In this document: one piece after another, positions 1 to 64,000 of the stretch | How the letters are laid out: the number at the start of each line of letters is the position of its first letter | Position numbering within the stretch: the stretch's first letter is position 1 | IMG/VR virus record: IMGVR_UViG_3300013093_000017 | Span: 165,676 to 229,675 of that record | Direction: 5' to 3' (one strand) | DNA: 64,000 nucleotides | Program-made: the position numbers and the translations under genes | Notes under the pieces: model-generated | The model's database searches: none | Told to the model about the DNA's origin: nothing | Seen by the model: only the letters and a program-made list of their open reading frames with translations

Positions 1-1
1 A

Positions 2-3000
2 TTTATATTGGTCTGATGTTATTGGATTACCATTTAATGTTACATATAGACTTCCAATATCTGCCAATGGTACTCCTACTGGGACTGTAATTGAAGATTT
101 AGTTGATGTAGCATAATCGTAAGACGAGTACGCTGCACCTCCAATTCCTACGTTAGTCACAGCAACTACTCCTGTTGAAGTTTGTGTAGATATTGTAATA
201 GTATTATTATTGAAGTCAATAGTATAATCGGTACCGTAGTTTAATATACCGCGATTATATGATACCATTAATGATGATGTATTTGCTGGTAACATAGACA
301 ACGAAACAGTAGTAGAAGTTGTTGTTGTGCTTACTAAGAATGTATTCTGTGAGATCATAGGTGATCCACTCGGCACTCGGGTGTAAACACTAATACCAAC
401 ACTTTCAACTACTTCGCCTGGTACTAATTCTTCAGGACCGTGGCTTACATTTGGCGATAAGAATTGATCTCCATCAACAATTAGATCTTCTGGATTTAAA
501 CCAGTTGCCATTGTATAGGCTAGATCACCACCGTCGATAATAGTATCAAGTGATGCTTCACCATTGCCACCATCGTCCCATGCTGCTTCAGTAAATGGTA
601 ACATGTCCCAGTTTGAAGTGTAGGCAAATGGCAATGTTTGAATTTGTGTACCTGGATAATCTACTCCTGTCATTACTTGAGCAGGATCTGCTCCTGGCAT
701 ACCATCCGTCGGTGCATAGTAATCTTGAATACGATCAGCAGCATGGTATAAATTAATATTTTTGTTGTAGGTAATATCTAATATCTGTCCTTTATTAGGA
801 ACAGATGTTAGTACCAATGTAGAATATAATTTATGATATCCGTTAGATACTTGTGTATAAGTTACTATATCATAATCTAAAGCAAAAATCTTAATACCAT
901 CTAATGTGATTTCAATTTCTGATTTTTTGTTTTCAGCTGCCCAAGATAGAGGGAATTGATAAGTGCTGCCATCACAGAAGAACTGATCTGCGGCCTGCTT
1001 ATTACCAATCTCTCTAAGACCAGTAACACGGTCAAATCGTATATCAATTTTATTAGTACGCACTTTTCCGTTGGCTAATTGAGCATAGGCACGAGCTTGT
1101 ACAACACCAGTCGACCCGCCGCCAGTTAATACCACAGTAGGGGTTTGTGTATATCCACTGCCGGGATTGGTTACCTCAATTTCAATTACCTTGCCTAATG
1201 ATATATAAGCAATTGCAGTAGCAGGGTCTGTGATTGTATCTCCTGCTGCTGGAATAATCTGTACATTAGGTACTGATGTATATGTTCCGCCACCGTCGGC
1301 TACAATGATGCTACCAACTGTGTACTTGTAGTTATCGGCCCATCCCTTACGTGGATATACATTAAGAGAAGCATCACCTAATTCAATAGGAACAAATGTA
1401 TCTGTAATATTATCGTATATTGCAGGTAGGTCGAAGTCAGTTGTATAACTTTGTGTTGGTTCTACAACATCATATACTACTTGGAAGTTACGTATTTTAG
1501 TATGGTAAGGTTTAACTTCATTTAGATAATCTTCATAGTATTCACTATTTTGGAATTTAAATACCGAACGTTGATCCAGCGGACCTGCTAGATTACTTAC
1601 ATTTATAAACGCAGTTTTGAATGCCCAGTCTAAGAATATTTGTTCGCTCATAGCATAGCGTACTGCTTTAAAGAAGAATTTATTCCAATAGACTTTTAAT
1701 GGTCCAACGAAGATATCTTCTTTGATTGCCAGTAATACGTTTTCTAATTCTGATTCTGCACTTTGGTCATATAATGTTTGATCAAATGTATATAGGTAGT
1801 CAAAGTTGTATGTTGAATCTGTAGTATTCCATAAAGATTCTTTAAATTGTATTGTACCTTTTTCGCTGTAGACTAAATCATAAGCATCATCAAATGTTCC
1901 ATTTGAATCAACCTTGGCTAGAATAATATATCTACCATTGCCCTGATTATTAACTTTAACATAATCACCAGTAGATGGAGATATTGTAGCTAATAGGTAA
2001 GGTTGGTCAACAGTTGTTACCAAAGGTTTCAATGGATCAAACGAGGTAGCTTGCCAGTCAACATAATCCCAAAATAATGTAGTATCGTAATCTTGGGTAT
2101 GTGATCTATTCCATTGGTTATTATACCATTGATATTCTGCCCATCTATTTCCGCTGGTCGCATCAACTGTTACTATTACAGTATACGGTCTTACCACCAG
2201 TATTGGTGTTTCTGTGTAGCCGTATCCAGAATTAACTATTGTAGTGCTAACTACTCTACCTACAGAATCAATCTCAGTAGAAATAACAATACCGCTGGTG
2301 TCATTCAACACAGCGATAGTTGGCGCAATTAGGTATCCATATCCAGGATCTTCTATGCTTACACCTGTTACTCTACCATCAGTAATTTGACAAGATACTG
2401 CTGCTTGTTTAAAGTAGATAGTTGTAATTTCGTACAATGCCTGTTCATTATCAACTTGTTGATCATATAATCCAGTTTCTACATCAGGTATAGGATCTTT
2501 AGAATTTAGATTTGTAAAGTTAATAACATCAGTTACAATATTTTGAGATAATACTGTGTTGGTGTAATCAATTGCGTTACGTAGCGCACCAATTCTATCT
2601 TTAAATAATCCTTGGCGAGGACGAATGCTTACACCATATTTGATGCGATCTGATAAACTAGGATCAGGTACAGGATTGCCAAGACTATCACGCCCTAATA
2701 AACTATCCATTAATTTCTTTTCAAGCAATGCGTTAGGCATACTGTTAACATCGCCGTCTGCTAATAACATCCATTCGGTGTGTTGATTAATATCATTATC
2801 GATATCATCTTCGGCTATGTTAAGATAGATATTATTTTGTGATAATGTTGAAGTAACATTAGTAACCGCAATACTATCAGCAGCTAATACAGAAATGTAT
2901 TTCATTCCGTATGCTGAAGGATTGTAAATTAAATTAGCAACATCATTTGCCGAAATCTTACGGAAATCTGCTGCAGGAATTGTTACTTTATTTTTTACCC

Positions 3001-6000
3001 AATAGAAGTAAACATTAGTAGTACCACCTGTTGTGGCATTATAATATTGTTTAACGCTGATTACTGAATTGTCTGCGTATTTAGGTTGACCGCTAATTCC
3101 TTTAGCAAGGCCGTCTACAGTATCAGCTAGTGAGCTCCACTGACTCGGTAAGTACTCGCTGCTTACCCATTCGTAAACATCAATACTTGCTCCTGGGAAT
3201 AAAGTACCCCAAGAGTTTTTTCTATATTCAAGATCACTTTGCTCGTACCAGGTGTATTTTACAGTGCTTAGATCCCACCATAGTTCTCCTAGGTGATCTT
3301 CAATCCAGCTGGTATTTGTATCTACTACTACCCCTTGAACCCCAATACTGTATACCGCAGGGTCAAAGGCTGTTTTGTATCGTACTTCTTGATCAGCAAT
3401 ACCTACAATACGACCTTTTGCTGGATCAACTATATCTAGATAATCAAGAACCTGCTGACTTAATGTGTCAATAGTGATAGCACGTTTAACTTTAGATAGA
3501 TCAACAAGGTCATCTTGTGATCTATAAACATTCCAACTGTTAATAGTTACGTCTTTTTTAGCAAATACATACGCACTACCGATTGTGCTATTTGAAACAA
3601 ATTTGCCAGGAGTTCCTACTAATACTGTGCCGTTGTTAACTGCAACACTATTACCGTATTGACTGTTGGCCACAGGGGAGCCTGTTGCAGGATCTATGTT
3701 AAGAACATTGTCATCAAATAATTCTTCAGCATAGATAAATTTATCATTGTATCTATTGAATACATAGACAGCACCTGATCCTTTAGCGGTATCACCAAAA
3801 TGGCAAGTTCCATTATCTAAAGTAGTTGCACCTTTATCAAATGTTATATCAATAAATTTATTATCACCGTGACCAGTTACCGTTAATAATTGTCCTAGAT
3901 CATCGATTGCCAATGCTTGACCAAAATTAAGATTAACATCAGTAGATGGATTATCTAATGTTTGATTTAATACATATTGTGTAGCAGTATTTTGTTTATA
4001 GATGAAAACCTTGCCTACATTAGTTTTGCCATCATTAACACTAGTAGATGCCACAAATAGGTAAGTGCCATCATCTGACATTAATACTGTCGATCCAAAT
4101 CTGTCACCAGTTTTACACACGCTAGGTGCTGATATAAATTGTGCTTGTACAAGATTAGTAGTTCCGCTGGTAGCAGTTGAGTAAACATAAACACCGCCGA
4201 TATTACCGTTTGTTCCTGGAGCAGAAATTGCTACCATTGTACCGTCTGCGCTACCGCAAATTGAAGCACCTACTCTATCACCTTGTGTATTTGATGGAGT
4301 TATTGTAATTGGGGAAGATTGTACTATCGTTGTATCAGTTGACACAATCGACACATTATAAGCATATATCGCACCAGTTGAGGTATTTTGACCAGGTGCG
4401 CCAACTACTAATAATTTATTAGTTGAAGTAGTTTTGCTTACATATAATCCGGCACCGTATTCGCCAGGGTGAACGTTTGGATTTGTTATCACTGCACCAG
4501 TGCGGTGGATTTCACTTTTTGTAGTTCTGTTAATTCCAGAAATCTTTATTAAATCAACAGCAGGGGCGCCGGCAAATATAGAATCTGTTTCGATGTCATA
4601 TATTAATGTTGCGCCAAAGTTTGTTGCTACAGATTTGCTGACTGTATTATTAACGATAGTATCATCAATACCATAATTTGTAATAGGAGTTAATATGTTA
4701 TCTGAATATCCGTACACAAATATGCGACCATATCCGTACGATGCACCGTAATATCCTGTCGGAGCAGAAATTGCCACAATATTTGCAGTGTCTTGAGTAG
4801 CAACACGAGATCCAAATCCTTGACCAGTTATTGATAGACTAGGAAGTGTTTCGGTAGATGTGCTATAATTGCTAGCTTTTTCATATACTGCCCATTTGCC
4901 AGAATTATCACTGTCAACCCAAACTAAATCACCGTTGTTAAATGATATTGTTTTTTCTAGTTCAGCAATATTATCAAATTGTGCAGCACGCACGCTAACA
5001 AATTTAAACATCAATGCCTGCACAGTTGAAGGATTCACTGAGGCTAATGTAGTTGATATTGTAAATGTTGTCAATGACGGAATAGTTTTAATTACATAAA
5101 CTCCGTCTGACCCGTTGTCTAATCCGTGAATAGATACCACATCACCCACTGATAAATTATGGAATATATCAGTTGTAAATGTTAATTCTGACGATGGAAT
5201 TGTTACAGCAGAATCGACTACTTTTGGTTTTTGAATAGTATAGCGATACACATCCCATTCACCGTCATTGCGGAATCCTAACCAAATTGTATTGCCATCT
5301 TGGATGTTTCCATTGTTAGCAATATCAAGTAAACTGTTTGTATTATAAGCAGTAGCAGTTACATCATCAGTACGAACATATCCTGCCACAGGCATTATAA
5401 TGTTGTTGTCGGCATAGGTAGATGGTGTTGTAGAAAACGCAGTGTCCGAAGTGTATGTATCACTTTCCATGGTTAAATCAGTAGGAACAATATATGATAT
5501 TACATCATTTGGTAATACTGGCGCTGTATCCACAAATTTAATAATCTGTGAATTTTCGCGGAAGTCTGCTTCACGTAGAGGAAACTCTAATTCATTATAA
5601 GAAACAAAATTACCATAATTACCAACACGGAATGCCCACTCTTCTTTATATTCAATTTGCCCTTGTAGGTTATGAATACTTGCTTTAGCTAATTTAGTAA
5701 TAGCATTTTGTGTGCCTTTTTCTCGAATAAATCCTTGATAGAATTTATATTGTGCAATCGGATTAACAAAGATATTATCTAGATAAGTACGTGGTGTATA
5801 GCCAATCAAATGTTGTGCCATACGTTGCTGAGCAACATCAAAGTTATCAATATCTAAACTATAGAAATCTTCAAACTGATTAATTTTATAATCAAAGTTT
5901 GGTAGTAATTGTGCTACTGGTTTAGATCCTAGTAAATTCCAGCTGTTGAAATCAAAAGATGGTGCACCAGCAATATTAACATTAGCTGAATAGTAATTAC

Positions 6001-9000
6001 CTACATACTTAACAATATCAGCAACTTGATAGTCAGTATACTGTGCCCAATCTGAAATCTGTGCATCATCGTAAACAAAGCCCGGACTTAGGAATTCTCC
6101 GTTCCAATCAGCAGTTCTAAATCCTGTCAATTTAATACGACTTTGACGGTATCCTGTTTCAATGTCATATATAATATCATTAAACATACTTTTATTATTC
6201 ATTACAATTGCATGTTCTTTTTGTACAAGATTTAATCTAGCAAAGAATATTCCATCTGTTGTATTCTTAGTCTTAATAGTACATATACCACCTTCGCGGC
6301 TTAATGAAAAATTAGCTGCTGGAAATACCTGTCCAGTGGCTTTGATTAAACTATATTCATAGAAACTGTTAAGAACATTGTCAACTACAGCATCTGTAAA
6401 TTGATACTTAATAACATCTGCAAAAGGACTTAAAGTGATTACTGAACCGTCTGCCCAGTTTTGTGTAGACCAATATAGAAATTCTTTTCCAGTGAAATTC
6501 CAATCAATGACTTGATTTAGATCAGCATTGTATTCATCAAATATAAATCCCTGTGACATTAGCCACTGACCATATCCCATTATTAAATCATATACCTGTT
6601 GAATAGTACTATATTGTGTGCCGTATGGTACTATTGTTTCTGCCGGATCGTACTGTTTAGTAACTAGAACCGATGCTCCGCCTACTGTAGACAGTTGTTT
6701 AATTGCGGCATAATATGTTGAAGTAAATGTTGCTCCAGAATTATGACTGCTGATTACTCTATAATAAACATTGCTATAGAATACAACCTGTCCTGCTTGA
6801 TAGAATGAATTAGCAGTCCAAACTAAGAATGTTTCTGATTTGCCACCAACTGTGATCGCACTACCATTTGCCTGATGCAAAGGTTGATTAATAGTAAAAT
6901 ACGGATAGCGTTTATCATATCCCTTAACTGCAAAATAACCGTTCTTTTTCTCTACAATAATTCCAGATATTGCAGCAGATTTAACAGGGGTACTTACATT
7001 GAAATGCAAGGTGTAATCTTCGTTAGGTAGTAATACTCCAGGATTTGCTGTGTTAGGACTGATAGAATCAATTGTGATTTCTAATTTATCTTTACTTAAG
7101 AATCCGCCTGCTTTGTAAAATAAATTAAGATTAACTGATGCTAGATCATTCTTAAGAGTGGTTAGATAATTTGAATTACGTTGACGACCATTTTCAATTA
7201 GCCAAACACTGTATCCCGATGCTAGAATAATATTACCGTTAGAATCTGTATCAGTGTATAACAACATTTCTGATGGGTTTAAGAATGTTTCATTTGCACC
7301 GTAGTTATATTGTCCGGTAATATCCAATTCCATTCTGCTGGTATCAAACATCATTGCGGCATAGTCAGCTGGCTTGGTTAATGCCATGATAATCTGCATG
7401 GCAAATGGCCAAGCACTAGAACGTCTCCATGCTGTTTCAGCAGGACCGTGATCGCCAAATGCCCAGTCTTGTTCAGTATTCATTATAGAATCATTTAGAG
7501 CAATACCTGCCCAGTTACGTATATCAATAATATTTCCGCTATCATCAACTGGAATGGCCTGACTCAATCCAGGACGAGCATAGGTTGGATCTACAACGAT
7601 TCCAGATGGAAAACGTTTAATACCTGCTTCAAGATCTTGCCATAGGTTTAAGTTACCAGCAGTATACGGTGCGGCACCATATTCTGCATCCCACCATGTT
7701 GGTTTAATTGTAAACCCAAGCATTTCCCAAGGGCAGGTGTCTGGACGATCTGTATCAAAATACAATTTGTAAATTGCACGCCAGTTACCAGGTAATGCAT
7801 TACCTAATACCAGATCACTGACAGATTTGTAATTGTATGTCTTATGATTGTTTACATCATACGTACTATTTGTAGCAAAGTCTATTCCGTAGATACTTGC
7901 CCACTTCAAGAAATCGCCCTGTACAAGATTATAAATTTCAGCATAGTTATATTCCGAATTTCTAAATACGTTTGGCAATAGATCGTGAATATCTAAAAGA
8001 TTTGAATCGTAAGTTACCTTTAAATTATTGTAGATTCTTGTTTCATATTCTAATAATGCTAGATCGCGATAATCATCTGCTTCGTTGTAAGCAGAAAATG
8101 CCACTGTTAAACTTCCATCGTGGCCTTGGATAACTTTTTGCGGACCATTGGCATAGGTGTTATCAATATAAATTTGTGGTTCATATTTTGGGAATAGACC
8201 TAATTTAGTCGGTGTAGGCGGAATGTATGATCCTACTGTAGATACATAATCTTTAATTGTGATTACATCACCTTTGTTTAATGCTGTGATGATATTCACT
8301 CCAGATTCGTATGCTGGAAAATTATAATCTTTACCATATACTAATTGTTTGGTTACACCGTTAGAAGTAAGATATACTAATACAGATCGATCACTCAGTG
8401 CAGTCGCTGAAAACGCAGAAGTAATCGAATAATGTGTGTTGCGAGAATCAGTTACTGTATAAGTGCTGGTAATATTATTATTGCCGTAGCCTAACATATC
8501 GCTATGAGCATAAGGGAATGACGAATTCTTATTTGAATTCATTTCAGTTAACGCTTGATCTAACACTTGAACTGGCATTGTATTGCCAGGTGCTTTGGTA
8601 ATAAAATTAATTAGATTTAATCTAAATTGATAGTAATCGTCAGATGCTTTTCTTGTAGCATTAATTAAATTATGTTCAGCATCGGTTATAAAGCATTGAG
8701 CAAATGTTAGTGGATTTTGATTACTAATTAATCTAGATCCATATTTTGTAATATTAGGTAAACTCTTTAGATTGCTACCATTATATTCCGGATCAGCATC
8801 AGTCATTGATGTAACGTGATCTGTTAATTCTGTAAGTGTGAAACTTGATATAAATCCGTTCAAAGGATTATTGGTTAAATTAATTGGTGTTTCATACACC
8901 CCAGTGCTATTAGGACTAGATGCAGAATAACATTTAAACAATACACGCACTGGTGTAGAGGTTCCATCTAATGCAGTGGTAAATGTTACGAATAATTTCT

Positions 9001-11095
9001 TACCACTAGTAGTAAGTGTATAATCGGTTCCTGCTTGTTGTTTGGTATTATTAACAAATACAGATACCGCTAGATCAGATATACTAGTTGGATTATCAAA
9101 TACAGTAACTTCAATACTAGATTGTACGGTGGTAATAACTTGGAACTGTTCCACAGGGATAAGATATTCTGCACCAGCAGTCCACGCATTTTCATAAACA
9201 GGTGTGCTATTGTTAATGCGAATGTATGTTTCTACAGTAGGAATAGTAGTGGTAGTTCCTACTAGTGTAATTGTGTCATTATTTAGATAATTGTCAAATA
9301 AGTAGGTACCAACTGTACTAATACTTTCGGATGTGTATTGTAATGGAAAGCCTAGAATAGAATCCGCTGTGCCTGAGCCTACCGCATATCCAAATATTTG
9401 ATTACCATAAAAGTCAGAATTGTAATATGTTGGATCGCTATAACTATGGCCGTTTTCATCAAACAGATCAAATAACGGTGCTTGATTTATTGCAGTACGT
9501 TGTTGACCTTTAATCCAGATAGTGCCATTGTAATACCAAGATGTTCCTTCATTTACTGTGCCTGATTTAACAACAACCGCATCACTCTTAGAAGGAGATA
9601 ATATCTCAGTTAATCTTGTTTTTTGTTTTCCATTAAATGTTGCAATGTTAACTTGGAAAATCTTTCCCTGCACCATTGGATCAGGATCAGCATTGAAAAT
9701 AACCTTGTTGCCATCTTCTAATAATACACCATCGATATAATATCCGTATGTACCTTCTATGATAGAAAATGCATCAGTGGTTACTTCGTCAATGAAATCA
9801 ACTGTATCAATAGCTGTTGAACCAAAATTCCAAAGCTGGATATCTGGTTTGAATTCAATAATAGGACGGGCACCGCGTTTATCTGCAGGATAGTTTGCGG
9901 TAGTCCCATTAGCTGCTGCTGAGGCTGTTATTACATCAGTATGTACCCAACGATTATATCTTGACCAAGGATTTAAGTCTTTGCTTGCTTTGTTGATTGT
10001 GATATAATCAGGTGTCTCTGGAATATTCTTAAAGTTGTCAAACGGAAAATCATCAAAAGGTGTTCCGTCAAAATTTGTATCATAGGTTGTATTAAGATTT
10101 AACGGAGTTGTTAATTTAGTAAAATCAACTAGACGAATTCCCGAGCCAATGCCTTCTACAATATATTCGTTATTAGCATAAGTTGACGGAGTTACATTGC
10201 CAACAAATTTCACTTTCATCCCATTGATAAATTCAACACCGTTTCCTGATTTGTATTGTAATTTTCCAATAATATCAGCATCAACATCAAGTGAAGAATT
10301 TTCTACGATAGATTTCACTAGAATACGTCCGCTGGCCAATTGATTGTCGCCGGCTGCATAGAACAACACGCTAGGTGTTTGTTCATCTATAGTGATAATA
10401 ATCTGTCCTTTGCTGGTGCCGTTGCCTGTTACACCGTGAGTATATTGTGATCCTGCCCCATCAGTAGGCTCTGTCTTAATATATAATTTATGGTTAGAAT
10501 TAATATTAAACACATAGGTGATACCTCTATAGAATGTTAACATAGGATCAGGTGTTAGTCCGTCCGGAGTAAACACAAAGAAATTATCATCTGCTGAATC
10601 AGTTATAGTGTATGTGCTAACTGCATTTTTTTGTAGACCGGCAATAGAAATTGCGTCAGGCCCGTTTGGTAACCAATAGTAGTCACGGAAGTTAATAAAT
10701 TTATCCCAATCAATATGTGGGTCATATGAATTAAATTTAGGACGGAACAATCTATCAAGATTATCCACATTACCACCATAGTAACTTATCTGATTAACTA
10801 AGTCGTCAAATCCGTAGGCTGCTTTAATACTTTGATCAATATTCTTTAATATTACCGCAGGCTCTAGTTGATAGTTTTCACGCACCGGTAATGATTCCGG
10901 AATATAAACATCAGTTGATGGATTATAATTAGGACTTAATTTACTGCCCACAAATCCATCTATTCGTTCCAGCGAAGGAACTTTAATTAGTTGGTCAAGT
11001 GTGCTTGATAAGAATTTATTATTCTTATCTGTTCTGAAAAAAGCAGGTAATAAATTTGCTGATTTTCTAATATTCTTTGATGTGTTGTTAGCCAT
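2..11095 (-). CDS. Giant baseplate wedge/virion structural protein (>3,690 aa, 3'-truncated by window edge), contains an FG-GAP-like beta-propeller
   Basis: ATG at 11095 (MANNTSKNIRKSANLLPAFFRTDKNNKFLSSTLDQL...) directly after the gp6 stop. The same frame is still open at base 2 (...LYVTLNGNPITSDQYK), and the track lists no minus-strand ORF in 1-11110, consistent with one unterminated ORF. Lies in the baseplate cluster downstream of gp6. Confidence 0.85.
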   Translation of the reverse strand, partial: MANNTSKNIRKSANLLPAFFRTDKNNKFLSSTLDQLIKVPSLERIDGFVGSKLSPNYNPSTDVYIPESLPVRENYQLEPAVILKNIDQSIKAAYGFDDLVNQISYYGGNVDNLDRLFRPKFNSYDPHIDWDKFINFRDYYWLPNGPDAISIAGLQKNAVSTYTITDSADDNFFVFTPDGLTPDPMLTFYRGITYVFNINSNHKLYIKTEPTDGAGSQYTHGVTGNGTSKGQIIITIDEQTPSVLFYAAGDNQLASGRILVKSIVENSSLDVDADIIGKLQYKSGNGVEFINGMKVKFVGNVTPSTYANNEYIVEGIGSGIRLVDFTKLTTPLNLNTTYDTNFDGTPFDDFPFDNFKNIPETPDYITINKASKDLNPWSRYNRWVHTDVITASAAANGTTANYPADKRGARPIIEFKPDIQLWNFGSTAIDTVDFIDEVTTDAFSIIEGTYGYYIDGVLLEDGNKVIFNADPDPMVQGKIFQVNIATFNGKQKTRLTEILSPSKSDAVVVKSGTVNEGTSWYYNGTIWIKGQQRTAINQAPLFDLFDENGHSYSDPTYYNSDFYGNQIFGYAVGSGTADSILGFPLQYTSESISTVGTYLFDNYLNNDTITLVGTTTTIPTVETYIRINNSTPVYENAWTAGAEYLIPVEQFQVITTVQSSIEVTVFDNPTSISDLAVSVFVNNTKQQAGTDYTLTTSGKKLFVTFTTALDGTSTPVRVLFKCYSASSPNSTGVYETPINLTNNPLNGFISSFTLTELTDHVTSMTDADPEYNGSNLKSLPNITKYGSRLISNQNPLTFAQCFITDAEHNLINATRKASDDYYQFRLNLINFITKAPGNTMPVQVLDQALTEMNSNKNSSFPYAHSDMLGYGNNNITSTYTVTDSRNTHYSITSAFSATALSDRSVLVYLTSNGVTKQLVYGKDYNFPAYESGVNIITALNKGDVITIKDYVSTVGSYIPPTPTKLGLFPKYEPQIYIDNTYANGPQKVIQGHDGSLTVAFSAYNEADDYRDLALLEYETRIYNNLKVTYDSNLLDIHDLLPNVFRNSEYNYAEIYNLVQGDFLKWASIYGIDFATNSTYDVNNHKTYNYKSVSDLVLGNALPGNWRAIYKLYFDTDRPDTCPWEMLGFTIKPTWWDAEYGAAPYTAGNLNLWQDLEAGIKRFPSGIVVDPTYARPGLSQAIPVDDSGNIIDIRNWAGIALNDSIMNTEQDWAFGDHGPAETAWRRSSAWPFAMQIIMALTKPADYAAMMFDTSRMELDITGQYNYGANETFLNPSEMLLYTDTDSNGNIILASGYSVWLIENGRQRNSNYLTTLKNDLASVNLNLFYKAGGFLSKDKLEITIDSISPNTANPGVLLPNEDYTLHFNVSTPVKSAAISGIIVEKKNGYFAVKGYDKRYPYFTINQPLHQANGSAITVGGKSETFLVWTANSFYQAGQVVFYSNVYYRVISSHNSGATFTSTYYAAIKQLSTVGGASVLVTKQYDPAETIVPYGTQYSTIQQVYDLIMGYGQWLMSQGFIFDEYNADLNQVIDWNFTGKEFLYWSTQNWADGSVITLSPFADVIKYQFTDAVVDNVLNSFYEYSLIKATGQVFPAANFSLSREGGICTIKTKNTTDGIFFARLNLVQKEHAIVMNNKSMFNDIIYDIETGYRQSRIKLTGFRTADWNGEFLSPGFVYDDAQISDWAQYTDYQVADIVKYVGNYYSANVNIAGAPSFDFNSWNLLGSKPVAQLLPNFDYKINQFEDFYSLDIDNFDVAQQRMAQHLIGYTPRTYLDNIFVNPIAQYKFYQGFIREKGTQNAITKLAKASIHNLQGQIEYKEEWAFRVGNYGNFVSYNELEFPLREADFRENSQIIKFVDTAPVLPNDVISYIVPTDLTMESDTYTSDTAFSTTPSTYADNNIIMPVAGYVRTDDVTATAYNTNSLLDIANNGNIQDGNTIWLGFRNDGEWDVYRYTIQKPKVVDSAVTIPSSELTFTTDIFHNLSVGDVVSIHGLDNGSDGVYVIKTIPSLTTFTISTTLASVNPSTVQALMFKFVSVRAAQFDNIAELEKTISFNNGDLVWVDSDNSGKWAVYEKASNYSTSTETLPSLSITGQGFGSRVATQDTANIVAISAPTGYYGASYGYGRIFVYGYSDNILTPITNYGIDDTIVNNTVSKSVATNFGATLIYDIETDSIFAGAPAVDLIKISGINRTTKSEIHRTGAVITNPNVHPGEYGAGLYVSKTTSTNKLLVVGAPGQNTSTGAIYAYNVSIVSTDTTIVQSSPITITPSNTQGDRVGASICGSADGTMVAISAPGTNGNIGGVYVYSTATSGTTNLVQAQFISAPSVCKTGDRFGSTVLMSDDGTYLFVASTSVNDGKTNVGKVFIYKQNTATQYVLNQTLDNPSTDVNLNFGQALAIDDLGQLLTVTGHGDNKFIDITFDKGATTLDNGTCHFGDTAKGSGAVYVFNRYNDKFIYAEELFDDNVLNIDPATGSPVANSQYGNSVAVNNGTVLVGTPGKFVSNSTIGSAYVFAKKDVTINSWNVYRSQDDLVDLSKVKRAITIDTLSQQVLDYLDIVDPAKGRIVGIADQEVRYKTAFDPAVYSIGVQGVVVDTNTSWIEDHLGELWWDLSTVKYTWYEQSDLEYRKNSWGTLFPGASIDVYEWVSSEYLPSQWSSLADTVDGLAKGISGQPKYADNSVISVKQYYNATTGGTTNVYFYWVKNKVTIPAADFRKISANDVANLIYNPSAYGMKYISVLAADSIAVTNVTSTLSQNNIYLNIAEDDIDNDINQHTEWMLLADGDVNSMPNALLEKKLMDSLLGRDSLGNPVPDPSLSDRIKYGVSIRPRQGLFKDRIGALRNAIDYTNTVLSQNIVTDVINFTNLNSKDPIPDVETGLYDQQVDNEQALYEITTIYFKQAAVSCQITDGRVTGVSIEDPGYGYLIAPTIAVLNDTSGIVISTEIDSVGRVVSTTIVNSGYGYTETPILVVRPYTVIVTVDATSGNRWAEYQWYNNQWNRSHTQDYDTTLFWDYVDWQATSFDPLKPLVTTVDQPYLLATISPSTGDYVKVNNQGNGRYIILAKVDSNGTFDDAYDLVYSEKGTIQFKESLWNTTDSTYNFDYLYTFDQTLYDQSAESELENVLLAIKEDIFVGPLKVYWNKFFFKAVRYAMSEQIFLDWAFKTAFINVSNLAGPLDQRSVFKFQNSEYYEDYLNEVKPYHTKIRNFQVVYDVVEPTQSYTTDFDLPAIYDNITDTFVPIELGDASLNVYPRKGWADNYKYTVGSIIVADGGGTYTSVPNVQIIPAAGDTITDPATAIAYISLGKVIEIEVTNPGSGYTQTPTVVLTGGGSTGVVQARAYAQLANGKVRTNKIDIRFDRVTGLREIGNKQAADQFFCDGSTYQFPLSWAAENKKSEIEITLDGIKIFALDYDIVTYTQVSNGYHKLYSTLVLTSVPNKGQILDITYNKNINLYHAADRIQDYYAPTDGMPGADPAQVMTGVDYPGTQIQTLPFAYTSNWDMLPFTEAAWDDGGNGEASLDTIIDGGDLAYTMATGLNPEDLIVDGDQFLSPNVSHGPEELVPGEVVESVGISVYTRVPSGSPMISQNTFLVSTTTTSTTVSLSMLPANTSSLMVSYNRGILNYGTDYTIDFNNNTITISTQTSTGVVAVTNVGIGGAAYSSYDYATSTKSSITVPVGVPLADIGSLYVTLNGNPITSDQYK

Positions 11096-11110
11096 TATTA
11101 CTAATTATCC

Positions 11111-14100
11111 TTAGCTAGTAGTTACTATTGTAGATGCTGCTTTTAATTCAGATGCTGTTAAACTTGTGATGATTTGTATATCATTTATTGTTGCACCATT
11201 GATGAAAATCTCATTACTTAAACAGGTAATTTGATATAAACTACCAAACCCATTATCCTGTTTAGGTACTAACACAAAATTGGTTATATCAGGAGTCATT
11301 ATGTTCATTACATAAGTCGATAATTCACTGAAGTTAAATGTTTGACCAAAATCCCAATTTTGAATAGCAAAGAAATCTTCAATTGCTGCCAAAATTCTTG
11401 TTTGTAAATCTGTAGTACTTACGGTTCTTGCAGGATTTACCACAGCTTTAAATGTACCCTGTAATGGACCAACTGCTTGACCACCAAACAATACTTTGTA
11501 ATTTACTGGATGATAAATTAGCTCATCACTAATTGCCTTAATTGGCTCTAATGTAGCAGCGTAGTTTTCTTCTAAACTTTGTGTTGTAGGAGGTAACGGT
11601 GCTGTTCCTGTGCCACTTGCTAGCCAATTTCTGTAATCCGAATCATATGCTTTGGTTAATAGATAGATATCTATAATGTTCGATTTGCTAGGATCAATTC
11701 TACGTTCATTGCCACTGTTATGTACATAATGGAATTTTAATCCACTACGTCCCGACTGTGCATAATATGTAGGTTCTAACACAAATCCGCCTAATGTAGA
11801 AGAATAGCTCTTAACCACATTTACTGTTGGATCATAGAAATAATATAATTGACCGTCTATTCGATCTTCCGGTAATACTAGATCTTCTGTAGGGTATGGT
11901 AATATATCACCTGTGTATAAAGAATATCGTAATCCGTCAGCCGAGGTTTGGAAATAAACAAATTTGTTAAGATATCCAGTTTGTGTACTAGTGCTGGCAG
12001 ACTGAACAATATTTTCAAACGCATCCGGGTCATCAATTTGACCATCATCATTATGATCAAAGAAACTAACTGATACTTTCTTAGGTTCAATATAGCCATC
12101 TGGTTCTATTACAGCACTATCAACTTGCCATGAATAATCTATACCTAAATATCCTTGACTAGTTGGAAGTTTATTAATTGATAATACATCTACATGGTCT
12201 TTAATAACAGTATCAGTAACAAAGTCATAATTCTTCTTAGAACTATCTATGAAAAACGCAGTTTCTTGCGCACTTTCAAATATGTATTCTGTAGTACGAT
12301 ATCTAACTACATATTTCTTACCTGTCCATTCAAATGCCATCATCCAACTAGCATCTTTATTTGTATTAGATACATCTTGTTGGAATAGTAAACTAAATGG
12401 ACTCTTCAAATCAATGTTAGCATCAGTGACTACATACCATGCTCTAGTTGTTGAATCAAAACTCAATCCAAAATTGCGTTTAGATAAACATAGATTTGTA
12501 ATTTCAGTTTCTAATGAGGATGAAATTATATTATCAAATACCGGGATAACTGCCGCAGGGCTGGCACTCGATGCCGGAATACCTGTACCTGGAATTGTAC
12601 CTGTTAAGATAACTGGACCTGTTCCGTCTGAAAGATTTCCTGCGCCACTATTAGCCCCATCACCTACTACATTTACAATCTGTGTCCATATATAAGATCT
12701 AGTAGTATCATCTGATATAGATGTTAATTTACCACTTGGTAGAAAGTATTGTCCTGTAGGTGGTATCATTTTAACCAAAGCACCTGGCACAAAAAACGAC
12801 AAGTTATCACTAGCATAAGATCCAAGCGTTGCCGGACCTGTGGTTAAATTTTTGAAATAACCACGTGTTTGATTTGTGGTCTTATTTGATTGATTCCATG
12901 ATAGTGGATAGCTAGCAGAATCTAATACCAATTGCGGATATTTTGATAGATAGAATGATTTGAAACTAGGAGAATCAATAACTGGTTCAACTTGAGTTTT
13001 AATCACACTTAGGATTTCGTTTCTACTAGTAAACGTAAATTCAAAATTGTATTCTTTATCTTTTTTGTATAGAATACCATCATTGGCAAAGATATTAGTA
13101 CTACTATATTTTCCACTCACATCACTTAATTCATAATATTTGCTAATACCACTAGCAACACGATTAACACTCTTAACTTTAAGAATATCCGAATCAACAG
13201 TAATTGGAGCAATGTTATAATCTTCCGCAGTGATCATACGATTTTGTGTATAATATGCCTGTGGTGCTTTTAATTGTATATCTGCATTAGATTCACTTGC
13301 GGCAGAATTTGTAACGCTGTATTGTAGACTTAATACAATTGTTAATATATTTGACTGACCGTTACTGCTATAATAAGGAATCTGTACACTTACATTACTT
13401 AACTGTTCAGGCTTAACGGTATATGATAGGCCGTTACTTTGACGATAGTACAGTCTGAATGGGCCGTTTGGTAAATTGCCAAAACTACCATCTGCGAATG
13501 ACAAATCAATCTGATCAGTGTCTCTTGATAATACGCTATAGATATTGCGAATATTTTGGTTTAAACTGTTATAAATTACGTTATTTCCGGTGGTTGCGGC
13601 CACTTTTGTCCACAGATCTTGATGGGTTTTGCCATCTGCTGACATTTGCCATAACCACACATCTGTATCATTAATATTAGAAACATTAACACCTATTAAT
13701 TCATTAGGTACCGGATTTGCAACGTTGAAATTTTGTGCTGTTAATGATCCTTGACGGAATTGTATAAAGAATCCCGTATTGGCACTCGAACTACCTTTAT
13801 TATCATTTTGAAATATAATACCAAAGTTATTTCCAGGCAACGGAGTATCTTCATAGATATAAGTTTGTCCGCTAAAGGTAGATGGCACCAATTCAAAACT
13901 CATTTGTGTACCAGCTATGTTCTTATTGAAAGAATAGATAGGCACATCAGTAGTACTGGTATTGATTTTATATTGTTCTGTTGCGATGCCGTTGATAGTT
14001 GCCGCAGCAAAAGGCTTACCAAATACTGTAGGATTGGTCATCGCAGCATTAATGATAGAAATAAACTGTTGATACCAATTGCTGTTTGTAGGATCATTCC

Positions 14101-14527
14101 ATCCTATAATTGAATTAGCAAGATTAATTCCGTTATTATCTATTACACTTTCTGTAGTGGCAATAGATGTAATTTTTAATAGGCCGTTAGCTGGTGTATT
14201 GCGTTTAGCATTATAGTTAATTAGACGAGCAAGACGCAGGATGCTGTCACGACGTTGCGCTGTTTCTAAGAAATTTTCACGAGCATTTAGGTCGATGCGG
14301 AAACTTAGGTTCTGACCTAAGAATGCAATTAAATCGATAAGGGCAACATATTCGCTACTGTCTATATAATCATTGAAATCTTCCGGATAATTCTCACGAA
14401 GATATGTGATCATAGTACGGCGTAATGTTTCAAAATCGTAACTTTGGAATTCAGCGTTTTTGAAACTCTGATATATCTTGGTCCAGTCTTCTGCGACCAG
14501 TAATTGATTAGTTGTTGATGGTATCAT
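11111..14527 (-). CDS. gp6: Baseplate wedge protein, T4 gp6-like
   Basis: N-terminal YDFETLR...FNDYIDSSE...LIDLIAF...ENFLETAQRRDSILRLARLINY and internal QNRMITAEDY motifs typical of gp6; adjacent to gp25. Confidence 0.85.
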   Translation of the reverse strand: MIPSTTNQLLVAEDWTKIYQSFKNAEFQSYDFETLRRTMITYLRENYPEDFNDYIDSSEYVALIDLIAFLGQNLSFRIDLNARENFLETAQRRDSILRLARLINYNAKRNTPANGLLKITSIATTESVIDNNGINLANSIIGWNDPTNSNWYQQFISIINAAMTNPTVFGKPFAAATINGIATEQYKINTSTTDVPIYSFNKNIAGTQMSFELVPSTFSGQTYIYEDTPLPGNNFGIIFQNDNKGSSSANTGFFIQFRQGSLTAQNFNVANPVPNELIGVNVSNINDTDVWLWQMSADGKTHQDLWTKVAATTGNNVIYNSLNQNIRNIYSVLSRDTDQIDLSFADGSFGNLPNGPFRLYYRQSNGLSYTVKPEQLSNVSVQIPYYSSNGQSNILTIVLSLQYSVTNSAASESNADIQLKAPQAYYTQNRMITAEDYNIAPITVDSDILKVKSVNRVASGISKYYELSDVSGKYSSTNIFANDGILYKKDKEYNFEFTFTSRNEILSVIKTQVEPVIDSPSFKSFYLSKYPQLVLDSASYPLSWNQSNKTTNQTRGYFKNLTTGPATLGSYASDNLSFFVPGALVKMIPPTGQYFLPSGKLTSISDDTTRSYIWTQIVNVVGDGANSGAGNLSDGTGPVILTGTIPGTGIPASSASPAAVIPVFDNIISSSLETEITNLCLSKRNFGLSFDSTTRAWYVVTDANIDLKSPFSLLFQQDVSNTNKDASWMMAFEWTGKKYVVRYRTTEYIFESAQETAFFIDSSKKNYDFVTDTVIKDHVDVLSINKLPTSQGYLGIDYSWQVDSAVIEPDGYIEPKKVSVSFFDHNDDGQIDDPDAFENIVQSASTSTQTGYLNKFVYFQTSADGLRYSLYTGDILPYPTEDLVLPEDRIDGQLYYFYDPTVNVVKSYSSTLGGFVLEPTYYAQSGRSGLKFHYVHNSGNERRIDPSKSNIIDIYLLTKAYDSDYRNWLASGTGTAPLPPTTQSLEENYAATLEPIKAISDELIYHPVNYKVLFGGQAVGPLQGTFKAVVNPARTVSTTDLQTRILAAIEDFFAIQNWDFGQTFNFSELSTYVMNIMTPDITNFVLVPKQDNGFGSLYQITCLSNEIFINGATINDIQIITSLTASELKAASTIVTTS

Positions 14528-14576
14528 AGTGTTTTCTCATTGATACCGTATTTATGGAAAATATAAAGTAGGTATA

Positions 14577-15017
14577 TTATTGTGCGATTAAACCGAGCTC
14601 TTTATCAAATGCCAGCTGCATATTGGAGGTTTGGTCAGTACCAACATATAATAATGTTACTTCTAACAGCATGCCATACTCTTGTTCGTTGATATTGATC
14701 TGTATTGGAACAACTCTAGGATCTGAATTACATATACGACTTACATCGTCACTGATTGCCTGTTTGGTAGACTGTGTAAATGGATCAAATAGTGTATCCC
14801 AAACAATAGTGCCAAATGTTGGATTCATAACTCGTTCACCCCGACGAGTGTTAAATTGATTTACAATATCTTGTTTGATAAGATCAAAATCATATAACTT
14901 AGTTGTGCCAAGGGTGTCTGCGTTAATAGAACTATAACCTACATAGAACTGACTCTGCTTGGTCGTTTGTTGTAGACTATTTTGTGACGGATTAAGTTCA
15001 ATATTTTTGTATGCCAT
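14577..15017 (-). CDS. gp25: Baseplate wedge subunit / sheath initiator, gp25-like
   Basis: T-R-R-GER-VMNPTFGT...LFDP and DPRV motifs of the GPW/gp25 family. Confidence 0.9.
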   Translation of the reverse strand: MAYKNIELNPSQNSLQQTTKQSQFYVGYSSINADTLGTTKLYDFDLIKQDIVNQFNTRRGERVMNPTFGTIVWDTLFDPFTQSTKQAISDDVSRICNSDPRVVPIQININEQEYGMLLEVTLLYVGTDQTSNMQLAFDKELGLIAQ

Positions 15018-15034
15018 AGTGTATTATTTATTGA

Positions 15035-17287
15035 CTAGACCGTCACTCCTGCTTTAGATAATACTTGTTCTACTTCGCGTTTATGCACAGATACCGTAGC
15101 TTCTACCATAGCAGGAGTAAAGTATCCTAATCTTTGAGGATCAAATCCTTTATTAGCACTATACCAAGACCCCGATTTAGGATCTCCAGCAACTGCAATT
15201 TGTTGATCAGCTGCGGCAAATCTAAATGCCGGTAGCAAGATTGTTAGATATATATTACCTAGGGTAGGATTAGGACATTTTGCATTTGGCCAGCCCCATA
15301 ATTTATTAAAATATGCTTGCACATAATCCATTTGTCCAACACGAGACATTTGACGCAAGGCATCAGTGGTAGTCCCGAGTCCCTTAGCAGCATCTTTACC
15401 GAATTGTATTAATCCAGTAAATCCTAAATTATTTGTTATCGCAGGATCAAACGTCCTTGCACTTTCTAAGTTCATACATGCTAATAAATCAATAACAGGG
15501 AATCCCAATGCGCCGGCTACTGATTTAACTTTGTCTAAGAATGGTTGATCAGTACTCCACGGAAATGGTTGGCCTTGAAATGTACCACGGTCACTTGCTG
15601 GACCGTTCTTAGCAGGATACGGAGTATTTGCGCTCGGATCTGCCGGAACAACCACACCATTTTTAGTAGTTTGTGTTGCTTGAATTCCACTGTTTGTTTT
15701 GTCTAATGTAAATTGATTAGGATTAATGTTTTCATGTTGGTCCCAAGGTTCGTGCATCGGAACACGTTGCATAATTGTTAATAAATCACCGGCTTTATAG
15801 AAATGACCATTTGACCATCCTTGTGCTGGGTCTCGACGAGGAACAGAATATAAATTTAATGGTATCGGAGATGCTGCACTCATTGCGGCAATAGCAGCAG
15901 TTGCAGAAGGAGCACCACTTGGATTATTATCGCTACTACGTGAAATAGTTGAATAATGATCAGTTGCACTAGCCCACGTATTATGGGTATCAGCCCCAGT
16001 CCATGTAAATTTAGTACCTTGCCATCTATAACTTGATGAGCCTGTTACAGTTTCGTTGTAGGTTCCTACTGTAAATTGTTTTGCCGATACTGTTTCTAGG
16101 TAGTTTACAGATTTTACATCAATGTCCTTTGCTGCGGTTGTATAGATGGTACCATTCGAATTTACATGAATATCCCCCGATACCAGCGTCTTAGATGTTT
16201 CGCCAATCGTAACATCACTTGTTCCACTAATTAATGTACTCATTGTGTCACATATTGTATTATAATTTGATTTAACATTAATATTCATGTCACCTGTTAC
16301 TGTGGCAACATTAAAATTTCTTCCTGCTTCGATATTAAAATCTCGATCGGCTCTTAGATTAAAATCTCCTTCGGTATGGATGCTGACACTGTCTGCTGCA
16401 TAGATATCAATTTTACCGTTTGAGGTAAGCTCTATCCAGGCAGTTCCTTTGCTGTTGGCAATATAAACCAAATCTGAACTATTGTGTAACAAAATTTGAT
16501 GGCCGGTTCTAGTACGTATACGCACTAATTCATTTTGACCATTCTGGTCACCATCATCCATTACGAACTGTGTTCCGCCAAGTCGACTGATAGGAACATT
16601 TGCTTTTGTTTCATATCCCACTATGCCCTGTTGTGAGCCTGCCGATTTATCCAATGGACCAGGTGTGCTAATACCAAATACCATACTAGGTACTTCACGA
16701 CGAGCCGAACTAGAGGTAACTCCTCGAATGTTATCTAATAACAATCCTTGTGCTAGTAATCTATCAGCAAATGGATGTATAGGTTTAAGTTGTGCATTAG
16801 GATTTACATTATCTTTCAATGAACGTTTATGAAATTCTGCCACTGGGAGATTTTTTGTTCCGTATTTTAATTCTTGTTCAGGAGTAATGTAAACATTTTG
16901 ACTGGCAGCAAGTCCCGGAATCATTTGGTCTTGGAATTGATCTGCAATACAGCCCATCCAATATCCTTGGTTGGGATCTCCGTCAACAAAAATAACTAGA
17001 ACAGTGGTACCAATATCTGGAGGTACCATCCACATACCGTAGGATTTTTGTACAGAATTGAAATCACGAGGATCTGTTCCTTCATATTTCACATTGGTAA
17101 CACCGTAGAAAGGACTTAAATATTTTACAATATAGGTTTGGCTTTGTATATTTGCATCGCCGACAAATCCTTTTTCAATTACCACTTCTATCGATCCCAT
17201 ATATGTTGGATCTAACAGATTGGTTATCCTAGCTATGTATGGGCCAGGTCCTGGTAATTTTCCTCTAACTCGTTGATCAATTGGCAT
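15035..17287 (-). CDS. gp5: Baseplate hub/central spike gp5-like protein with C-terminal lytic transglycosylase (SLT-like) domain
   Basis: OB-fold motif PPDIGTTVLVIFVDGDPNQGYWMG, then RTRTGHQ and beta-helix repeats, RVPMHEPW, and a C-terminal ES...GLIQF lysozyme-like motif. Confidence 0.8.
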   Translation of the reverse strand: MPIDQRVRGKLPGPGPYIARITNLLDPTYMGSIEVVIEKGFVGDANIQSQTYIVKYLSPFYGVTNVKYEGTDPRDFNSVQKSYGMWMVPPDIGTTVLVIFVDGDPNQGYWMGCIADQFQDQMIPGLAASQNVYITPEQELKYGTKNLPVAEFHKRSLKDNVNPNAQLKPIHPFADRLLAQGLLLDNIRGVTSSSARREVPSMVFGISTPGPLDKSAGSQQGIVGYETKANVPISRLGGTQFVMDDGDQNGQNELVRIRTRTGHQILLHNSSDLVYIANSKGTAWIELTSNGKIDIYAADSVSIHTEGDFNLRADRDFNIEAGRNFNVATVTGDMNINVKSNYNTICDTMSTLISGTSDVTIGETSKTLVSGDIHVNSNGTIYTTAAKDIDVKSVNYLETVSAKQFTVGTYNETVTGSSSYRWQGTKFTWTGADTHNTWASATDHYSTISRSSDNNPSGAPSATAAIAAMSAASPIPLNLYSVPRRDPAQGWSNGHFYKAGDLLTIMQRVPMHEPWDQHENINPNQFTLDKTNSGIQATQTTKNGVVVPADPSANTPYPAKNGPASDRGTFQGQPFPWSTDQPFLDKVKSVAGALGFPVIDLLACMNLESARTFDPAITNNLGFTGLIQFGKDAAKGLGTTTDALRQMSRVGQMDYVQAYFNKLWGWPNAKCPNPTLGNIYLTILLPAFRFAAADQQIAVAGDPKSGSWYSANKGFDPQRLGYFTPAMVEATVSVHKREVEQVLSKAGVTV

Positions 17288-17289
17288 GG

Positions 17290-20200
17290 TTAACTAACAC
17301 TCTTCATTAATGTAGTTAGCGGACTTGAGGCATTGGCGCTAACACTTCCGAATTTACTAACTACCGACGAACTAATACTTGATACATCTGGCAATCCACT
17401 TGGCACCATTGAACTAATATTGCCAATTGATGCTTCTACACTTAATGATTGTCCAGTAATGCTGCCCAGGCCTGCTTGAGCTGTTGAAAGTTTTCCAGCA
17501 ATACTCGAAGCATCTAATCCCAATCCGCTAGGTAAATTAATACCGCTTGATGCTAACAATTTGTCTACGCCCGGTATAGAACTTGCTCCTGGAATATTTG
17601 CTAAACTTCCGCCTCTATCTAACACTGCTTTGATATCAGTAAGATTATAAGACGGCAACGGTGCTATTGCTATAGGTTGTGTACTAGGAATATTTGCCAG
17701 TGCTGATTTAGGAATATTGTTTAATATCAATCCAGATTTTACTGCTTGATTTACATCTACACCGTCTGGTATAGTTTTAATAGCATCAGTAAGTGCTCCG
17801 GCAACTTTAGATTGTAGGTTAGGACTTAATCCTGATAGACTGCTAAGGTCTACTCCTAGATCTCCTGCAATATTTGCATTGCCTCCAGTTATTCCACTAA
17901 TTTTGGCGCCAACCCCTGATATTAATCCAGCGGCACTACTGCCTAAACTAGTAGCAGCCGACATAGCACTAGTGCCAATTGTTGATGCTGATCCTAATCC
18001 TGATGCTAATGCAGTGCTGGCTAATGCATCTGAGGTAACATTCGGTACACCTGCAGATGCAGCAGTTTTGCCCCATTGTACTATACCTGCAGCAGCCGAA
18101 GAAACTGCGCCCGATGTTCCAGCTACGGCGTTGGTAACTAAATTAGTTACATTGCCTAACGATAGATTACCTGCTAGACTACTAATTGAACTAGGAACCA
18201 ACTGTGATAAACTACCTGGTAATCCTGCCACTGGTAACCCTGCGGTTATTGAAGATAATAAACTATTTGGATCTGCTCTCAATGTAGAAACTGGAGCAGG
18301 AGGAACTGGAGTCGGAGCATCAGCAGCGTTAGGGGCAGTATTTACTAGTGGGGTTCTAGGTTTAATAGGCACATTAGTATCTATTAGTTGTGCTGGTAAA
18401 CGTACTAACGATAGCGTTTGTTTAAATTCGCCATCAGTAAACTTGCTACTAACTTGAATAACTCTAAATACTCCACTATATGGAGCAGTTGCTTGATCAA
18501 AAATTGCCTCACCTGTGGTAAGATCAATATCACTGGGGTTACGGAATGTTACGATTACCATAACATCCTGCGTGGTGTAAGGTGCTTCACCTTCTCCTGC
18601 TTCTTTTGTGTCTGGATTAATTTTTGGTTTATAATTTCCCATGCTACCTGTTACAAGATAGAACGGATCTCCAATAATTTCTATATCCGCTGTACATTGG
18701 TCAACGTTGTTAAGAATAGCTTGATGTAGGTTTTTTGCCAAGGCTGCAAATGGATCACTCTGCGGCTGCCCAGAATTTGCTATTCCTTTAGGGTTTACCT
18801 GTGTAAAGTCAGGGTAGGCTCTTACTGGCTGTACACCAAGTGACGATTCTTGAGATTCGCCCGGTGGTTTACCCAACAATGTAGGAAATGTATTACCTTC
18901 TGTTTGAATTCCGCTGGTTGCCGATGGCATACCTTTTTTATTACCCATTGCCGCAGGAATTGCTTGGAAGAATAATGTATTAAATTTCAAATTAAATTTT
19001 AATATATCAACGTTTGCACCAGTATAGATATAATCATATTCGCGATTAACCATTGTAGATAATTTGCTAGTATCAACAGTACCGGATACTACAGAATTAG
19101 GAATTCTAGTATAATGCATCTTATACGGAATTACCACATATCTATATTTGTAGAACGGTTTATTTGTTGTGCTATCTACTGTGCCTAGGTCTTCCATTTC
19201 AAGATGAACCATGAAGTAATTTACGAATCCTGTGTCAGGATCAACATTATTAGGAAAATCTTTTAATAGTTTTTTAGTATAATCACTGTCACGGATAATT
19301 GACACAATACATTCATGTATATTTGCATTTTCAGCAAAGAATATTGCCGGTGCCTTTGGATCATAATGCACAGTGTTTGTAGCAGTATTGGCCATTACGC
19401 CCGGATCTTCAAATTTATAAACTGCTGGATCTTTTAATAGGTTGATTCCTTGACAGGTATCCCATGATCCGTCAGTTGACCCGGCAACTATGCCAGTCTC
19501 GTCAACCTTAGGTAATACTATTTCATATTGATCACATTTATTTGCGCTAGTATCGCCTTTGGTATTCTTGGCATCGGACTGTATCATTTTATTCAATTCA
19601 TTTGAAAAATTTGATAAGATCTCCCCAACAGTATTACCTACTAATTGTATATTAGATTTTAATACCGCAGGTTCTCCAAAGCCTTTTTCATTAAACGGCA
19701 CACACTTACAATGATATTTTGCGCCACTTTCGGTGACCTCTATATCTAGTGAAGTAAACCCTAACACAAAATATCTTGTTGAATTAGGCACCGGAATAGC
19801 AGTATCTGGCAGATATTGATCATCTGGATATCCTACGAACTCCATCTTTAATAGGTATGGACAATTAGTATACTGATCGTGGCCAGCAGCAACCGCAGAA
19901 ACTTGTAATGCTTCTATGAATCCTGTCATACTGTAGGGTTCTATTAAATCAAATTCTATATTAGTTGCCACACTTAGGCTGGTCTTTTCGTTTTGACCCA
20001 TTACTGTGTCAATACTAACATTGTTGATGTAGAAATCAAATCTGCCTGGACTATTTTTGTTAAATGATGTTACTAGATCCGATACTGATCCGTCTATCGT
20101 GGTAATATCTGAAGTATTGGCATCTGTTGGAGGAATAATACCAGTAGATCCTTTACCTCCAGATCTAGCTATTACGAAATAATCTTGATTGATGCGATAA

Positions 20201-20328
20201 GATTCAGGATCAGTTAACGCTGTTTTCTTTAATGATGCAAGGGTGAATATATAATTGTATGACCGAAAAGAATTTAACGGATTCTTAGCTTTGGTCGTTT
20301 TAGCATTTAAGGTTGCTACATCAGCCAT
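17290..20328 (-). CDS. Baseplate hub protein (gp27/tail protein D-like) with low-complexity C-terminal tail
   Basis: Upstream of gp5; IEIIGDP...GVFRVIQVSSKFTDGEFKQTLSLVR hub-type end motif; last ~350 aa are S/A/G/L rich. Confidence 0.55.
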   Translation of the reverse strand: MADVATLNAKTTKAKNPLNSFRSYNYIFTLASLKKTALTDPESYRINQDYFVIARSGGKGSTGIIPPTDANTSDITTIDGSVSDLVTSFNKNSPGRFDFYINNVSIDTVMGQNEKTSLSVATNIEFDLIEPYSMTGFIEALQVSAVAAGHDQYTNCPYLLKMEFVGYPDDQYLPDTAIPVPNSTRYFVLGFTSLDIEVTESGAKYHCKCVPFNEKGFGEPAVLKSNIQLVGNTVGEILSNFSNELNKMIQSDAKNTKGDTSANKCDQYEIVLPKVDETGIVAGSTDGSWDTCQGINLLKDPAVYKFEDPGVMANTATNTVHYDPKAPAIFFAENANIHECIVSIIRDSDYTKKLLKDFPNNVDPDTGFVNYFMVHLEMEDLGTVDSTTNKPFYKYRYVVIPYKMHYTRIPNSVVSGTVDTSKLSTMVNREYDYIYTGANVDILKFNLKFNTLFFQAIPAAMGNKKGMPSATSGIQTEGNTFPTLLGKPPGESQESSLGVQPVRAYPDFTQVNPKGIANSGQPQSDPFAALAKNLHQAILNNVDQCTADIEIIGDPFYLVTGSMGNYKPKINPDTKEAGEGEAPYTTQDVMVIVTFRNPSDIDLTTGEAIFDQATAPYSGVFRVIQVSSKFTDGEFKQTLSLVRLPAQLIDTNVPIKPRTPLVNTAPNAADAPTPVPPAPVSTLRADPNSLLSSITAGLPVAGLPGSLSQLVPSSISSLAGNLSLGNVTNLVTNAVAGTSGAVSSAAAGIVQWGKTAASAGVPNVTSDALASTALASGLGSASTIGTSAMSAATSLGSSAAGLISGVGAKISGITGGNANIAGDLGVDLSSLSGLSPNLQSKVAGALTDAIKTIPDGVDVNQAVKSGLILNNIPKSALANIPSTQPIAIAPLPSYNLTDIKAVLDRGGSLANIPGASSIPGVDKLLASSGINLPSGLGLDASSIAGKLSTAQAGLGSITGQSLSVEASIGNISSMVPSGLPDVSSISSSVVSKFGSVSANASSPLTTLMKSVS

Positions 20329-20329
20329 A

Positions 20330-20632
20330 TTAGAATCCCAACGCTTTCTTTAATGTTGTTATCTTAGGAAGATATATTGTTTGTCCGGAATATAAATCAT
20401 ATATTGGATCTTGAATTATTGATGGATTTCTTGTGGCAAATACCCACCATAAATCAACGTTTCCGTATAAAGTATATGCTAATAAGTCAGGACGATTTTC
20501 ATATTGGCTTGTTATTGTATATTGAACATCGTCTGCTTCAAAAGGAAAATCGCGTGATGTAAGTACATCAAGGTAAGATCCATTCAACGGAGTGGTATAA
20601 TATGGACTTAATTTAGGATAATTTGATGGCAT
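20330..20632 (-). CDS. Baseplate wedge subunit, gp53-like (LysM-like)
   Basis: RPDLLAYTLYGNVDLWWVFATRNP...DP motif. Start reassigned to ATG 20632, which overlaps the upstream stop. Confidence 0.75.
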   Translation of the reverse strand: MPSNYPKLSPYYTTPLNGSYLDVLTSRDFPFEADDVQYTITSQYENRPDLLAYTLYGNVDLWWVFATRNPSIIQDPIYDLYSGQTIYLPKITTLKKALGF

Positions 20633-21549
20633 TATAGATATCCTTGTACTCGTTGGGTAGATGATAACCAACCATCTACTGTTCCTTTTAACATTTCGCC
20701 TCTACTGTAGATTGGAAGTAATGTTAACTGTACTGTACTGATTGTTGGAACTGAACTATTTCCGTATGCAGATATTGTCTTACCTGTATTGAAATAATCT
20801 ACGTTATCTGGTAAATCTAATCTAAATCCCGAAACTGCAACTGGTGTGTTGTTGAGCATAAAGTCACCGTAGGCTAATAATCGGCATACTGGAGGTGGAC
20901 TACCGGCATTTGTGTCATCACCAAATCGCATTTTTGTCAAAGCACGCAATAGATGTATTACACTAAGGAATATTCCGGCTTCGTTTTCATTCTGTACAGT
21001 AAATTTACCACTTATAGTGATTTCACCTACCTGACTATTCTTATAAAAGTACTGTGTATAATTAGAATGAGGTACATTTAATCCATTATAGTTTGCTTTA
21101 TGTTCAAGATTTATCGTAGGTGTATATGGAAAAATTATTCCGCCAGCTTTGACCAGTTCGTTCTTAGGTCCTGTTGCATGTCCTATCAAATAAGTTTGAG
21201 GAATAAGCAATTTAGTTCGGGTATCGGGTGATCCATTTATTACCGGAACTGCTGGTGTTGCAGTGCTAGGCATCGAACTAAGAGTTGTTGGTCCTGCAGA
21301 AGGAGTAGCGCCGCCACCTGTATAGTAATCCGATGGATTATTAGGATCATAACCGCCCGCTGGTTGCGTAGTATAATCAGGCCCGATATTTGTAGGGTCA
21401 GCATATTTTGCGGCTGTGTCAGCGGCTGAAGCATCTGCACCGGGAACATATCCGCCGCCGATTGATTCTTCTTGACCAGGAACATATCCGCCTGCGACAG
21501 AATAGTCTGGTACGTAGTTAGCTGCTGGTGAATTTGGATCTGTAGCCAT
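20632..21549 (-). CDS. Baseplate/tail tube initiator-like protein (gp48/gp54-like)
   Basis: IFPYTP, ISGKFTVQ and SPPPVCRL motifs resemble tube-initiator folds; first gene of the baseplate operon. Confidence 0.5.
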   Translation of the reverse strand: MATDPNSPAANYVPDYSVAGGYVPGQEESIGGGYVPGADASAADTAAKYADPTNIGPDYTTQPAGGYDPNNPSDYYTGGGATPSAGPTTLSSMPSTATPAVPVINGSPDTRTKLLIPQTYLIGHATGPKNELVKAGGIIFPYTPTINLEHKANYNGLNVPHSNYTQYFYKNSQVGEITISGKFTVQNENEAGIFLSVIHLLRALTKMRFGDDTNAGSPPPVCRLLAYGDFMLNNTPVAVSGFRLDLPDNVDYFNTGKTISAYGNSSVPTISTVQLTLLPIYSRGEMLKGTVDGWLSSTQRVQGYL

Positions 21550-21605
21550 ATTTGTTTATATCCTTATGACATATTTAGCAATAAATAATATACCTACTTA
21601 ATTGG

Positions 21606-21635
21606 TTGACATTCTGTTAATCAAACTGTTATACT
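21606..21635 (+). promoter_or_regulatory. Sigma70-type promoter upstream of gp55
   Basis: TTGACA (21606-11), 18-nt spacer, TG-extended TATACT (21630-35), then AAGGAG RBS. Confidence 0.75.
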
Positions 21636-21658
21636 TAACAAAAGGAGTTTCGCGCCAC

Positions 21659-22573
21659 ATGACAATAACAATAACACCAACTGGCCGCAAAGTAAAATAT
21701 CTTAATAATAGAGACTTACTAGCAGAAATACATAAAAGTAAATGTACATACAGTAGTTTTACACTTCCGGAATACAAGCAACACGACATTATTCTAACAA
21801 ATCTTGATAAAATCAATATCAGGACTATCGCAGATGCCAAACGAGCCCGTGCTAAACGCATGGGGTTAGAAGCATTTATGAATGCCCGCATTGCAGGTGA
21901 TAAGAAAATCAAATTAGGAGAGTGTACGCCAGACTATACCACTATTCCTAAGACAGATATTGTTATCCGCATCATGACATTCGATCATATTCCGCTCTCT
22001 CCGGGCAGAAAAAAAACAACCAAAACAGTAGCAGACGCACACGAAAAAGTTAATTTTCCTCCATTCCAACATTGGAAGTTTAACGAGAACGATGAACTCA
22101 TTTGTGTGGCAAAAAGCCATTGGAAAGGCCCTGTAGATACAGGATACTTTAGTAAAGACCATGGTCGTATTACAGAAAATCTAGGCAAGATGTATATTAA
22201 ACTGTCAGAGCGTTACGCACAGCGTAGTAACTGGCGTGGCTACACCTACATTGATGAAATGAAGGGACAGGCTATTCTACAATTAAGTCAAATTGGTCTA
22301 CAGTTTGATGAGTCGAAATCAGAAAATCCATTTGCCTACTACACCGCAGCAGTCACTAACAGCTTTACTCGTGTGCTGAACATAGAGAAGAAGAGCCAAA
22401 ATATCCGTGACGACCTATTAGAAACAGCAGGACTTACTCCAAGTATGACACGTCAGAATCAAACAGAATTTGCTGACGAGATTGCCCGTCAAGCTGAGAT
22501 TTACAAGAACTTACGCATGCCAAAGAGTCAATCGGGCGACTTTACCGAAGATGATTCAGAGGAAAGTGCTTGA
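21659..22573 (+). CDS. gp55: Late-transcription sigma factor, T4 gp55-like
   Basis: KYLNNRDLL N-terminus; NWRGYTYIDEM and FDESKSENPFAYYT motifs; upstream of gp47/gp46 as in T4-like phages. Start ATG 21659 follows AAGGAG. Confidence 0.85.
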   Translation: MTITITPTGRKVKYLNNRDLLAEIHKSKCTYSSFTLPEYKQHDIILTNLDKINIRTIADAKRARAKRMGLEAFMNARIAGDKKIKLGECTPDYTTIPKTDIVIRIMTFDHIPLSPGRKKTTKTVADAHEKVNFPPFQHWKFNENDELICVAKSHWKGPVDTGYFSKDHGRITENLGKMYIKLSERYAQRSNWRGYTYIDEMKGQAILQLSQIGLQFDESKSENPFAYYTAAVTNSFTRVLNIEKKSQNIRDDLLETAGLTPSMTRQNQTEFADEIARQAEIYKNLRMPKSQSGDFTEDDSEESA

Positions 22574-22599
22574 TCTTTGGTCAAATAAGATGTTAAACT
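22570..22599 (+). promoter_or_regulatory. Sigma70-type promoter upstream of gp47
   Basis: TTGATC, 18-nt spacer, TG-extended TAAACT; same geometry as the gp55 promoter; followed by AGGAG. Confidence 0.5.
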
Positions 22600-22621
22600 T
22601 AATGTAGGAGAGTACCTATTA

Positions 22622-23635
22622 ATGGCATTGTTTAAGAAAGTAGCATGTTTTACAGATTTACACGTAGGATTAAAGGGAAATAGCGCAGCGCATTTGAAAG
22701 ATTGCGAAGATTTTGTAGATTGGTTTATTCTAGAAGCCCAGGCTGCAGGTTGCGAGACCTGCATCTTTCTTGGTGACTGGCATCATAATCGCAATAGTAT
22801 CAACTTGATTACCTTAGACACCAGTATTCGCTGTCTAGAAAAATTAGGTGCTGCCTTTGAACAGTTCTACTGGTTTCCCGGTAATCACGATCTGTACTAT
22901 AAAGATAAACGCGATGTACACAGTTCAGCATTTGGAAAACATATTCCAGGTGTAACTGTCGTAGATGGTGTGCAGACCTTAGACGATGTTACTCTTGTGC
23001 CTTGGTTAATAGGTGACGAGTGGAAGGACATGAAAAAGGTCAAAAGCAAATATGTGTTTGGCCACTTTGAACTTCCACTATTCTACATGAACGCTATGGT
23101 ACAGATGCCAGATCACGGTGAACTACAGGGCACAGATTTTGCAGGCCCAGACTACGTGTTCAGCGGTCACTTTCATAAACGACAGGCTAAAGACAATATT
23201 GTGTATATTGGTAATGCATTTCCACATAATTTTGCAGATGCATGGGACGATGAGCGCGGTATGATGGTATTAGAGTGGGGCGGTGAACCCAAATATATCA
23301 ACTGGCCGGACTGTCCTAAATTCCGCACACTTAAACTCAGTCGCTTAATTGACGAAAAAGACTCAATTATGAAGAGCAAGATGTATCTGAAAGTTAATAT
23401 GGATATTAATGTTAGCTACGAAGAAGCAAACTACATCAAAGAAACATTTATGAAAGACTATGACATTCGCGAGATCAGTATGATCCAAGAAAAGATTAGC
23501 ATGGATACCGTTATCGATGACACAATTGACAGTAAATTTGAAAGCGTCGACCAGATAGTTACCGAAGAATTAATTAAGATTAACAGCGAACAATTTGAAC
23601 AAAAGATGTTGTTAGACATTTACAATAACCTATAA
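22622..23635 (+). CDS. gp47: Recombination endonuclease subunit (Mre11/SbcD-like)
   Basis: Metallophosphoesterase motifs TDLH, GDWHH, GNHD, GHFE, SGHFH. Confidence 0.92.
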   Translation: MALFKKVACFTDLHVGLKGNSAAHLKDCEDFVDWFILEAQAAGCETCIFLGDWHHNRNSINLITLDTSIRCLEKLGAAFEQFYWFPGNHDLYYKDKRDVHSSAFGKHIPGVTVVDGVQTLDDVTLVPWLIGDEWKDMKKVKSKYVFGHFELPLFYMNAMVQMPDHGELQGTDFAGPDYVFSGHFHKRQAKDNIVYIGNAFPHNFADAWDDERGMMVLEWGGEPKYINWPDCPKFRTLKLSRLIDEKDSIMKSKMYLKVNMDINVSYEEANYIKETFMKDYDIREISMIQEKISMDTVIDDTIDSKFESVDQIVTEELIKINSEQFEQKMLLDIYNNL

Positions 23636-23697
23636 GAGAACCTATGGTAAATACTTTTGTTGTGTTAGCAACAAACAAGTATATAGGAAATCAAACA

Positions 23698-24534
23698 ATG
23701 TTAATTCAAGTAGAGAAGTATATTAATCGAAAATCAGTTCGCCAACAAGTTACAAAAATTGACGATGATATTATTATGTCATTAAGTGAAGTGGTGAACC
23801 ACTTTGGTGATAATGTATTCAATAGGAATAAATCAATCTTTTCTCAACAAATTATTGAAAATACAATACCCACTATGATAGTAAACGGGGTGAAAGATTT
23901 AAAAGGTAATTTAATAAAATTACAGTCTGTTAAAAGAAACACCTTAGAGCATTACATCTTAATATATAACAACAATGCTAAAGACATTTATAAAGAAAAA
24001 ACTGATAAAAGTCTACAAACTAAGGAAAATTTTATAAAGAGGCATGGAGAAGAACAAGGCAATATGTTGTGGAATCGCTACTCTCAAAATAAAAGTAAGC
24101 AGAATACATTAGAAGGATTCAAAGAAAGATTTGGAAGTACTACAGGCGAAGAAAAATTTAAAGAATATAGTAATCGACAAAGATATACAAACAGTATAGA
24201 ATATTATATTGAACAATACGGCAACGATCTTGGTGAAGAATTATATTTACAACGGTATCCGGCATACGAGTACGGTGGAGATTACAAAGATTATAAAAAT
24301 GCTGTTTATCGGTTAAGCCAGAAAATATATGAAGAAAATATCAAAATTATTAATCCTAACAACTATACTAGGACTCGAATGGGAGTTAAAGATGGGTGGC
24401 AACTAGATCATATCAAACCAGTAATAGAATGTTTTAAAGAGGGGTTAACTATTGAAGAAGCATCTAATATTAAAAATTTACGAATGTTGCCTTGGAAAGA
24501 AAATTTAATGAGGAATTTTAAGTGTTTAAAATAA
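23698..24534 (+). CDS. Free-standing HNH-type homing endonuclease
   Basis: C-terminal WQLDHIKP...NLRMLPWKEN HNH-like motif; three (F/Y)xxx(H/F/Y)GxxxG repeats; very AT-rich; inserted between gp47 and gp46. Likely start is ATG 23698 after TAGGA (track start 23644). Confidence 0.7.
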   Translation: MLIQVEKYINRKSVRQQVTKIDDDIIMSLSEVVNHFGDNVFNRNKSIFSQQIIENTIPTMIVNGVKDLKGNLIKLQSVKRNTLEHYILIYNNNAKDIYKEKTDKSLQTKENFIKRHGEEQGNMLWNRYSQNKSKQNTLEGFKERFGSTTGEEKFKEYSNRQRYTNSIEYYIEQYGNDLGEELYLQRYPAYEYGGDYKDYKNAVYRLSQKIYEENIKIINPNNYTRTRMGVKDGWQLDHIKPVIECFKEGLTIEEASNIKNLRMLPWKENLMRNFKCLK

Positions 24535-26321
24535 AAAATTTGATTGTGAAAAATTTCATGTCAGTAGGAAATGTTTCACAGGCTGTTGACTTTGATAAGG
24601 AACATCTCACATTAGTCCTAGGTGAGAACTTAGATTTAGGTGGAGATGACAGCGGCTCACGCAATGGAACCGGCAAGACCACTATTGTGAATTCTCTAAG
24701 TTATGCTCTCTATGGGCAGGCCTTGACAAATATCAAGAAAGAGAACTTAATCAACAAGATCAATCAAAAAAATATGTTGGTCACTGTTGAGTTTGAGAAA
24801 GATGGTACCAAATATCGTATCGAACGAGGTCGTAAACCTAATATCCTTAAGGTTTATATCAACGATCAGGAGCAACAAGATCAGTCTGAAGTAGATGAGT
24901 CACAAGGTGATAGCCGCGAAACACAGAGATTTATTGATCATGCATTAGGTATGAGCCATACTATGTTTCGCCATTTAGTTGCATTGAACACATATACTGA
25001 ACCATTCTTGAGTATGCGAGCCGCCGAACAGCGCGAAGTAATTGAACAACTGTTAGGTATCACTTTGTTAAGTGAAAAGGCAGAAGTGTTAAAGACATTG
25101 GTTAAAGAATCTAAAGATGCTGTACAGGTTGAAACACTTCGTATTGACAGCATTAAGAATGCCAATATTAATGTTCAGAAGAGTATCGATAGTTTGGCAT
25201 TAAAGAGTGCCGCTTGGAATACCAAGAAGGAACAAGATATCGAAAGCCTTGCTAAGGCCATGATGCGATTAGAGAATGTTGATATCGAAGCCGAGTTGGA
25301 ATCACATGCTGCTCTTAAAGTATGGGACGAGCAGAACAGCAAACTAAAAGATTTAATCAAACAGAAGTCAAGTTATGACACTGCGCTAGGTCAGGCTGAG
25401 AAAACTGTTAAAAAGTACGAACGTGATGTCATAGCCTTAGCAGATAAGAAATGTCCACAATGTGAACAGGATCTGCACGATCACAAACATGAGCTATTGA
25501 TAGATGATGCTACTAAAAACCTAGAGGATGCATTGGCATATCAGCAGTCAGTGACTGCACACTCAACTGCATTACAGGAACAGATTGCTGCGATCAACGA
25601 TTTGCCTGTTAAGCCTATGACGTTTTACGACACACATGCAGAAGCACTTGGCCATAAAAACAATCTCGATAACCTAGAAAGGGCGTTGACTACAAAAATA
25701 GAAGAAGTTAACCCTTATGCTGAGCAGGTTGAAGAACTAAAAAATACAGCTCTACAAGAAATCACTTGGGATACGGTAAATGCACTTACTCGAGTCAAAG
25801 ATCACCAAGAGTTCTTGCTTAAACTATTAACCAACAAAGATAGTTTCATCCGTAAAAAGATAATTGATCAAAACTTAAATTATCTAAACAAACGATTGAG
25901 CTATTATATCGAAACCCTAGGATTGCCGCATAGTGTAGTATTCTTAAATGATCTAACTGTTGAGATTACACACTTTGGTCAGGACTTAGACTTTGATAAT
26001 CTAAGTCGCGGCGAACGCAATCGATTAATATTGTCTATGAGTTTTGCATTCCGCGATGTTTGGGAAAACTTATACCAAAGTATTAACTTACTGTTTGTAG
26101 ACGAGCTCATGGATTCCGGTCTTGATTTAGCAGGAGTAGAAGCGGGGCTAGGAGTTCTTAAAAAATTATCTAGAGAGAGAGATAAGAACGTTTATTTAAT
26201 TTCTCACAAGGAAGAATTAATTGGCCGGGTTAACAACATACTCCGCGTTGTAAAAGAAAATGGATTTACTCATTATGCTACAAATTCTGAATATATAGAA
26301 CCAAATATAGTCACGAACTAA
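24522..26321 (+). CDS. gp46: Recombination ATPase subunit (Rad50/SbcC-like)
   Basis: Walker A NGTGKT, zinc hook CPQC, signature LSRGE, Walker B LLFVDE, ISH; GTG start. Confidence 0.92.
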   Translation: MFKIKNLIVKNFMSVGNVSQAVDFDKEHLTLVLGENLDLGGDDSGSRNGTGKTTIVNSLSYALYGQALTNIKKENLINKINQKNMLVTVEFEKDGTKYRIERGRKPNILKVYINDQEQQDQSEVDESQGDSRETQRFIDHALGMSHTMFRHLVALNTYTEPFLSMRAAEQREVIEQLLGITLLSEKAEVLKTLVKESKDAVQVETLRIDSIKNANINVQKSIDSLALKSAAWNTKKEQDIESLAKAMMRLENVDIEAELESHAALKVWDEQNSKLKDLIKQKSSYDTALGQAEKTVKKYERDVIALADKKCPQCEQDLHDHKHELLIDDATKNLEDALAYQQSVTAHSTALQEQIAAINDLPVKPMTFYDTHAEALGHKNNLDNLERALTTKIEEVNPYAEQVEELKNTALQEITWDTVNALTRVKDHQEFLLKLLTNKDSFIRKKIIDQNLNYLNKRLSYYIETLGLPHSVVFLNDLTVEITHFGQDLDFDNLSRGERNRLILSMSFAFRDVWENLYQSINLLFVDELMDSGLDLAGVEAGLGVLKKLSRERDKNVYLISHKEELIGRVNNILRVVKENGFTHYATNSEYIEPNIVTN

Positions 26322-26330
26322 TAGATTGTT

Positions 26331-26338
26331 TATAAATA
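26331..26338 (+). promoter_or_regulatory. T4-type late promoter TATAAATA (representative of a recurring TAAATA motif)
   Basis: TAAATA core recurs at gene starts. Plus strand: 21582, 23648, 28501, 31631, 35905, 36254, 40315, 41656, 42156, 43283, 43818, 46000. Minus strand: 14549-54, 15025-30, 21572-77, 31655-62. Confidence 0.8.
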
Positions 26339-26346
26339 CATATATA

Positions 26347-27141
26347 ATGTCAAACACTGTTACTTCTTTTGTCTATTGGATACATCTGCAATCGCATCAA
26401 GATATGCTGCTACAAGGATACATTGGAGTTTCAATTAATCCAGAAATTCGATTAAATGATCACAAGAGCGAATCTACCAAATTAAATCCTATTAATCCTG
26501 TGTTAGCTAGTGCTTTTAAAAAATATTCAACTCAGATTATTCAAGATATTGTATTTACGGGGTCAAACACCGAATGTTATGCTTTTGAAGAGCGTATTCG
26601 CCCCACCCCACACATAGGATGGAATATCAATAAGGGCGGAGTATGCCCTCCTTCACAAAAAGGAAAGCATCGGTCGGCATTAACAAAAGAAAAAATAAAA
26701 AATAATAGCTTAAAGCAGGGAACAAATAGAACAATAGAGTATGTTAAAACCCATCAAGATGTTATTTACAAGGTGTTATCTATGATCTTAGAAAGAAATC
26801 GATGTGTTACTATTTTAAGAGAAACTGGAATAACTCGAGATTTATATAACAAAATTAAAAAAAAATATCTAACATATATTGAGTTATTAAACACCCATAC
26901 CGATTATACTTTAATAGCAGACCATATTAAAAAAACAAACGGAATGCAGCAAAAGGTATTTTCTGATAAAAAAGAGCTTTTAATAGAATTATATAGATTA
27001 ATAAATCTCAATATTAAACGAAAAATTATTCTATCTGAATTGGGCATCTCTCCTGCATTTTATGGGAGATTTAGAAACAAAGAGTTAGAATTTATATCGT
27101 ATTACAACTCACAATCTACTACCGGCGGTGATACACAATGA
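26347..27141 (+). CDS. GIY-YIG homing endonuclease with NUMOD3-like motif and tandem HTH-like C-terminus
   Basis: VYWIH...GYIGVS...RLNDH...E...GWNI, then KGKHRSALTKEKI. Start ATG 26347 lies 8 nt after a perfect TATAAATA. Confidence 0.75.
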   Translation: MSNTVTSFVYWIHLQSHQDMLLQGYIGVSINPEIRLNDHKSESTKLNPINPVLASAFKKYSTQIIQDIVFTGSNTECYAFEERIRPTPHIGWNINKGGVCPPSQKGKHRSALTKEKIKNNSLKQGTNRTIEYVKTHQDVIYKVLSMILERNRCVTILRETGITRDLYNKIKKKYLTYIELLNTHTDYTLIADHIKKTNGMQQKVFSDKKELLIELYRLINLNIKRKIILSELGISPAFYGRFRNKELEFISYYNSQSTTGGDTQ

Positions 27142-27383
27142 TAAACAAGTATGTAGAATTACATGAGAAGTTTATGGACCTGCTGGCCAAGTATCATAAT
27201 GCTCATGTAGTGTTTATCAATAAACCAAACTTCTGGAATACTCGAGAGTTCCTTGGTATTATGATAAGCATGAGTAAGGTAGTTAAAGAAATTAGAAAAA
27301 ATAATATCGCCATGCGCAAAGAAATGCAGATAGCGATAAAGGCTAGAAAGAAAGTTATAGCAGAACATAAAAAGGAGAAGTAA
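27138..27383 (+). CDS. Hypothetical basic helical protein
   Basis: ATG overlaps the upstream stop (ATGA); operon-like packing. Confidence 0.65.
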   Translation: MINKYVELHEKFMDLLAKYHNAHVVFINKPNFWNTREFLGIMISMSKVVKEIRKNNIAMRKEMQIAIKARKKVIAEHKKEK

Positions 27384-27385
27384 AC

Positions 27386-27580
27386 ATGAGTTCAACCCAA
27401 GCAATCCAAGACGCAGTAGTAGCATTCGTAGCAGAAGACGCAAAGTTCACAGCAGGTAATTCAGCAGCAGGTACTCGCGCTCGTAAAGAGTTAGCTGAGT
27501 TAGGCAAGTTAGTTAAAGCTCGTCGCAATGAAATTACCGCAGAAAAAAACGCTCGTAAAGAAGCTAAAGCTGCCAAGTAA
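27386..27580 (+). CDS. Histone H1-like (Hc1-family) small DNA-binding protein
   Basis: GNSAAGTRARKEL motif characteristic of Hc1-like proteins; K/A-rich tail; AAGGAG RBS. Confidence 0.75.
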   Translation: MSSTQAIQDAVVAFVAEDAKFTAGNSAAGTRARKELAELGKLVKARRNEITAEKNARKEAKAAK

Positions 27581-27583
27581 TAG

Positions 27584-28030
27584 ATGTCTTGGACGTATCA
27601 AGGCATATTAGTCGAAACGCTACCTGAAGATTGTGTTGGTTATGTATATCTTATAACCTGCATACCTTCGGGGCGCAAGTATATTGGTAAGAAGCTGGCT
27701 AAGTTTGCAAAGACTTCTTACAAAACAGTAACATTAAAAAATGGTACTAAGAAAAAGAAAAAGATCCGCAGCAAGATTGACAGCGACTGGCAAGAATATT
27801 TTGGATCTAGTGTAGAGTTATCTGCTGATGTCTTAACATTAGGGGTTGACCAGTTCACTCGAGAAATATTATACTACTGTAAGTCAAAAGCAGAATGTAG
27901 CTATCTTGAAGCACGCGAACAGTTTGAAAGAAAAGTTTTAGAATCCTCTGATTATTACAATGGTATAATCAGTTGTAAGATACATCAATCACACATTAAA
28001 AATTTAGACACCAAGTCACACTCCTACTAG
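27584..28030 (+). CDS. Minimal GIY-YIG nuclease (catalytic domain only)
   Basis: GYVYLIT...RKYIGKK...YFGSS...FTREIL...YLE...YYN; Lys-rich insert; no C-terminal DNA-binding repeats. Confidence 0.8.
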   Translation: MSWTYQGILVETLPEDCVGYVYLITCIPSGRKYIGKKLAKFAKTSYKTVTLKNGTKKKKKIRSKIDSDWQEYFGSSVELSADVLTLGVDQFTREILYYCKSKAECSYLEAREQFERKVLESSDYYNGIISCKIHQSHIKNLDTKSHSY

Positions 28031-28067
28031 AAAACACCAGCTAACGCAGTAAAATACAGTATAGACT

Positions 28068-28495
28068 AGCACCGGTAAATTTCGGGTGCCTTTAACCTGG
28101 ATCTAAGATCTCAGGGGCGGAAATCTTTGCGCTGTACAGAGTACTCAACCACTACCGAAAGATGAAGATCAGATATGCCTACACTAACTGATTTGGTTGT
28201 TTGAACAGGATAAATTAAAGGCTAAAAGAAGGGAGAAAAACCCTACGTTTGTGTGTATGTTTACGTATATACACAAGCCGCCGTCGTTATAAAGACGCAG
28301 CTCGAGGTACCGGACGACCGCCTCTGTAATGCTGTAACGTGAAGTGATTGCGATACTCAGATAATGCAATTTATGATCTTTGCCCGCCCTGGGCAAAGAG
28401 TGACCACTTAATCTAGATAATATCTTATGTCTTTCTTCGAAAGAAAAATTGCTCTGAGTGTTAACGAAAGAGCAAATGAGCGCAAGCTCATTATA
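28068..28495 (+). ncRNA. Candidate large structured non-coding RNA (unknown class)
   Basis: 500-nt intergenic gap in an otherwise tightly packed genome, containing more than 12 hairpins and nested long-range helices, including a GCAA-capped stem (see findings). Confidence 0.7.
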
Positions 28496-28534
28496 ACACA
28501 TAAATAAATTCATATTACCTATTAGGAATCGGAT

Positions 28535-29287
28535 ATGAGAATCGAAGAATTATTAGCTGAACAACAATTAGATGAGTTAGGTTGGAAGAATGGTACTCCC
28601 ACAAATGATGATGGAACTCCTTTACCTAAGAGTGGTATTGCTCAGGGTGTAAACAAAGTAGCTGGTGGTATAGGTAAAGCTGTAGGAGGAGTTGCAGGTG
28701 CATGGCAAGCTGCTAAACAAGGATATCAAACAGGTAAAGCTGCTGTATCAGGGCAAGGATCAAATACTCCCACGCAACCTAATGCCCCTGCTGGTCAAGG
28801 ATCTAATGTAACTACTGGTAATCAAACCTCACAAGGTGATACCCAAACAGTTGGTACTACTAAAACTGTAGGACAAACACAAACAACTCCCCAACCTAAC
28901 ACTGCAACTGCGCCTAGTGCGCCTGCTGGTCAAGAACCTGCACCACCTGCTAATACAGCACAAGCTGATCAACAGGCTAAAGTTGGAGTAGGTCAAATCA
29001 ATAAGATTATTCCCGGATTACGTACTCGTGATCTACAAAGTCTTAAGAAAACTATTGATCAACGTATGCAAGCAATGAATAAAACTCCTAATCCTACTGG
29101 ACAACAAACTCCTAATCAAGGTAATCAAACAGTGACCGCTGCTAATACTGTAGCAAATGCACCTGCAGGACAACAATCTAATGTGGGTAAATTTTCTGGA
29201 CAACCGGCGAATGTAACACAAGGCAATCCGTTAGCAATGGCAGAAAGCGCAGAATTCTACAGCAAGTTCCTAGGAAAGAATATTTAA
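28535..29287 (+). CDS. Low-complexity putative head-internal protein
   Basis: MRIEELLAE N-terminus; Q/T/P/A-rich; TAAATA at 28501 and AGGA RBS. Confidence 0.6.
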   Translation: MRIEELLAEQQLDELGWKNGTPTNDDGTPLPKSGIAQGVNKVAGGIGKAVGGVAGAWQAAKQGYQTGKAAVSGQGSNTPTQPNAPAGQGSNVTTGNQTSQGDTQTVGTTKTVGQTQTTPQPNTATAPSAPAGQEPAPPANTAQADQQAKVGVGQINKIIPGLRTRDLQSLKKTIDQRMQAMNKTPNPTGQQTPNQGNQTVTAANTVANAPAGQQSNVGKFSGQPANVTQGNPLAMAESAEFYSKFLGKNI

Positions 29288-30529
29288 ATGAGAATGTCGC
29301 AAATTATCAGCGAGTCGTATCTATACGAAGGGTTAGATAACAGTGCTACTCACACTATGCGTCTATGGGAAAATGCCGGTCGTAAGATTGTAGAAGCAAA
29401 CTTAGACGCAGCAACTATTCAAAAAATATTCACAGCAGCAGAACAAGGTGCAAGTGCAGGTGGTGATAATCGTACCTTACTTGGCCTAGGTAAAGATGCT
29501 GCTACCGCTGTAAAATCAGCCTATGACGATCTAGTAAGCAAAGTACAAAATAGTGGCCCAATTAACGGCATTGATGCCAAATACGATCTGGCTGCTGAAA
29601 AATTAAAAGCTGCTACTGGTGGTGATCAAGGTGTGATGAAGTATGTACAAAAGTATAGAGACTTTGCTAAAGCACACCCTATTGCACAAAGTTTAATCTA
29701 TTCAGCATTAATAGCAGCCGCAGGTATTAGTGGTGCAGGAGCAGGTGGCGCAGCAGCACTAGGCTTGCTAAAAATGACCGACAAATTATTACAAGGTGAG
29801 AAATTTAGTACCTCAGTTGGTAAAGGTTTAGCCACAGGCGGTATGGCATTTGCAGCTAGTAAGTTAGGTGATCTAATCAAAGGAGTTAAACCTGGCGAAC
29901 AAGTTCCTCCACCAAGTGCAGGTGCAGCAGGTAATCCAAACTATTCTAAGCTCGATTTTGCTCATAACGATTATTATCTAAGTCCAAGAGGTGATATGAC
30001 GGTAGCAGTGCCTAAAGGATACGGTAGTCCTTGGCAAGAAGGAACAAAAGCGTTTGATATTCGCCAACAATTAGCAAATGCTAATTCAGCAAACGAAAGC
30101 ATCAATTTATCTAAAGATGCCCTTGCAGAAGTGTTTGCCGCAGTTACAGTTAATATGATTAACGAAGGATTGTGGGATGCTGTTAAATCTAAAGTAGGCC
30201 AAGCAGCAGATGCAGTAGCAAGTAAAGCACAGCAAGTTGGTCAAAACTTAACTAACAAAGTTACAGCAGACAAGCTAAACAGTGCATGGCAAGCAGCAGG
30301 ATCGCCTACCGATAGTGAACAGGTTAAACAGGTGTTAATCAATGCAGGTGTACCTGAAAATGTTGTTGCAGATGTTTATAAACAAATGAAGATTACTTCA
30401 GGTAACGATCGACCTAAATTAACTGTTAAACAGATTAATCAAATTATTCTTAAATTAAGATTAAGAGATTTACAAAGTCTACAAAAATTTGTTAATGCTG
30501 CATTACAACAGCGAACAAAAACTTCTTAG
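29288..30529 (+). CDS. Putative head-internal/ejected protein
   Basis: MRMSQIISE N-terminus; repeated (L/I/N)xEG sites; hydrophobic Ala/Gly segment; C-terminal motif shared with the upstream ORF. Confidence 0.55.
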   Translation: MRMSQIISESYLYEGLDNSATHTMRLWENAGRKIVEANLDAATIQKIFTAAEQGASAGGDNRTLLGLGKDAATAVKSAYDDLVSKVQNSGPINGIDAKYDLAAEKLKAATGGDQGVMKYVQKYRDFAKAHPIAQSLIYSALIAAAGISGAGAGGAAALGLLKMTDKLLQGEKFSTSVGKGLATGGMAFAASKLGDLIKGVKPGEQVPPPSAGAAGNPNYSKLDFAHNDYYLSPRGDMTVAVPKGYGSPWQEGTKAFDIRQQLANANSANESINLSKDALAEVFAAVTVNMINEGLWDAVKSKVGQAADAVASKAQQVGQNLTNKVTADKLNSAWQAAGSPTDSEQVKQVLINAGVPENVVADVYKQMKITSGNDRPKLTVKQINQIILKLRLRDLQSLQKFVNAALQQRTKTS

Positions 30530-30744
30530 AAGAACGGTAAACCACTTTCTTTAGTGGTTTCGAGATTGCTTTCGATTATCTTACTGATAGCTTCTCGATC
30601 TTGTAGGTCTAATTCGTAGGCTTCGGTTATAGTCACACCTCCCCGCATAAACCAGCATATTCTAAATAAATCTTCTTTAACGGCTCTTGTTTCGTTTTCC
30701 ATGTCCTTGACAAGCTGGTTGATCTCGTCAAGGGATAATAACAA
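30526..30744 (-). CDS. gp51-like baseplate/tail assembly chaperone, probably expressed as a -1 frameshift extension of the gp26-like gene
   Basis: CWFMRGGVTITEAYELDLQDRE resembles gp51/tail chaperone C-termini; TTG start with no clear RBS. Confidence 0.6.
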   Translation of the reverse strand: MLLSLDEINQLVKDMENETRAVKEDLFRICWFMRGGVTITEAYELDLQDREAISKIIESNLETTKESGLPFF

Positions 30745-30749
30745 AAGCC

Positions 30750-31616
30750 TTATGCGAAAAAATTTGATTGATCAAATATAATAGGAATTTCTATTTCCTC
30801 CGGAGAACCTGATGCAATCATATCATCTGTTGCACGGACCTTTATCGGTTTAATAGAGTTTTTTTCTCTTAAATTATCTAATCTGTCTTTAATGGTATTA
30901 AAAATCTCTCGGTCACACTGATCGAAAAACTCTTTAATAAAATCAGTATCAGTGACCTGCCCAGAAGCTGTATCAATCCTGTACACTGATGATGTTACAA
31001 TTCCTAACGTTACTTCAGTTAATTTATTAAAACTGTCTTTAAATAAATTTAGTTTTTCAGCTTCTGAAATAGTATCATCACTGACAATATTCATAATGCG
31101 TTGAGTTTCAAAAGTCTCTACTCCGGCCTTAGATATTTCTTGATAAGTTAACGGTCGTACATAAGCAACTATGTTATCTCCTACTGTGATTTGTTCTTCC
31201 CAGGTAATTGTATTATATAAATTATCTAATAATAATTGTAAATTAATTGAATAAGAAGCATCTTGCCCGAATACTGTTACTGTAGTCTCCATTTCTTCTC
31301 CGTAGGTAGCCATTCGAATTGCTATTAATAGTGCATCGAGATCTAAATTTGGAGTTTTCCAAGCATCTTTAATATTAGGAATACAACTTTCCAATACATT
31401 AACAACTGCCTGGCCATTAAGCAATGCATCGGGAGTCTTTAATATTAGTTCATCTTTAGCTGTCATAGAATATACCGGGTATTCTCCGTTAGTAGAAATT
31501 TCTAAACTCCCCTCAGGCCAATATTGTCCGTTGCTTGGTAATTTAACATAAATCTTAGGTTGTCTCATTAAACTAGCCAATGGATTTACTTTAGGTTGTT
31601 GTGATGGGTTTTGCAT
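30750..31616 (-). CDS. gp26: Baseplate hub assembly protein, gp26-like
   Basis: YVKLPSNG, MTAKDELIL, DLDALLIAIR...YGE and terminal NFF motifs. Confidence 0.75.
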   Translation of the reverse strand: MQNPSQQPKVNPLASLMRQPKIYVKLPSNGQYWPEGSLEISTNGEYPVYSMTAKDELILKTPDALLNGQAVVNVLESCIPNIKDAWKTPNLDLDALLIAIRMATYGEEMETTVTVFGQDASYSINLQLLLDNLYNTITWEEQITVGDNIVAYVRPLTYQEISKAGVETFETQRIMNIVSDDTISEAEKLNLFKDSFNKLTEVTLGIVTSSVYRIDTASGQVTDTDFIKEFFDQCDREIFNTIKDRLDNLREKNSIKPIKVRATDDMIASGSPEEIEIPIIFDQSNFFA

Positions 31617-31688
31617 ATATTATACTCCGATAAATAACTATTGTAACGTATCTTTATTTATATACATACATAACTCAAGGATTTAGCA

Positions 31689-34154
31689 ATGGCTAATGTA
31701 ACAGGACAAATTGGACAAGAATCGGTAGTATTAGAAAACGCAGCCACAGAAGCTACGCTAAAACTACTATTACAAGCAGCTCTAGCCACTACCAAAGCAC
31801 AAAAAGATGCGGTTAAAGATCTTGCTACTAAAGTAATCGGTGATCCTGCTAAAGTTGAAGAATTTAATCAAGAGGTAAGTAAATCCGGAGGAGTTATAAG
31901 AACTACTGCTGGAGCTTTTGGCGGGCTTACTGCGGCTGGACAACAACTACAAGTTGGGTTTAACAAAACTGTTGACGTTGTAAGCAAATTAGTATCAGGA
32001 ACAAACCAAGCAAGTGATGTGTTTGGTGCTATGAAAAATTTACCTCTCGGTATAGGATTAGTAGCCTCTGGATTTGAAATATTAGCAAAATATCAAGAAC
32101 AACAATTAAAAGCATATCAATCGATGTCATCAGCAGGAGTAAACTTTGGTGGCAGCTTAAATGCAATGAAACTAGCTAGTTTAGAGTATGGAATGACCAT
32201 GGAACAATTCTCTAATGTGATGAAAGAGAATGGTAAAGCATTTGCATTAATGGGCCCAACAGTTGAAGCTGGAAAAAATCAATTCTTAAAAATGAATAAG
32301 GAATTGATTAACGGTGATATAGGATTACAATTAAAAAATCTAGGATTAACCGCTGAGGATATATCAAACGGATTTGCAGGATTTATACAAATGCAAGGTG
32401 GGTTAGGTGCTACTCAGATTAAAGATCAAAAAGCATTAGAAGAATCATTTCATAATTATACAAACGAATTAGATATGATGACTCGATTAACAGGTGAAAC
32501 AAGAAAAGAACAACAAGATGCACAAGCCCAACTTAAAAATGATGCAGTCTTCCAAAATGAATTAAGCAAACTAGTTGCCTCTGGAAAAATAAACGAGGCA
32601 AATCAACTTAAATTCTTAGGTGAACAAGCTAAAATAAAAGGTGCCGGAGCTTTTGATAATCTCATCGGCACGTTAACCAATACTCAACCAGTGACTGCTG
32701 CAGGAAGAGCATGGGCAGGGGTTCAGAGTGAACAAACTAGGTTACAAGGGGAATCTGTTAAATTAGCTCTTGAAGGAAAATTAAATAGTCAACAAGCAGT
32801 TAAAAGCCAGTTAGAACAACAGGCTGCGATGGCAAAAACAACTACTGCGTTCGGAGCATCAGCTTCGGTAAACGCTAGAATGAATAATGAATACACAGAA
32901 GCGATGACTGCTGGGTTAAAAGCCGAATCAAATGTTAGATTGAAAGGGCTTAATACCCAAGAAGGTATAAACGCTGCAATGGTTGCGGCACAAAAAGAAC
33001 AAGAAGATATTGCAAAAAAAGCCACAGAAGTTAAAGCCGCTAATGAACGACAAGAGGAAATGGCAAAACTATCTCAACATATAATGGAAACTTTAATCCC
33101 TATCATTAATCAAGCATTACCTCAAATGAACAAATTTATTCAAGGATTTAGTGATGCAGTAAGTTGGATGAGTAAGAATGCTAATACATTAAAGTTGATA
33201 GGTGAATCTTTATTAGCAGCGTATGTTACTGCTAAAGCAGTTCAAGGAGCAAAAGCCGCATATGGAGTCGGATCTAAAGTAGCAGAATTTATTGGAGGTG
33301 GTAAAGGTGCCGCAGGAGTAGCAGAAGGAGCAATATCAAAAGGACCGTTAGCCGCAGTTGAAGGCGCAGCAGGTGGTGGCGGAGGTATAGCAGGATTTAT
33401 ACGCAGCATGGGTATGGCATTAGCAGCACTTGGTCCCGAGGCTCCGTTAATTGCAGCCGGTGCAGCCGCAGTTGGAGCAGCTATAACATTAATCGGCGCA
33501 GGCATTGCAGGTGCAACATGGTTAATGGGCAAAGCATTACCGTCACTAGCCTCAGGATTAAAAGCGTTTGGAGATATTGACGGAGTTAATTTAATCAAAG
33601 TAGGCGCAGGAATTGCAGCACTTGGATTAGGATTAGGAGCATTCGGTGCAGGCAGTGCATTAGCCGGTGCAGGCGGAGTAATTGAAGGATTAACATCTGG
33701 ACTTGGTAAGTTATTTGGTGCTAAGAGTCCTATTGACAAGATTAAAGAATATGCTGCATTAGGTCCAAGTTTAGAAAAATCTGGTATAGGTATAATGAAA
33801 TTTAACACAGGATTAGCACAACTACTAGCCACCGATACAGGTAAAATTTACAAAGTTGCCGCAGCAATGGCTCAGCTAAAAAATAGTATACCACAAGAAA
33901 GTTTCAGTGATAGAGCCGCAAATCTGTTGACTGGGTTAGTAACAAAAGCTATTGAGCCTGCAGCCGCTACCGCTACCGCTACTACTGCTGCAACAGGAGC
34001 AGCAGGCACAATTGATGAAAATAATTTAGTCGCTCAGGTACAACGGTTAAATAGCATATCTGTAGAAATGCTTAAACATATAAAAGACACCGCAGATCAA
34101 GCGAAGAAAAATGTTGAAGCAACAAAAGCTCTTAATAGAAATGTTTGGGCATAA
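31689..34154 (+). CDS. Tail tape measure protein (gp29-like)
   Basis: 821 aa, helical and A/G/Q/K-rich, with hydrophobic Gly/Ala stretches; next to the gp26/gp51-like pair. Confidence 0.65.
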   Translation: MANVTGQIGQESVVLENAATEATLKLLLQAALATTKAQKDAVKDLATKVIGDPAKVEEFNQEVSKSGGVIRTTAGAFGGLTAAGQQLQVGFNKTVDVVSKLVSGTNQASDVFGAMKNLPLGIGLVASGFEILAKYQEQQLKAYQSMSSAGVNFGGSLNAMKLASLEYGMTMEQFSNVMKENGKAFALMGPTVEAGKNQFLKMNKELINGDIGLQLKNLGLTAEDISNGFAGFIQMQGGLGATQIKDQKALEESFHNYTNELDMMTRLTGETRKEQQDAQAQLKNDAVFQNELSKLVASGKINEANQLKFLGEQAKIKGAGAFDNLIGTLTNTQPVTAAGRAWAGVQSEQTRLQGESVKLALEGKLNSQQAVKSQLEQQAAMAKTTTAFGASASVNARMNNEYTEAMTAGLKAESNVRLKGLNTQEGINAAMVAAQKEQEDIAKKATEVKAANERQEEMAKLSQHIMETLIPIINQALPQMNKFIQGFSDAVSWMSKNANTLKLIGESLLAAYVTAKAVQGAKAAYGVGSKVAEFIGGGKGAAGVAEGAISKGPLAAVEGAAGGGGGIAGFIRSMGMALAALGPEAPLIAAGAAAVGAAITLIGAGIAGATWLMGKALPSLASGLKAFGDIDGVNLIKVGAGIAALGLGLGAFGAGSALAGAGGVIEGLTSGLGKLFGAKSPIDKIKEYAALGPSLEKSGIGIMKFNTGLAQLLATDTGKIYKVAAAMAQLKNSIPQESFSDRAANLLTGLVTKAIEPAAATATATTAATGAAGTIDENNLVAQVQRLNSISVEMLKHIKDTADQAKKNVEATKALNRNVWA

Positions 34155-34170
34155 TAAAGGAATATATTAG

Positions 34171-35904
34171 ATGTCATGGAAACGTTATTTTACTCCGGTA
34201 GCCACTGGATCACAAAGCGCAATTAGCGGCGCTAACCGAGCAAACCCAACTCGCTCTAATTACTCAAGCTATTTGCCAGATGTTTACAGCGGTCATCCGA
34301 ACAGACTAGAACGCTACAGCCAATACGATACTATGGACATGGATCCAGAAGTAAATGCGGCTTTTGATATTCTTGCTGAATTCTGTACACAGGTAAATGA
34401 AGAAAATCAAACTCCATTTCATGTATTCTTTAAAGAACAAGCAACTCCTACAGAAATTAAGATTATTAAGAAGTACTTACAACAGTGGACTAAACTAAAC
34501 AAGTTTGGTAATAGAATCTTTAAAGTCATACGTAACACATTCAAATACGGTGACTGTTTCTTTATCCGTGATCCAGAAACACAAGCATGGATGTATATTG
34601 ATCCAAGTAAGATTGACAAAATTATTGTTAATGAAAGTGAAGGTAAGAAACCAGAACAGTATGTTGTTCGTGACCTAAACATTAACTTTCAAAATCTAAC
34701 GGTCACACAGATCAACCCAAGTAATCAAAATGCTACACCAGGTGGTACTGCTTATGTAACAGGCGGCGTACACCAACGAGGTATGGTGGGTGCTTATCCA
34801 CAAAGCTCAGGTAGTCGTTTTGCTATTAATCAAAACCAATGGGCAATTGATGCAGAACACGTTATTCACCTATCATTAAGCGAAGGACTAGATAACAATT
34901 TCCCATTTGGTAACAGCCTAATGGAAACGATTTTCAAAGTTTATAAACAAAAAGAATTGCTTGAAGATGCTATTATTATCTACCGTGTACAACGTGCGCC
35001 AGAACGTCGTGTGTTCTATATTGACGTAGGTAATATGCCCAGCCACTTGGCCATGAGCTTTGTTGAGCGTGTTAAGAACGAAGTAAATCAAAGACGTATT
35101 CCAAGCGTAACAGGCGGCGGCCAAAGTGTTATTGATGCAGGATATAATCCACTTTCGATCAACGAAGATTACTTCTTTCCACAAACAGCAGAAGGCCGTG
35201 GATCAAAAGTTGACATTCTACCAGGCGGTACTAATCTAGGTGAGATCAGCGATTTGCTATTCTTTACACAAAAACTAATGCGTGCCCTACGTATACCAAG
35301 TAGCTACTTGCCTACCGGTACAGATGACAGCGCAGCACAATTTAGCGACGGCCGTGTTGGTACAGCATACATTCAAGAGCTACGCTTTAACAAATACTGC
35401 GAACGCTTACAAAGCCTAGTTAATGAACAATTTGATATAGAATTTAAAGATTACCTATTTAAGAAAGGTATGAATATTGATCCTAATCTGTTTGATCTTA
35501 AATTCAATCCTCCACAAAACTTTGCTGCTTATCGCCAAGCGGAAATGGATACAGCACGTATTCAAAACTACGCAGGTCTAGCAGAAGTGCCATTTATGAG
35601 CAAACGCTTTGCACTTAAACGCTTCTTAGGATTATCACAAGAAGAGATTGCAGAAAATGAACAAATGTGGCGTGAAGAGAATGTTGATAGTGAAACTAAC
35701 CTAAGCGCACAAGCAGAAATGCGTTCAATGGGGGTTACCAGCGCAGGCCTAAGCAACGATGCAGAAACACTTGGTTCTAGCGATACAGGTCCAGAAGATC
35801 TACAAATGGACGGTATGCCAGAAGGTCCTTCAAGCAGTGTGCCTAATACTCCAGCAACTCCAGCAGCTGGTGGCGGTGCAGGTGGCGGTGCAGGTGGAAT
35901 GTGA
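34171..35904 (+). CDS. gp20: Portal protein
   Basis: LLEDAIIIYRVQRAPERRVFYIDVGNMP, EDYFFP and LPGG motifs. Confidence 0.95.
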   Translation: MSWKRYFTPVATGSQSAISGANRANPTRSNYSSYLPDVYSGHPNRLERYSQYDTMDMDPEVNAAFDILAEFCTQVNEENQTPFHVFFKEQATPTEIKIIKKYLQQWTKLNKFGNRIFKVIRNTFKYGDCFFIRDPETQAWMYIDPSKIDKIIVNESEGKKPEQYVVRDLNINFQNLTVTQINPSNQNATPGGTAYVTGGVHQRGMVGAYPQSSGSRFAINQNQWAIDAEHVIHLSLSEGLDNNFPFGNSLMETIFKVYKQKELLEDAIIIYRVQRAPERRVFYIDVGNMPSHLAMSFVERVKNEVNQRRIPSVTGGGQSVIDAGYNPLSINEDYFFPQTAEGRGSKVDILPGGTNLGEISDLLFFTQKLMRALRIPSSYLPTGTDDSAAQFSDGRVGTAYIQELRFNKYCERLQSLVNEQFDIEFKDYLFKKGMNIDPNLFDLKFNPPQNFAAYRQAEMDTARIQNYAGLAEVPFMSKRFALKRFLGLSQEEIAENEQMWREENVDSETNLSAQAEMRSMGVTSAGLSNDAETLGSSDTGPEDLQMDGMPEGPSSSVPNTPATPAAGGGAGGGAGGM

Positions 35905-35915
35905 TAAATAATCAT

Positions 35916-36158
35916 ATGCTATTAAACGAATTCATGTACTTTAACGCTGATCAAGCAGAAATGACCGATTCGGGTCGTTATGATTCATCGCACGACACTG
36001 GTGTAATCAAATCAACTGATTTGAGAAAAAGCCGATTGACGTTGAAAATGCTTAACGATCTACGCAAAGCAGGTGATGCCCGCGAACGTGAACAAAAAGA
36101 AGAGTTAGCATTGGTTCGTACCATGTACGCAACACCGACAGAAGAAACTCCGCAATAA
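35916..36158 (+). CDS. Small prohead core protein
   Basis: Between portal and protease; ATG 35916 lies 5 nt after TAAATA; MLLNE N-terminus. Confidence 0.6.
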   Translation: MLLNEFMYFNADQAEMTDSGRYDSSHDTGVIKSTDLRKSRLTLKMLNDLRKAGDAREREQKEELALVRTMYATPTEETPQ

Positions 36159-36302
36159 TTATTAAAATTGCAAAAAGTTTCAAATATTCCCACACCTCTA
36201 AGCCAAAACGAGCCGTTTTTGGCCTATTTCATATAAGTATATCAGAATGGCTGTAAATATACTCGACAGCCTTGCCAGTTGAACTTAATTAAGGAGACCG
36301 TA

Positions 36303-37265
36303 ATGTCTAGCAAATTTGAGCAATTATTAGACCTTCTAGTAAACGAAGAACACGAAAAAGCTAACGAGCTATTTCACGAAATCGTTATAGAAAAGTCTAG
36401 AGAAATTTATGATACAATGATCGCTGAAGAAGCGAAAGAAGAAGATGAAGAAGAAATGGACGAAGCTCGTGACGAAGAAGATGACGAGTCAGTTGAAGAA
36501 TCATCTGAAGATGAAGAAGAAGATGAATCAGTTGAAGAAGGTTTTGGCGATTCAGAAGAAAGCATGTACGAGATTGGTGGTGAAGAAGAATTAGGTGGTG
36601 ACGCAAGTGACGACCTAGTACACGACATCGAAGATCACGATGCAATGGGCCAAGACGACGAAGAAGGTGGTGACGAGCCAGCTACTAAAGATGACGTTCT
36701 TGACATTGCTGATGCATTAGAAGAATTAAAAGCAGAATTCCAAGCTCTATTAGCTGGTGAAAAACATGAAGAAGAAGAAAACCCAGATATCCATGGTGGC
36801 GCTCTTGATTCATTAGATTCAGAAGAAGATAGTGAAGAAGATGACGAAGAAGCTGACGAACAATTCATGCGTGAATACCGTGAAGTAGTTGGTAAGCCAT
36901 ATGCTGGTGGTAAAGTTGCTGGTAAGAGCGAAGAAGCTTCTACTAACAAATCAAGCGTAGTTAGCTCAGCTAAAGGTCGCCCATCATCAGATGCTACTGC
37001 ACACAATATCACACAAGGTGGTAAAGGTGAAGGCGCAATGGACGGCGAACGTACAAACGCAGGTGCTATTCCTAAAAGTTTAGCTGGCGGTGTTAAAGGT
37101 GAATTTACTAAAGGTGTTGAAAAGAACATTTCTAGCAAATCAACTACTAGCATGAAAGACGGCGGTGCTTTAAACAAAGTAGCAGCTGGTCACGGCGCTG
37201 AAAAGAAAGGCAGCGGTGAAGTTGGTGGTACTAACACTAAACCAATCGTTGACAAGAAACAATAA
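36303..37265 (+). CDS. Acidic prohead core protein (gp67/gp68-like position)
   Basis: D/E-rich; AAGGAG before ATG 36303; in the head module. Confidence 0.6.
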   Translation: MSSKFEQLLDLLVNEEHEKANELFHEIVIEKSREIYDTMIAEEAKEEDEEEMDEARDEEDDESVEESSEDEEEDESVEEGFGDSEESMYEIGGEEELGGDASDDLVHDIEDHDAMGQDDEEGGDEPATKDDVLDIADALEELKAEFQALLAGEKHEEEENPDIHGGALDSLDSEEDSEEDDEEADEQFMREYREVVGKPYAGGKVAGKSEEASTNKSSVVSSAKGRPSSDATAHNITQGGKGEGAMDGERTNAGAIPKSLAGGVKGEFTKGVEKNISSKSTTSMKDGGALNKVAAGHGAEKKGSGEVGGTNTKPIVDKKQ

Positions 37266-37278
37266 TTAGGAAAATTAG

Positions 37279-37911
37279 ATGAACAAAATTCAATATCTAA
37301 GAGAAAACCTAAGTTTTGATCAAGCTCGTGTTGTATTAGAGAGCGATGACAAAGATGGTAAAAACCTTTACCTAAAGGGAATTGCTATTCAAGGCGGTAT
37401 CCGTAATGCTAATCAACGGGTTTATCCTGTTAATGAAATTACTAATGCTGTTAAGACATTAAATGATCAAATACAAAATGGGTATTCTGTATTAGGTGAA
37501 GTTGATCATCCAGATGACCTTAAAGTGAACTTGGACCGTGTAAGTCACATGATTACAGATATGTGGATGGACGGTCCGAACGGTTATGGTAAGATGAAAG
37601 TCTTACCTACTCCGATGGGTAACTTAATCCGTACTATGCTTGAAAGCGGTGTAAAACTAGGAGTTAGTAGCAGAGGTAGCGGCAACGTTAACGATGCAAC
37701 TGGCGAAGTAGCTGATTTCGAGATTATTACAGTGGATATAGTTGCACAACCTTCTGCGCCAGGAGCTTATCCTACGCCAGTTTACGAGCATCTTATGAAT
37801 ATGAGAGGCGGTAATCGAGCAATTGGGGTGGCGCGAGAAGTAAATCAAGATCCGAAAGCACAAAAGTATCTCCGTGAGGCGATGCTGAATATAATTAACG
37901 GTTTGAAATAA
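37279..37911 (+). CDS. gp21: Prohead protease
   Basis: NANQRVYP, LGEVDHP, VSH, LGVSSRGSG and DIVAQPSAPGA motifs. Confidence 0.93.
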   Translation: MNKIQYLRENLSFDQARVVLESDDKDGKNLYLKGIAIQGGIRNANQRVYPVNEITNAVKTLNDQIQNGYSVLGEVDHPDDLKVNLDRVSHMITDMWMDGPNGYGKMKVLPTPMGNLIRTMLESGVKLGVSSRGSGNVNDATGEVADFEIITVDIVAQPSAPGAYPTPVYEHLMNMRGGNRAIGVAREVNQDPKAQKYLREAMLNIINGLK

Positions 37912-37931
37912 CCGGATAGGAGAACGTGATA

Positions 37932-39020
37932 ATGGACGCATTCAACCAATTAGTAGAAAGTGGCGTGATGACAGAAGAAACTAAATCTGTTATTGAATCA
38001 GCTTTCAATACTAAGATTCAAGAGAATCGCGACCTAGTCACCGCTGAACTTCGAGAAGAATTTGCTCAAAAATACAGTCACGATAAGACTGTTATGGTTG
38101 AAGCAATCGACAAGATGTTAAGTGAGCGATTAGCCGCAGAAATGGCTGAACTTGCTGAAGATAAAAATGCATTAGCGGAAGCTAAAGTTGCTTATCACAA
38201 CAAGATGGCATCAGATGCCAAAGTGATGGAAACATTCATCATGAATCAGCTAGGAAAAGAAATGGTAGAGTTCCAAAACGATCGTAAGAAAGTTGCGGAA
38301 AACTTCCAAAAGATGGAAGACTTCATTGTACATGCATTAGCTAGAGAAGTAACAGAATTTGCACAAGACAAGAAAGACTTAGCAGAAGCTAAAGTTAAAC
38401 TTGTTAAGGAAGCTAAAGCACGTTTTGAAGATATCAAGCATCAATTTATTAAACGTAGTACACAAGTAGTTGAAAACGTAGTTACTAAAAAATTAACATC
38501 TGAAATCAAGCAATTGAAAGAAGATATTGATAGTGCTCGTCAAAGCGATTTTGGACGTCGTTTATTTGAAGCATTTGCAACAGAATATTCTACATCATTA
38601 CTAAACGATAAATCAGAAACAAGTAAATTGTTAAAGGTTATCGAGAAGAAAGATTTAGAGTTAGCTGAAGCAAAACAAGCATTGTCACAGAAAGAAACTA
38701 TTGTTGAATCTAAAGAACGCGAAATTCGTGTTGCTAAAGATCTAGCAGAGCGTAAGGCTGTGATGAGTGAACTATTAGCACCGTTAGGCGCTGATAAAAG
38801 AGAACTTATGCGTGACCTATTAGAAAGTGTGCAAACACAACGATTAGCGACTGCATTTGACAAATACCTACCCGCAGTAATGGAAGGCGAGAGCAAAAAA
38901 GCAGCGAAAGCTACTTTAACTGAAAGTACTGCTGTAACAGGCGACCGTAAAGTTTCGAGTCAATCACAGGTAGGCTTAGATAATATTTTAGATATCCGCA
39001 AACTAGCGGGTTTAAAATAA
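37932..39020 (+). CDS. gp22: Prohead core scaffold protein
   Basis: Coiled-coil protein between gp21 and gp23; FGRRLFEAF; LTE sites. Confidence 0.75.
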   Translation: MDAFNQLVESGVMTEETKSVIESAFNTKIQENRDLVTAELREEFAQKYSHDKTVMVEAIDKMLSERLAAEMAELAEDKNALAEAKVAYHNKMASDAKVMETFIMNQLGKEMVEFQNDRKKVAENFQKMEDFIVHALAREVTEFAQDKKDLAEAKVKLVKEAKARFEDIKHQFIKRSTQVVENVVTKKLTSEIKQLKEDIDSARQSDFGRRLFEAFATEYSTSLLNDKSETSKLLKVIEKKDLELAEAKQALSQKETIVESKEREIRVAKDLAERKAVMSELLAPLGADKRELMRDLLESVQTQRLATAFDKYLPAVMEGESKKAAKATLTESTAVTGDRKVSSQSQVGLDNILDIRKLAGLK

Positions 39021-39041
39021 TTTAATTCAAGGAGACATTAA

Positions 39042-40217
39042 ATGTCACAATTATTAAACGAAAGATGGTCAGAGACCAAAGACGCGCTGCTTGAAGGCCT
39101 ACAAGGTAACCGTAAAGCATCTATGAACGTAGTTTTAGAGAACACACGTAAGTACCTAGGCGAAGCAGCAACAGCAGGTGCAACAAGTTCTGGTAACGTA
39201 GCTACACTTAACCGTGTAATTCTTCCAGTAATTCGTCGTGTAATGCCAACAGTTATCGCTAATGAAATTATCGGCGTTCAACCAATGACAGGTCCAGTTG
39301 GACAAATCCACACATTGCGTGTACGTTACGCAGACAGTGGTGATGGTATTGTAGCTGGTGAAGAAGCATTATCACCATTCAAGATTGCTGCTGCTTACTC
39401 TGGTAACAACACTGACTCAAATCCAAAAGCTGCTTCAACAGCACAATTGGAAGGTCAACCAGGTAAACGCATGTCAATCCAAATCTTGAAAGCTCCAGTT
39501 GAAGCTAAGTCTCGTAAACTAAGCGCACGTTGGACTTTTGAGGCTGCTCAAGATGCACAAAGCCAACAAGGCATTGACATCGAAGCAGAAATCATGGCTG
39601 CACTAGCACAAGAAATTACTGCTGAAATTGACCAAGAGATCTTAGCATCTCTACGTGGTTTAGCTTCAGTAGAAGAAACATATGACCAAGCGTTAGTTTC
39701 AGGTACTGCTACATTCGTTGGTGATGAACATGCTGCTTTAGCAATTCAAATCAACCGTGTATCAAACTTGATCGCTCAACGTACACGTCGTGGCGCAGGT
39801 AACTGGGCAGTTGTTTCTAACCAAGCATTAACGATTTTACAATCTGCTACTACTTCAGCTTTTGCTCGTACAACAGAAGGTACATTCGAAGCTCCAACAA
39901 ATACTAAATTCGTTGGTACTTTAAACGGTGCTATGCGTATCTACGTTGACAGCTACAAAGCTGATACAGATACAACTAACCAAGTATTGATCGGTTATAA
40001 AGGTGCTTCAGAAGCTGATGCTCCTGCGTTCTACTGCCCATACATTCCTTTGATGTCAAGCGGTGTTGTATTAGATCCTAATACATTCGAACCAGTAGTT
40101 GGTTTCCTTACAAGATACGGCTACGTCGAGCTTTCAAATACTGCGAGTTCATTGGGCAATGCAGCTGACTACTTAGGTAAAGTGGCAATCAACAACCAAA
40201 CAGTTTCATTCAAATAA
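39042..40217 (+). CDS. gp23: Major capsid protein
   Basis: IIGVQPMTGP, AKSRKLSARWTFEAAQD, EITAEIDQEI, FYCPYIPL and FEPVVGFLTRYG motifs. Confidence 0.97.
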   Translation: MSQLLNERWSETKDALLEGLQGNRKASMNVVLENTRKYLGEAATAGATSSGNVATLNRVILPVIRRVMPTVIANEIIGVQPMTGPVGQIHTLRVRYADSGDGIVAGEEALSPFKIAAAYSGNNTDSNPKAASTAQLEGQPGKRMSIQILKAPVEAKSRKLSARWTFEAAQDAQSQQGIDIEAEIMAALAQEITAEIDQEILASLRGLASVEETYDQALVSGTATFVGDEHAALAIQINRVSNLIAQRTRRGAGNWAVVSNQALTILQSATTSAFARTTEGTFEAPTNTKFVGTLNGAMRIYVDSYKADTDTTNQVLIGYKGASEADAPAFYCPYIPLMSSGVVLDPNTFEPVVGFLTRYGYVELSNTASSLGNAADYLGKVAINNQTVSFK

Positions 40218-40243
40218 TTCGTTATTTGTTATTAAACTAAATG

Positions 40244-40268
40244 AAAAAGCACCTTCGGGTGCTTTTTT
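40244..40268 (+). terminator. Rho-independent terminator after gp23
   Basis: AAAAAGCACC-TTCG-GGTGC-TTTTTT; UUCG tetraloop plus U-tract. Confidence 0.9.
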
Positions 40269-40269
40269 G

Positions 40270-40298
40270 TTGACTTTATTTTCTAAAGAGTGTACTAT
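40270..40298 (+). promoter_or_regulatory. Sigma70-type promoter downstream of the gp23 terminator
   Basis: TTGACT, 17-nt spacer, TACTAT. Confidence 0.55.
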
Positions 40299-40325
40299 GT
40301 TAGTTAACTCTACATAAATATCAAT

Positions 40326-41102
40326 ATGAACAAATACGAAAAATGGTATAATAATATAGTAGCAATGGGCTTAATAGATCGCCCTAATATGCGCACTGCC
40401 CGGCACCACATCATTCCTGAGAGTTTTTTCAAGAATAGAACACGTAAAGGCCCCCCTGGGTGGTTAGATGGTAATCCTGATGATCCATCTAACCTCACAT
40501 TTCTTACAGGAAGGGAACACTTTATATGCCACTGGCTATTGACTAAGATTTATAGCGGAGAAGCTAAAGCCAAGATGATATATGCATTACGGATGATGAG
40601 AGCAGGAGAATACTATACAAAAATAACTGCAAGAGTATATTCTAATATAAAAGAAGAATATTCTAAAATTGCTAGTACCGCTGTTTCTGGAGAAAATAAT
40701 CCTATGTGGGGTAAAACACACACCGAAGAAACAAAAGATAAAATACGGCAAGCAAACCTAGGTAATCAAATAAATGAAGAACAGCGTAAAAAGATAAGTG
40801 ACAGCAAGTTAGGCAGAAAGCGTTCGCCATTTAGTGATGAGTGGATAGCAAATATAAAAGCGGCAAGGCAAGGTGAATTAAATGGTATGTATGGAAAAAA
40901 TCACTCAGAAGAAACTAGAAAGAAACAAAGCGAAAAAGCCAAAGGCAGAAAATATAGTGCAGATGTAGTTGAAAAACGTGCTGCAAAGATTAGAGGTAGT
41001 AAAAGAGAAAAACTTCTCTGCCCGCACTGTAATAAAGATGTAGCAGTAAATGGATATGCAAGATGGCACGGCGACAATTGTAAACTTAAAGGACCTAAAT
41101 AA
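40326..41102 (+). CDS. HNH homing endonuclease with NUMOD3 repeats
   Basis: HHIIP...NLTFLTGREHFICH; NPMWGKTHTEETKDKI and GMYGKNHSEETRKK repeats; C-terminal CPHC...RWHGDNCK. Confidence 0.85.
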   Translation: MNKYEKWYNNIVAMGLIDRPNMRTARHHIIPESFFKNRTRKGPPGWLDGNPDDPSNLTFLTGREHFICHWLLTKIYSGEAKAKMIYALRMMRAGEYYTKITARVYSNIKEEYSKIASTAVSGENNPMWGKTHTEETKDKIRQANLGNQINEEQRKKISDSKLGRKRSPFSDEWIANIKAARQGELNGMYGKNHSEETRKKQSEKAKGRKYSADVVEKRAAKIRGSKREKLLCPHCNKDVAVNGYARWHGDNCKLKGPK

Positions 41103-41632
41103 TGAAACAATACGAATTTGCAGATATAGAACCACTAATTATTGAATACAGTAAAGGAAATAAATGGGTACATCCGTATATAAAAGAGTGGTATACCCCT
41201 GAATCTGGTAGCGAGCATGATACTGATGTTTTTCGAGTCTATTTCAAAAATAAAAAAGACGAAATGATGTATGTATATTTTAAATCTGATTATCTAACAC
41301 AAAAAACTAACGAGTACTTTGCACAAGAAGATTGGGAGGATATGCCAAAACAAGGAATATTTAACCCGCCATACATAGATACAACTTTGGTGTACAATTG
41401 TTTGCAAATGACATTAGTTGAAGATATGTGGACTCCAGCGCCACCTAGAGGTACTATTAAAAACAGCAAAGAATATGCTAAATGGAGAGAACAATATCCT
41501 TCTGAACAATTTTGTTTTACCAAAGACGGTAAGCAGGTTAGCAAATTCCTTAACTTAGATGCAAAGGTTAATTTCTTTTCGTTAGATTGCGGACTTACTA
41601 CAGACGGTACTGATTGGTTTTGCGAATCTTAG
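41102..41632 (+). CDS. Hypothetical protein, flanked by 19-bp direct repeats
   Basis: TAAAGGA RBS; start overlaps the upstream stop. Confidence 0.65.
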   Translation: MKQYEFADIEPLIIEYSKGNKWVHPYIKEWYTPESGSEHDTDVFRVYFKNKKDEMMYVYFKSDYLTQKTNEYFAQEDWEDMPKQGIFNPPYIDTTLVYNCLQMTLVEDMWTPAPPRGTIKNSKEYAKWREQYPSEQFCFTKDGKQVSKFLNLDAKVNFFSLDCGLTTDGTDWFCES

Positions 41633-41679
41633 ACCCGCTAGCACGGCGACAACTGTAAATACAGTAAAGGAACGGAGCA

Positions 41680-41853
41680 ATGACCAACAAAGAACTTAAC
41701 AAAATAATCAATGCAATGCCAGAACACCTTGAGTTTAATCTATCTGGCACGATAAAGGAAAGCGCACCACCGTCTAAAACTGTAGAAGAGATTCGCCAAG
41801 AAATTGATAAACTAAGTGAAGAAATTAATAAATGGTGTGACAATGAGAATTAA
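41680..41853 (+). CDS. Small hypothetical protein (57 aa, not in ORF track)
   Basis: MTNKELNKIINAMPEHL...KWCDNEN*; AAGGA/GGAG RBS; TAAATA at 41656. Confidence 0.55.
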   Translation: MTNKELNKIINAMPEHLEFNLSGTIKESAPPSKTVEEIRQEIDKLSEEINKWCDNEN

Positions 41854-42148
41854 AGACTTATTAGAATCGCCTGCTGATATACATTTAATGTTAAAATTAA
41901 TGGGATATGATTTACAGTTATTACAAACGAATTCTAAAAAAGTAAAAGAGAAGGTTGAGGCCTCTCCTAATCACGCTACTATACTCTCAATGAAAAGTTT
42001 TTTGGTACAGGTCAATTCTAAGTTATACGAGATAGCAGAGCTCAGCCAATGGCATACTTGGGCAAACACTAAAGATGGAAAAGATACAATGGAAGAGATT
42101 GACCAATTATATAATGATAATATTAAATTTATGAAAAGGTTTCCTTAA
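41843..42148 (+). CDS. Hypothetical protein with head-internal-type N-terminus
   Basis: ATG 41843 gives MRIKDLLES..., overlapping the 57-aa ORF. Confidence 0.55.
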   Translation: MRIKDLLESPADIHLMLKLMGYDLQLLQTNSKKVKEKVEASPNHATILSMKSFLVQVNSKLYEIAELSQWHTWANTKDGKDTMEEIDQLYNDNIKFMKRFP

Positions 42149-42243
42149 AAGACAATAAATATACTTGTTCACTCTTAAAGAGAGTTTATGCGGAAATCCA
42201 ACCGCGTAGGCGCTAGAACGCTATATTCACAAGGAGAAATAAA

Positions 42244-43236
42244 ATGGGACGTCCTTTAAACGACAGATTTTTTGGTAACCGTAACATCGGTTCCGTAAGT
42301 ACAACAACAGACAACGGCATTGGCGGCGAAGGTATTGCCAGTGTAAGTTGGAGCAATTTAGGTAGCGTGTTAGCTACTAGCGGTAGCGGTACTCCACTAT
42401 CAGGTATACAATTGCCAGCACCAACACTACCAGGTGGCGTACAAGCAACTTGGACATTAGTTTACGGTGTAGACGTTGTATCAACAGGCGCTGGCCGAGC
42501 AGGATTATACACAGGCGATCTTTACACATATCCTGATATTCCTGGCTCAAGTGTTCAAGTTGCATCAACATCAAGTTCAAATGCTACATTTACTGTACTT
42601 GCATCAGGTAGTACAGGCACACTAATCACAGACACACAAGGTGTTAACCTTACTAAAGTATCAGGTGCAGGAGTTGGTACATTCTTAGTTGATGTTAATC
42701 AAAAGATTGTAAGTTCAAACATTGTTGAAAGCGGTTCTGGATACACTGGCGTAGAAACAATCACAGTTACTCTGGCAAACGGCGCAACAGGCCAGGTGCC
42801 AGTAACAAGTGCTATCAACTTAACAACAGACAGCGGAATCCAAAACCCAAGTCAAAACCCAGCAGGCGAAAATGCTAATGCAATCATTATCTACGCTAAC
42901 ACAACTGGCGCAGGTGCTAAGATTGGCGACATACAAAAACAAGTTGGTTCACATCGTTATCGAGTTAAAACAGCAGACGGCGTTGCTCGTGTACAATTAG
43001 TTGCTTCAAATACTCCAGCAATTGGTCAAGCATATATTATTGCAACTGATTCAGGTGGTGCAACCTATTGGGTAACTAAACTAACAGCACGCAGAGCTGT
43101 GTTAACTCCACGTGGTGACGGTACTCCACAATTCCCACTAGTAGACAACGGCGAAGGTGGTACACAACCAGTATCAGCAGGATGGGTATTAAGCGGTGCA
43201 GTAGCTAACCAATCTGTAGTTGTTCAGAACGCTTAA
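42244..43236 (+). CDS. Virion structural protein (possible decoration protein)
   Basis: Own late promoter, strong AAGGAG and own terminator; T/G/S-rich beta-type composition. Confidence 0.55.
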   Translation: MGRPLNDRFFGNRNIGSVSTTTDNGIGGEGIASVSWSNLGSVLATSGSGTPLSGIQLPAPTLPGGVQATWTLVYGVDVVSTGAGRAGLYTGDLYTYPDIPGSSVQVASTSSSNATFTVLASGSTGTLITDTQGVNLTKVSGAGVGTFLVDVNQKIVSSNIVESGSGYTGVETITVTLANGATGQVPVTSAINLTTDSGIQNPSQNPAGENANAIIIYANTTGAGAKIGDIQKQVGSHRYRVKTADGVARVQLVASNTPAIGQAYIIATDSGGATYWVTKLTARRAVLTPRGDGTPQFPLVDNGEGGTQPVSAGWVLSGAVANQSVVVQNA

Positions 43237-43250
43237 TCATTAAGTGTATG

Positions 43251-43279
43251 AAAATAGAGCCTCCGGGCTCTATTTTTTT
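43251..43279 (+). terminator. Rho-independent terminator
   Basis: AAAATAGAGCC-TCCG-GGCTCTA-TTTTTTT. Confidence 0.88.
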
Positions 43280-43293
43280 GGGTAAATAATCAT

Positions 43294-43812
43294 ATGACAA
43301 CAGCCTGGTTCCTACCTAATACCGTAACACAATTTGCCGAAATACCTCAGCATATAGCTTGGCAAGGTGAAGAAAATAATTACGCTTATCTACGTACTGT
43401 AGATGCTTACCTATCTACTAAAAGTGAATTATTACACATTGCAAATCCTTCTGTAAACGATCTTAAGATGAAGACCTATTATCTTTATCTTACCAACTTT
43501 AATATCACAGGCTTGCCTGATGTAGTATCAGGAGTTGAAGTACAAATTGATATGAAACGTGGTGGCCGTATCACAGACGAAACAATACAACTACGTTATA
43601 ACAATGAATTTATTGGAGTAAATCGTGCTTCATATCCATTAGATAATAATACATTATATGGCGGCCCGACTGATTTATGGGAATTAGACAGTATATCTAC
43701 AGATATTATAACAGATCCTAGCTTTGGGCTAGGAATAAGATACCAGAGCCACCCATTTTGGCCACATAAAGAACACCCGATGCTTAACTACATTATGTTA
43801 AGAGTTTGGTAA
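43294..43812 (+). CDS. Hypothetical (probable virion) protein
   Basis: ORF following TAAATA, within the structural cluster. Confidence 0.6.
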   Translation: MTTAWFLPNTVTQFAEIPQHIAWQGEENNYAYLRTVDAYLSTKSELLHIANPSVNDLKMKTYYLYLTNFNITGLPDVVSGVEVQIDMKRGGRITDETIQLRYNNEFIGVNRASYPLDNNTLYGGPTDLWELDSISTDIITDPSFGLGIRYQSHPFWPHKEHPMLNYIMLRVW

Positions 43813-43840
43813 TACAATAAATACACTAAAGGAAACAGCA

Positions 43841-44851
43841 ATGCCGACAGATGTTCTTAAATTATCAGGTGATTACCTACTAGATGCCAGCAATGGTAAT
43901 GTAACTATTGATGTTACAAATGCCTCTACAACCGGCACAGTGACCATCATTGGTAATTTAGATGTAGTTGGAGTGAATACTAATCTTCAAACGATTAATT
44001 CCGAAATACAGGATAATATACTAATCCTTAACAGTGGCGAAACTGCTAACTATGGAATTACATTAAACACTGCGGGGATATTAATTTCACGTGGTAATAA
44101 TAATGATCCCAGTCAAGCAGCCACTATCATATATGACGAAACACCCGGCGGCTCAGGACAATGGACTGACAACGGTGGCAATATTCATGCAGGATTGTTT
44201 AAATTTTCATCAGCTGGTGCAGGTACAGCTATTCAAACTAATGCAATTAGAATTGACACTAACACTACCAGCACACTAAACATCTTAGGCGCAGAAGGCG
44301 GCTCAGCAATGATCAATGTTAAAGGTCAAAGCAATTATGCTAGCCGAGTTGTTGATCCGGATGACATTCCTAATAAACAATATGTAGATAACGCATTATA
44401 CGCAGGTACAATATTTGCTAAACGTATTCAAGTTGGTAATACGTTTATGAAGATTACTGATAATAGTGTTCAATTTACTGATCCACCTAACTACGGTCCA
44501 AACAGAATATTTGCTGCCCTAGGTACATCAACTAATGAAGTATTCAGCTTAGAAGGCAATACTGCGGTAATTCAAGGCATAACAATTGATAATTCTATCA
44601 TCAGTGCTAATAATACTGCAACTGATCTAGTATTACAACCGCCAGTAGGCTACGGTGTTGTGATCAATGAAGCATTAAAGATTGGTGAGATAACATCTAG
44701 TACTGTAATTACTGCCCAAGCAAACGTAGACACATTGTACTACACAGCAAATCCAGGCGGCGGCGGCACAGGATTGTATTATGTAAATACAAATCAGAGC
44801 GATGAATTAGTAAGTCGTAGAAAAGCAATCATCTACGGTATTATATTTTAA
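43841..44851 (+). CDS. Virion structural protein
   Basis: Fibre-like beta-strand composition; AAGGA RBS; TAAATA at 43818. Confidence 0.6.
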   Translation: MPTDVLKLSGDYLLDASNGNVTIDVTNASTTGTVTIIGNLDVVGVNTNLQTINSEIQDNILILNSGETANYGITLNTAGILISRGNNNDPSQAATIIYDETPGGSGQWTDNGGNIHAGLFKFSSAGAGTAIQTNAIRIDTNTTSTLNILGAEGGSAMINVKGQSNYASRVVDPDDIPNKQYVDNALYAGTIFAKRIQVGNTFMKITDNSVQFTDPPNYGPNRIFAALGTSTNEVFSLEGNTAVIQGITIDNSIISANNTATDLVLQPPVGYGVVINEALKIGEITSSTVITAQANVDTLYYTANPGGGGTGLYYVNTNQSDELVSRRKAIIYGIIF

Positions 44852-44863
44852 GGTTAACAAAAA

Positions 44864-45187
44864 ATGGCGATATCAAACGTACGAGTAGAATCAACACAAA
44901 CTACAAAAATATTTATGGCACCTCTAAACGAGGAACATGCAATTACAACTATGTTTTTCTGTAATCAAGATTCATCAAATGATACAGCAATAGACATTTA
45001 TCTTGTTCCAGGTGGATCAGGATTAAGCACAGGCTCGCAGGTGATCAAATCATTAGCATTGCCTAGAACAGAAACATTTGTGTTTGATGCTGAGAAACTT
45101 ATCTTGGCCAATGGTGATACTATCTACGCAGAAGCTACAGTAGATAAGATTGTAGTAGCAACTATAAGTTCAGTTAAGACTTCATAA
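44864..45187 (+). CDS. Small virion structural protein (paralog of 53536-53931)
   Basis: KLILANGDTIYA resembles KMIIESLDSVICY in 53536-53931. Confidence 0.55.
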   Translation: MAISNVRVESTQTTKIFMAPLNEEHAITTMFFCNQDSSNDTAIDIYLVPGGSGLSTGSQVIKSLALPRTETFVFDAEKLILANGDTIYAEATVDKIVVATISSVKTS

Positions 45188-45189
45188 TT

Positions 45190-45975
45190 ATGAGATATAT
45201 CAAAAAACTTGCCCTATATGCCAAAAACCCTGCTGATGACAGATTGTCTGTTGAACCAGATAATCGTATTGTTACTAACAGTGTAACCAGTTTAGAAGTT
45301 CCTACAGGAACTAAAGCACAACGACCAACTACCTTAGTAGACGGTACAATTCGTTACAACACTGATCTAGGCGAGTTTGAAGTTTACAACAGTCAAAACC
45401 CAGGCGTTAGACCTTGGGAAATATTACGTACAATACGTCAAGCAACTATTACTCCACAAAATTTAGGTTATGGTAATTATGTAGATTATCTATTTGGCCC
45501 GTTAAGTTATGATGTTGCTATTTCTAAACCACAAAACGTATTAGTGTTTGTGGACAATGTTTATCAAACACCTACTACCAATTACACATTAACATCTAAT
45601 CCTGTTAGTTCTACAGCTACATTGGCTATATCAACTATCACTGGTGTAACAACATTATATCTAAACACACTGACTAGTATTGACACAGGCGAACCAGGCA
45701 AATGGAGAACAATTAGTGCTTCATCTGGTATTCAACTTGGCACTACTGTAACCAGCGTGAGCACCACATATAACAATACAATCCACGGATGGCCAGTTGG
45801 TATCAGCTTGCCAACAAACGGTCCTATGTCGGCTGGGGCACTAGTTTCAGTTAACTATAGTGCTGGTACATATATTCAGTTTACTGGACCAGTACCTGCC
45901 AAACCGGTATTTGCCCTATTAGGTTTTGATGGATATTTCCCTGCTGGGCCTAACGGCACTGCTTTTGAATCGTAA
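45190..45975 (+). CDS. Virion structural protein
   Basis: VPTGTKAQRP...GTIRYNTDLGEFEVY and VLVFVDNVYQ motifs common in T4-like fibre/wedge proteins. Confidence 0.65.
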   Translation: MRYIKKLALYAKNPADDRLSVEPDNRIVTNSVTSLEVPTGTKAQRPTTLVDGTIRYNTDLGEFEVYNSQNPGVRPWEILRTIRQATITPQNLGYGNYVDYLFGPLSYDVAISKPQNVLVFVDNVYQTPTTNYTLTSNPVSSTATLAISTITGVTTLYLNTLTSIDTGEPGKWRTISASSGIQLGTTVTSVSTTYNNTIHGWPVGISLPTNGPMSAGALVSVNYSAGTYIQFTGPVPAKPVFALLGFDGYFPAGPNGTAFES

Positions 45976-46099
45976 CAGATCGGTTTAATCTCCCCGTAAT
46001 AAATACACTTGATGCCATTATTGTGGCGTTATCATACTGTGGTAAACCCGCAATGTAAGGTGGTTAGCCGTGAAACACGGTGGTTGATGAGGAGCTCCA

Positions 46100-49000
46100 A
46101 TGGCCATAGGTCGCATTTCCGGTCCGCTGCTATCGAAAAACCTGTTACGTGACGGGGTTGATCTAGCATTTGAAACCGATTTATTATATCTCGACGTTAC
46201 AGACGGTCGCATCGGCATACGAAAAAGTAATCCAGCCTACGAGTTAGACGTCAACGGAACCATCAACGCAAACAATCTTCGAGTAACTTACACAGGTCCC
46301 GGCACAGGATCAGCAACACTTGGTAAGTTAACAATTAACTCAGGAACAATTTCAACTACTGTTGGTCCAGTAACAATTCAACCTAGCGGCAATGATAAGA
46401 TTAACCTAGTCGGTGACACAACCGTTACAGGAAACTTACACGCAACTGGCAATATTACATCAGATGGCGATATTACCATTGGTGATAACGCAAATATTGA
46501 TAATGTTGTATTCAATGCTGAAATTAAATCAAACATTATTCCGGCGGCCACCGGCCTATACACATTAGGTAATGAGAATAATTCTTGGGCAACTACCTAT
46601 GCCGACACAGTGGTTGCTAACGCATTATCTAGTCGTGGCAATATTGAAATCACCCCACATGGCGGTTTATTAGAAATCAACAGTGACATTCGCGTTAGTG
46701 GTAAGAATCCAATCGGTACTGCTCCGGTGGTTACCAACGTATTGTATGTAACAATGGACGGTAACGATACTAACGATGGCCGAGCACAAGATCCAAGTCG
46801 TGCATGTAAGACAATTAGTGGCGCTGTTCGTAGTCCTTACTATCGTCCGGGAACATTAATTCGTGTATCTAGCGGACACTATTACGAAAACAATCCAATT
46901 TTAATGCAGCCTAACACTGCTATCATCGGTGATGACTTACGTACAACTAGTATTGAGCCGATTAACAAAACACAAGATTTATTTCACGTACAATCTGGTT
47001 GCTATCTAGCACAGATGCAGTTCTTAAATGGCCGCAGTGGATTATTACCTGGTCCTTATGTTCCTGGAACTAACCGCGGCGCATTTGCTGTGGCATTTCC
47101 TCCAAGCGTAAACGGCAAAAAGTTAGATGTATATCAATCACCATATATACAAAACTGTACTAACCAAAGCGGTCCTTGGTTAATTGATGGTACTGTGTTT
47201 GTTCCTAACCAAACTATACAAGTTCCTACAGGAGTAGGAATGACACAATTTGAAGCCAACACTAACACAATTACTGTAACAGTGTCAGAAGGTGTAATTA
47301 AATTAGGCGACAACGTTATCAGCGGTCCGCAAGATCCTGGCTTCTTTAACGCAAGAACATTGTTGTTGGCAAACATACCATTTATAGAAGATCAAGCTAT
47401 AACATACATTAATGACCTAGTGCTGACTGCAACTAATACTAATGATATCGGAAATCCATTCTATAATTTTAAATATGAGCAATCTAAATGGTCACGAGAT
47501 TTAGGACTTATCATTCAAAACATTGCTTACGATGCTACATTTGGTGGTAACCAAAAGAGTGTCGAATCTGGCTTAGCCTACTACAACGGTGTTGTCAACC
47601 TAATCGAAGGTCAACAGACACAATTTACCACAGCAATTAATTACGTTAACACCTTAAGCCAAGCTATCATACAAAATATAGCGGTTACTCCTGTAAGTAC
47701 TGCTACAACACAGGTAATTAATACAGCATTAGTAAATGGCGTAATTGCCTCAGACGAGATCAATGCTGGTATCAGCATTATTACAAATATTATCAACAAC
47801 GGTCCTGGTGTTGCTCCGGCTGTGTTTAATAGTTGCGGCCCAGAAAATCCAAGCGTTAGCGCAGAAATATTATTACAAGCAAATAGAACATTCTTACAAG
47901 AAGAAGTAACTGCGTATGTAGACGCACAGTATCCAACCTTTGAATACAAAAAAGACTATTGCTACCGAGATGTTGGCTTGATCGTAGATGCGGTTAGCCA
48001 AGACATAATTGTAGGTGGCAACACAAAATCAATCGAAGCCGCATTAAGTTACTTCACAGGCAGCAAAGGAGATAGCAGCGTAGCTGAGCAGGCAATTACT
48101 AGCAACATTGAATTAATCAAAAATATTATCGTAAACGGTTCTGCTACAGCACCTACTCCTATATCAGGACCAAACCAAGGCACCGGATTTAGCAATGCCG
48201 CTGACCTACTAACTAAGAATAAATTATTCCTACAATCTGAAATCAGTGCGTATGTACGCACTATTATTACCTTAACTCCACAACAAGAAGCATTATGTTA
48301 TAGAGACCTTGGGCTAATTGTTGATGCTCTATCTGCTGACACAGGAGCAGGCGGCAATGTAAACAGCATCTATGCTGCCTTACAATATTTCAGCGGTATG
48401 ACTAACATCTTACCTAGCAATGAAATTACTCCATTAGCACAGGCGTTGGATTACATGGTTACCTTGTGTGCAAATATTGTTAAGAATACACAAAATACTA
48501 ATCTATATCAAAAATTAATTTCTCAAGTAATATCATTACCTGTGGCATCATTAGCAGAATACAATAGTGCCGCAGCTAATATAGATTTAATAACAGATAT
48601 TATCACAGTTGGCCCAAGTGCTGCTCCAACTGATGTGCCAATTAGTCTATCAATGTCAACTGCTACCACAGCATATAACGCATTTAGAATACTAACAGAA
48701 AATAAAGATTTCTTATCAGCAGAAGTAACTGGATATATTGACAGTGTATTTGGCGGCGGCTTTAACTACAATACAGGAACATGTTTTAGAGATACGGGAC
48801 TTATTGTAGACAGTCTAGCATTTGACCTATTATACCAAGGTAACACACAGGCTATATTTGCAGGTTCACAGTATTATAACCAAAGTACCTACACTGGTCA
48901 AATTGGTCGCGAACTAACCACAACCACTAATGCTATTAAGTATGCTAAGATGTTAGCAGAATTAGTAGCGGTTAATTCGACTGTGACTAATTTACAAGCA

Positions 49001-52000
49001 GTATCTACACAGACATTTGATCTATCTAATCCGGGATCAGATATTTCAACAGCAACGATTGAACAATTATTCAACACTGTTACTAATATATTAACTAATG
49101 GCACTGTGGGAATTACTAATCAAATAATTTCAAATAGTACAGCTTCTAGCGACCTTGGAATTATTAATGCATTTACTCTTGTACAGGCAAATAAACAGTT
49201 TATTGAAGACGAAGTAATAGCCTATGTTGATAGTCTTAATCCGTCATTTGTCTACGATCAAGTTAAATGTTCTAGAGATACTGGCTTAATTGTTAAAGCA
49301 CTAGCACAAGATTTAATGTTTAGTGGGAACAGTCAAAGTACATTTGCAGGATTACAATATTGGAATCAAAATGGTTACGTTGGCGCTATTTCAAATGAAT
49401 TAACCACTACAACCAATGCAATTACCTATATTAGAGATCTAGCAATTAAAGTAATAACATTAGATACTAGCGGAACACGCTATCAAACAGCCGTAGGTCA
49501 ATGGACCACAGGCACAGCCGCTACTATAGCTGAAACACAATCAGTTTATGACGACTTTAATCTAATCCTTGACATTATTACCAACGGAACAGCTAATGTA
49601 ACTGATAGAATTGTTTCTAATAGCCTAACTACCAGCACTAATGCTAATGTATTAAATGCTTATGCCTTATTAGAAGAGAATAAAGCATATTTACAAGCAG
49701 AAGCCATTGCTTTTGTTGAAGCCAGCAAGGCATTTGGCTTTGTTTATGATCCAGGTAAATGCAGTCGCGATATAGGTTACATGGTTGATAGCATTTCATT
49801 CGACTTATTATACGGTGGAAATAGACAGGCTATTCAAAGCGGTGTTTATTATTACGGCTTCTCCAATACTGCTACGCAAGTGCCAAATGAACAGGCACAG
49901 GTAAGTGCTGCCTACGATTATATTAAGACTCTAGCTTCATATATTGTTACTGGACAGCGTGTTCCTACACAATATCAAAGTATTGTTCCGCAGATTATTT
50001 CTGCAACTACAGGCACAGGATATCAAGCATCTTTAATTAACACTAACATTGATACTATTGTTAGCATTGTAAATGGTGGACCTACACTAGCAGGAACTCC
50101 GAGTCCGATATCATTAACTACATCGGGTGATATACACGATATTAATGCAGCAATGTTGTTAGATGCCAACATGGCGTTTATTCAAGCGGAAGTAATTGCG
50201 TATATTAACTATCTATATCCTACAGGATTTACCTACGATAGAACCAAATGTCGTAGAGATGTTGGTTATATTTTAGATTGTGTATGTTTTGATTTATTAA
50301 ACGGCGGTAATAGACAAAGTATTCAAGCAGGTGTATATTATTATGGATTTAACACATCATCTAGTGTATTAACCTACGAAATAGCACAGATAACGGCTGC
50401 GTACAATCATATCAAAACAATTGCTAACAATATTGTACAAAATATTCCAATAACTCCGACCTCTGGAAATACATATTCACAGGTCACATTAGGATCTACT
50501 GCTACTATTGCTGAAGCTGAATACATTGCCAGCGACATTGATATTATCACTGATATTATTAACACAGGTGATATTGATTTCTATCCTAAGACACCTATTA
50601 GTTTAACCGCAAGTGTTGATGCTAATATAGTTGCTACCTACGATCTACTATTAGCCAACAGAGAATTCATACAAAATGAATTAATTGCCTACATCAATTA
50701 TTATTTCGTTCAACCATTTGTGTATAATAAAGAAAAATGCGCACGTGATACTAAACTAATTGTTGATTCTATTGCACTTGACATATTATACGAAGGTAGT
50801 TCACAAAGTTCATTTGCTGCATTACAATATTGGAACCAATCTGGATACACCGGAGCGATTGCTAGTGAATTAACAACTACAACTAATGCTATAATCTATG
50901 CTAAAGGTCTAGTACAATCATACATTGTTACTCCAGATGAAAGTGATCAAGTTGGACATTTATTCGATACTATTGTAAATGTTATTACACAAGTGACCAC
51001 AGGCACTACTGATTTAATAGTTCCTAATGGTTTACCATCACCGGTTGTCTCAGTAAATAATGCTTATGCCGCAATTATAGCAAATAAGAGCGTGATACAA
51101 CAACAAACAGTTGATTATGTAAATGCTACTAACCCAGGTTTCGTTTATAATACATCAACCTGCTATAGAGATGTTGGCTACATTATAGATTGTGTGGCAT
51201 TTGACCTATTACACACTGGAAATAGACAAAGTATTCAAGCAGGAGTTTATTATTTCAGCTTTAACGGAACATCTAACCTAGTTGATACAGTCAGTGGCAA
51301 TCCTGAAATCCCACAATCTACTGCGGCCTACACCTATTTGAAATATCTAATGAAACAGGTGTTATTAAACAATCCAATAACACGCAGTTATCAAGTAGTT
51401 TATCCTCAGGTAATTATTCCAGCATATATGGGAATGGCCACTGTTATTCCTGGCGAACAAAATATTACAGTTGATGCTATTCACTATCTAAACGATTTAA
51501 GTTTAAATGTAATTAGTAATACTTCTGTACCTGTGGTACGTTCATCAACTGCACAGACTATGTACCCTAATTTTGAAGGCGGTGCTTATGCAGGTCCGGG
51601 TATAACTAGAAATTACAATACCATTGCCGATATTATTCAAAATGGACCAAATGTAGCACCAGTACCGTTTGCTGGCAGTGGATTATTTGCTACCACAGGT
51701 GTTAGTTCAGACGATGTACGACAAAGTCCAACAGTTATTGCCCTATCTACAGTGACAACTGGCACATATTTGGTAACATTGTCGGGGTCAACTGTAGGTG
51801 ATTCGCAAAACGGTACATTGTATTTTGGTAAAACTGAGGTTTATCCAGCACAAGATGCAGATGTACCCGACGAATGGGCACAACGTCGCGTTGATGTATT
51901 AGGTTCTATGGGCGGTGCACTGGTAGATGGTGCTGTAGTAAGTGCTCGTTCACCGATTCAGTCATTCGTATTTGACGCATATACTCAGGTTAACCAAGGC

Positions 52001-53524
52001 GGACGTGGGGTATATGTTACAAATAACGGCTACGCACAGTTAGTATCTGTGTTTACAATTTTCTGTTCAACTGCGGTACAGGTTGACAACGGTGGCATTT
52101 GTTCTATTACTAACTCTAACAGTAACTTCGGTGATCAATGTTTGGTGGCTAAAGGATATGGCAAATTAGAATTTAGTGGTACAGTGTTCAATCCTCCTTA
52201 TCCAAGTTACCAGCCAAACGGTCAATATTATCCGAATGGTTACTATCCTAAGAATGGTGTAGCGGAAATCTTCTTGCCAGATACTGCTAATCGTCCGCAT
52301 ATTGGTTTGGTAATGGAAATTGAACCGCCATTAGGTCATATTAACGAACAAGGTTATCCAGGATTCTTAAATGCTGCACCATCGTTGGCAACATTAACTA
52401 CAGGAACTATCACAATTGATGGTATTGACACAACAGGTATTGCTGTGGGTAATAGAGTAGACATCCGTGATCAATACGGCAACACCTATTATGTTGCCGA
52501 TGGCACAACAGTAGTTGATGTTAATTACCAAAGCATCACATTGAACAAAGGATTGATCAGTGGCGGCGGTGATCCAACTAATAGTAATTACTTTAACTTA
52601 TATTTCTCTGGCAATGCTTACTATACTGTACTGTCTAGTCAACTATCTGAAGCATATAATACAGGAACTAATGCTACTGTTATTCCTTCGGATCAAATAG
52701 GCCCAGAATTAGATGCATTAGCCTTCTTAAGAGATTCTAGTCTAGGAAATGTATTAGTAGGTGCTAGTGTTGATCCTAGCTCAATAACGTTTATTGACAA
52801 TAGTATTAACACAATTATCAGTATTGTAGGGGCAAGTGACCTAACTGCGGCACGTGCGGTTGTTCCAGCGCCATCTAAAGTAGGAACACCACCGAGTGGC
52901 GCAAGTCTAGCGATTACAACTATTAATAATAACATTGAAGCAATAGTAACTGCTACGATTGCCCACGTTGTGACCACATTCCCTGATATTAGTTTACCTA
53001 CAGGACTAGGAGCACCAACTGATTTAACCACCTATCTAACAAATAAATGTGCTAGAGATATTAGATTAGTCCTAAGACAACTAGTATACGATCTAGAAAC
53101 AGGTGGCAACTACTATTCAGCCTATGCTGGATTAAGTTATTGGATTCGTACAGGCACACATCACATCGTTGATCTTGGGGAAGCAGTTAATAATACTGCA
53201 CTATTCCCAGATGGCGCTATTGTAAACTTCTATCAACGTAGTTACATCAGTGCATCAGGATACTTGTTTGAGTATGTTGGTGCTGGAACTAACTATGGAG
53301 CACTACCTCAACGCGGAGTGGCTGATCCTGTACAAACCAAAGAAGTAATACAGTTAAATAATGGTAAGGTGTTCTTTACGTCAACAGACCAAAACGGTGA
53401 CTTTAGAATTGGTCCAGGATTAGTAGTAAGTCAAGCAACTGGTGTATTATCAGGACGCACATTTACTAAATCATTATTTGCAAACTTAACGCCATTCATA
53501 TTGGCAATTGAAGGCGGAGGCTAA
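46100..53524 (+). CDS. Giant virion protein: pectin-lyase-like beta-helix interrupted by ten helical phycobiliprotein/globin-like repeats
   Basis: YVTMDGNDTNDG...IRVSSGHYYE...IIGDDLRTT beta-helix cap; ten (C/W)xRDxxxxxxxxxxDxxxxG repeats; GAGGAG RBS. Confidence 0.75.
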   Translation: MAIGRISGPLLSKNLLRDGVDLAFETDLLYLDVTDGRIGIRKSNPAYELDVNGTINANNLRVTYTGPGTGSATLGKLTINSGTISTTVGPVTIQPSGNDKINLVGDTTVTGNLHATGNITSDGDITIGDNANIDNVVFNAEIKSNIIPAATGLYTLGNENNSWATTYADTVVANALSSRGNIEITPHGGLLEINSDIRVSGKNPIGTAPVVTNVLYVTMDGNDTNDGRAQDPSRACKTISGAVRSPYYRPGTLIRVSSGHYYENNPILMQPNTAIIGDDLRTTSIEPINKTQDLFHVQSGCYLAQMQFLNGRSGLLPGPYVPGTNRGAFAVAFPPSVNGKKLDVYQSPYIQNCTNQSGPWLIDGTVFVPNQTIQVPTGVGMTQFEANTNTITVTVSEGVIKLGDNVISGPQDPGFFNARTLLLANIPFIEDQAITYINDLVLTATNTNDIGNPFYNFKYEQSKWSRDLGLIIQNIAYDATFGGNQKSVESGLAYYNGVVNLIEGQQTQFTTAINYVNTLSQAIIQNIAVTPVSTATTQVINTALVNGVIASDEINAGISIITNIINNGPGVAPAVFNSCGPENPSVSAEILLQANRTFLQEEVTAYVDAQYPTFEYKKDYCYRDVGLIVDAVSQDIIVGGNTKSIEAALSYFTGSKGDSSVAEQAITSNIELIKNIIVNGSATAPTPISGPNQGTGFSNAADLLTKNKLFLQSEISAYVRTIITLTPQQEALCYRDLGLIVDALSADTGAGGNVNSIYAALQYFSGMTNILPSNEITPLAQALDYMVTLCANIVKNTQNTNLYQKLISQVISLPVASLAEYNSAAANIDLITDIITVGPSAAPTDVPISLSMSTATTAYNAFRILTENKDFLSAEVTGYIDSVFGGGFNYNTGTCFRDTGLIVDSLAFDLLYQGNTQAIFAGSQYYNQSTYTGQIGRELTTTTNAIKYAKMLAELVAVNSTVTNLQAVSTQTFDLSNPGSDISTATIEQLFNTVTNILTNGTVGITNQIISNSTASSDLGIINAFTLVQANKQFIEDEVIAYVDSLNPSFVYDQVKCSRDTGLIVKALAQDLMFSGNSQSTFAGLQYWNQNGYVGAISNELTTTTNAITYIRDLAIKVITLDTSGTRYQTAVGQWTTGTAATIAETQSVYDDFNLILDIITNGTANVTDRIVSNSLTTSTNANVLNAYALLEENKAYLQAEAIAFVEASKAFGFVYDPGKCSRDIGYMVDSISFDLLYGGNRQAIQSGVYYYGFSNTATQVPNEQAQVSAAYDYIKTLASYIVTGQRVPTQYQSIVPQIISATTGTGYQASLINTNIDTIVSIVNGGPTLAGTPSPISLTTSGDIHDINAAMLLDANMAFIQAEVIAYINYLYPTGFTYDRTKCRRDVGYILDCVCFDLLNGGNRQSIQAGVYYYGFNTSSSVLTYEIAQITAAYNHIKTIANNIVQNIPITPTSGNTYSQVTLGSTATIAEAEYIASDIDIITDIINTGDIDFYPKTPISLTASVDANIVATYDLLLANREFIQNELIAYINYYFVQPFVYNKEKCARDTKLIVDSIALDILYEGSSQSSFAALQYWNQSGYTGAIASELTTTTNAIIYAKGLVQSYIVTPDESDQVGHLFDTIVNVITQVTTGTTDLIVPNGLPSPVVSVNNAYAAIIANKSVIQQQTVDYVNATNPGFVYNTSTCYRDVGYIIDCVAFDLLHTGNRQSIQAGVYYFSFNGTSNLVDTVSGNPEIPQSTAAYTYLKYLMKQVLLNNPITRSYQVVYPQVIIPAYMGMATVIPGEQNITVDAIHYLNDLSLNVISNTSVPVVRSSTAQTMYPNFEGGAYAGPGITRNYNTIADIIQNGPNVAPVPFAGSGLFATTGVSSDDVRQSPTVIALSTVTTGTYLVTLSGSTVGDSQNGTLYFGKTEVYPAQDADVPDEWAQRRVDVLGSMGGALVDGAVVSARSPIQSFVFDAYTQVNQGGRGVYVTNNGYAQLVSVFTIFCSTAVQVDNGGICSITNSNSNFGDQCLVAKGYGKLEFSGTVFNPPYPSYQPNGQYYPNGYYPKNGVAEIFLPDTANRPHIGLVMEIEPPLGHINEQGYPGFLNAAPSLATLTTGTITIDGIDTTGIAVGNRVDIRDQYGNTYYVADGTTVVDVNYQSITLNKGLISGGGDPTNSNYFNLYFSGNAYYTVLSSQLSEAYNTGTNATVIPSDQIGPELDALAFLRDSSLGNVLVGASVDPSSITFIDNSINTIISIVGASDLTAARAVVPAPSKVGTPPSGASLAITTINNNIEAIVTATIAHVVTTFPDISLPTGLGAPTDLTTYLTNKCARDIRLVLRQLVYDLETGGNYYSAYAGLSYWIRTGTHHIVDLGEAVNNTALFPDGAIVNFYQRSYISASGYLFEYVGAGTNYGALPQRGVADPVQTKEVIQLNNGKVFFTSTDQNGDFRIGPGLVVSQATGVLSGRTFTKSLFANLTPFILAIEGGG

Positions 53525-53535
53525 GAGGAAAGATT

Positions 53536-53931
53536 ATGGCATTAATACCATTAAACACGTTTAAAACAAAAACAGCGATATTACAAGGTGATTGGACCTA
53601 CGGAACAACCGCCACGGTATATACAGCACCAATTGGCGTTACATCAATTATATTAATGACACAGGTAGCTAATGTTAGCACACAGACTCATACAGTTACA
53701 TTTGCTCATTCAAGAAATTTTCCAATATTTGCCGATGCACAAGGTAATGGAGCTCAACCAGCAGGTGTAGTTACTGAATTGATACAACAATTTGCTATTC
53801 CGACTAATGATGCGGCTAGTCTAACCACTGGTAAAATGATTATTGAAAGTCTTGACAGTGTAATTTGTTATGCAGATGCAGATGGTGTAATGAAATTAAC
53901 TATGAGTATCTTGGAGACAGCTAATGCCTAG
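53536..53931 (+). CDS. Small virion structural protein
   Basis: TVYTAPIGVTSIILMTQVAN motif; GAGGA RBS. Confidence 0.6.
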   Translation: MALIPLNTFKTKTAILQGDWTYGTTATVYTAPIGVTSIILMTQVANVSTQTHTVTFAHSRNFPIFADAQGNGAQPAGVVTELIQQFAIPTNDAASLTTGKMIIESLDSVICYADADGVMKLTMSILETANA

Positions 53932-56900
53932 TTTAATTAGCGGCCGCACACTTGTTACCAGCGCGCCGAATCTACAAGATAGCCGCTATCAATTCCTAAA
54001 TCTAGCCCAAGCACAACCTGCGCTTGGCCCTACTCCTTCAACTAGCACAGGATATACTCTAGTTGCTGGACCAAACGGCTCGGTAGCCTACACAAATAGT
54101 TTAGGAAATTTAATATTCTCAACAGGTACTATTAGTACAAACTTACCTAATGAAAATATAACATTAGTTACAACCGGCACAGGCATTATACAATTATCGT
54201 CTAGTCTAGTAAGTGTTGATGTTGCAATGACATTTACCAATGTATCAGGGTATATAGATCTAGGCGGTCGCCCTAGTTATCGTATTCCAAATTACTACGA
54301 AGGCATCACTCCACCAGATAACACACAGTTCTGGGCAGGCGACCAATGGTATGATCAGGTTAATGATGTCTTATATGAATACACCTTAGACGACAGCGGC
54401 CCGTCGTGGGTAGATATTACAGGTCCGTTCTTTAGTACATCAGTATCAAACGGATTTATAGGCAGTGGTGGCGGAGGCAGCGGCAATGGATATACCGGAT
54501 CTAAAGGTGATGTAGGTCCAAGTGGTGGATATACTGGCTCACGAGGTAGTCAAGGATATTATGGAAGTCGAGGTTACATAGGTAGTATCGGTACAGGTTA
54601 CCAAGGTAGTCAAGGTACTACTGGATATACGGGTAGTTTTGGAAATCAAGGATACACAGGTAGCCGAGCATATACTGGTAGTACTGGTTATGTTGGATCA
54701 CAAGGTATATCAGGATACTACGGTAGCCAAGGAACATTAGGTTATACTGGCAGTCGCGGCTTTACCGGCAGCACAGGTTATGTCGGATCACAGGGCATTA
54801 CTGGATACACAGGCAGTTTGGGATATGTAGGTAGCCGCGGTTACACAGGTAGTCGAGGTGACACAGGGTATACCGGTAGTCAAGGTGCTATGGGATATAC
54901 TGGTAGTCTGGGATATTTCGGTAGTCAAGGATACACCGGAAGCCAAGGCATTACAGGATATATTGGTTCACAAGGCCTTCAAGGATATTTCGGAAGCCAA
55001 GGATATTTCGGAAGCCAAGGCTACACTGGATCGCAAGGTATTCAAGGTATTCAAGGTAACACGGGATTTAATGGTAGCTTTGGTTACACAGGTAGTCGAG
55101 GCATTACTGGATACTACGGATCGCAAGGTATTGTAGGGTTTACTGGATCACAGGGCTATTTTGGTAGTCAAGGGTATTTTGGTAGTCGAGGAGTTACAGG
55201 ATTTGATGGTAGTCAAGGGGTTATCGGCTATACCGGATCACAGGGCTACACCGGATCACAGGGATTCTTTGGATCACAAGGAGTGGTTGGATTTAACGGT
55301 AGCCGTGGCGACCTTGGATACACTGGTAGTCAAGCGTATACTGGTAGTATAGGCTTTGTCGGTAGTCAAGGCACTGTTGGATATAATGGATCACTTGGTG
55401 GCATCGGATATGCTGGTAGTATTGGATATACTGGATCACAAGGGGTAGTAGGATATGTTGGCTCGCAAGGTGACCTCGGCTATGCTGGTAGTATTGGATA
55501 TACTGGATCACAAGGGGTAGTAGGATATGTTGGCTCGCAAGGTGACATCGGATATGTAGGTAGCTTAGGATATGCGGGCAGTGTCGGATATGTCGGTAGC
55601 CAAGGGCTTGGATATACAGGAAGCCAAGCGTATACTGGTAGCATAGGTTTTGTTGGTAGTCAAGGAATTATTGGGTATACTGGTAGTATTGGTGGCATTG
55701 GATATACAGGTAGTATCGGGTACACTGGTAGTCAAGGCACACTTGGTTATTTTGGTAGCTATGGGTATACAGGTAGTGTCGGATATACAGGCAGTCGTGG
55801 GTATACTGGCAGCATTGGCTATGTAGGCAGCATTGGCTACGTAGGTAGTTCAGGAGCATTTGGTGCTATTGGATTTACTGGAAGTCAAGGTAATATTGGA
55901 TATGTAGGCAGCATCGGATATGTAGGTAGTCAAGGACTTGGTTATGCTGGTAGTGTAGGTATTGGGTACACAGGTAGTCTAGGCTATGTTGGTTCAATAG
56001 GATATACCGGAAGTCAGGGTATTACTGGTTATGTTGGATCATTCGGTAGTCAAGGTATAATTGGTTACGTCGGAAGTATTGGTTATGTAGGTAGCACAGG
56101 ATCGTTTGGTGCAATTGGATTTACAGGTAGTACTGGTTATGTTGGCAGTCAAGGCATTACTGGTTACACAGGTAGTACCGGAGCCGCAGGTGCGGGCGGA
56201 TACCTAGGTAGTATCGGCTATACCGGTAGTCAAGGTGCTACGGGATATCTCGGTAGTCAAGGTAATATTGGCAATATAGGATATGCAGGTAGTCGCGGAG
56301 TAACTGGATTTAATGGTAGTCAAGGCTCTATTGGATATTCGGGTAGTATCGGCTATACTGGTAGTGCAAGTACTGTACAGGGACCAACGGGATATACAGG
56401 CAGCGGAAGCGCCTCGGTGTCAGCAACACCGACCTCAATTGGTAGTGTTTATGCCTATACAACCTCAACCCGAAACAATACCGCATTAGGCTACTGTGCC
56501 GGCAATACAACAATGGTCGGTCGTAGTAATGTTGCTATTGGATACGGAGCTTTGGGTGTAAACACCTATGGTTCCAATAATATAGCAATGGGCTGTTTTG
56601 CATTAACATTTAATACCGCTGGATGTGCCAATGTCGCATTAGGATACAGTGCAATGCACGACAACTGCTACGGTGGATGTAATATTGCCCTAGGATGGCA
56701 GGCTTTATATGCTAATCAAACTGGTTGCAATAATATTGCAATTGGATGTACAGCATTAGTTAATGCAAATAATACTGGAACTAACATTGGTATAGGTGCT
56801 GCTGCTGGTATTAATATTACAACTGGTATTAATAATACTGTTATTGGTTCATTACCAGCCGCTGCTGGTTGTGTATGTACAGTATTAATTGGTGCAGGTA

Positions 56901-58576
56901 CCTGTGAACGTATACTTGTAAATGACAGCGGTATGACCATCAATGGATTATACACTGTAAGTACAGCATCGGCTGTAGTAGCAGCTACTCCAACAGTATT
57001 AGGTACTGTTTACGCTTATACTCCAAGTACTTACGGTAATGTATTTGTCGGTTATTGTGCCGGTAATAATACAGTAACTGGCGGCGGCAATATTGCCCTA
57101 GGAGGTGCTTCACTTAGAAATGTCACAACCGGCGGTAACAATATTGCCATCGGTGGTAGTGGTACACTTTGCAGTCTTAACATAGGTAGCAATAATATTG
57201 CTATCGGGTCTCACACATTATCTGCAACTACTAGCAGTTATGCTAACATAGCAATAGGACATGGGTCATTGTCCTGTAACTCTACAGGACAATGTAATAT
57301 TGCTTTGGGGTGTAGCCTTTATTATAATACCTACGGCAATAATAACATTGCAATGGGAGCTGGGGCATTGTTCTGTAACTCTACAGGCACTAACAACTTT
57401 GCAGCAGGGTGGGATAGTTTAAAATCAAATTTATCCGGCTGCGATAACATTGCAATCGGCTATAACGCAAACAGTAACGGTGGTGGCTCGTGTAATATCG
57501 CACTCGGAGCTAATGCACTTGGTGGTATTTGCTTCACAAGCACAAACAATATCGGTATTGGTGCGTGTACCTTAGCTAATCCGTTTGGCGGCGCTGGATC
57601 TTGCAACATTGCAATCGGGTGCTATGCATTTGGTTGCTTAACTGGTGGGTTTGGTAATAATATTGGTATTGGTGTATGTGCAGGGTATGGTATTAATAAC
57701 GGTGGGAATAATACTGTTATTGGTAATCTAGTAGGAGGCTGTACTTGCCAATATACTGTATTAATCGGCGCAGGTACATGTGAACGTATTCGTGTTGATA
57801 ACAGCGGATTATATATTAACGGAACAATATTTACAGCAGGCGGCGGATACACAGGTAGTGTTGGTTATATTGGATCAGCAGGCTCTGCAGGAACAAATGG
57901 ATATACCGGTAGTACTGGTTACGTAGGATCACAAGGTATAGGCTATGCTGGTAGTATCGGGACCGGATATACCGGCAGTGCGAGTACCGTACAAGGACCA
58001 CTTGGATATACTGGTAGTATCGGCTACGCAGGTAGCATTGGATATGTAGGCAGTGCTAGTAGCATAATTGGTTACACTGGTAGTAGTGGTGCTGCATCCT
58101 ATCAAGGATATACTGGATCACAAGGTATTGGATACGTGGGCAGTATTGGATATGTAGGTAGCACAGGTCCGGGAGTATCAACTTCTACTAATATGCAGGT
58201 TAATAGCCTAGGTGTTGGAGTAGTAGCATCGGGAACAACTGGCGAAATACGTGCTACCAATGCCATTACTTCTTACTACTCAGATGAAAGATTGAAGACT
58301 AACCTCGGTAACATACCTAATGCACTAGACAAGTTATTAACATTAGATGGGTTCTACTATGAAGCCAATCAACTAGCACAGACATTAGGCTATGCAGTTA
58401 AACGAGAAGTAGGTATATCAGCACAACAGGTGCAAAAAGTATTGCCAGAAGTAGTAACGCCGGCACCGATTGATAGTCAATACCTAACTGTGTATTATGA
58501 AAGATTAGTGCCATTGTTGATAGAAGCAATTAAAGAATTGAAAGCAGAAGTTGATCAATTAAAAGGAAAGAATTAA
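53924..58576 (+). CDS. Tail fibre: collagen-like Gly-X-Y stalk, Cys-rich N-x-A-x-G beta-roll modules and C-terminal intramolecular chaperone (peptidase S74-like)
   Basis: Long GY(T/V)GS(Q/I/R) triplet run; NIAIG repeats; YSDERLKTN...GISAQQVQKVLPE...YERLVPLLIEAIKEL. Confidence 0.85.
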   Translation: MPSLISGRTLVTSAPNLQDSRYQFLNLAQAQPALGPTPSTSTGYTLVAGPNGSVAYTNSLGNLIFSTGTISTNLPNENITLVTTGTGIIQLSSSLVSVDVAMTFTNVSGYIDLGGRPSYRIPNYYEGITPPDNTQFWAGDQWYDQVNDVLYEYTLDDSGPSWVDITGPFFSTSVSNGFIGSGGGGSGNGYTGSKGDVGPSGGYTGSRGSQGYYGSRGYIGSIGTGYQGSQGTTGYTGSFGNQGYTGSRAYTGSTGYVGSQGISGYYGSQGTLGYTGSRGFTGSTGYVGSQGITGYTGSLGYVGSRGYTGSRGDTGYTGSQGAMGYTGSLGYFGSQGYTGSQGITGYIGSQGLQGYFGSQGYFGSQGYTGSQGIQGIQGNTGFNGSFGYTGSRGITGYYGSQGIVGFTGSQGYFGSQGYFGSRGVTGFDGSQGVIGYTGSQGYTGSQGFFGSQGVVGFNGSRGDLGYTGSQAYTGSIGFVGSQGTVGYNGSLGGIGYAGSIGYTGSQGVVGYVGSQGDLGYAGSIGYTGSQGVVGYVGSQGDIGYVGSLGYAGSVGYVGSQGLGYTGSQAYTGSIGFVGSQGIIGYTGSIGGIGYTGSIGYTGSQGTLGYFGSYGYTGSVGYTGSRGYTGSIGYVGSIGYVGSSGAFGAIGFTGSQGNIGYVGSIGYVGSQGLGYAGSVGIGYTGSLGYVGSIGYTGSQGITGYVGSFGSQGIIGYVGSIGYVGSTGSFGAIGFTGSTGYVGSQGITGYTGSTGAAGAGGYLGSIGYTGSQGATGYLGSQGNIGNIGYAGSRGVTGFNGSQGSIGYSGSIGYTGSASTVQGPTGYTGSGSASVSATPTSIGSVYAYTTSTRNNTALGYCAGNTTMVGRSNVAIGYGALGVNTYGSNNIAMGCFALTFNTAGCANVALGYSAMHDNCYGGCNIALGWQALYANQTGCNNIAIGCTALVNANNTGTNIGIGAAAGINITTGINNTVIGSLPAAAGCVCTVLIGAGTCERILVNDSGMTINGLYTVSTASAVVAATPTVLGTVYAYTPSTYGNVFVGYCAGNNTVTGGGNIALGGASLRNVTTGGNNIAIGGSGTLCSLNIGSNNIAIGSHTLSATTSSYANIAIGHGSLSCNSTGQCNIALGCSLYYNTYGNNNIAMGAGALFCNSTGTNNFAAGWDSLKSNLSGCDNIAIGYNANSNGGGSCNIALGANALGGICFTSTNNIGIGACTLANPFGGAGSCNIAIGCYAFGCLTGGFGNNIGIGVCAGYGINNGGNNTVIGNLVGGCTCQYTVLIGAGTCERIRVDNSGLYINGTIFTAGGGYTGSVGYIGSAGSAGTNGYTGSTGYVGSQGIGYAGSIGTGYTGSASTVQGPLGYTGSIGYAGSIGYVGSASSIIGYTGSSGAASYQGYTGSQGIGYVGSIGYVGSTGPGVSTSTNMQVNSLGVGVVASGTTGEIRATNAITSYYSDERLKTNLGNIPNALDKLLTLDGFYYEANQLAQTLGYAVKREVGISAQQVQKVLPEVVTPAPIDSQYLTVYYERLVPLLIEAIKELKAEVDQLKGKN
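55409..55546 (+). repeat. 72-bp tandem duplication (66 bp identical) in the collagen-like region
   Basis: TATGCTGGTAGTATTGGATATACTGGATCACAAGGGGTAGTAGGATATGTTGGCTCGCAAGGTGAC at 55409 and 55481. Confidence 0.9.
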
Positions 58577-58579
58577 GAT

Positions 58580-59413
58580 ATGTCATTCCCATTAAATCCA
58601 GTAGATGGACAAAAAGCCACAAGGAATAACATTGTCTATACCTACTCGGCTATAACAAATAGTTGGCGTAGAGATTTCAATAATCTAATAGATAGATTAA
58701 CTCTAGCGGGCAATTACAATTCAACTTCTACAACTGATGGTACACTTGTAGTCTACGGTGGAGTGGGCATCACTGAGAATCTTAATGTTGGCGGATCAAC
58801 GGAATTACTTGGCACATTAAAGGTAGACGGTGAAGTTACATTAAGTCCAACAGGCGCCGACGTTTTCATAGAACCAACTAGTGGCGGAACACTGATAATA
58901 GCACCAAGTGCCTATGGTTATATTGATAATATGATTATTGGTGGCAACACTCCGAAGATTGGATATTTCACAGACCTAGTAGTTGAAGACACTACTCCAA
59001 GTATTAATACAGGATCGGGTGCATTGACTGTTGCAGGTGGCGCAGGCATTGCTGGAGATTTGTGGGTTGGCGGTACAATTTACGGTAATGTTTCTACAAC
59101 ATCAACAGCTAATCTTGGAAATCCGTGGCAAATCATTCAAACTAATTATACCGCTACAACTAAAGATAGACTAATGATCAGCACAACAATCACAGCCGTA
59201 ACAGTTACATTACCGTTAGCACCAACATTTGGAGACTGGATACAGTTCGTAGATTATGGTGGTAGTTTTGGCGTAAACACGGCAACTATTGCCAGAAATA
59301 GTGAATTAATCATGGAAATTCCTGAAGATATGATCATAGATTTTCCGTATGCGGCTAATACCTTAATATATGCCGGAATAGATGAAGGTTGGAAACTAGG
59401 AGCAGTAATGTAA
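58580..59413 (+). CDS. Tail fibre-associated structural protein
   Basis: MSFPLNP N-terminus; G(A/T)LxVxGGxGI repeats; VTLPLAPTFGDWIQFVD baseplate-attachment-like motif. Confidence 0.65.
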   Translation: MSFPLNPVDGQKATRNNIVYTYSAITNSWRRDFNNLIDRLTLAGNYNSTSTTDGTLVVYGGVGITENLNVGGSTELLGTLKVDGEVTLSPTGADVFIEPTSGGTLIIAPSAYGYIDNMIIGGNTPKIGYFTDLVVEDTTPSINTGSGALTVAGGAGIAGDLWVGGTIYGNVSTTSTANLGNPWQIIQTNYTATTKDRLMISTTITAVTVTLPLAPTFGDWIQFVDYGGSFGVNTATIARNSELIMEIPEDMIIDFPYAANTLIYAGIDEGWKLGAVM

Positions 59414-60660
59414 TGTCATTTTATACTCAATTTAAACCAGGTGCAGGAGTAACTAAATTATACGCAGGTACTGATACCTCAGTAAGTACCTCCACTGGTG
59501 CAGTAACAGTATGGGATATCAGTACATTACAAACAGTAACTGATCGCGGAAATTCTACAACTGACAATATTAGTATATTAAACACTGCTAGTTCAACCTC
59601 AACAAACACTGGCGCATTAGTTGTCAGTGGTGGAGTTGGGATCAGTGAAAACTTAAATGTCGGTAGCCACATATACATTAATGGTATTAATGTAGGATAC
59701 GGGTACACTGGATCTATAGGATATGTTGGATCAATTGGATATGCTGGATCACAAGGAACTACTGGATATGTTGGATCACAGGGTGATATCGGATATGTCG
59801 GATCAGTCGGTTCGTTCTCTGGAACAACCGATCAACCAATAATTACCACAAATGCAACTGCAAGTACAGATACTACCACCGGAGCATTAATTGTCACAGG
59901 TGGCGCAGGCATAGGCGGCGATATTTACGTTGGTGCTACATTAAATGCAGCAGGTACAAGCAATCTAAGTCTAACTAATATTAGTCCACAGTTACTGGTT
60001 ACAAGTAATCCTTTAGATACATTAAATTCTGCTACGATTGTATTAACCAGCACTGCTCCTGTGGGATATAGTGCCTTTACTATTCAAAATACAGGAACAA
60101 GTGGCCGTAGTTATACCATCGATGTTGGTGGTAACAATCGTGCCCTAACTGGCGGTACCAGCATCAATGAAGGTAACTTAACCATCTATGACAATGTAGC
60201 ATCTGCCTACAGAATGGTTATAACCAAAGCAGGTAATATGTTAGTAGGCACTACTACTAGTACCGGCGATATGCTAGTGGTTAATGGGTCAATTAATGCC
60301 ACAACTGCTACATTCTCTGGACCGGTTACTATTGAAACCTCACTACTGCAAACTACGGTAACTTTGGTAAATACAACTACAGCAACCGTGGTAGATAGCT
60401 TTGTGGCAGCAAATTATAGAAGCTGCAAGAGCTTTATACAGATACAAGACGGGTCAAATTTTGAATTAACTGAGATAGTGTTGTTACACGATGATCTCGG
60501 ACAGGTTTATAAGAGTGAATATGGTATTATTGCCACAAGCGGCGAGCTAGGTACATTCACAGCAGATTTACAAGGCGATGGAATAGTAAGATTATACTAC
60601 ACAGCAAGTGCGCCAAGTAGTAAAACAATTAAAGTGGTAAAAACAGCAATAGCTGCTTAA
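59413..60660 (+). CDS. Tail fibre-like structural protein
   Basis: Start ATG 59413 overlaps the upstream TAA; GALxVxGG and GYxGS repeats. Confidence 0.65.
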   Translation: MSFYTQFKPGAGVTKLYAGTDTSVSTSTGAVTVWDISTLQTVTDRGNSTTDNISILNTASSTSTNTGALVVSGGVGISENLNVGSHIYINGINVGYGYTGSIGYVGSIGYAGSQGTTGYVGSQGDIGYVGSVGSFSGTTDQPIITTNATASTDTTTGALIVTGGAGIGGDIYVGATLNAAGTSNLSLTNISPQLLVTSNPLDTLNSATIVLTSTAPVGYSAFTIQNTGTSGRSYTIDVGGNNRALTGGTSINEGNLTIYDNVASAYRMVITKAGNMLVGTTTSTGDMLVVNGSINATTATFSGPVTIETSLLQTTVTLVNTTTATVVDSFVAANYRSCKSFIQIQDGSNFELTEIVLLHDDLGQVYKSEYGIIATSGELGTFTADLQGDGIVRLYYTASAPSSKTIKVVKTAIAA

Positions 60661-60673
60661 GGGAAAATAACAA

Positions 60674-63600
60674 ATGGCAACAATAAAAGATTTCATAGTC
60701 AAAGCTGGTCTCCAGATTGAAAGCTCAACTAATTCCACCAGTACTAATACTGGTGCCTTACGTGTACAAGGTGGTGCAGGCATTGCTGGCGATTTGTGGG
60801 TTGGTGGCACAATCTACATGCAGGGCGCAGGCCTTGATTCTGTAAGCAGTACAACTGGTACATTTGTCAATGTTTATGTAACTGGTACTAACGTAGCCAC
60901 TAATACATATTCTGGTGCTGTAGTTGTCACAGGCGGTATGGGTGTTGGCGGTAGCTTATATGGTACTGCATTATATGACAGTGGTGCTCGTGTACTTACT
61001 ACTGCTACTATTGGCAGCTTTGGTGTTAGCGTACTAACAGCAGGAACAGATACTGCGGTCAGCGCATCTTCCGGTCCAGTAACTATTTGGGATACTAGTA
61101 CTTTACAAAGTGTAACTAGTCGTGGTGCTACAACTAATAATGCTATCATCATTACAAATGCTAGTGTAAGTACTGGTTCAACTACTGGTGCATTACAGAT
61201 AACAGGTGGATTGGGTGTAGGTGGTGTGGCAAATATCGCTTCACAATTAACTGTTGGTTTAAACTACGGTTATAACACCCTAACAAACACAATTGCATAC
61301 TTTGGTGCAAACACCTCAACATTTGCTCAGGTTAATCTACAGAACATTGGCGGCGGCACCAGTTCATCAGTTGACTTTATTGCAACAGCCAATAACGGTA
61401 ATGACACAACTGGCTATATCGACCTAGGTATTAACAATAGTTCATTTTCTGATGCATCATTTACCATTGTTGGTGCAGGCGATGGTTACTTATATTCACA
61501 AGGTGGTAACTTTGGTATTGGTGCAGCAGCATCAGGTAAAGATATCATATTCTTCCAAGGCGACACCTTAGCTGCTAATGAAGTAGGTCGTTGGGCAAAT
61601 GGTCAAGGCCTAACAATTAAACAAGGTACTAACGCCAGCAATACCAACACTGGTGCATTGATTGTACAAGGCGGCTCGGGCATTTGGGGTAACTTGTTTG
61701 TTGGTGGCAACACTAATCTACAGGGTGTAACAGCTACCACACTAACATTGTCTAGTACATTAAACGCTGCGGCTGCAAACTTTAGTGGTCAAGTGGCAAT
61801 CACCAATACCACAAACGGTACAAGTACCAGCACAGGACAGGCATTATTAGTAAGTGGTGGGGTTGGTGTAGGTGGTAATGTTTACTCAAGCGGTAACATT
61901 GTTACTTTAAATTCTACCGCAGCCACACAAGCAGGCGCTGGCGCAGTACAGGTAAGTGGTGGTGTTTACATTGCCAACAACTTGGTTGTTAACGGGTCAG
62001 GTTCAAGTACCAGTACCACAGCAACCAACGCATTAGTTGTAACTGGTGGTGCTAACATTGGTAAAAACTTGATTGTTGGCGGTCCAACAATATTCCAAGA
62101 TACTGTAACATTCAATGGTACTGCAACCTACGTTTATTCAACAAATACCTACTACACAGATAATATTATTGAAATACATACCCCACCGGGTGGTGTTTAT
62201 AGTAATTGGGAGTATGACGACGGTAAAGATATCGGATTCCGTTTCCACTACTATGCTAACAGTACAGACACAAATGCTGCTCTAGTATTAGCTGATGATA
62301 CTAAAATGTTGGAATGGTACGGTTCAGGTGCTGAATCAAGCACAGGTACATTTGCAGGCGCAGCATACGGTGGTATTAAAACTGGTTACATGTATTTGGT
62401 CACAGCCACAAATGCTACCAGCGCCAGCACAGGTGCACTACAATTACGTAATGGTGGTTTAGGTGTTGCCTTAGATGGTTGGTTTGGTGGTGTAGGTACA
62501 TTTAACAGTACCACAGACACCACAGGTGCAGGCACAGGTGGATTGATCACCTTAGGTGGTCTAGGCATTTCCAAAGCTGTTTACGTGGGTACCACAGCCA
62601 CAGTAGCAGGTGCAGGATCAAGTTCGTCAGGTGTTGCTGGTAACGCATTACAGGTAACCACAGGTGGCCTAGGTGTCAACGGTGCAGGTTACTTTGGTGG
62701 CGCAGTACTAGTAGCATCAAATACCAACGGTACCAGCACAAGTTCAGGTCAAGCATTATTAGTCACTGGCGGGGTTGGTATTGGTGCTAATTTATATGTC
62801 GGTGGACTAGCAGTACATCAAAATACCACAGATGCAGCTCTAACCAGTGCAGGTTCAAGTGGCTCTATACAGACCACTGGTGGTGCAGGTGTTGCCAAAA
62901 ACCTAGCAGTAGGCGGAACAATTTCACGCACCGGTGCTGTAAGTCAAGCAAGTTGGCAAGGTGCAACTGGTGTGGCATTAAACCTAGCAGCCGCAACCTA
63001 CACAGATACAACCACAGCAGGTACAGTACAAGGTCCAAATGCAGCAACATGGTTAGGTCAACCTACCCTGGCAGCAACCAACACCAGTACCTATACTGAT
63101 GCGGCTACTTTATATATTGCCAATGCTCCAACAAATGGCACAAACGTAACATTAACCAATCCCTACGCATTATTAGTTGCCAACGGGGTAGTTGGTATTA
63201 GATCTACAACCAGTGCCACAAGCACCTCAACTGGTGCATTGCAGATTGCAGGCGGGGTGGGCATCGGTGGTAGTGTATATGCTGGCCCTATCTACTCAAA
63301 CGGTAGTGCTGTTATTACTTCAGCAAGTTTAGGTAGTTATGGTGTTTCAACTATTGCAGCTGGTACAGATACTTCAGTATCAACAAGTATTGGTGCTGTG
63401 ACTGTTTGGAATAACAGTACATTACAAACAATTACTAACCGCGGTGCTACAACCAATAATGCATTAAGCATCACCAACACAACAATCAGTGCCAGCACTA
63501 ACTCAAGTCAGGCATTATTAGTAAGTGGTGGTATTGGTGCTCAAGCAGTTTACGCAGGTGCATTATATGATACTGGTAATAGAGTTGTTACCAGCGTGGC

Positions 63601-64000
63601 AATCACCACTGGTACTAATGGTATTACTGTTTCGACTTCAACTAACGGTACTGCTGTTTCATTCACAGTTAACAACACTGGTGTTACAAGTTTAACATCC
63701 AGCGGTGCAGGACTAGGTGTTAGTGCAGCCACAGGTGCTGTCACATTAACCAATCTAGGTGTTACCAGCATCTCTGGTACAACAAATCAAATATCAGCAA
63801 GTGCCAGTACTGGTTCAGTAACATTAAGTTTCCCTTCCGGTGGTATTACAACCACAAATGTTACAGCTACCAGCAACGTTTATGTAACTGGTTCAGCAAT
63901 TGCCACTGGTGCAAGCTCTGGTGCACTACAGGTAACAGGTGGTGCTAGTGTAAATGCTAACTTATACGTAGGTACAACTGCCACAGTAGCAGGCACATTA
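60674..64000 (+). CDS. Long tail fibre-like protein (>1,109 aa, 3'-truncated; not in ORF track)
   Basis: ATG 60674 (MATIKDFIVKAGLQIESSTNSTSTNTGALRVQGGAGIAGDLWVGG...); frame appears open to the window end; many GALxVxGGxGxxG repeats. Confidence 0.85.
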   Translation, partial: MATIKDFIVKAGLQIESSTNSTSTNTGALRVQGGAGIAGDLWVGGTIYMQGAGLDSVSSTTGTFVNVYVTGTNVATNTYSGAVVVTGGMGVGGSLYGTALYDSGARVLTTATIGSFGVSVLTAGTDTAVSASSGPVTIWDTSTLQSVTSRGATTNNAIIITNASVSTGSTTGALQITGGLGVGGVANIASQLTVGLNYGYNTLTNTIAYFGANTSTFAQVNLQNIGGGTSSSVDFIATANNGNDTTGYIDLGINNSSFSDASFTIVGAGDGYLYSQGGNFGIGAAASGKDIIFFQGDTLAANEVGRWANGQGLTIKQGTNASNTNTGALIVQGGSGIWGNLFVGGNTNLQGVTATTLTLSSTLNAAAANFSGQVAITNTTNGTSTSTGQALLVSGGVGVGGNVYSSGNIVTLNSTAATQAGAGAVQVSGGVYIANNLVVNGSGSSTSTTATNALVVTGGANIGKNLIVGGPTIFQDTVTFNGTATYVYSTNTYYTDNIIEIHTPPGGVYSNWEYDDGKDIGFRFHYYANSTDTNAALVLADDTKMLEWYGSGAESSTGTFAGAAYGGIKTGYMYLVTATNATSASTGALQLRNGGLGVALDGWFGGVGTFNSTTDTTGAGTGGLITLGGLGISKAVYVGTTATVAGAGSSSSGVAGNALQVTTGGLGVNGAGYFGGAVLVASNTNGTSTSSGQALLVTGGVGIGANLYVGGLAVHQNTTDAALTSAGSSGSIQTTGGAGVAKNLAVGGTISRTGAVSQASWQGATGVALNLAAATYTDTTTAGTVQGPNAATWLGQPTLAATNTSTYTDAATLYIANAPTNGTNVTLTNPYALLVANGVVGIRSTTSATSTSTGALQIAGGVGIGGSVYAGPIYSNGSAVITSASLGSYGVSTIAAGTDTSVSTSIGAVTVWNNSTLQTITNRGATTNNALSITNTTISASTNSSQALLVSGGIGAQAVYAGALYDTGNRVVTSVAITTGTNGITVSTSTNGTAVSFTVNNTGVTSLTSSGAGLGVSAATGAVTLTNLGVTSISGTTNQISASASTGSVTLSFPSGGITTTNVTATSNVYVTGSAIATGASSGALQVTGGASVNANLYVGTTATVAGTL

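What the first reader, a model, noticed from the sequence alone, without database searches (positions are those of the whole stretch)
27584..28500. ~430-nt multi-domain structured RNA directly downstream of a catalytic-domain-only GIY-YIG nuclease: candidate nuclease-ncRNA system
Seen: this is the only ~500-nt gap in a densely coding window, and almost all of it can base-pair. Domain 1 is closed by GCCTTTAA(28088-95)/TTAAAGGC(28215-22) and encloses CCTGGATC-TAA-GATCTCAGG (28096-115), CAACCA(28146)/TGGTTG(28194) and ATCAG(28168)/CTGAT(28188). A 5' hairpin GCACC/GGTGC (28069-89) precedes it and AGGG/CCCT (28230-44) follows. Domain 2 is closed by ACGTT(28245)/AACGT(28336) and holds an 11-bp stem (28249-76), CGTC/GACG (28282-97) and a nested CAGC-GAGG-CGG/CCG-CCTC-GCTG arm (28298-334). 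Domain 3 is closed by AAGTG(28342)/CACTT(28405) and holds a perfect TCTTTGCCC/GGGCAAAGA stem whose GCCCT loop could pair with GGGGC at 28114. The 3' end has TTGCTCT/AGAGCAA and AATGAGC-GCAA-GCTCATT (GNRA loop). G-U pairs and the GNRA loop favour a + strand RNA. The upstream 148-aa GIY-YIG lacks the NUMOD/HTH DNA-binding modules carried by the endonucleases at 26347 and 40326, but has a Lys-rich insert (KTVTLKNGTKKKKKIRSK). Inference: the RNA could be a partner, scaffold or guide for this nuclease, or an independent ribozyme-like or replication-related element. I do not recognise it as a known RNA class.
Basis: partly seen in the sequence, partly recalled or inferred. Interest (0 to 1): 0.9.

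Follow-up and report, generated by a model that had tools for sequence, protein, structure and literature searches.

The report
Large structured RNA beside phage nuclease
A roughly 440-base, intricately folded non-coding RNA follows a small nuclease-like gene in a freshwater T4-like phage; its first third is a motif catalogued in 2010, the rest is a conserved extension I could not find described, also present in host bacteria, and it is probably not a guide for the nuclease.

Summary
The RNA is real. Window 28031-28534 is the only large non-coding gap. About 28040-28493 on the + strand is conserved in more than 130 related loci. It folds into 16 helices supported by compensatory changes, three of them pseudoknots.

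It is not a fully unknown class. Positions 28064-28202 are a full-length match to Rfam RF01718, Polynucleobacter-1 (104 bits against a cut-off of 37). That family's describers already noted in 2010 that it lies downstream of one particular phage gene family. The remaining ~300 nt match no Rfam family and turned up in no paper found by three literature searches.

The same large RNA also occurs in chromosomes of freshwater Burkholerales (Limnohabitans, Polynucleobacter), with no GIY-YIG gene beside it. The conserved core is the 3' part. The Polynucleobacter-1 domain is one of several interchangeable 5' domains.

An odd pair of "twin" segments always carries the same variable 7-mer.

The GIY-YIG link is strong synteny (about 88% adjacency), not an obligate partnership. 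One phage has a PD-(D/E)XK nuclease in its place, several close homologues lack the RNA, and cultured relatives have the protein without it. No guide-like segment was found.

Function is unknown. My best guess is a trans-acting folded RNA or RNA-protein complex.

The parts
27584..28030 (+). 148-aa GIY-YIG-like protein with catalytic domain only (SegE_GIY-YIG, phrog_447). It is a conserved syntenic gene, not a sporadic homing endonuclease.
   Evidence: Pfam PF19835 at 2e-30 and no other domain. phrog_447 matches over full length. There are 478 phage records with homologues. The AF2 model has pLDDT 85.9, and the Lys-rich insert forms a long beta-hairpin at residues 40-66.
28040..28493 (+). The whole structured RNA, about 440-455 nt. 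The 5' end is uncertain but lies at or before 28056. The 3' end is at hairpin P12.
   Evidence: Conservation profile over 62 distinct homologues. A de novo covariation scan returned 16 helices. G-U cells 411 against A-C cells 66.
28056..28135 (+). Pseudoknot PK0: 5' leader 28056-60 pairs with the P3 loop 28131-35. It lies upstream of the Rfam model start.
   Evidence: 96% canonical, 32 doubly compensated cells, 0 of 500 shuffles as good, slid partners at most 0.60.
28064..28202 (+). Domain 1, a full-length Rfam RF01718 Polynucleobacter-1 match. It contains P1 28069-89, P2 28096-115, P3 28125-41, P4 28146-51/28194-99 and P5 28167-93.
   Evidence: cmscan 104.2 bits against gathering score 37, model positions 1-141. 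Covariation.
28230..28244 (+). Hairpin P6 (AGGG/CCCT), preceded by the conserved AGGCAAAAGA linker. This linker is conserved in the bacterial copies too.
28247..28278 (+). Hairpin P7, 12 bp. Its sequence is hypervariable but every pair is compensated.
   Evidence: 12 of 12 pairs show changes on both sides.
28260..28343 (+). Pseudoknot PK1: P7 loop 28260-66 pairs with 28337-43.
   Evidence: 99.5% canonical, 7 of 7 pairs doubly changed, 0 of 500 shuffles as good.
28283..28318 (+). Pseudoknot PK2: GUCGU 28283-87 pairs with ACGAC 28314-18, inside the invariant GGUACCGG..ACCGCC core.
   Evidence: 95% canonical, 65 doubly changed cells, 0 of 500 shuffles as good.
28298..28334 (+). Nested arm P8 (28298-301/28331-34) and P9 (28304-08/28320-24). 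Some homologues carry an extra hairpin inserted here.
28342..28367 (+). Twin module A: AAGUGA-linker-CUC-AGAUAAU-G.
   Evidence: Identity covariation with module B and no exceptions in class 1.
28378..28398 (+). Hairpin P10 (CUUUGCCC/GGGCAAAG), lying between the twin modules.
28398..28423 (+). Twin module B: GAGUGAC-linker-UCU-AGAUAAU-A. It carries the same 7-mer word as module A.
28430..28445 (+). Small UUCG/UACG-capped hairpin, followed in many homologues by an A-rich insertion of variable length.
   Evidence: The stem covaries, with 24 and 22 doubly changed sequences at two pairs.
28449..28475 (+). Hairpin P11, with the conserved loop GAGYGnnARCGAA. The same loop is present in the bacterial copies.
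   Evidence: An nhmmer profile of P11-P12 hits bacterial loci at 3e-6 to 5e-3.
28474..28493 (+). 3'-terminal hairpin P12 (AAAUGAGC-GCAA-GCUCAUU).
   Evidence: 7 of 8 pairs doubly changed.
28499..28506 (+). CATAAATA, a T4-type late-promoter-like motif for the downstream genes. It marks the end of the RNA element and is not part of the RNA.
   Evidence: ATAAATA occurs 400-500 nt after the RNA start 54 times across 60 phage loci, and almost nowhere else between 900 nt upstream and 700 nt downstream of the RNA start (2 other occurrences, none upstream). In the window, 5 of the 6 copies of the motif lie 50 nt or less before an ORF start.

Best explanation
**Shown**
- Window ~28040-28493 (+) encodes a large, heavily pseudoknotted non-coding RNA.
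- Its 5' third is the Rfam motif Polynucleobacter-1. The other ~300 nt are a conserved extension that matches no Rfam family and that three literature searches did not turn up.
- It belongs to a modular family shared by freshwater T4-like phages and chromosomal, partly island-borne loci of Burkholderiales.
- The family's common core is the 3' part: the GGUACCGG..ACCGCC pseudoknot, twin modules flanking hairpin P10, hairpin P11 with a fixed loop, and terminal hairpin P12. The 5' domain is exchangeable.

**Inferred**
- In the phage, the RNA is made as the tail of the rightward gp47/gp46-like - GIY-YIG transcription unit. No promoter is conserved in the 500 nt before it.
- It survives as a discrete folded RNA bounded by P12.
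- It acts in trans as a folded RNA or RNA-protein particle.
- The two modules always carry the same lineage-specific 7-mer, with no complementary partner inside the RNA. They most likely offer two equivalent sites to one sequence-specific partner, either a dimeric protein or two copies of one molecule.
- The GIY-YIG gene is a conserved neighbour and probably a co-transcribed gene. It is not a required partner, and the RNA is not its guide.
For: **Rfam and conservation**
- Rfam match.
- Conservation over the whole 28061-28495 stretch in 62 distinct homologues.

**Structure**
- The de novo covariation scan returned only sensible helices.
- RNAalifold found compensated pairs in 18 of 24, 14 of 20 and 19 of 36 predicted pairs.
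- The count of structure pairs gave 97.2% paired against 75.3% in shuffles, and covariation 0.618 against at most 0.088 for slid partners.
- All three pseudoknots beat every one of 500 shuffles.
- G-U cells 411 against A-C cells 66.

**Independence from a downstream gene**
- In L085, L005 and class 2 loci the RNA is followed by a convergent gene.

**Bacterial copies**
- They show the same architecture and lack a GIY-YIG neighbour.

**Modularity**
- Class 3 and class 4 RNAs have different 5' domains.

**Twin-word identity**
- Exact in 63/63 class 1, 10/10 class 3, 4/4 class 4 and 12/18 bacterial RNAs.
- Shuffled sequences show it in 2 of 4900 cases.
- No internal complementary column was found.

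**Promoter**
- No conserved sigma-70-type promoter in the 500 nt upstream.
Against: - There are no transcript data, so the ends and the stability of the RNA are inferred.
- No partner has been identified. PADLOC, NCBIfam and Pfam give nothing useful for the neighbouring genes.
- Twin identity could instead mark two processing or ligation sites, or alternative docking of one receptor.
- The ~88% adjacency to the GIY-YIG gene, at a fixed spacing of about 20-50 nt, could still reflect a lineage-specific functional link.
- A different small nuclease sits in the same slot in L083, which keeps that possibility open.
Confidence: 0.45

Rival explanations
1. Conflict RNA. The bacterial copies sit on mobile islands or satellites. 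They are switched on by the late transcription machinery of an infecting T4-like phage. The phage carries its own diverged version as a competitor or decoy for the same kind of partner, or the roles are reversed.
For: - Bacterial copies have a conserved [C/A]TAAATA(A) motif with no -35 element, about 55-60 nt before the conserved RNA body. A covarying 5' hairpin follows it. The motif is the same as the phage's own late-promoter-like CATAAATA.
- An integrase, an IS3 element and truncated copies lie nearby.
- DUF6641 is always the divergent neighbour.
- The twin words differ between phage and bacterial versions.
Against: - The motif is short and AT-rich, and could be conserved for other reasons.
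- No defence or satellite hallmark genes were found.
- In L154 the RNA abuts housekeeping genes.
- DUF6641 is absent from cultured phages and from the phage loci.
Confidence: 0.15
2. Ribozyme or processing substrate. The fold is catalytic, or it presents two identical sites (the twin modules) to one active site. This excises or rejoins the ~56-nt P10 segment.
For: - Many invariant unpaired nucleotides lie inside pseudoknots (GGUACCGG, ACCGCC, GCCGCC).
- The two modules are identical and each is preceded by GUGAC, directly after the end of a helix.
Against: - There is no match to any ribozyme family in Rfam.
- Nothing indicates cleavage products.
- The 5' domains are exchangeable, which is unusual for a catalytic core.
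Confidence: 0.12
3. Nuclease-RNA system. The RNA binds the GIY-YIG protein as a scaffold, regulator or guide.
For: - In every RNA-ascertained locus with upstream DNA except L083, the GIY-YIG gene ends 19-53 nt before the RNA.
- About 88% of protein-ascertained loci keep an RNA downstream.
- The flanks on both sides are variable while this pair stays together.
- The Lys-rich beta-hairpin is 5-9 residues longer than in relatives that have no RNA.
Against: - Bacterial copies have no GIY-YIG neighbour.
- L083 has a PDDEXK_15 nuclease instead.
- Six close homologues have no RNA downstream.
- Melnitz, ACP17, phiM12 and a Variovorax phage have the protein without the RNA.
- There is no guide-like hypervariable single strand and no target enrichment.
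- In class 4 loci another ORF separates the two.
Confidence: 0.1
4. Cis-acting element. The RNA is a long 3' UTR that stabilises or processes the GIY-YIG operon mRNA, or a leader or riboswitch for the downstream late genes.
For: - It lies immediately after the GIY-YIG stop codon, and no promoter of its own was found.
- Weinberg et al. listed the motif as a possible cis-regulator.
Against: - Downstream genes vary, or are convergent.
- A late promoter lies between the RNA and the next gene.
- Bacterial copies stand alone, divergent from DUF6641.
- The complexity far exceeds what a stabiliser needs.
Confidence: 0.08
5. DNA-level element. It is a replication origin or primer region, or a recombination site, with the twin modules as direct-repeat cores.
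For: - It lies next to gp46/gp47-like recombination genes.
- Identical direct repeats are what a recombination core would require.
Against: - RNA-type evidence dominates: G-U tolerance on one strand only, pseudoknots and tetraloops.
- A 56-bp segment between the repeats is too short for ordinary site-specific recombination. This last point rests on general knowledge.
Confidence: 0.04

Closest known systems
Polynucleobacter-1 RNA motif (Rfam RF01718; Weinberg et al. 2010, PMC2864571)
   Same: - Window 28064-28202 is a full-length member (104 bits).
- It has the same helices P1-P5.
- It has the same habitat, freshwater and Burkholderiales.
- It has the same position, downstream of the phage gene family the describers noted.
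   Different: - The Rfam model covers 141 nt and 16 original examples.
- Here the conserved structured unit is about 440 nt in phages and roughly 500-600 nt in bacteria.
- There is an extra 5' pseudoknot strand and about 300 nt of 3' domains.
- The describers did not find the motif in any sequenced purified phage. Here it sits in a 229,675-bp T4-like viral contig and in more than 130 other viral contigs.
- Some relatives keep the 3' domains but replace the Rfam domain.
Large ornate bacterial and phage RNAs of unknown function (GOLLD, ROOL, OLE, HEARO, raiA)
   Same: - Several hundred nucleotides long.
- Many covarying helices and pseudoknots, with many invariant unpaired bases.
- Occurs in phages or prophages as well as in cells.
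- Function unknown.
   Different: - There is no Rfam match to any of them.
- No tRNA genes are nearby.
- Multimer formation, shown for GOLLD, ROOL and OLE by cryo-EM (bioRxiv 10.1101/2024.12.08.627333), is untested here.
Nuclease-associated guide RNAs (IscB/TnpB omega RNA, of which HEARO is one; CRISPR)
   Same: A structured RNA is encoded directly beside a small nuclease gene and is conserved with it.
   Different: - The nuclease here is GIY-YIG, not RuvC or HNH.
- The RNA and the protein each occur without the other.
- There is no terminal guide segment, no transposon ends and no target matches.
T4 Seg-type free-standing GIY-YIG endonucleases, and catalytic-domain-only GIY-YIG enzymes such as T4 endonuclease II
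   Same: - The GIY...YIG motifs and conserved Arg, Glu and Asn positions are present.
- Its small size resembles endonuclease II. That comparison comes from memory and was not tested.
   Different: - It has no DNA-binding module.
- It is a syntenic core-like gene, 55-78% identical across loci, the same range as gp46.
- It is not sporadic like homing endonucleases.
- No solved structure is detectably similar.
Protein-sequestering RNAs with repeated sites (CsrB/RsmZ, 6S RNA)
   Same: Repeated equivalent sites on one folded RNA would allow bivalent capture of a partner.
   Different: - The words are not GGA motifs in most lineages. Variants include AGAUAAU, GCAUAAU and AGCGAAA.
- There is no open-promoter mimic.
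- This comparison is by analogy only.

Membership tests
Rfam RF01718 Polynucleobacter-1 | Covariance-model score at or above the curated gathering score (37 bits), over the full model | tested here: met
   104.2 bits, model positions 1-141 of 141, at 28064-28202 on the + strand. Class-1 homologues score 80-122 bits.
Rfam RF01718 Polynucleobacter-1 | Consensus helices kept by compensatory changes | tested here: met
   P1, P2, P4 and P5 each have 2-4 pairs with changes on both sides and are 93-100% canonical.
Rfam RF01718 Polynucleobacter-1 | Lies downstream of the gene family noted by the describers (GOS11034, possibly homologous to PSSM2_218 of cyanophage P-SSM2) | tested here: inconclusive
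   The RNA lies directly downstream of the conserved GIY-YIG-like gene. That gene has homologues in Prochlorococcus and Synechococcus phages. I could not check directly that it is GOS11034 or PSSM2_218.
RNA-guided nuclease systems (omega RNA/HEARO, CRISPR-like) | Nuclease and RNA co-occur obligatorily | tested here: not met
   The RNA occurs without the GIY-YIG gene in 25 bacterial loci and in L083. The GIY-YIG gene occurs without the RNA in 6 close homologues and in cultured phages.
RNA-guided nuclease systems (omega RNA/HEARO, CRISPR-like) | Hypervariable single-stranded guide with matches to targets | tested here: not met
   The variable stretches are paired (P7), are loops, or are the twin words. 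A lineage's own twin word is not enriched in complementary form in 582 kb of flanking phage DNA: 56 hits against a mean of 44 for other lineages' words.
Group I intron carrying a GIY-YIG homing endonuclease | Group I catalytic core, interrupting a host gene | tested here: not met
   No Intron_gpI hit even at E up to 10. The flanking ORFs are complete and unrelated.
Free-standing GIY-YIG homing endonuclease (Seg-like) | GIY-YIG catalytic domain | tested here: met
   PF19835 at 2e-30. Invariant Y22, Y33, G35, R93, E109 and N126.
Free-standing GIY-YIG homing endonuclease (Seg-like) | C-terminal DNA-binding module, and sporadic, mobile distribution | tested here: not met
   There is no second domain. 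The position between the gp46-like gene and the RNA is fixed in more than 70 loci, with identity like that of core genes.
Cis-regulatory 5' leader or riboswitch | Always upstream of a co-oriented regulated gene | tested here: not met
   A convergent gene follows the RNA in L085, L005, L011, L023 and L083. A late-promoter-like motif lies between the RNA and the next gene.
GOLLD / ROOL / OLE / HEARO / raiA large RNAs | Match to the family covariance model | tested here: not met
   There are no such hits at the gathering threshold in the window, nor at E up to 10 in 27950-28560.
Rfam RF02947 cow-rumen-2 | Score at or above the gathering score (66 bits) | tested here: not met
   20.6 bits, E 0.26, at 28247-28350. 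The hit did not recur in homologues in a larger search. I treat it as chance or, at most, a lead.

The most novel reading that the evidence does not exclude
This is a new family of large modular RNAs that sits at the interface between T4-like phages and mobile islands of their freshwater hosts. The island copies are driven by a T4-type late promoter and so are expressed only on infection. The phage carries its own version. Both use twin, lineage-specific identical words to capture a sequence-specific factor. That would be an RNA-level arms race or satellite-helper dialogue of a kind not described for T4-like phages.
Probability: 0.15. Interest if true: 0.85.

Novelty: new variant of a known kind. 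Interest (0 to 1): 0.68.

Why it matters
- Large RNAs with this much tertiary structure are rare. Those that have been studied have usually turned out to be ribozymes, RNA-protein machines or, recently, RNA-only cages.
- A motif filed since 2010 as a 141-nt small RNA is here shown to be only the 5' domain of a 440-600 nt RNA.
- That RNA has three covariation-supported pseudoknots in its phage form.
- It has interchangeable 5' domains.
- It has a 3' core shared by abundant freshwater phages and by their Polynucleobacter and Limnohabitans-type hosts.
- The twin-word identity covariation is an unusual signature and can be tested directly.
- The result also corrects a tempting misreading, a GIY-YIG guide-RNA system.
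- Rfam RF01718 could be extended and split on this basis.

Tried and rejected
**Searches that found nothing**
- blastn of 27300-28700 against cultured phages.
- tRNA and tmRNA scan of the window.
- Sequence search of the GIY-YIG protein against PDB.
- Foldseek of a confident model against PDB: best E 0.31, so the endonuclease II comparison stays untested.
- PADLOC and NCBIfam on DUF6641 and its neighbours.
- tblastn of DUF6641 against phages.
- tblastn of the bacterial neighbour proteins against the window and the phage loci.
- Three literature searches for a fuller description of the RNA. Look-ups inside two candidate papers found no mention.

**Leads that did not hold**
- The class-1 domain-2 covariance model (R1) does not reach class 2 or bacterial copies. 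It does reach class 3 weakly.
- The cow-rumen-2 resemblance is below threshold and did not recur.
- The CsrA-like GGA reading of the twin words is rejected, because most lineages lack GGA.
- A sigma-70 promoter reading of GUGAC..GAUAAU is rejected. The spacing is 10-12 nt, and the bacterial words are not -10-like.
- A small ORF between the modules is rejected, because the frame and length vary.
- A target search for the twin words found no enrichment.
- A conserved promoter inside the GIY-YIG gene is absent.
- The minus-strand 109-aa ORF is not conserved.

Full report
**What is there.**
- The window is part of a T4-like phage contig, IMGVR_UViG_3300013093_000017 (229,675 bp).
- The rightward genes are gp47-like and gp46-like recombination nuclease genes, a homing-endonuclease-like ORF, an 81-aa ORF, a histone-like Hc1 gene, and the 148-aa ORF at 27584-28030. 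After the gap come two low-complexity proteins and then leftward baseplate genes.
- The 148-aa protein matches PF19835, SegE_GIY-YIG (2e-30), and nothing else. It also matches phrog_447 over its full length.
- The stretch 28031-28534 is the only large gap in the window.
- Its only long ORF, 109 aa on the minus strand, stays open in 3 of 62 homologues.

**Known part.**
- cmscan places a full-length Polynucleobacter-1 RNA (RF01718) at 28064-28202 on the + strand. It scores 104.2 bits against a gathering score of 37.
- Nothing in Rfam accounts for 28203-28500. The best hit there is cow-rumen-2 at 20.6 bits, E 0.26, and it did not recur in homologues.
- The motif's describers wrote that most examples lie downstream of a gene family possibly homologous to PSSM2_218 of cyanophage P-SSM2. 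They also wrote that the motif was not found in any sequenced purified phage.
- So both domain 1 and its gene neighbourhood were already on record.

**The RNA is much larger than the Rfam model.**
- A pattern scan of viral contigs gave 120 loci, of which 76 are true homologues.
- In 62 distinct sequences the whole of 28061-28495 is conserved. The flanks are not.
- I ran a covariation scan with no prior structure. It required at least 85% canonical pairs, and at least two pairs with three or more doubly compensated sequences. It returned 15 helices and no obvious false ones. With P3 added, the model has 16 helices.
- The tool-based checks agree:
  - RNAalifold found compensated pairs in 18 of 24, 14 of 20 and 19 of 36 predicted pairs for the three sections.
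  - On a model-based alignment of 57 distinct domain-2 sequences, 97.2% of cells pair, against 75.3 +/- 0.7% in shuffles.
  - In that alignment 19 of 24 pairs change on both sides. The covariation score is 0.618, against at most 0.088 with slid partners.
- Three pseudoknots each beat all 500 shuffles and all slid registers:
  - 28056-60 with the P3 loop at 28131-35;
  - the P7 loop 28260-66 with 28337-43;
  - 28283-87 with 28314-18.
- G-U cells outnumber A-C cells 411 to 66 in the helices, so the + strand is the RNA.

**Relation to the GIY-YIG gene.**
- Among loci found through the RNA, every one with upstream DNA has the homologue (55-78% identical) ending 19-53 nt before the RNA. The one exception is L083.
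- Meanwhile the genes on either side of this pair come and go.
- The link is not obligatory:
  1. L083 has a PDDEXK_15 nuclease in the slot.
  2. Among 76 loci found through the protein, 53 have the class-1 RNA and about 14 have an RNA with a different 5' domain. Six have a 334-383-aa membrane/coiled-coil ORF overlapping or directly following the GIY-YIG stop, and no RNA.
  3. In three class-4 loci an 85-93-aa ORF lies between the two.
  4. Cultured phages with the protein at 38-49% identity (Melnitz, a Variovorax phage, ACP17, phiM12) have no such RNA and no large gap.
  5. The 25 bacterial copies have no GIY-YIG neighbour.
- The protein is widespread, with 478 phage records. It is syntenic, which does not fit a homing endonuclease.
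- Its basic insert models as a long beta-hairpin. A shorter form is present in relatives that have no RNA.
- No guide-like segment or target enrichment was found.

**A modular family shared with bacteria.**
- A genome scan found the motif in isolates and complete chromosomes of freshwater Burkholderiales. These include Limnohabitans sp. Bal53, Polynucleobacter rarus and Burkholderiaceae MiE-M28.
- These copies have the same order of elements over roughly 500-600 nt:
  - domain 1;
  - the AGCACAAAGA linker plus a hairpin;
  - a GGAGAC.GC.AAACCGCCC core;
  - P10 flanked by twin modules;
  - P11 with the same GAGCG..AGCGAA loop;
  - P12.
- Profiles built from the phage 3' domains hit class 2 phage loci and bacterial loci at the right place, and hit no negative controls below E = 1.
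- The bacterial gene lies divergent from a DUF6641 gene.
- In some loci it is near an integrase or an IS element, and some copies are truncated.
- Class 3 and class 4 phage RNAs keep the 3' core but have other 5' domains that Rfam does not recognise.
- The 3' core is therefore the common denominator.

**Unexplained signature.**
- Two ~26-nt modules flank P10. Each has the form: helix end, then GUGAC, then a linker, then CUC or UCU, then a 7-mer.
- The 7-mer varies between lineages. There are seven words in class 1, and others in class 4 and in bacteria. Within any one RNA, the two modules carry the same word.
- Exact identity holds in 63/63 class 1, 10/10 class 3, 4/4 class 4 and 12/18 bacterial RNAs. 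The other six bacterial RNAs differ by one mismatch.
- Shuffled sequences show the pattern in 2 of 4900 cases, and reverse strands in 0 of 98.
- No third column inside the RNA covaries with these positions.
- This points to one external partner that recognises both sites, or to one active site that acts on both.

**Expression.**
- No sigma-70-type promoter is conserved in the 500 nt upstream.
- No late-promoter-like ATAAATA occurs within 900 nt upstream. It does occur just after P12, 54 times across 60 loci.
- I infer co-transcription with the GIY-YIG gene.
- In bacteria a [C/A]TAAATA(A) motif with no -35 element precedes a covarying 5' hairpin of the RNA. It resembles the phage's own late-promoter-like motif. 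This is a lead only.

**Verdict.**
- A real, large, + strand structured RNA. Part of it is already catalogued, and most of it is not described in anything I could search.
- Its function is unknown.
- The best-supported reading is an independent trans-acting folded RNA or RNA-protein particle with bivalent recognition modules.
- The nuclease-guide idea is unlikely, at about 0.1.

Noticed in passing
window 42168-42246 (+); also L085:13683-13759: A second catalogued but uncharacterised motif, Rfam RF02980 freshwater-2 (55.7 bits against gathering score 49.9), ends at the start codon of ORF 42244-43236. The same motif recurs in a related phage locus.
   Followed up: no
window 28342-28367 and 28398-28423; all RNA classes: The twin modules carry the same lineage-specific 7-mer after CUC and UCU. 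This is covariation by identity, not by complementarity, and nothing inside the RNA pairs with them.
   Followed up: partly
L126-L156 (bacterial loci), about 55-60 nt upstream of the RNA body: A conserved [C/A]TAAATA(A) motif without a -35 element. It is the same as the phage's late-promoter-like CATAAATA. A covarying 5' hairpin that the phage RNAs lack follows it.
   Followed up: partly
L083:1666-2184 (-): A 172-aa PDDEXK_15 nuclease occupies the slot that holds the GIY-YIG gene in all other RNA-ascertained loci. One small nuclease has been replaced by an unrelated one.
   Followed up: partly
L167, L172, L198 (class 3); L161, L165, L216, L228 (class 4): Downstream of close GIY-YIG homologues lie large RNAs with unrelated 5' domains and no Rfam match. 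They keep the same twin modules, P11 loop and P12. In L165, L216 and L228 an 85-93-aa Cys/His-rich ORF sits between the gene and the RNA.
   Followed up: partly
L179, L192, L194, L210, L215, L224: A 334-383-aa ORF overlaps or directly follows the GIY-YIG stop codon and takes the place of the RNA. It has a hydrophobic N-terminus and a coiled-coil-like remainder.
   Followed up: no
L129, L130, L152 (bacterial): Truncated RNA copies break off at three different points and continue into unrelated DNA. Limnohabitans sp. Bal53 has one full copy (L141) and one truncated copy (L129).
   Followed up: no
window 26331 and 40313: Late-promoter-like [CT]ATAAATA motifs sit directly before the two homing-endonuclease-like ORFs: 26326-27141 (weak GIY-YIG match) and 40326-41102 (NUMOD3).
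   Followed up: no
window 27386-27580 (+): A 64-aa Hc1-type histone H1-like protein gene (PF07432, 2e-12) lies in a T4-like phage. It is present upstream of the GIY-YIG gene in about half of the related loci.
   Followed up: no
window 28155 and 28163: These two positions swap U/C and C/U (33 against 29 sequences). The swap goes together with a change of the small hairpin between them (CCC-GAAA-GGA against CCUUUACAGG). It may be a non-canonical pair or a base triple.
   Followed up: no
window 5774 and 26165: There are two exact reverse-complement copies of the module B 10-mer (ATTATCTAGA) in the window, where about 0.2 are expected. One lies inside the gp46-like gene. This is probably chance.
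   Followed up: no

Follow-up and report, generated by a model that had tools for sequence, protein, structure and literature searches.

Organization of the gp26-like locus

We examined a 64,000-nt stretch of DNA (hereafter, the window) from a freshwater jumbo phage, corresponding to positions 165,676 to 229,675 of IMG/VR record IMGVR_UViG_3300013093_000017. Within the window, a gene of the T4 gp26-like family ends next to a second open reading frame (ORF) that lies in its -1 frame, and a large gene is transcribed divergently from it. The features at this locus are as follows.

31616-30750, minus strand: gp26-like baseplate hub assembly gene in the 0 frame, encoding a 288-aa short product and ending at stop TAA 30752-30750
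30762-30756, minus strand: slippery heptamer U UUU UUC in X XXY YYZ register with the 0 frame, placing Phe-Phe in the P and A sites
30755-30750, minus strand: 6-nt spacer GCAUAA between the heptamer and the predicted stem, containing the 0-frame stop codon
30749-30740, minus strand: 5′ arm (GGCUUUUGUU) of the predicted frameshift-stimulating stem
30733-30705, minus strand: inner 10-bp hairpin inside the loop of the long stem, predicted from the single-sequence fold only
30691-30682, minus strand: 3′ arm (AACAAGAGCC) of the predicted long-range stem
30762-30526, minus strand: -1-frame reading from the heptamer to stop TAA 30528-30526, encoding the 76-aa C-terminal extension of the inferred 363-aa long product; the ORF starting with TTG at 30744 (30744-30526, 72 codons) is its downstream part
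31689-34154, plus strand: divergent 821-aa neighbor, the probable tape measure protein
34171-35904: portal gene following the 821-aa neighbor

A preliminary description of this locus, made from the sequence alone, had noted that the gp26-like gene ends TCA AAT TTT TTC GCA TAA, with two overlapping heptamers (A AAT TTT and T TTT TTC) followed by an open -1 frame, and had proposed a -1 frameshift fusing the gene to a gp51-like ORF beside the tape measure gene, as a T4-superfamily counterpart of lambda G/GT. We confirmed what it observed. Both heptamers (A AAT TTT at 30765-30759 and T TTT TTC at 30762-30756) are in register with the 0 frame, the -1 frame reads F F R I R L and runs without a stop into the 72-codon ORF, and a tandem slip would give 287 + 76 = 363 aa, as had been computed. 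The statement that the TTG start has no recognizable RBS is roughly right; AAGG sits only 3 nt before the TTG and is part of the 5′ arm of the stem. However, TTTTTTC on its own is not unusual in the window (13 copies against 15.8 expected), so the single-sequence observation is at chance level and the comparative data carry the significance. Contigs from two independent freshwater samples span the T-run with no insertion or deletion.

The gp26-like identity of the 288-aa product was supported by both profile and structure comparisons. It matched PF12322 at 42 bits against a curated cut-off of 24.5 (E 1.1e-10) and phrog_150 (“baseplate hub”) at E 8e-15. Its AF2 model (pLDDT 89.5) matched models annotated as “baseplate hub assembly protein, T4-like” in BFVD by Foldseek at E 3.6e-21 and TM 0.84–0.86, with 57 matches at E<=1e-3. 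No solved structure exists for comparison, and neither Foldseek against the PDB nor the VIA wide search found anything beyond generic helical hairpins.

Conservation of the heptamer and of the -1 frame

To determine whether the arrangement is maintained by selection, we compared 57 distinct homologous junctions drawn from 82 loci, with protein identities of 36–53% for the metagenomic loci and 24–33% for Atu_ph07, Phosso and Xoo-sp13. The heptamer was kept in register with the 0 frame in 57 of 57 junctions, as T TTT TTC in 56 and as T TTT TTT in one, and was also present in four further cultured phages that we read separately (CBB, GAP32, Serratia BF and Cassandra). In contrast, the A AAT TTT heptamer was not conserved, and we rejected it as part of the signal. 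The codon supplying the first T was AAT, AGT, GAT, CAT or GCT (N, S, D, H or A) and never the C-ending synonym, whereas elsewhere in the same genes the T-ending forms run at 0.48–0.66 and TTT at 0.77, pointing to selection on the nucleotide beyond what the protein sequence requires. The position of the 0-frame stop varied among relatives (1, 3, 4 or 10 codons after the heptamer), while that of the heptamer did not. Part of the conservation of the run may nonetheless reflect the Phe-Phe motif that it encodes, which T4 gp26 also has.

We next examined the downstream frame. The downstream ORF was always in the -1 frame, and it was open from the heptamer and close to 78 codons long (77–81) in 56 of 57 distinct loci; in the other, the contig ends first. 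It is conserved as protein from the first codon after the slip (FFRxRLLTL…), including upstream of the TTG, and the third-position excess in codon-position variability moves from the 0 frame to the -1 frame exactly at the heptamer. At least five distinct loci have no ATG, GTG or TTG before codon 38, and at least twelve have none in the first 30 codons. Thus conservation of the T-run, openness of the -1 frame, coding-like conservation upstream of the TTG and the lack of a conserved independent start, which had been set out beforehand as comparative tests, each came out in favor of a frameshift.

The AF2 model of the extension is helical (pLDDT 91.9). By fold, the extension matched only small uncharacterized viral ORFs, and Pfam and PHROG searches gave nothing significant. 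The suggestion that the 72-aa ORF is gp51-like was rejected: a profile comparison (hhalign) with T4 gp51 gave 5% probability, and a profile of the extension found nothing anywhere in the T4 genome. T4 gp51 is 249 aa, and its gene is transcribed divergently from gene 26, which is instead followed by gene 25; beyond being a hub-assembly factor encoded near gene 26, gp51 shares nothing with the ORF described here.

A predicted RNA stem downstream of the heptamer

We then asked whether an RNA structure accompanies the heptamer. Both the MFE and centroid folds of the window sequence (dG -24.6 kcal/mol, z -3.96) contained a stem that begins 6 nt downstream and pairs 30749-30740 with 30691-30682, closing a loop of about 50 nt, and RNAalifold predicted the same stem on 15 relatives. 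In this register 87% of cells were paired and 5 of 12 pairs showed compensatory changes, compared with 24–59% paired in slid controls. In other sub-clades the 3′ partner sits at a different distance while the 5′ arm remains fixed 6–7 nt after the heptamer; in a second register 84% of cells were paired and 6 of 10 pairs were compensatory, and a third register was also seen. Predicted stems were weak in the Rak2-like phages (z about 0 to -1.8).

In-frame fusions and a two-gene clade

About 20 cluster representatives of 319–351 aa, from a sister clade, carry a gp26-like body with the same extension domain fused in frame at their C-terminus. In 5 of 5 loci examined in this clade, the fused gene is preceded by a second gp26-like gene that lacks the extension, so that a separate short and a separate long protein are provided. 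In these short genes, where the -1 ORF is absent, the slippery run is lost in 2 of 5, although the other three still carry T TTT TTY. In the tree, the short paralogue clade is nested inside the frameshifting clade (97/98 and 100/100 support).

The divergent neighbor

The gp26-like gene had been described as adjacent to the tape measure gene, and we examined the 821-aa neighbor more closely. It is present next to the gp26-like gene, in the same divergent arrangement, in 56 related loci examined, as well as in Phosso, Cassandra and the Rak2-like phages. Searches for a tape-measure model were negative or gave only sub-threshold hints with Pfam, PHROG, NCBIfam and a PDB profile search; PF25671 was absent from the phage's record, hhalign to T4 gp29 gave 1%, and tblastn of the 821-aa protein against phages found no match. 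The case for its being the tape measure is therefore circumstantial, resting on its variable length (673–968 aa among complete copies, with 14–26% identity), its homology to the virion protein GAP32_244 at 98.9%, the occurrence of VanY, M15 or lysozyme domains in some members, protein Atlas feature hits, and the annotation of the RaK2 homologue as similar to a tape measure. A complex prediction of the gp26-like protein with residues 1–700 of this neighbor scored 0.00, which we do not take as evidence either way, and a search for a tube gene (PF06841, gp19) found none in the record, which is 65% complete.

Interpretation as a probable programmed -1 frameshift

Taken together, these data are best explained by a programmed -1 ribosomal frameshift at the 3′ end of a gp26-like baseplate hub assembly gene, and we hold this reading with high confidence. 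In this model, most ribosomes would read AAU UUU UUC GCA UAA and terminate, giving the 288-aa form, while a fraction would be held up by the downstream stem and slip back one base with tRNA-Phe in both the P and A sites (UUU to UUU, UUC to UUU). These ribosomes would continue through CGC AUA AGG CUU UUG to 30526, giving a 363-aa form with the same body plus a 76-aa helical C-terminal domain. What the comparative sequence analysis establishes is that the signal and the coding of the -1 frame are conserved, that the two parts form one polypeptide elsewhere, and that one lineage provides a separate short and a separate long protein. In contrast, the production of the trans-frame protein and the assignment of the shift to the ribosome rather than to transcription are inferred from sequence, as is any function of the two forms, including binding to the tape measure or tube proteins. 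The interpretation in the preliminary description was thus partly supported, in that it was right about the frameshift and the gp26-like label, but the gp51-like label was not supported, and the tape measure assignment and the link to G/GT remain unproven.

We considered whether the downstream ORF could instead be a separate small gene, translated from the TTG at 30744 or by termination-reinitiation at the gp26 stop to yield a free protein of 58–75 aa, with the T-run simply encoding a conserved Phe-Phe. AAGG precedes the TTG, GenBank and gene callers annotate a separate ORF, T4 gp26 also ends …EFFELL, seven of 57 junctions (Atu_ph07, Phosso and five metagenomic) have an ATG overlapping the stop (ATGA), and about 17, including the window, have an in-frame TTG six codons after the heptamer start, so that some independent or coupled initiation is possible in those genomes. 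Nevertheless, no start position is conserved, the copy in Cassandra contains no Met, the residues before every candidate start are conserved as protein, and the Shine-Dalgarno-like sequence is not maintained, with AGG replaced by CGC or AAG in some clades. Together with the invariant third base of the preceding codon across five amino acids and the in-frame fusions in the sister clade, this makes a separate gene unlikely.

We regard it as similarly unlikely that RNA polymerase slips on the run of six T and adds one U to a fraction of mRNAs, although the site is a homopolymer whose length is what is strictly conserved, and on present evidence this is not directly excluded. Six residues is short for efficient slippage by bacterial or phage polymerases, the run always sits in exact X XXY YYZ register and is followed by C (apart from the one T TTT TTT junction), and the stem with covariation 6 nt downstream has the classic geometry of ribosomal -1 stimulators and no known role in polymerase slippage. 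Finally, an artefact, whether a homopolymer sequencing or assembly error splitting one ordinary gene or a chance heptamer beside an unrelated ORF, could draw only on the chance-level frequency of TTTTTTC in the window, and is refuted by the recurrence of the arrangement in 57 distinct metagenomic and isolate junctions and in about 89 phage records, and by the agreement of contigs from independent samples.

Comparison with known systems

The site resembles canonical bacterial -1 signals (E. coli dnaX, the IS3/IS911 family) in having an X XXY YYZ heptamer of the H_HH.U_UU.Y class, whose motifs are among the most efficient in E. coli (PMC4066793), a spacer of about 6 nt and a downstream RNA structure. 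It differs in that the predicted stimulator is a long-range stem whose 3′ partner has moved between at least three registers during evolution.

T4 gp26, listed as a hub assembly chaperone (PMC3004832), belongs to the same Pfam family and predicted fold class, has a Phe-Phe motif near its C-terminus and lies in a similar late baseplate and hub gene context. However, T4 reads GAG TTC TTT, which is not slippery, and has no extension domain anywhere in its genome. Gene 26 overlaps gene 25 through TAATG and has an annotated internal product, 26′, and the T4 tape measure gp29 lies three genes away and is not detectably related to the neighbor described here.

As with lambda G/GT and the conserved -1 frameshift of tail assembly chaperones (TACs) in long-tailed phages (Levin, 1993; Xu, Hendrix and Duda, 2004; as cited in PMC5009743), a -1 slip near the 3′ end of a tail-assembly gene would yield a major short product and a minor C-terminally extended one with the same N-terminal body, beside a probable tape measure gene. 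We found no sequence or fold membership in TAC families: there were no Pfam TAC, PHROG TAC or Phage_tail_T hits, and HK97 TAC 2ob9 appeared only at rank 49 (Foldseek E 1.1). The body is 288 aa rather than about 140, the gene is divergent from the probable tape measure gene rather than immediately upstream of it and co-oriented, no tube gene is adjacent, and the heptamer is U UUU UUC rather than G GGA AAG. The link to G/GT therefore remains a functional analogy.

Implications for gp26-like proteins and jumbo phages

We found no report or annotation of this frameshift, and literature searches for a frameshift in gp26, baseplate hub, RaK2 or PA5oct found nothing relevant. The frameshift adds a deeply conserved recoding event, very likely but inferred from sequence, to a gene present in about ninety sequenced jumbo phages, including RaK2, CBB, GAP32, PA5oct and Atu_ph07. 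In the records examined here (RaK2, Cassandra and Atu_ph07) the extension domain is unannotated or truncated, with no annotated ORF there at all in Cassandra and RaK2, and elsewhere it is filed as a small hypothetical ORF; annotations and virion or infected-cell proteomes of these phages should be re-read with the 363-aa-type product in mind. The site is also a clean example of a predicted stimulatory stem whose 3′ partner has moved while its 5′ arm stayed fixed.

As for function, we suggest only tentatively, and with less than even confidence, that the two forms act together in hub and tail-tube assembly with the neighboring probable tape measure protein, in the manner of lambda G/GT. In a more specific version of this idea, which is likewise possible rather than probable, the short and long proteins would be the long-missing functional equivalent of the G/GT pair in T4-related jumbo myoviruses: the gp26 body would hold the tape measure protein in the hub, the helical extension would recruit the tube or tube-initiator proteins, the frameshift efficiency would set the stoichiometry, and T4 itself would have lost the extension. 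This would give T4 gp26, whose function is still unclear, a concrete role, and would show that the solution of making two forms by -1 frameshift next to the tape measure arose in an unrelated fold.

Programmed -1 frameshifting in tail genes is regarded as a hallmark of the G/GT chaperone family, to which the T4 group is reported to be an exception (Xu et al., 2004). Here the same strategy appears in the unrelated gp26 family, beside the probable tape measure gene, and one lineage has replaced the frameshift with a duplicated gene pair, which is natural evidence that both forms are required. Together, these observations give a testable handle on what gp26 does.

Identification of a slippery heptamer at the end of a gp26-like gene

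We first examined the minus strand, where a 288-aa ORF ending TCA AAT TTT TTC GCA TAA is followed by a shorter ORF in the -1 frame. The features concerned are as follows.

31616-30750, minus strand: 288-aa gp26-like ORF (0 frame)
30762-30756, minus strand: T TTT TTC, in X XXY YYZ register
30744-30526, minus strand: 72-codon ORF starting with TTG, in the -1 frame

From the heptamer onward the -1 frame reads FFRIRLLLL..., and a TGA closes this frame only four codons upstream of the heptamer, so that a tandem slip would give a product of 287 + 76 = 363 aa. The arrangement given in the preliminary description was therefore accurate. On its own, however, this observation is not significant, since TTTTTTC occurs 13 times in the window against 15.8 expected. 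Contigs from two other freshwater samples cover the run with no indel, so it is not an assembly slip.

To identify the genes involved, we compared the upstream ORF with family models, and found that it belongs to the T4 gp26 family, scoring 42 bits on PF12322 against a cut-off of 24.5 and matching phrog_150. Its AF2 model (pLDDT 89.5) matched predicted “baseplate hub assembly protein, T4-like” structures at E 3.6e-21, but had no relative among the solved structures searched. The window is part of a 230-260-kb uncultured freshwater phage contig, of which the nearest isolates are Agrobacterium phage Atu_ph07 and Sinorhizobium phage Phosso, at about 32% identity. Its gene order matches that of Rak2-like jumbo phages such as GAP32: gp47, gp46, ..., extension, gp26-like, then divergently a large protein, portal, protease and major head protein. 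We also observed the following features in the window.

31655-31662, minus strand: TATAAATA, the T4 late-promoter consensus, found only twice in the window against 11 expected, with one copy 39 nt upstream of the gp26-like ATG
21602-22573: gene for a gp55-like late sigma factor
26326-27141, 27584-28030 and 40326-41102, plus strand: three GIY-YIG/SegE-like homing endonuclease ORFs, inserted between conserved replication and structural genes and interrupting the gene order that otherwise matches Rak2-like phages
28535-29287 and 29288-30529, plus strand: two ORFs (250 and 413 aa) with no family match that converge on the extension ORF, the stop codon of the second overlapping the stop of the extension at 30526-30529
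46100-53524 and 53924-58576, plus strand: two very large ORFs (2474 and 1550 aa) downstream of the head genes

Conservation of the heptamer and the -1 frame

To test whether the junction is conserved in relatives, as the preliminary description had proposed, we collected 80 loci from viral contigs (36-53% identity) and seven isolates, and compared the 57 distinct junctions. Fifty-six of these have T TTT TTC and one has T TTT TTT, always in 0-frame register. The codon that supplies the first T is AAT (37), AGT (11), GAT (5), CAT (2) or GCT (2), so that the amino acid changes but the third base never does, while elsewhere in the same genes these T-ending codons are used at only 0.48-0.66, and TTT at 0.77. 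The 0-frame stop, in contrast, moves between 1, 3, 4 and 10 codons after the heptamer.

The downstream ORF is always in the -1 frame, and is open from the heptamer and close to 78 codons long (77-81) in 56 of 57 junctions; in the remaining locus the contig ends first. It is conserved as protein from the first codon after the slip, with consensus FFRxRLLTL...CWYMRGG...NLETTKKSGLPFF. Five distinct loci have no ATG, GTG or TTG before codon 38, and at least twelve have none in the first 30 codons. Analysis of codon-position variability showed that the highest entropy falls at position 3 of the 0 frame upstream and at position 3 of the -1 frame downstream, with the switch happening at the heptamer.

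We next examined cultured jumbo phages, and found the same arrangement in CBB, GAP32, Serratia BF and the PA5oct-like Cassandra. The extension profile finds the domain in Cassandra (E 5e-7) and GAP32 (E 3.6e-5), starting at the heptamer. The extension is unannotated in Cassandra (locus L087, 2331-2555) and RaK2 (locus L099, about 1501-1720), neither of which has any ORF annotated there, and is annotated only as a truncated 40-aa ORF in Atu_ph07 (locus L001, 2980-3213). By tblastn, 74 phage records carry the Rak2-type extension and 11 carry the PA5oct type, in addition to four hits with the window's own type. PA5oct-type phages share an identical 75-aa extension that contains no Met.

A predicted RNA stem downstream of the heptamer

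The window's RNA is predicted to fold into a 10-bp stem that starts 6 nt after the heptamer and encloses a second hairpin (dG -24.6 kcal/mol, z -3.96), with the following arms.

30749-30740, minus strand: 5′ arm
30691-30682, minus strand: 3′ arm

RNAalifold found the same stem in 15 relatives, including Atu_ph07, in which 87% of cells are paired and 5 of 12 pairs have double changes, against 24-59% paired when the partner is slid. A second sub-clade keeps the 5′ arm in place but pairs it with a partner about 20 nt closer (84% of cells paired, 6 of 10 pairs compensatory), and a third uses GCCUCC/GGAGGC. In an MFE survey, the first paired base lay 0-7 nt after the heptamer in 55 of 57 sequences, although the Rak2-like stems are weak. 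A fixed 5′ arm at stimulator distance with a wandering 3′ partner argues for selection on structure at that position. In addition, U_UU.U_UU.C belongs to the class of heptamers found most efficient in E. coli (PMC4066793).

A clade encoding short and long forms as two genes

A full HMM search with the extension profile gave 512 hits, most of which are small stand-alone gene calls. Some gene callers start the small ORF upstream of the heptamer in the -1 frame (hit P0001 and similar hits of 89-98 aa), for example at an ATG 15 codons before FFR; these products overlap the gp26-like gene and look like call artefacts that hide the frameshift. About 20 of the top 150 cluster representatives, however, are 319-351 aa with the extension at their C-terminus, with gp26-like N-terminal parts and a junction that reads ...F R..IL in a single frame. 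In all five loci examined (Logan assemblies L094-L098), this fused gene is immediately preceded by a second gp26-like gene of 294-330 aa that lacks the extension, and this lineage therefore encodes the short and long forms as two tandem genes.

This clade provided a natural control for the frameshift signal. In its short genes the -1 frame closes at once or carries no homologue of the extension, and the slippery run is lost in 2 of 5 (TCT TTC ATT and TCC TTT ATG). The other three still carry T TTT TTY with no usable -1 ORF, possibly as a relic of the frameshift site. In a maximum-likelihood tree, the short paralogues form one clade (100/100) nested inside the frameshifting clade that holds the window (97/98), while the bodies of the fused paralogues form a separate clade on a long branch (98/98). 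The simplest reading, although the rooting is not secure because T4 sits on a very long branch, is that the frameshift is older, and that a duplication later split the two products between two genes.

The divergent neighbour and the comparison with G/GT

A large ORF is divergently adjacent in 56 related loci examined, and also in Phosso, Cassandra and the Rak2-like phages, but not in Atu_ph07. Among complete copies it is 673-968 aa, and identity is only 14-26%. This protein is homologous to GAP32_244, a virion structural protein, at 98.9% hhalign probability, the only region conserved with GAP32_244 being residues 91-277, and the CBB homologue was found in virions by mass spectrometry (PMC5259590). 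A few homologues of the 821-aa neighbour (family A8) carry peptidoglycan-hydrolase domains, namely VanY or M15 in two members and a phage lysozyme in one, as tape measure proteins often do. The RaK2 homologue is annotated as similar to an enterococcal phage tape measure, and the only named look-alikes in the protein Atlas are tape-measure families, though these matches serve as a lead only. No tape-measure model was matched, however, and we found no similarity to T4 gp29, so that the tape measure identity is probable but not shown.

We also asked whether this locus is related to lambda G/GT, as the preliminary description had inferred. Neither the gp26-like body nor the extension resembles any tail assembly chaperone family or fold in the searches made, and the complex prediction for the gp26-like protein and its neighbour gave no answer. 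The proposed gp51-like identity of the downstream ORF was not upheld, since the extension is unrelated to gp51, and in T4 it is gene 25 that follows gene 26. T4 gp26 keeps the Phe-Phe motif but with TTC TTT, and T4 has no extension domain. Leiman et al. list gp26 as a hub assembly chaperone (PMC3004832), which fits a chaperone-like reading but does not prove it. The earlier interpretation was thus supported in part, holding for the frameshift but not for the gp51-like label, with the G/GT relationship remaining an analogy.

Interpretation

We considered other explanations for this arrangement. Separate translation of the small ORF cannot be the general mechanism, given the absence of early start codons in several loci and the conservation of the heptamer and of the -1 frame from the first codon after the slip, but it may add to the frameshift where an ATGA overlap exists. 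Transcriptional slippage is not excluded on present evidence, which includes no RNA data, though it explains neither the register nor the downstream stem. An artefact is excluded.

The comparative analysis shows that the heptamer, its register and the coding of the -1 frame are conserved, and that one lineage encodes the two forms separately, whereas the production of the long protein by ribosomal rather than transcriptional slippage is inferred from these patterns. That the pair works like G/GT is a reasonable inference by analogy, which we hold only tentatively, and the locus is not a member of the G/GT family by any test applied here. We found no report of this frameshift in the literature searched, and no frameshift annotation in the records examined. 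We conclude that, on comparative evidence, a programmed -1 ribosomal frameshift at 30762-30756 is very likely. Its mechanism is canonical, while the gene family, the genomic setting and the two-gene alternative are new, and it is ancient within a large group of gp26-bearing jumbo phages.

Follow-up and report, generated by a model that had tools for sequence, protein, structure and literature searches.

Phycobiliproteins (PBPs) are regarded as the light-harvesting proteins of cyanobacteria and algae, a family recently extended to the BBAGs of heterotrophs. The α-subunit of phycocyanin (CpcA; PF00502; PDB codes include 1JBO, 8IML and 3BRP) is an all-helical domain of about 162 amino acids that acts as a free subunit with a β partner. 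CXRD is the motif through which PBPs and self-assembling BBAGs attach the bilin and hydrogen-bond to it (PMC10151467). Attachment is autocatalytic in ApcE and, at Cys-α84 of phycocyanin proper, requires the dedicated lyase CpcE/F (PMC2327270). BBAGs, described by Rockwell, Martin and Lagarias in 2023, are PBP-family globins found outside light harvesting, in heterotrophic bacteria and some cyanobacteria; some have CXRD and they bind bilins without lyases, evidence that self-assembly into a biliprotein is within the reach of a globin with CXRD (PMC10151467). In cyanophages, a bilin-photoreceptor-type fold, the cyanobacteriochrome-like GAF, has been predicted by structure modelling (PMC12481020, 2025).

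Here we analyse a 64-kb stretch of phage DNA (the window) with a giant open reading frame (ORF), two thirds of which consists of a domain of about 162 amino acids that is a real and, it appears, so far undescribed variant of the bilin-binding globin family. Nine copies stand in tandem and a tenth is fused to a C-terminal module. CpcA is a free subunit, whereas the phage domain has no β partner and is repeated inside a giant, probable virion protein. BBAGs are single-domain cellular proteins encoded beside HO, FDBR and V4R genes, whereas the phage domain forms an array in a structural gene with no HO or FDBR gene in the 64 kb. ApcE, the core-membrane linker (LCM) of phycobilisomes, resembles the phage ORF in placing a PBP-like domain within a large multi-domain protein, but it is cellular and membrane-associated and has one such domain followed by linker (REP) domains rather than a tandem series in a virion protein. 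The cyanophage GAF proteins differ more: they are not globins, and they are small, non-structural and from siphovirus-type phages (PMC12481020). In our literature searches we met no account of PBP-like domains in the structural proteins of phages, including those of the cyanomyovirus relatives described below.

A giant ORF in a structural module

The first-pass annotation of this DNA had called the ORF product a giant virion protein, and its setting agrees with that. The ORF lies in a T4-type structural module, downstream of the portal, prohead protease and major capsid genes, and gp25-like and gp5-like genes are also encoded in the window; a 357,895-bp NCBI contig has the same synteny around the giant ORF. 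PHROG tail-fibre families match the ORF (E values of 1e-92 to 1e-19), and the annotations of its relatives read tail fibre, baseplate wedge or virion structural protein. A megablast search with the ORF matched no phage record. We consider it likely that the product is a virion fibre or appendage. The parts of the ORF are as follows.

46100..53524, + strand: giant structural ORF, 2,474 amino acids, tail-fibre type (ORF list, translation and PHROG tail-fibre families)
46100..47230, + strand: N-terminal non-repeat region, amino acids 1–377; β-solenoid-like at 100–138, DUF1565-like at 219–279
47231..47719, + strand: repeat 1, amino acids 378–540, KWSRD, Trp replacing Cys at nucleotide 47489; profile 119.6 bits
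47735..48091, + strand: repeat 2, amino acids 546–664, shortened, YCYRD, Cys at nucleotide 47960; 124.1 bits, profile positions 5–128
48074..48532, + strand: repeat 3, amino acids 659–811, LCYRD, Cys at nucleotide 48296; profile 124.6 bits
48539..49015, + strand: repeat 4, amino acids 814–972, TCFRD, Cys at nucleotide 48782; profile 173.3 bits
49031..49504, + strand: repeat 5, amino acids 978–1135, KCSRD, Cys at nucleotide 49268; profile 182.4 bits
49514..49999, + strand: repeat 6, amino acids 1139–1300, KCSRD, Cys at nucleotide 49760; profile 187.9 bits
50003..50488, + strand: repeat 7, amino acids 1302–1463, KCRRD, Cys at nucleotide 50249, modelled with AF2; profile match, PF00502 15.6 bits
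50495..50929, + strand: repeat 8, amino acids 1466–1610, KCARD, Cys at nucleotide 50738; profile 163.4 bits
50930..51415, + strand: repeat 9, amino acids 1611–1772, TCYRD, Cys at nucleotide 51161; profile 158.1 bits
51434..51670, + strand: two short repeat remnants, amino acids 1779–1818 and 1830–1857; weak partial profile matches, 13.3 and 7.1 bits
51671..52777, + strand: non-repeat middle region, amino acids 1858–2226, possibly β-rich; PHROG tail-fibre families at 1933–2025
52778..53257, + strand: repeat 10, amino acids 2227–2386, KCARD, Cys at nucleotide 53048; PF00502 26.9 bits alone
53258..53521, + strand: ultra-conserved C-terminal module; conservation begins near amino acid 2370, overlapping the end of repeat 10

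A search with the expression [CW].RD gives exactly ten sites, at amino acids 464 (W), 621, 733, 895, 1057, 1221, 1384, 1547, 1688 and 2317 (all C), which are the ten key codons listed in the first-pass annotation (nucleotides 47489, 47960, 48296, 48782, 49268, 49760, 50249, 50738, 51161 and 53048). CxRD is therefore present in nine of the ten repeats, repeat 1 having WxRD. The three 21-residue segments and the flanking helices quoted in that annotation are all present in the translation. Successive sites are 157, 112, 162, 162, 164, 163, 163, 141 and 629 amino acids apart; five of the nine spacings fall in the range of 486–492 nucleotides that had been given for most of them. The other repeats are 17–25% identical to repeat 10, with R86, D87, D98, G103 and Y114 invariant but no conserved stretch of 7–10 columns in the ten-repeat alignment, and a profile built from the nine array repeats recovers repeat 10 at 55 bits (E = 4.5e-19). 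By these comparisons the ten units are true repeats. A six-frame profile search found the ten units, the two remnants and no further repeat elsewhere in the window.

The array had also been described as splitting a pectin-lyase-like β-helix, a claim that survives in part for one side. The N-terminal region has sub-threshold Pfam matches, at amino acids 100–138 to Bactofilin (E = 0.0036) and at amino acids 219–279 to DUF1565 (E = 0.015), a family of Pfam's pectate-lyase clan. Nothing of the kind was found at amino acids 1767–2233. Amino acids 1–377 have no sequence relative in the PDB, and the middle region has no match by sequence in Pfam or the PDB.

The end of the protein is extremely conserved. 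The CxRD of repeat 10 lies at a constant distance from the C terminus in all 28 distinct homologue termini, and an alignment of 29 sequences shows over 50 invariant columns in the C-terminal module. PHROG tail-fibre C termini match amino acids 2361–2471, and searches of the PDB and Pfam with the module returned nothing by sequence. As an AF2 monomer the module is unfolded (pLDDT of about 30).

Close relatives have between 10 and 23 repeats, and the full range among relatives is 2 to about 36. The array may form a modular rod, the copy number of which would set the length of the appendage, and this rod is probably trimeric, like other fibres. A trimeric rod would explain the failure of the C-terminal module to fold as a monomer, which is compatible with an obligate oligomer but is no proof of one.

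Cultured relatives carry the same KCxRD repeat. S-PM2 p091 (T4-GC 830, ‘tail fiber’) has at least five copies and, like the adjacent p089, p090 and p092, bears a structural annotation; P-HM2 PHM2_086 (gp7-like) has two strong copies; and the repeat is also found in P-HM2 PHM2_096 and gp329 of Synechococcus phage B3, again with structural annotations. These cyanomyovirus proteins (Kyanoviridae) share the C-terminal module of the window ORF where the C terminus aligns, but have fewer copies and are 22–29% identical to it over the whole protein.

Relationship to phycobiliproteins

Several comparisons link the repeats to PBPs. The whole protein matches PF00502 at 36.2 bits (gathering cut-off of 22.2), with amino acids 2271–2338 on profile positions 34–97, and repeat 10 is the most PBP-like copy. 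Repeat 7 alone falls below the threshold (E = 0.016, profile positions 72–137). When 73 single copies from many phages were compared with Pfam, 13 matched PF00502 in the same register (E ≤ 0.1) and no other family matched more than one copy. A precomputed PF00502 match exists for about two thirds of the 120 homologues listed. Sequence searches of the PDB with repeat 10 gave phycocyanin α-chains as top matches (residues 40–104), and the top ten matches of a ten-repeat profile were also phycocyanin α (E values of 5e-4 to 5e-3).

Profile–profile alignment (hhalign) of 317 copies with 75 CpcA sequences gave a probability of 91.6% (E = 8e-7), compared with 0.2% for a reversed profile and 7.6% for CpcB. 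The CpcA sequences were taken, together with 71 CpcB sequences, from 80 cyanobacterial loci because a search seeded with the A. marina α and β subunits listed CpcB only. In a pairwise alignment, residues 26–138 of Nodosilinea CpcA were 27% identical to one repeat over 113 amino acids (tblastn E = 7.7e-7).

The earlier reading had placed the phycocyanin motif in register with the repeats. The motif given there agrees with the PDB chains as aligned, and the register holds: Cys84, Arg86, Asp87 and the GG turn coincide, with a weaker colinear signal that extends into helix G. CpcA and the repeats share the helix E signature K83-C84-x-R86-D87-x-G89-Y90...L99..G102-G103 and are colinear over CpcA residues 26–138 or so. 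A 22-residue comparison along helix E shows the consensus of the phage repeats equal to the α-subunit at 10 positions and to the β-subunit at 6, the two subunits themselves being equal at 9.

A chance or convergent CxRD in a helical repeat of other ancestry could be argued from the array repeats that singly fall below the Pfam threshold and from the short span, about 27 residues, of the strongest signal. This reading is close to refuted, and we give it a very small chance of being correct: the whole protein exceeds a curated threshold, the single copies converge on one family in one register and on no other, the score drops from 43.9 to 12.7 when the profile is reversed, the pairwise alignment spans 113 amino acids, and PBPs monopolize the rankings of the fold searches described below. 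We therefore regard it as very likely that the repeats are homologous to the bilin-binding globin (phycobiliprotein) family, as diverged members closest to phycocyanin α, and the relationship to PBPs proposed in the first-pass annotation stands.

No plasmid match to repeat 10 was found by tblastn. A word-indexed search for short single-domain relatives (89–283 amino acids, E ≤ 10) returned fragments from short contigs and no PBPs.

Predicted fold

The AF2 model of repeat 7 is confident (pLDDT of 87.4) and all-helical, with six helices per repeat, and the repeat helices are colinear with PBP helices A, B, E, F and G. A model of repeat 10 with the C terminus has low confidence (pLDDT of 50.9). 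In Foldseek searches of the PDB, the top 16 matches of the first model and the top 50 of the low-confidence repeat 10 model were all PBPs. TM-scores to PBPs over the whole domain are 0.26–0.42, and 72–86 residues of the low-confidence repeat 10 model superpose on PBPs at 3.4–4.4 Å. These TM-scores weigh little either way because true phage homologues score equally low with the same tool (only about 0.3–0.39).

Mean-field direct coupling analysis (DCA) of 1,994 copies (Neff of 1,238) gave clear contacts within the E–F hairpin, between helices B and E and between helices E and G, as well as contacts of the first helix with A and F; it also set neighbours of Tyr114 against residues 85–89 of helix E. 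The array repeats differ from PBPs in having a B–E loop that is about ten residues shorter and in lacking clear equivalents of helices H and X; no repeat segment aligns confidently with helix X. Repeat 10 has a long, PBP-like B–E loop. With the loop shortened and helices H and X lacking clear counterparts, the pocket of the array repeats may be incomplete. Of the globin fold that had been proposed, the all-helical character is predicted with confidence and PBPs are the leading fold matches, but whole-domain scores are low and the superposition is limited, and the models support a complete globin-like tertiary structure only in part.

Conservation and possible use of the CXRD site

Alignments place the repeat motif on Cys84, Arg86 and Asp87 of CpcA. 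Across the 1,994 distinct copies, conservation is 99.0% for the Cys, 99.5% for the Arg and 99.8% for the Asp, and Asp98 (99.8%) and Tyr114 (99.9%) are further invariants that set the domain apart from CpcA. In relatives, 20 copies lack the Cys, 7 of which are the first repeat of their array, as in the window. That these five residues are the most conserved in about 2,000 diverged copies indicates a site in use rather than a fossil. Judged from this pattern, the CXRD site of the fibre module is under strong selection, and we think it reasonably likely to be functional.

In PBPs, Asp13 and Arg93 serve, with the X–Y helices, the assembly of α/β heterodimers and rings, and both residues are invariant in the A. 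marina α/β alignment. Position 93 of the phage domain is Asp in 87% of copies; with no detectable helix X, the domain has lost the ring-forming features.

The use that we favour is the one known from the family itself. A linear tetrapyrrole would be joined to the CXRD Cys by a thioether, in a reaction that the domain would catalyse by itself, like BBAGs and ApcE, or that lyases of the host would carry out as the particle assembles, and the loaded fibre would be a biliprotein; candidate roles for such a pigment are light-gated adsorption and photoprotection. We count against bilin binding the Trp in place of Cys in repeat 1, the need of Cys-α84 in phycocyanin for a dedicated lyase and a backbone that resembles phages of Proteobacteria; nor do we know of any report of a pigmented cyanophage particle. 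On the sequence evidence, a bilin at the CXRD Cys is a possibility that we place somewhat below an even chance.

The earlier statement that the window has no bilin reductase or lyase gene is borne out at the sensitivity of tblastn. With HO, PcyA and CpcT from A. marina and PebS and CpeT from P-HM2 as queries, we found no homologues of HO, PcyA, PebS or CpcT/CpeT in either the 64-kb window or the 8-kb flanks of 38 related loci. The linkage to heme oxygenase and pre-PcyA (FDBR) genes that is typical of BBAGs is absent from the same sequences, and no lyase gene lies near the phage domain, a further difference from CpcA. P-SSM2 has ho1 and pebS and lacks the repeat domain. Bilin genes can therefore be present in a phage without it, and we rejected the notion that loading these domains is their specific purpose.

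Several of these observations would also fit an exaptation that involves no chromophore, in which a captured PBP-like gene was polymerized into a purely structural helical spacer with no ligand, and Cys, Arg, Asp, Asp98 and Tyr114 stabilize the bundle or the trimer by way of buried polar networks or contacts between chains. Reuse of cellular domains as modules of a rod is common in phage fibres, and the highly variable copy number (2 to 36), the loss of PBP oligomerization features (Asp at position 93, no helix X), the shortened B–E loop and unclear helix H, the absence of bilin genes nearby, the bilin genes of P-SSM2 and the tolerance of Trp at the Cys position of repeat 1 all suit a spacer. 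However, a single free Cys with 99% conservation across about 2,000 copies of an extracellular protein would be unusual in a purely structural element, and the three most conserved residues are precisely the ligand contacts of the parent family, whereas typical hydrophobic core positions vary far more. A ligand-free spacer is a serious contender, to which we assign a somewhat less than even chance.

Alternatively, the CXRD–Tyr114 site could do other chemistry: it might bind a metal on the axis of the fibre or form, by autocatalysis, a covalent Cys–Tyr or inter-chain cross-link that hardens the fibre. The invariant set of one Cys, two Asp and one Tyr is typical of metal or cross-link ligands, the covariation places the surroundings of Tyr114 beside residues 85–89, and the T4 fibre proteins gp12 and gp37 hold metal ions on the trimer axis. 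But the PBP/BBAG family offers no precedent and Arg86 is not a metal ligand, and we consider such chemistry quite unlikely. The overall best explanation, in which we have about equal confidence and doubt, is a fibre or appendage built of PBP-family domains with the CXRD site in use, bilin being the favoured ligand.

Distribution and origin of the domain

At 50% identity the domain in phages falls into 1,446 clusters. Within a set of 50,697 phage records it occurs in cyanophages only, and the cultured phages that carry it are exclusively T4-like cyanomyoviruses, such as S-PM2 (p091) and P-HM2 (the gp7-like protein). The window capsid protein is 62–72% identical to those of the jumbo-phage group of 121Q, GAP32, PA5oct and RaK2. 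Capsid identity reaches 60% or more in 89 records, every one of them a jumbo phage of Proteobacteria (121Q, GAP32, PA5oct, RaK2 and Atu_ph07) and none a cyanophage; the backbone genes are not closest to those of the Kyanoviridae. Other backbone genes in the window are also closest to jumbo phages of Proteobacteria, the C terminus of the fibre matches phages of many aquatic hosts, and no tRNA genes were found. By its gene content, the window phage is an uncultured T4-related jumbo phage and not an ordinary cyanophage.

This affinity bears on the source of the domain, which might have come from a BBAG-type bilin-binding globin of heterotrophs, or from an old sister lineage, rather than from cyanobacterial phycocyanin. 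Such an origin would fit a non-cyanobacterial host and the affinities of the capsid and backbone genes, and BBAGs are PBP paralogues of non-photosynthetic bacteria, some with CXRD and self-assembling with bilins (PMC10151467). However, the best sequence matches are consistently to phycocyanin α, in comparisons that covered PDB chains and cyanobacterial CpcA and CpcB sequences, and cyanophages alone carry the domain among the phage records. We regard an origin outside cyanobacterial phycocyanin as unlikely. The domain also provides a marker connecting an uncultured lineage of jumbo phages with cyanophages.

Light-dependent adsorption

Whereas P-HM1 and P-HM2 failed to adsorb in the dark and adsorption of S-PM2 was light-dependent, P-SSM2 and P-SSP7 adsorb in the dark (PMC6628666). 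The domain is present in S-PM2, P-HM1 and P-HM2 and absent from P-SSM2 and P-SSP7, a weak parallel between the domain and light-dependent adsorption. It is improbable, in our estimate, that many cyanomyoviruses, together with this jumbo lineage, have true biliproteins as fibres, with a bilin bound covalently to the CXRD Cys of each repeat, and that a pigmented fibre is the long-sought light sensor for adsorption. If this were so, the virus particle itself would perceive light, and phage bilin genes that co-occur with the domain would gain a phage-encoded acceptor. The question bears on why cyanophages carry bilin genes and on the adsorption of S-PM2, P-HM1 and P-HM2, which is light-dependent yet independent of photosynthesis. 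All copies in the window but one keep the pigment-attachment motif, which makes pigment-carrying phage fibres a testable possibility. Even a pigment-free fibre would mean that a host photosynthetic-antenna protein has been turned into a phage structural building block, with the PBP family polymerized in probable virion appendages at up to 36 copies per chain.

Ten phycobiliprotein-like repeats in a giant fibre-type protein

The giant open reading frame (ORF) of the window (2,474 amino acids, 46100–53524, + strand) contains exactly ten [C/W]-x-R-D sites, and these coincide with the ten positions listed in the first-pass annotation, whose quoted peptides were all found.

aa 464 (Trp), + strand: W-x-R-D site from the motif search of the giant ORF
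aa 621, 733, 895, 1057, 1221, 1384, 1547, 1688 and 2317 (Cys), + strand: C-x-R-D sites from the same search

R86, D87, D98, G103 and Y114 (phycocyanin alpha numbering) are invariant when the ten units are aligned with one another, and a profile made from repeats 1–9 also picks up repeat 10, which stands apart from the array (55 bits, E = 4.5e-19). A six-frame profile scan of the window detected two short remnants of the repeat directly after repeat 9, and no further copy of the domain.

The whole protein matches PF00502 (‘Phycobilisome protein’) with 36.2 bits, above the Pfam curated threshold of 22.2. This match falls on repeat 10 (aa 2271–2338 against profile positions 34–97), and repeat 7 has a sub-threshold match (profile positions 72–137). 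When 73 diverse copies from the window and 38 related viral loci were each scanned alone against Pfam, 13 matched PF00502 at E ≤ 0.1; sixteen other families occurred once each. Phycocyanin alpha chains (CpcA) took ranks 1–10 (E = 5e-4 to 5e-3) in a search of all PDB sequences with a profile of the ten window repeats, with repeat positions ~44–104 always aligned to chain residues ~33–103. When 317 copies were set against 75 CpcA sequences, profile to profile, the probability was 91.6% (E = 8e-7), compared with only 7.6% for 71 phycocyanin beta (CpcB) sequences; reversing the phage profile reduced the CpcA score from 43.9 to 12.7 (0.2%). Nodosilinea CpcA matched one repeat in a tblastn search of the viral loci (E = 7.7e-7). 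In the pairwise alignment (CpcA residues 26–138, 27% identity), the shared stretch takes in N-[YF] of the B–E loop, K-C-x-R-D, G-G and A-[IL]-x-[YH]-[IV]-K of helix G, the last of which is a resemblance that the first-pass annotation had pointed out. Of 22 residues compared in helix E, the phage consensus shares 10 with CpcA and 6 with CpcB; the two phycocyanin subunits share 9 with each other.

The Pfam score, the PDB ranking and the profile–profile and pairwise alignments with CpcA bear out the proposal that the repeats are phycobiliprotein-like: as judged from sequence, they are very probably homologous to phycobiliproteins, with an alpha-type phycobiliprotein as the apparent nearest known relative. 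Phycobiliproteins are part of a wider clade of bilin-binding globins in heterotrophic bacteria (bilin biosynthesis-associated globins, BBAGs), some of which contain CXRD; the study describing this clade does not mention phage globins (Rockwell et al., PMC10151467). Full-text literature searches found no description of phycobiliprotein-like domains in phage structural proteins and no paper joining PF00502 with phage, and a profile search of all PDB sequences found no entry with the phage domain. Automated Pfam matches of the domain already exist in databases. What is new is the occurrence of an already known bilin-binding globin family in another architecture and biological setting.

Predicted fold

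We modelled repeat 7 and the start of repeat 8 with AF2 from a 73-sequence alignment (model 1). The model is wholly helical (pLDDT 87.4), and its helices are colinear with phycobiliprotein helices (Y or H), A, B, E, F and G.

Residues 7–26, 45–56, 58–72, 81–101, 105–116 and 123–146: helices of AF2 model 1

The 16 best Foldseek matches of model 1 in the PDB are phycobiliproteins, with probability up to 0.93 but E values of only 0.04–0.7, TM-scores of 0.26–0.39 and r.m.s.d. of 17–20 Å. Because model 1 scores equally poorly (TM ~0.3–0.39) against BFVD models of proteins whose homology is beyond doubt, among them cyanophage tail proteins and S-PM2 GC-830, these TM values have no discriminating power here. 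Model 2 (repeat 10 and the C terminus) is poor overall (pLDDT 50.9) with moderate helices; all of its 50 best PDB matches are phycobiliproteins, mostly phycocyanin alpha, with 72–86 residues superposing at 3.4–4.4 Å. Phycobiliproteins therefore lead both rankings, albeit with low TM-scores and a weak second model, and the AF2 models and Foldseek matches support a phycobiliprotein-like local architecture of helices A/B, E and F. The globin fold suggested in the first-pass annotation is upheld only to that extent, and helices X and H have no clear counterpart. The B–E loop of array copies is about ten residues shorter than in phycobiliproteins. Repeat 10 retains the long loop, which accounts for its better Pfam score.

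Conservation of the CXRD site

We gathered 1,994 distinct full copies, drawn from the viral loci and from 120 giant homologues; their effective number is 1,238. Among them, Cys84 is conserved in 99.0%, Arg86 in 99.5%, Asp87 in 99.8%, Asp98 in 99.8% and Tyr114 in 99.9%; Lys83 (66%) and Gly89 (91%) are less so. In the phage domain, conservation is strongest at the ligand residues of the parent phycobiliprotein family. Residues for alpha/beta pairing in phycobiliproteins are lost, and the position of phycobiliprotein Arg93 is Asp in 87% of copies. Twenty copies lack the Cys, 7 of them being the first repeat of their own array, as in the window. Covariation recovers B–E and E–G contacts and a tight E–F hairpin (pairs 93–109, 89–114 and 85–113), which puts the residues around Tyr114 beside the helix-E turn that carries C-x-R-D.

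Possible functions

The repeat array probably forms a modular rod within an oligomeric protein, with CXRD pockets that are likely to be functional. By analogy, the most economical reading of the pocket would be covalent bilin binding, the function of the phycobiliprotein family itself, and we put it forward tentatively. Attachment without a lyase has precedents in BBAGs (PMC10151467) and ApcE (PMC2327270). Several observations count against bilin binding. The B–E loop is shortened, and the window phage is akin in its backbone genes to phages of Proteobacteria. We know of no report of pigmented virions; we roughly estimate that a particle would hold tens to a few hundred bilins, too few to be seen at usual titres. 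No bilin genes were found in the window, in agreement with the first-pass annotation, or in the flanks of related loci, and P-SSM2, which carries ho1 and pebS, lacks the domain in the 249 of 252 kb scanned. The main rival, in which the same conserved domain acts as an apo structural module, is also a realistic possibility; a metal or cross-link site at CXRD is a minor one.

In P-HM2 (L123 19862–27654), a fibre gene cluster is immediately preceded by cpeT, and in P-SSM2 (L130 11308–29194) a heme oxygenase gene lies upstream of another, with only an HNH endonuclease gene between. The adjoining fibre genes have no phycobiliprotein-like domain of their own.

A link between the domain and light is possible. 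Darkness prevents the adsorption of P-HM1 and P-HM2 but not that of P-SSM2 and P-SSP7, and S-PM2 depends on light to adsorb (Liu et al., PMC6628666). The domain is present in S-PM2, P-HM1 and P-HM2 and absent from P-SSP7 and the scanned part of P-SSM2, so that presence matches light-dependent adsorption in 5/5 phages (Fisher p = 0.1, with P-HM1 and P-HM2 being close relatives and not independent). We regard this as a lead, not evidence.

Distribution and the C-terminal module

Searched exhaustively with a profile, 1.84 billion representatives yielded 1,446 clusters at E ≤ 1e-3. Of the homologues listed for the repeat region, the best 120 carry 10–23 copies (median 17), and about two thirds of them have a precomputed PF00502 match; the largest number of copies found was 36, in one 6,382-aa protein. 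The bulk of the fibre-type protein of the window is thus an array of phycobiliprotein-derived domains of a kind that varies in number. Three metagenomic relatives (P0316, P0318 and P0319) have 35–36 copies in proteins of 4,384–6,382 aa, compared with ten in the window protein. tblastn of 50,697 phage records gave matches in 372 and 353 records, confined to cyanophages: Synechococcus, Prochlorococcus or ‘Cyanophage’ myoviruses, with a few named only as marine or uncultured viruses.

S-PM2 p091: 3,338 aa, ‘tail fiber’, T4-GC 830, at least five copies
P-HM2 PHM2_086: 4,454 aa, gp7-like, KCARD and KCIRD copies
Synechococcus phage B3 gp329: carries the domain

In 28/28 distinct homologue C termini, a CXRD copy lies ~157 residues from the end and is followed by a nearly invariant module of ~105 aa, which has no Pfam or PDB relative and does not fold as a monomer in AF2. 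Fibre C termini are normally the variable part, and an invariant module is thus unusual. In the alignment of 29 otherwise diverged homologues, these last ~105 residues (window 53210–53521) have more than 50 invariant columns.

Genome context and phage identity

The window is a T4-type structural module, with gp25-like, gp5-like, T4 baseplate, portal, prohead protease, major capsid, collagen-like fibre and gp46/47 genes.

39042–40217: major capsid protein, 62–72% identical to capsids of jumbo phages of Proteobacteria
2–11104, − strand: second giant ORF, at least 3,701 aa, running off the left edge
26326–27141, 27584–28030 and 40326–41102: GIY-YIG, SegE-like GIY-YIG and NUMOD3 ORFs, homing-endonuclease-like
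44864–45187 and 53536–53931: small ORFs of 107 and 131 aa, both matching phrog_1276
53924–58576: collagen-like fibre protein, 1,550 aa, in a stretch where GC is elevated (0.45) and GC skew is strong (+0.27)
~60670–64000, + strand: long ORF, at least 1,110 aa, running off the right edge

The capsid relatives at 62–72% (Vibrio phage 2.275.O, Sinorhizobium phage Phosso, 121Q, GAP32, PA5oct, RaK2 and Atu_ph07) were unexpected, being Proteobacteria jumbo phages rather than Kyanoviridae; none of the 89 records with capsid identity above 60% is a cyanophage, and the assumed cyanophage identity needs correcting. The second giant ORF has no phycobiliprotein-like repeats; ‘virion structural proteins’ of PA5oct-type jumbo Pseudomonas phages match ~60% of its length at 29% identity. 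The source contig is 229,675 bp (IMG/VR), and another contig, of 357,895 bp, carries a homologue in syntenic position. On the basis of these two kinships and the syntenic contig, the source is an uncultured jumbo T4-related phage. Cyanomyoviruses are the only phages with which it shares a whole fibre gene; this may point to a cyanobacterial host or to an exchange of genes with cyanophages.

The three homing-endonuclease-like ORFs are scattered among core genes, the NUMOD3 one directly after the capsid gene. One phrog_1276 ORF lies ~900 nt upstream of the giant gene, with a 261-aa ORF between, and the other directly downstream; the pair is arranged identically on the 357,895-bp relative (L126 8853–9182 and 19820–20206). 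Their mutual similarity is weak (E = 7e-4); a role in fibre assembly, or as connectors, is possible. In its C-terminal part, the collagen-like protein is similar to tail proteins of P-SSM2 and of phages of Roseobacter, Pelagibacter and Methylophilales.
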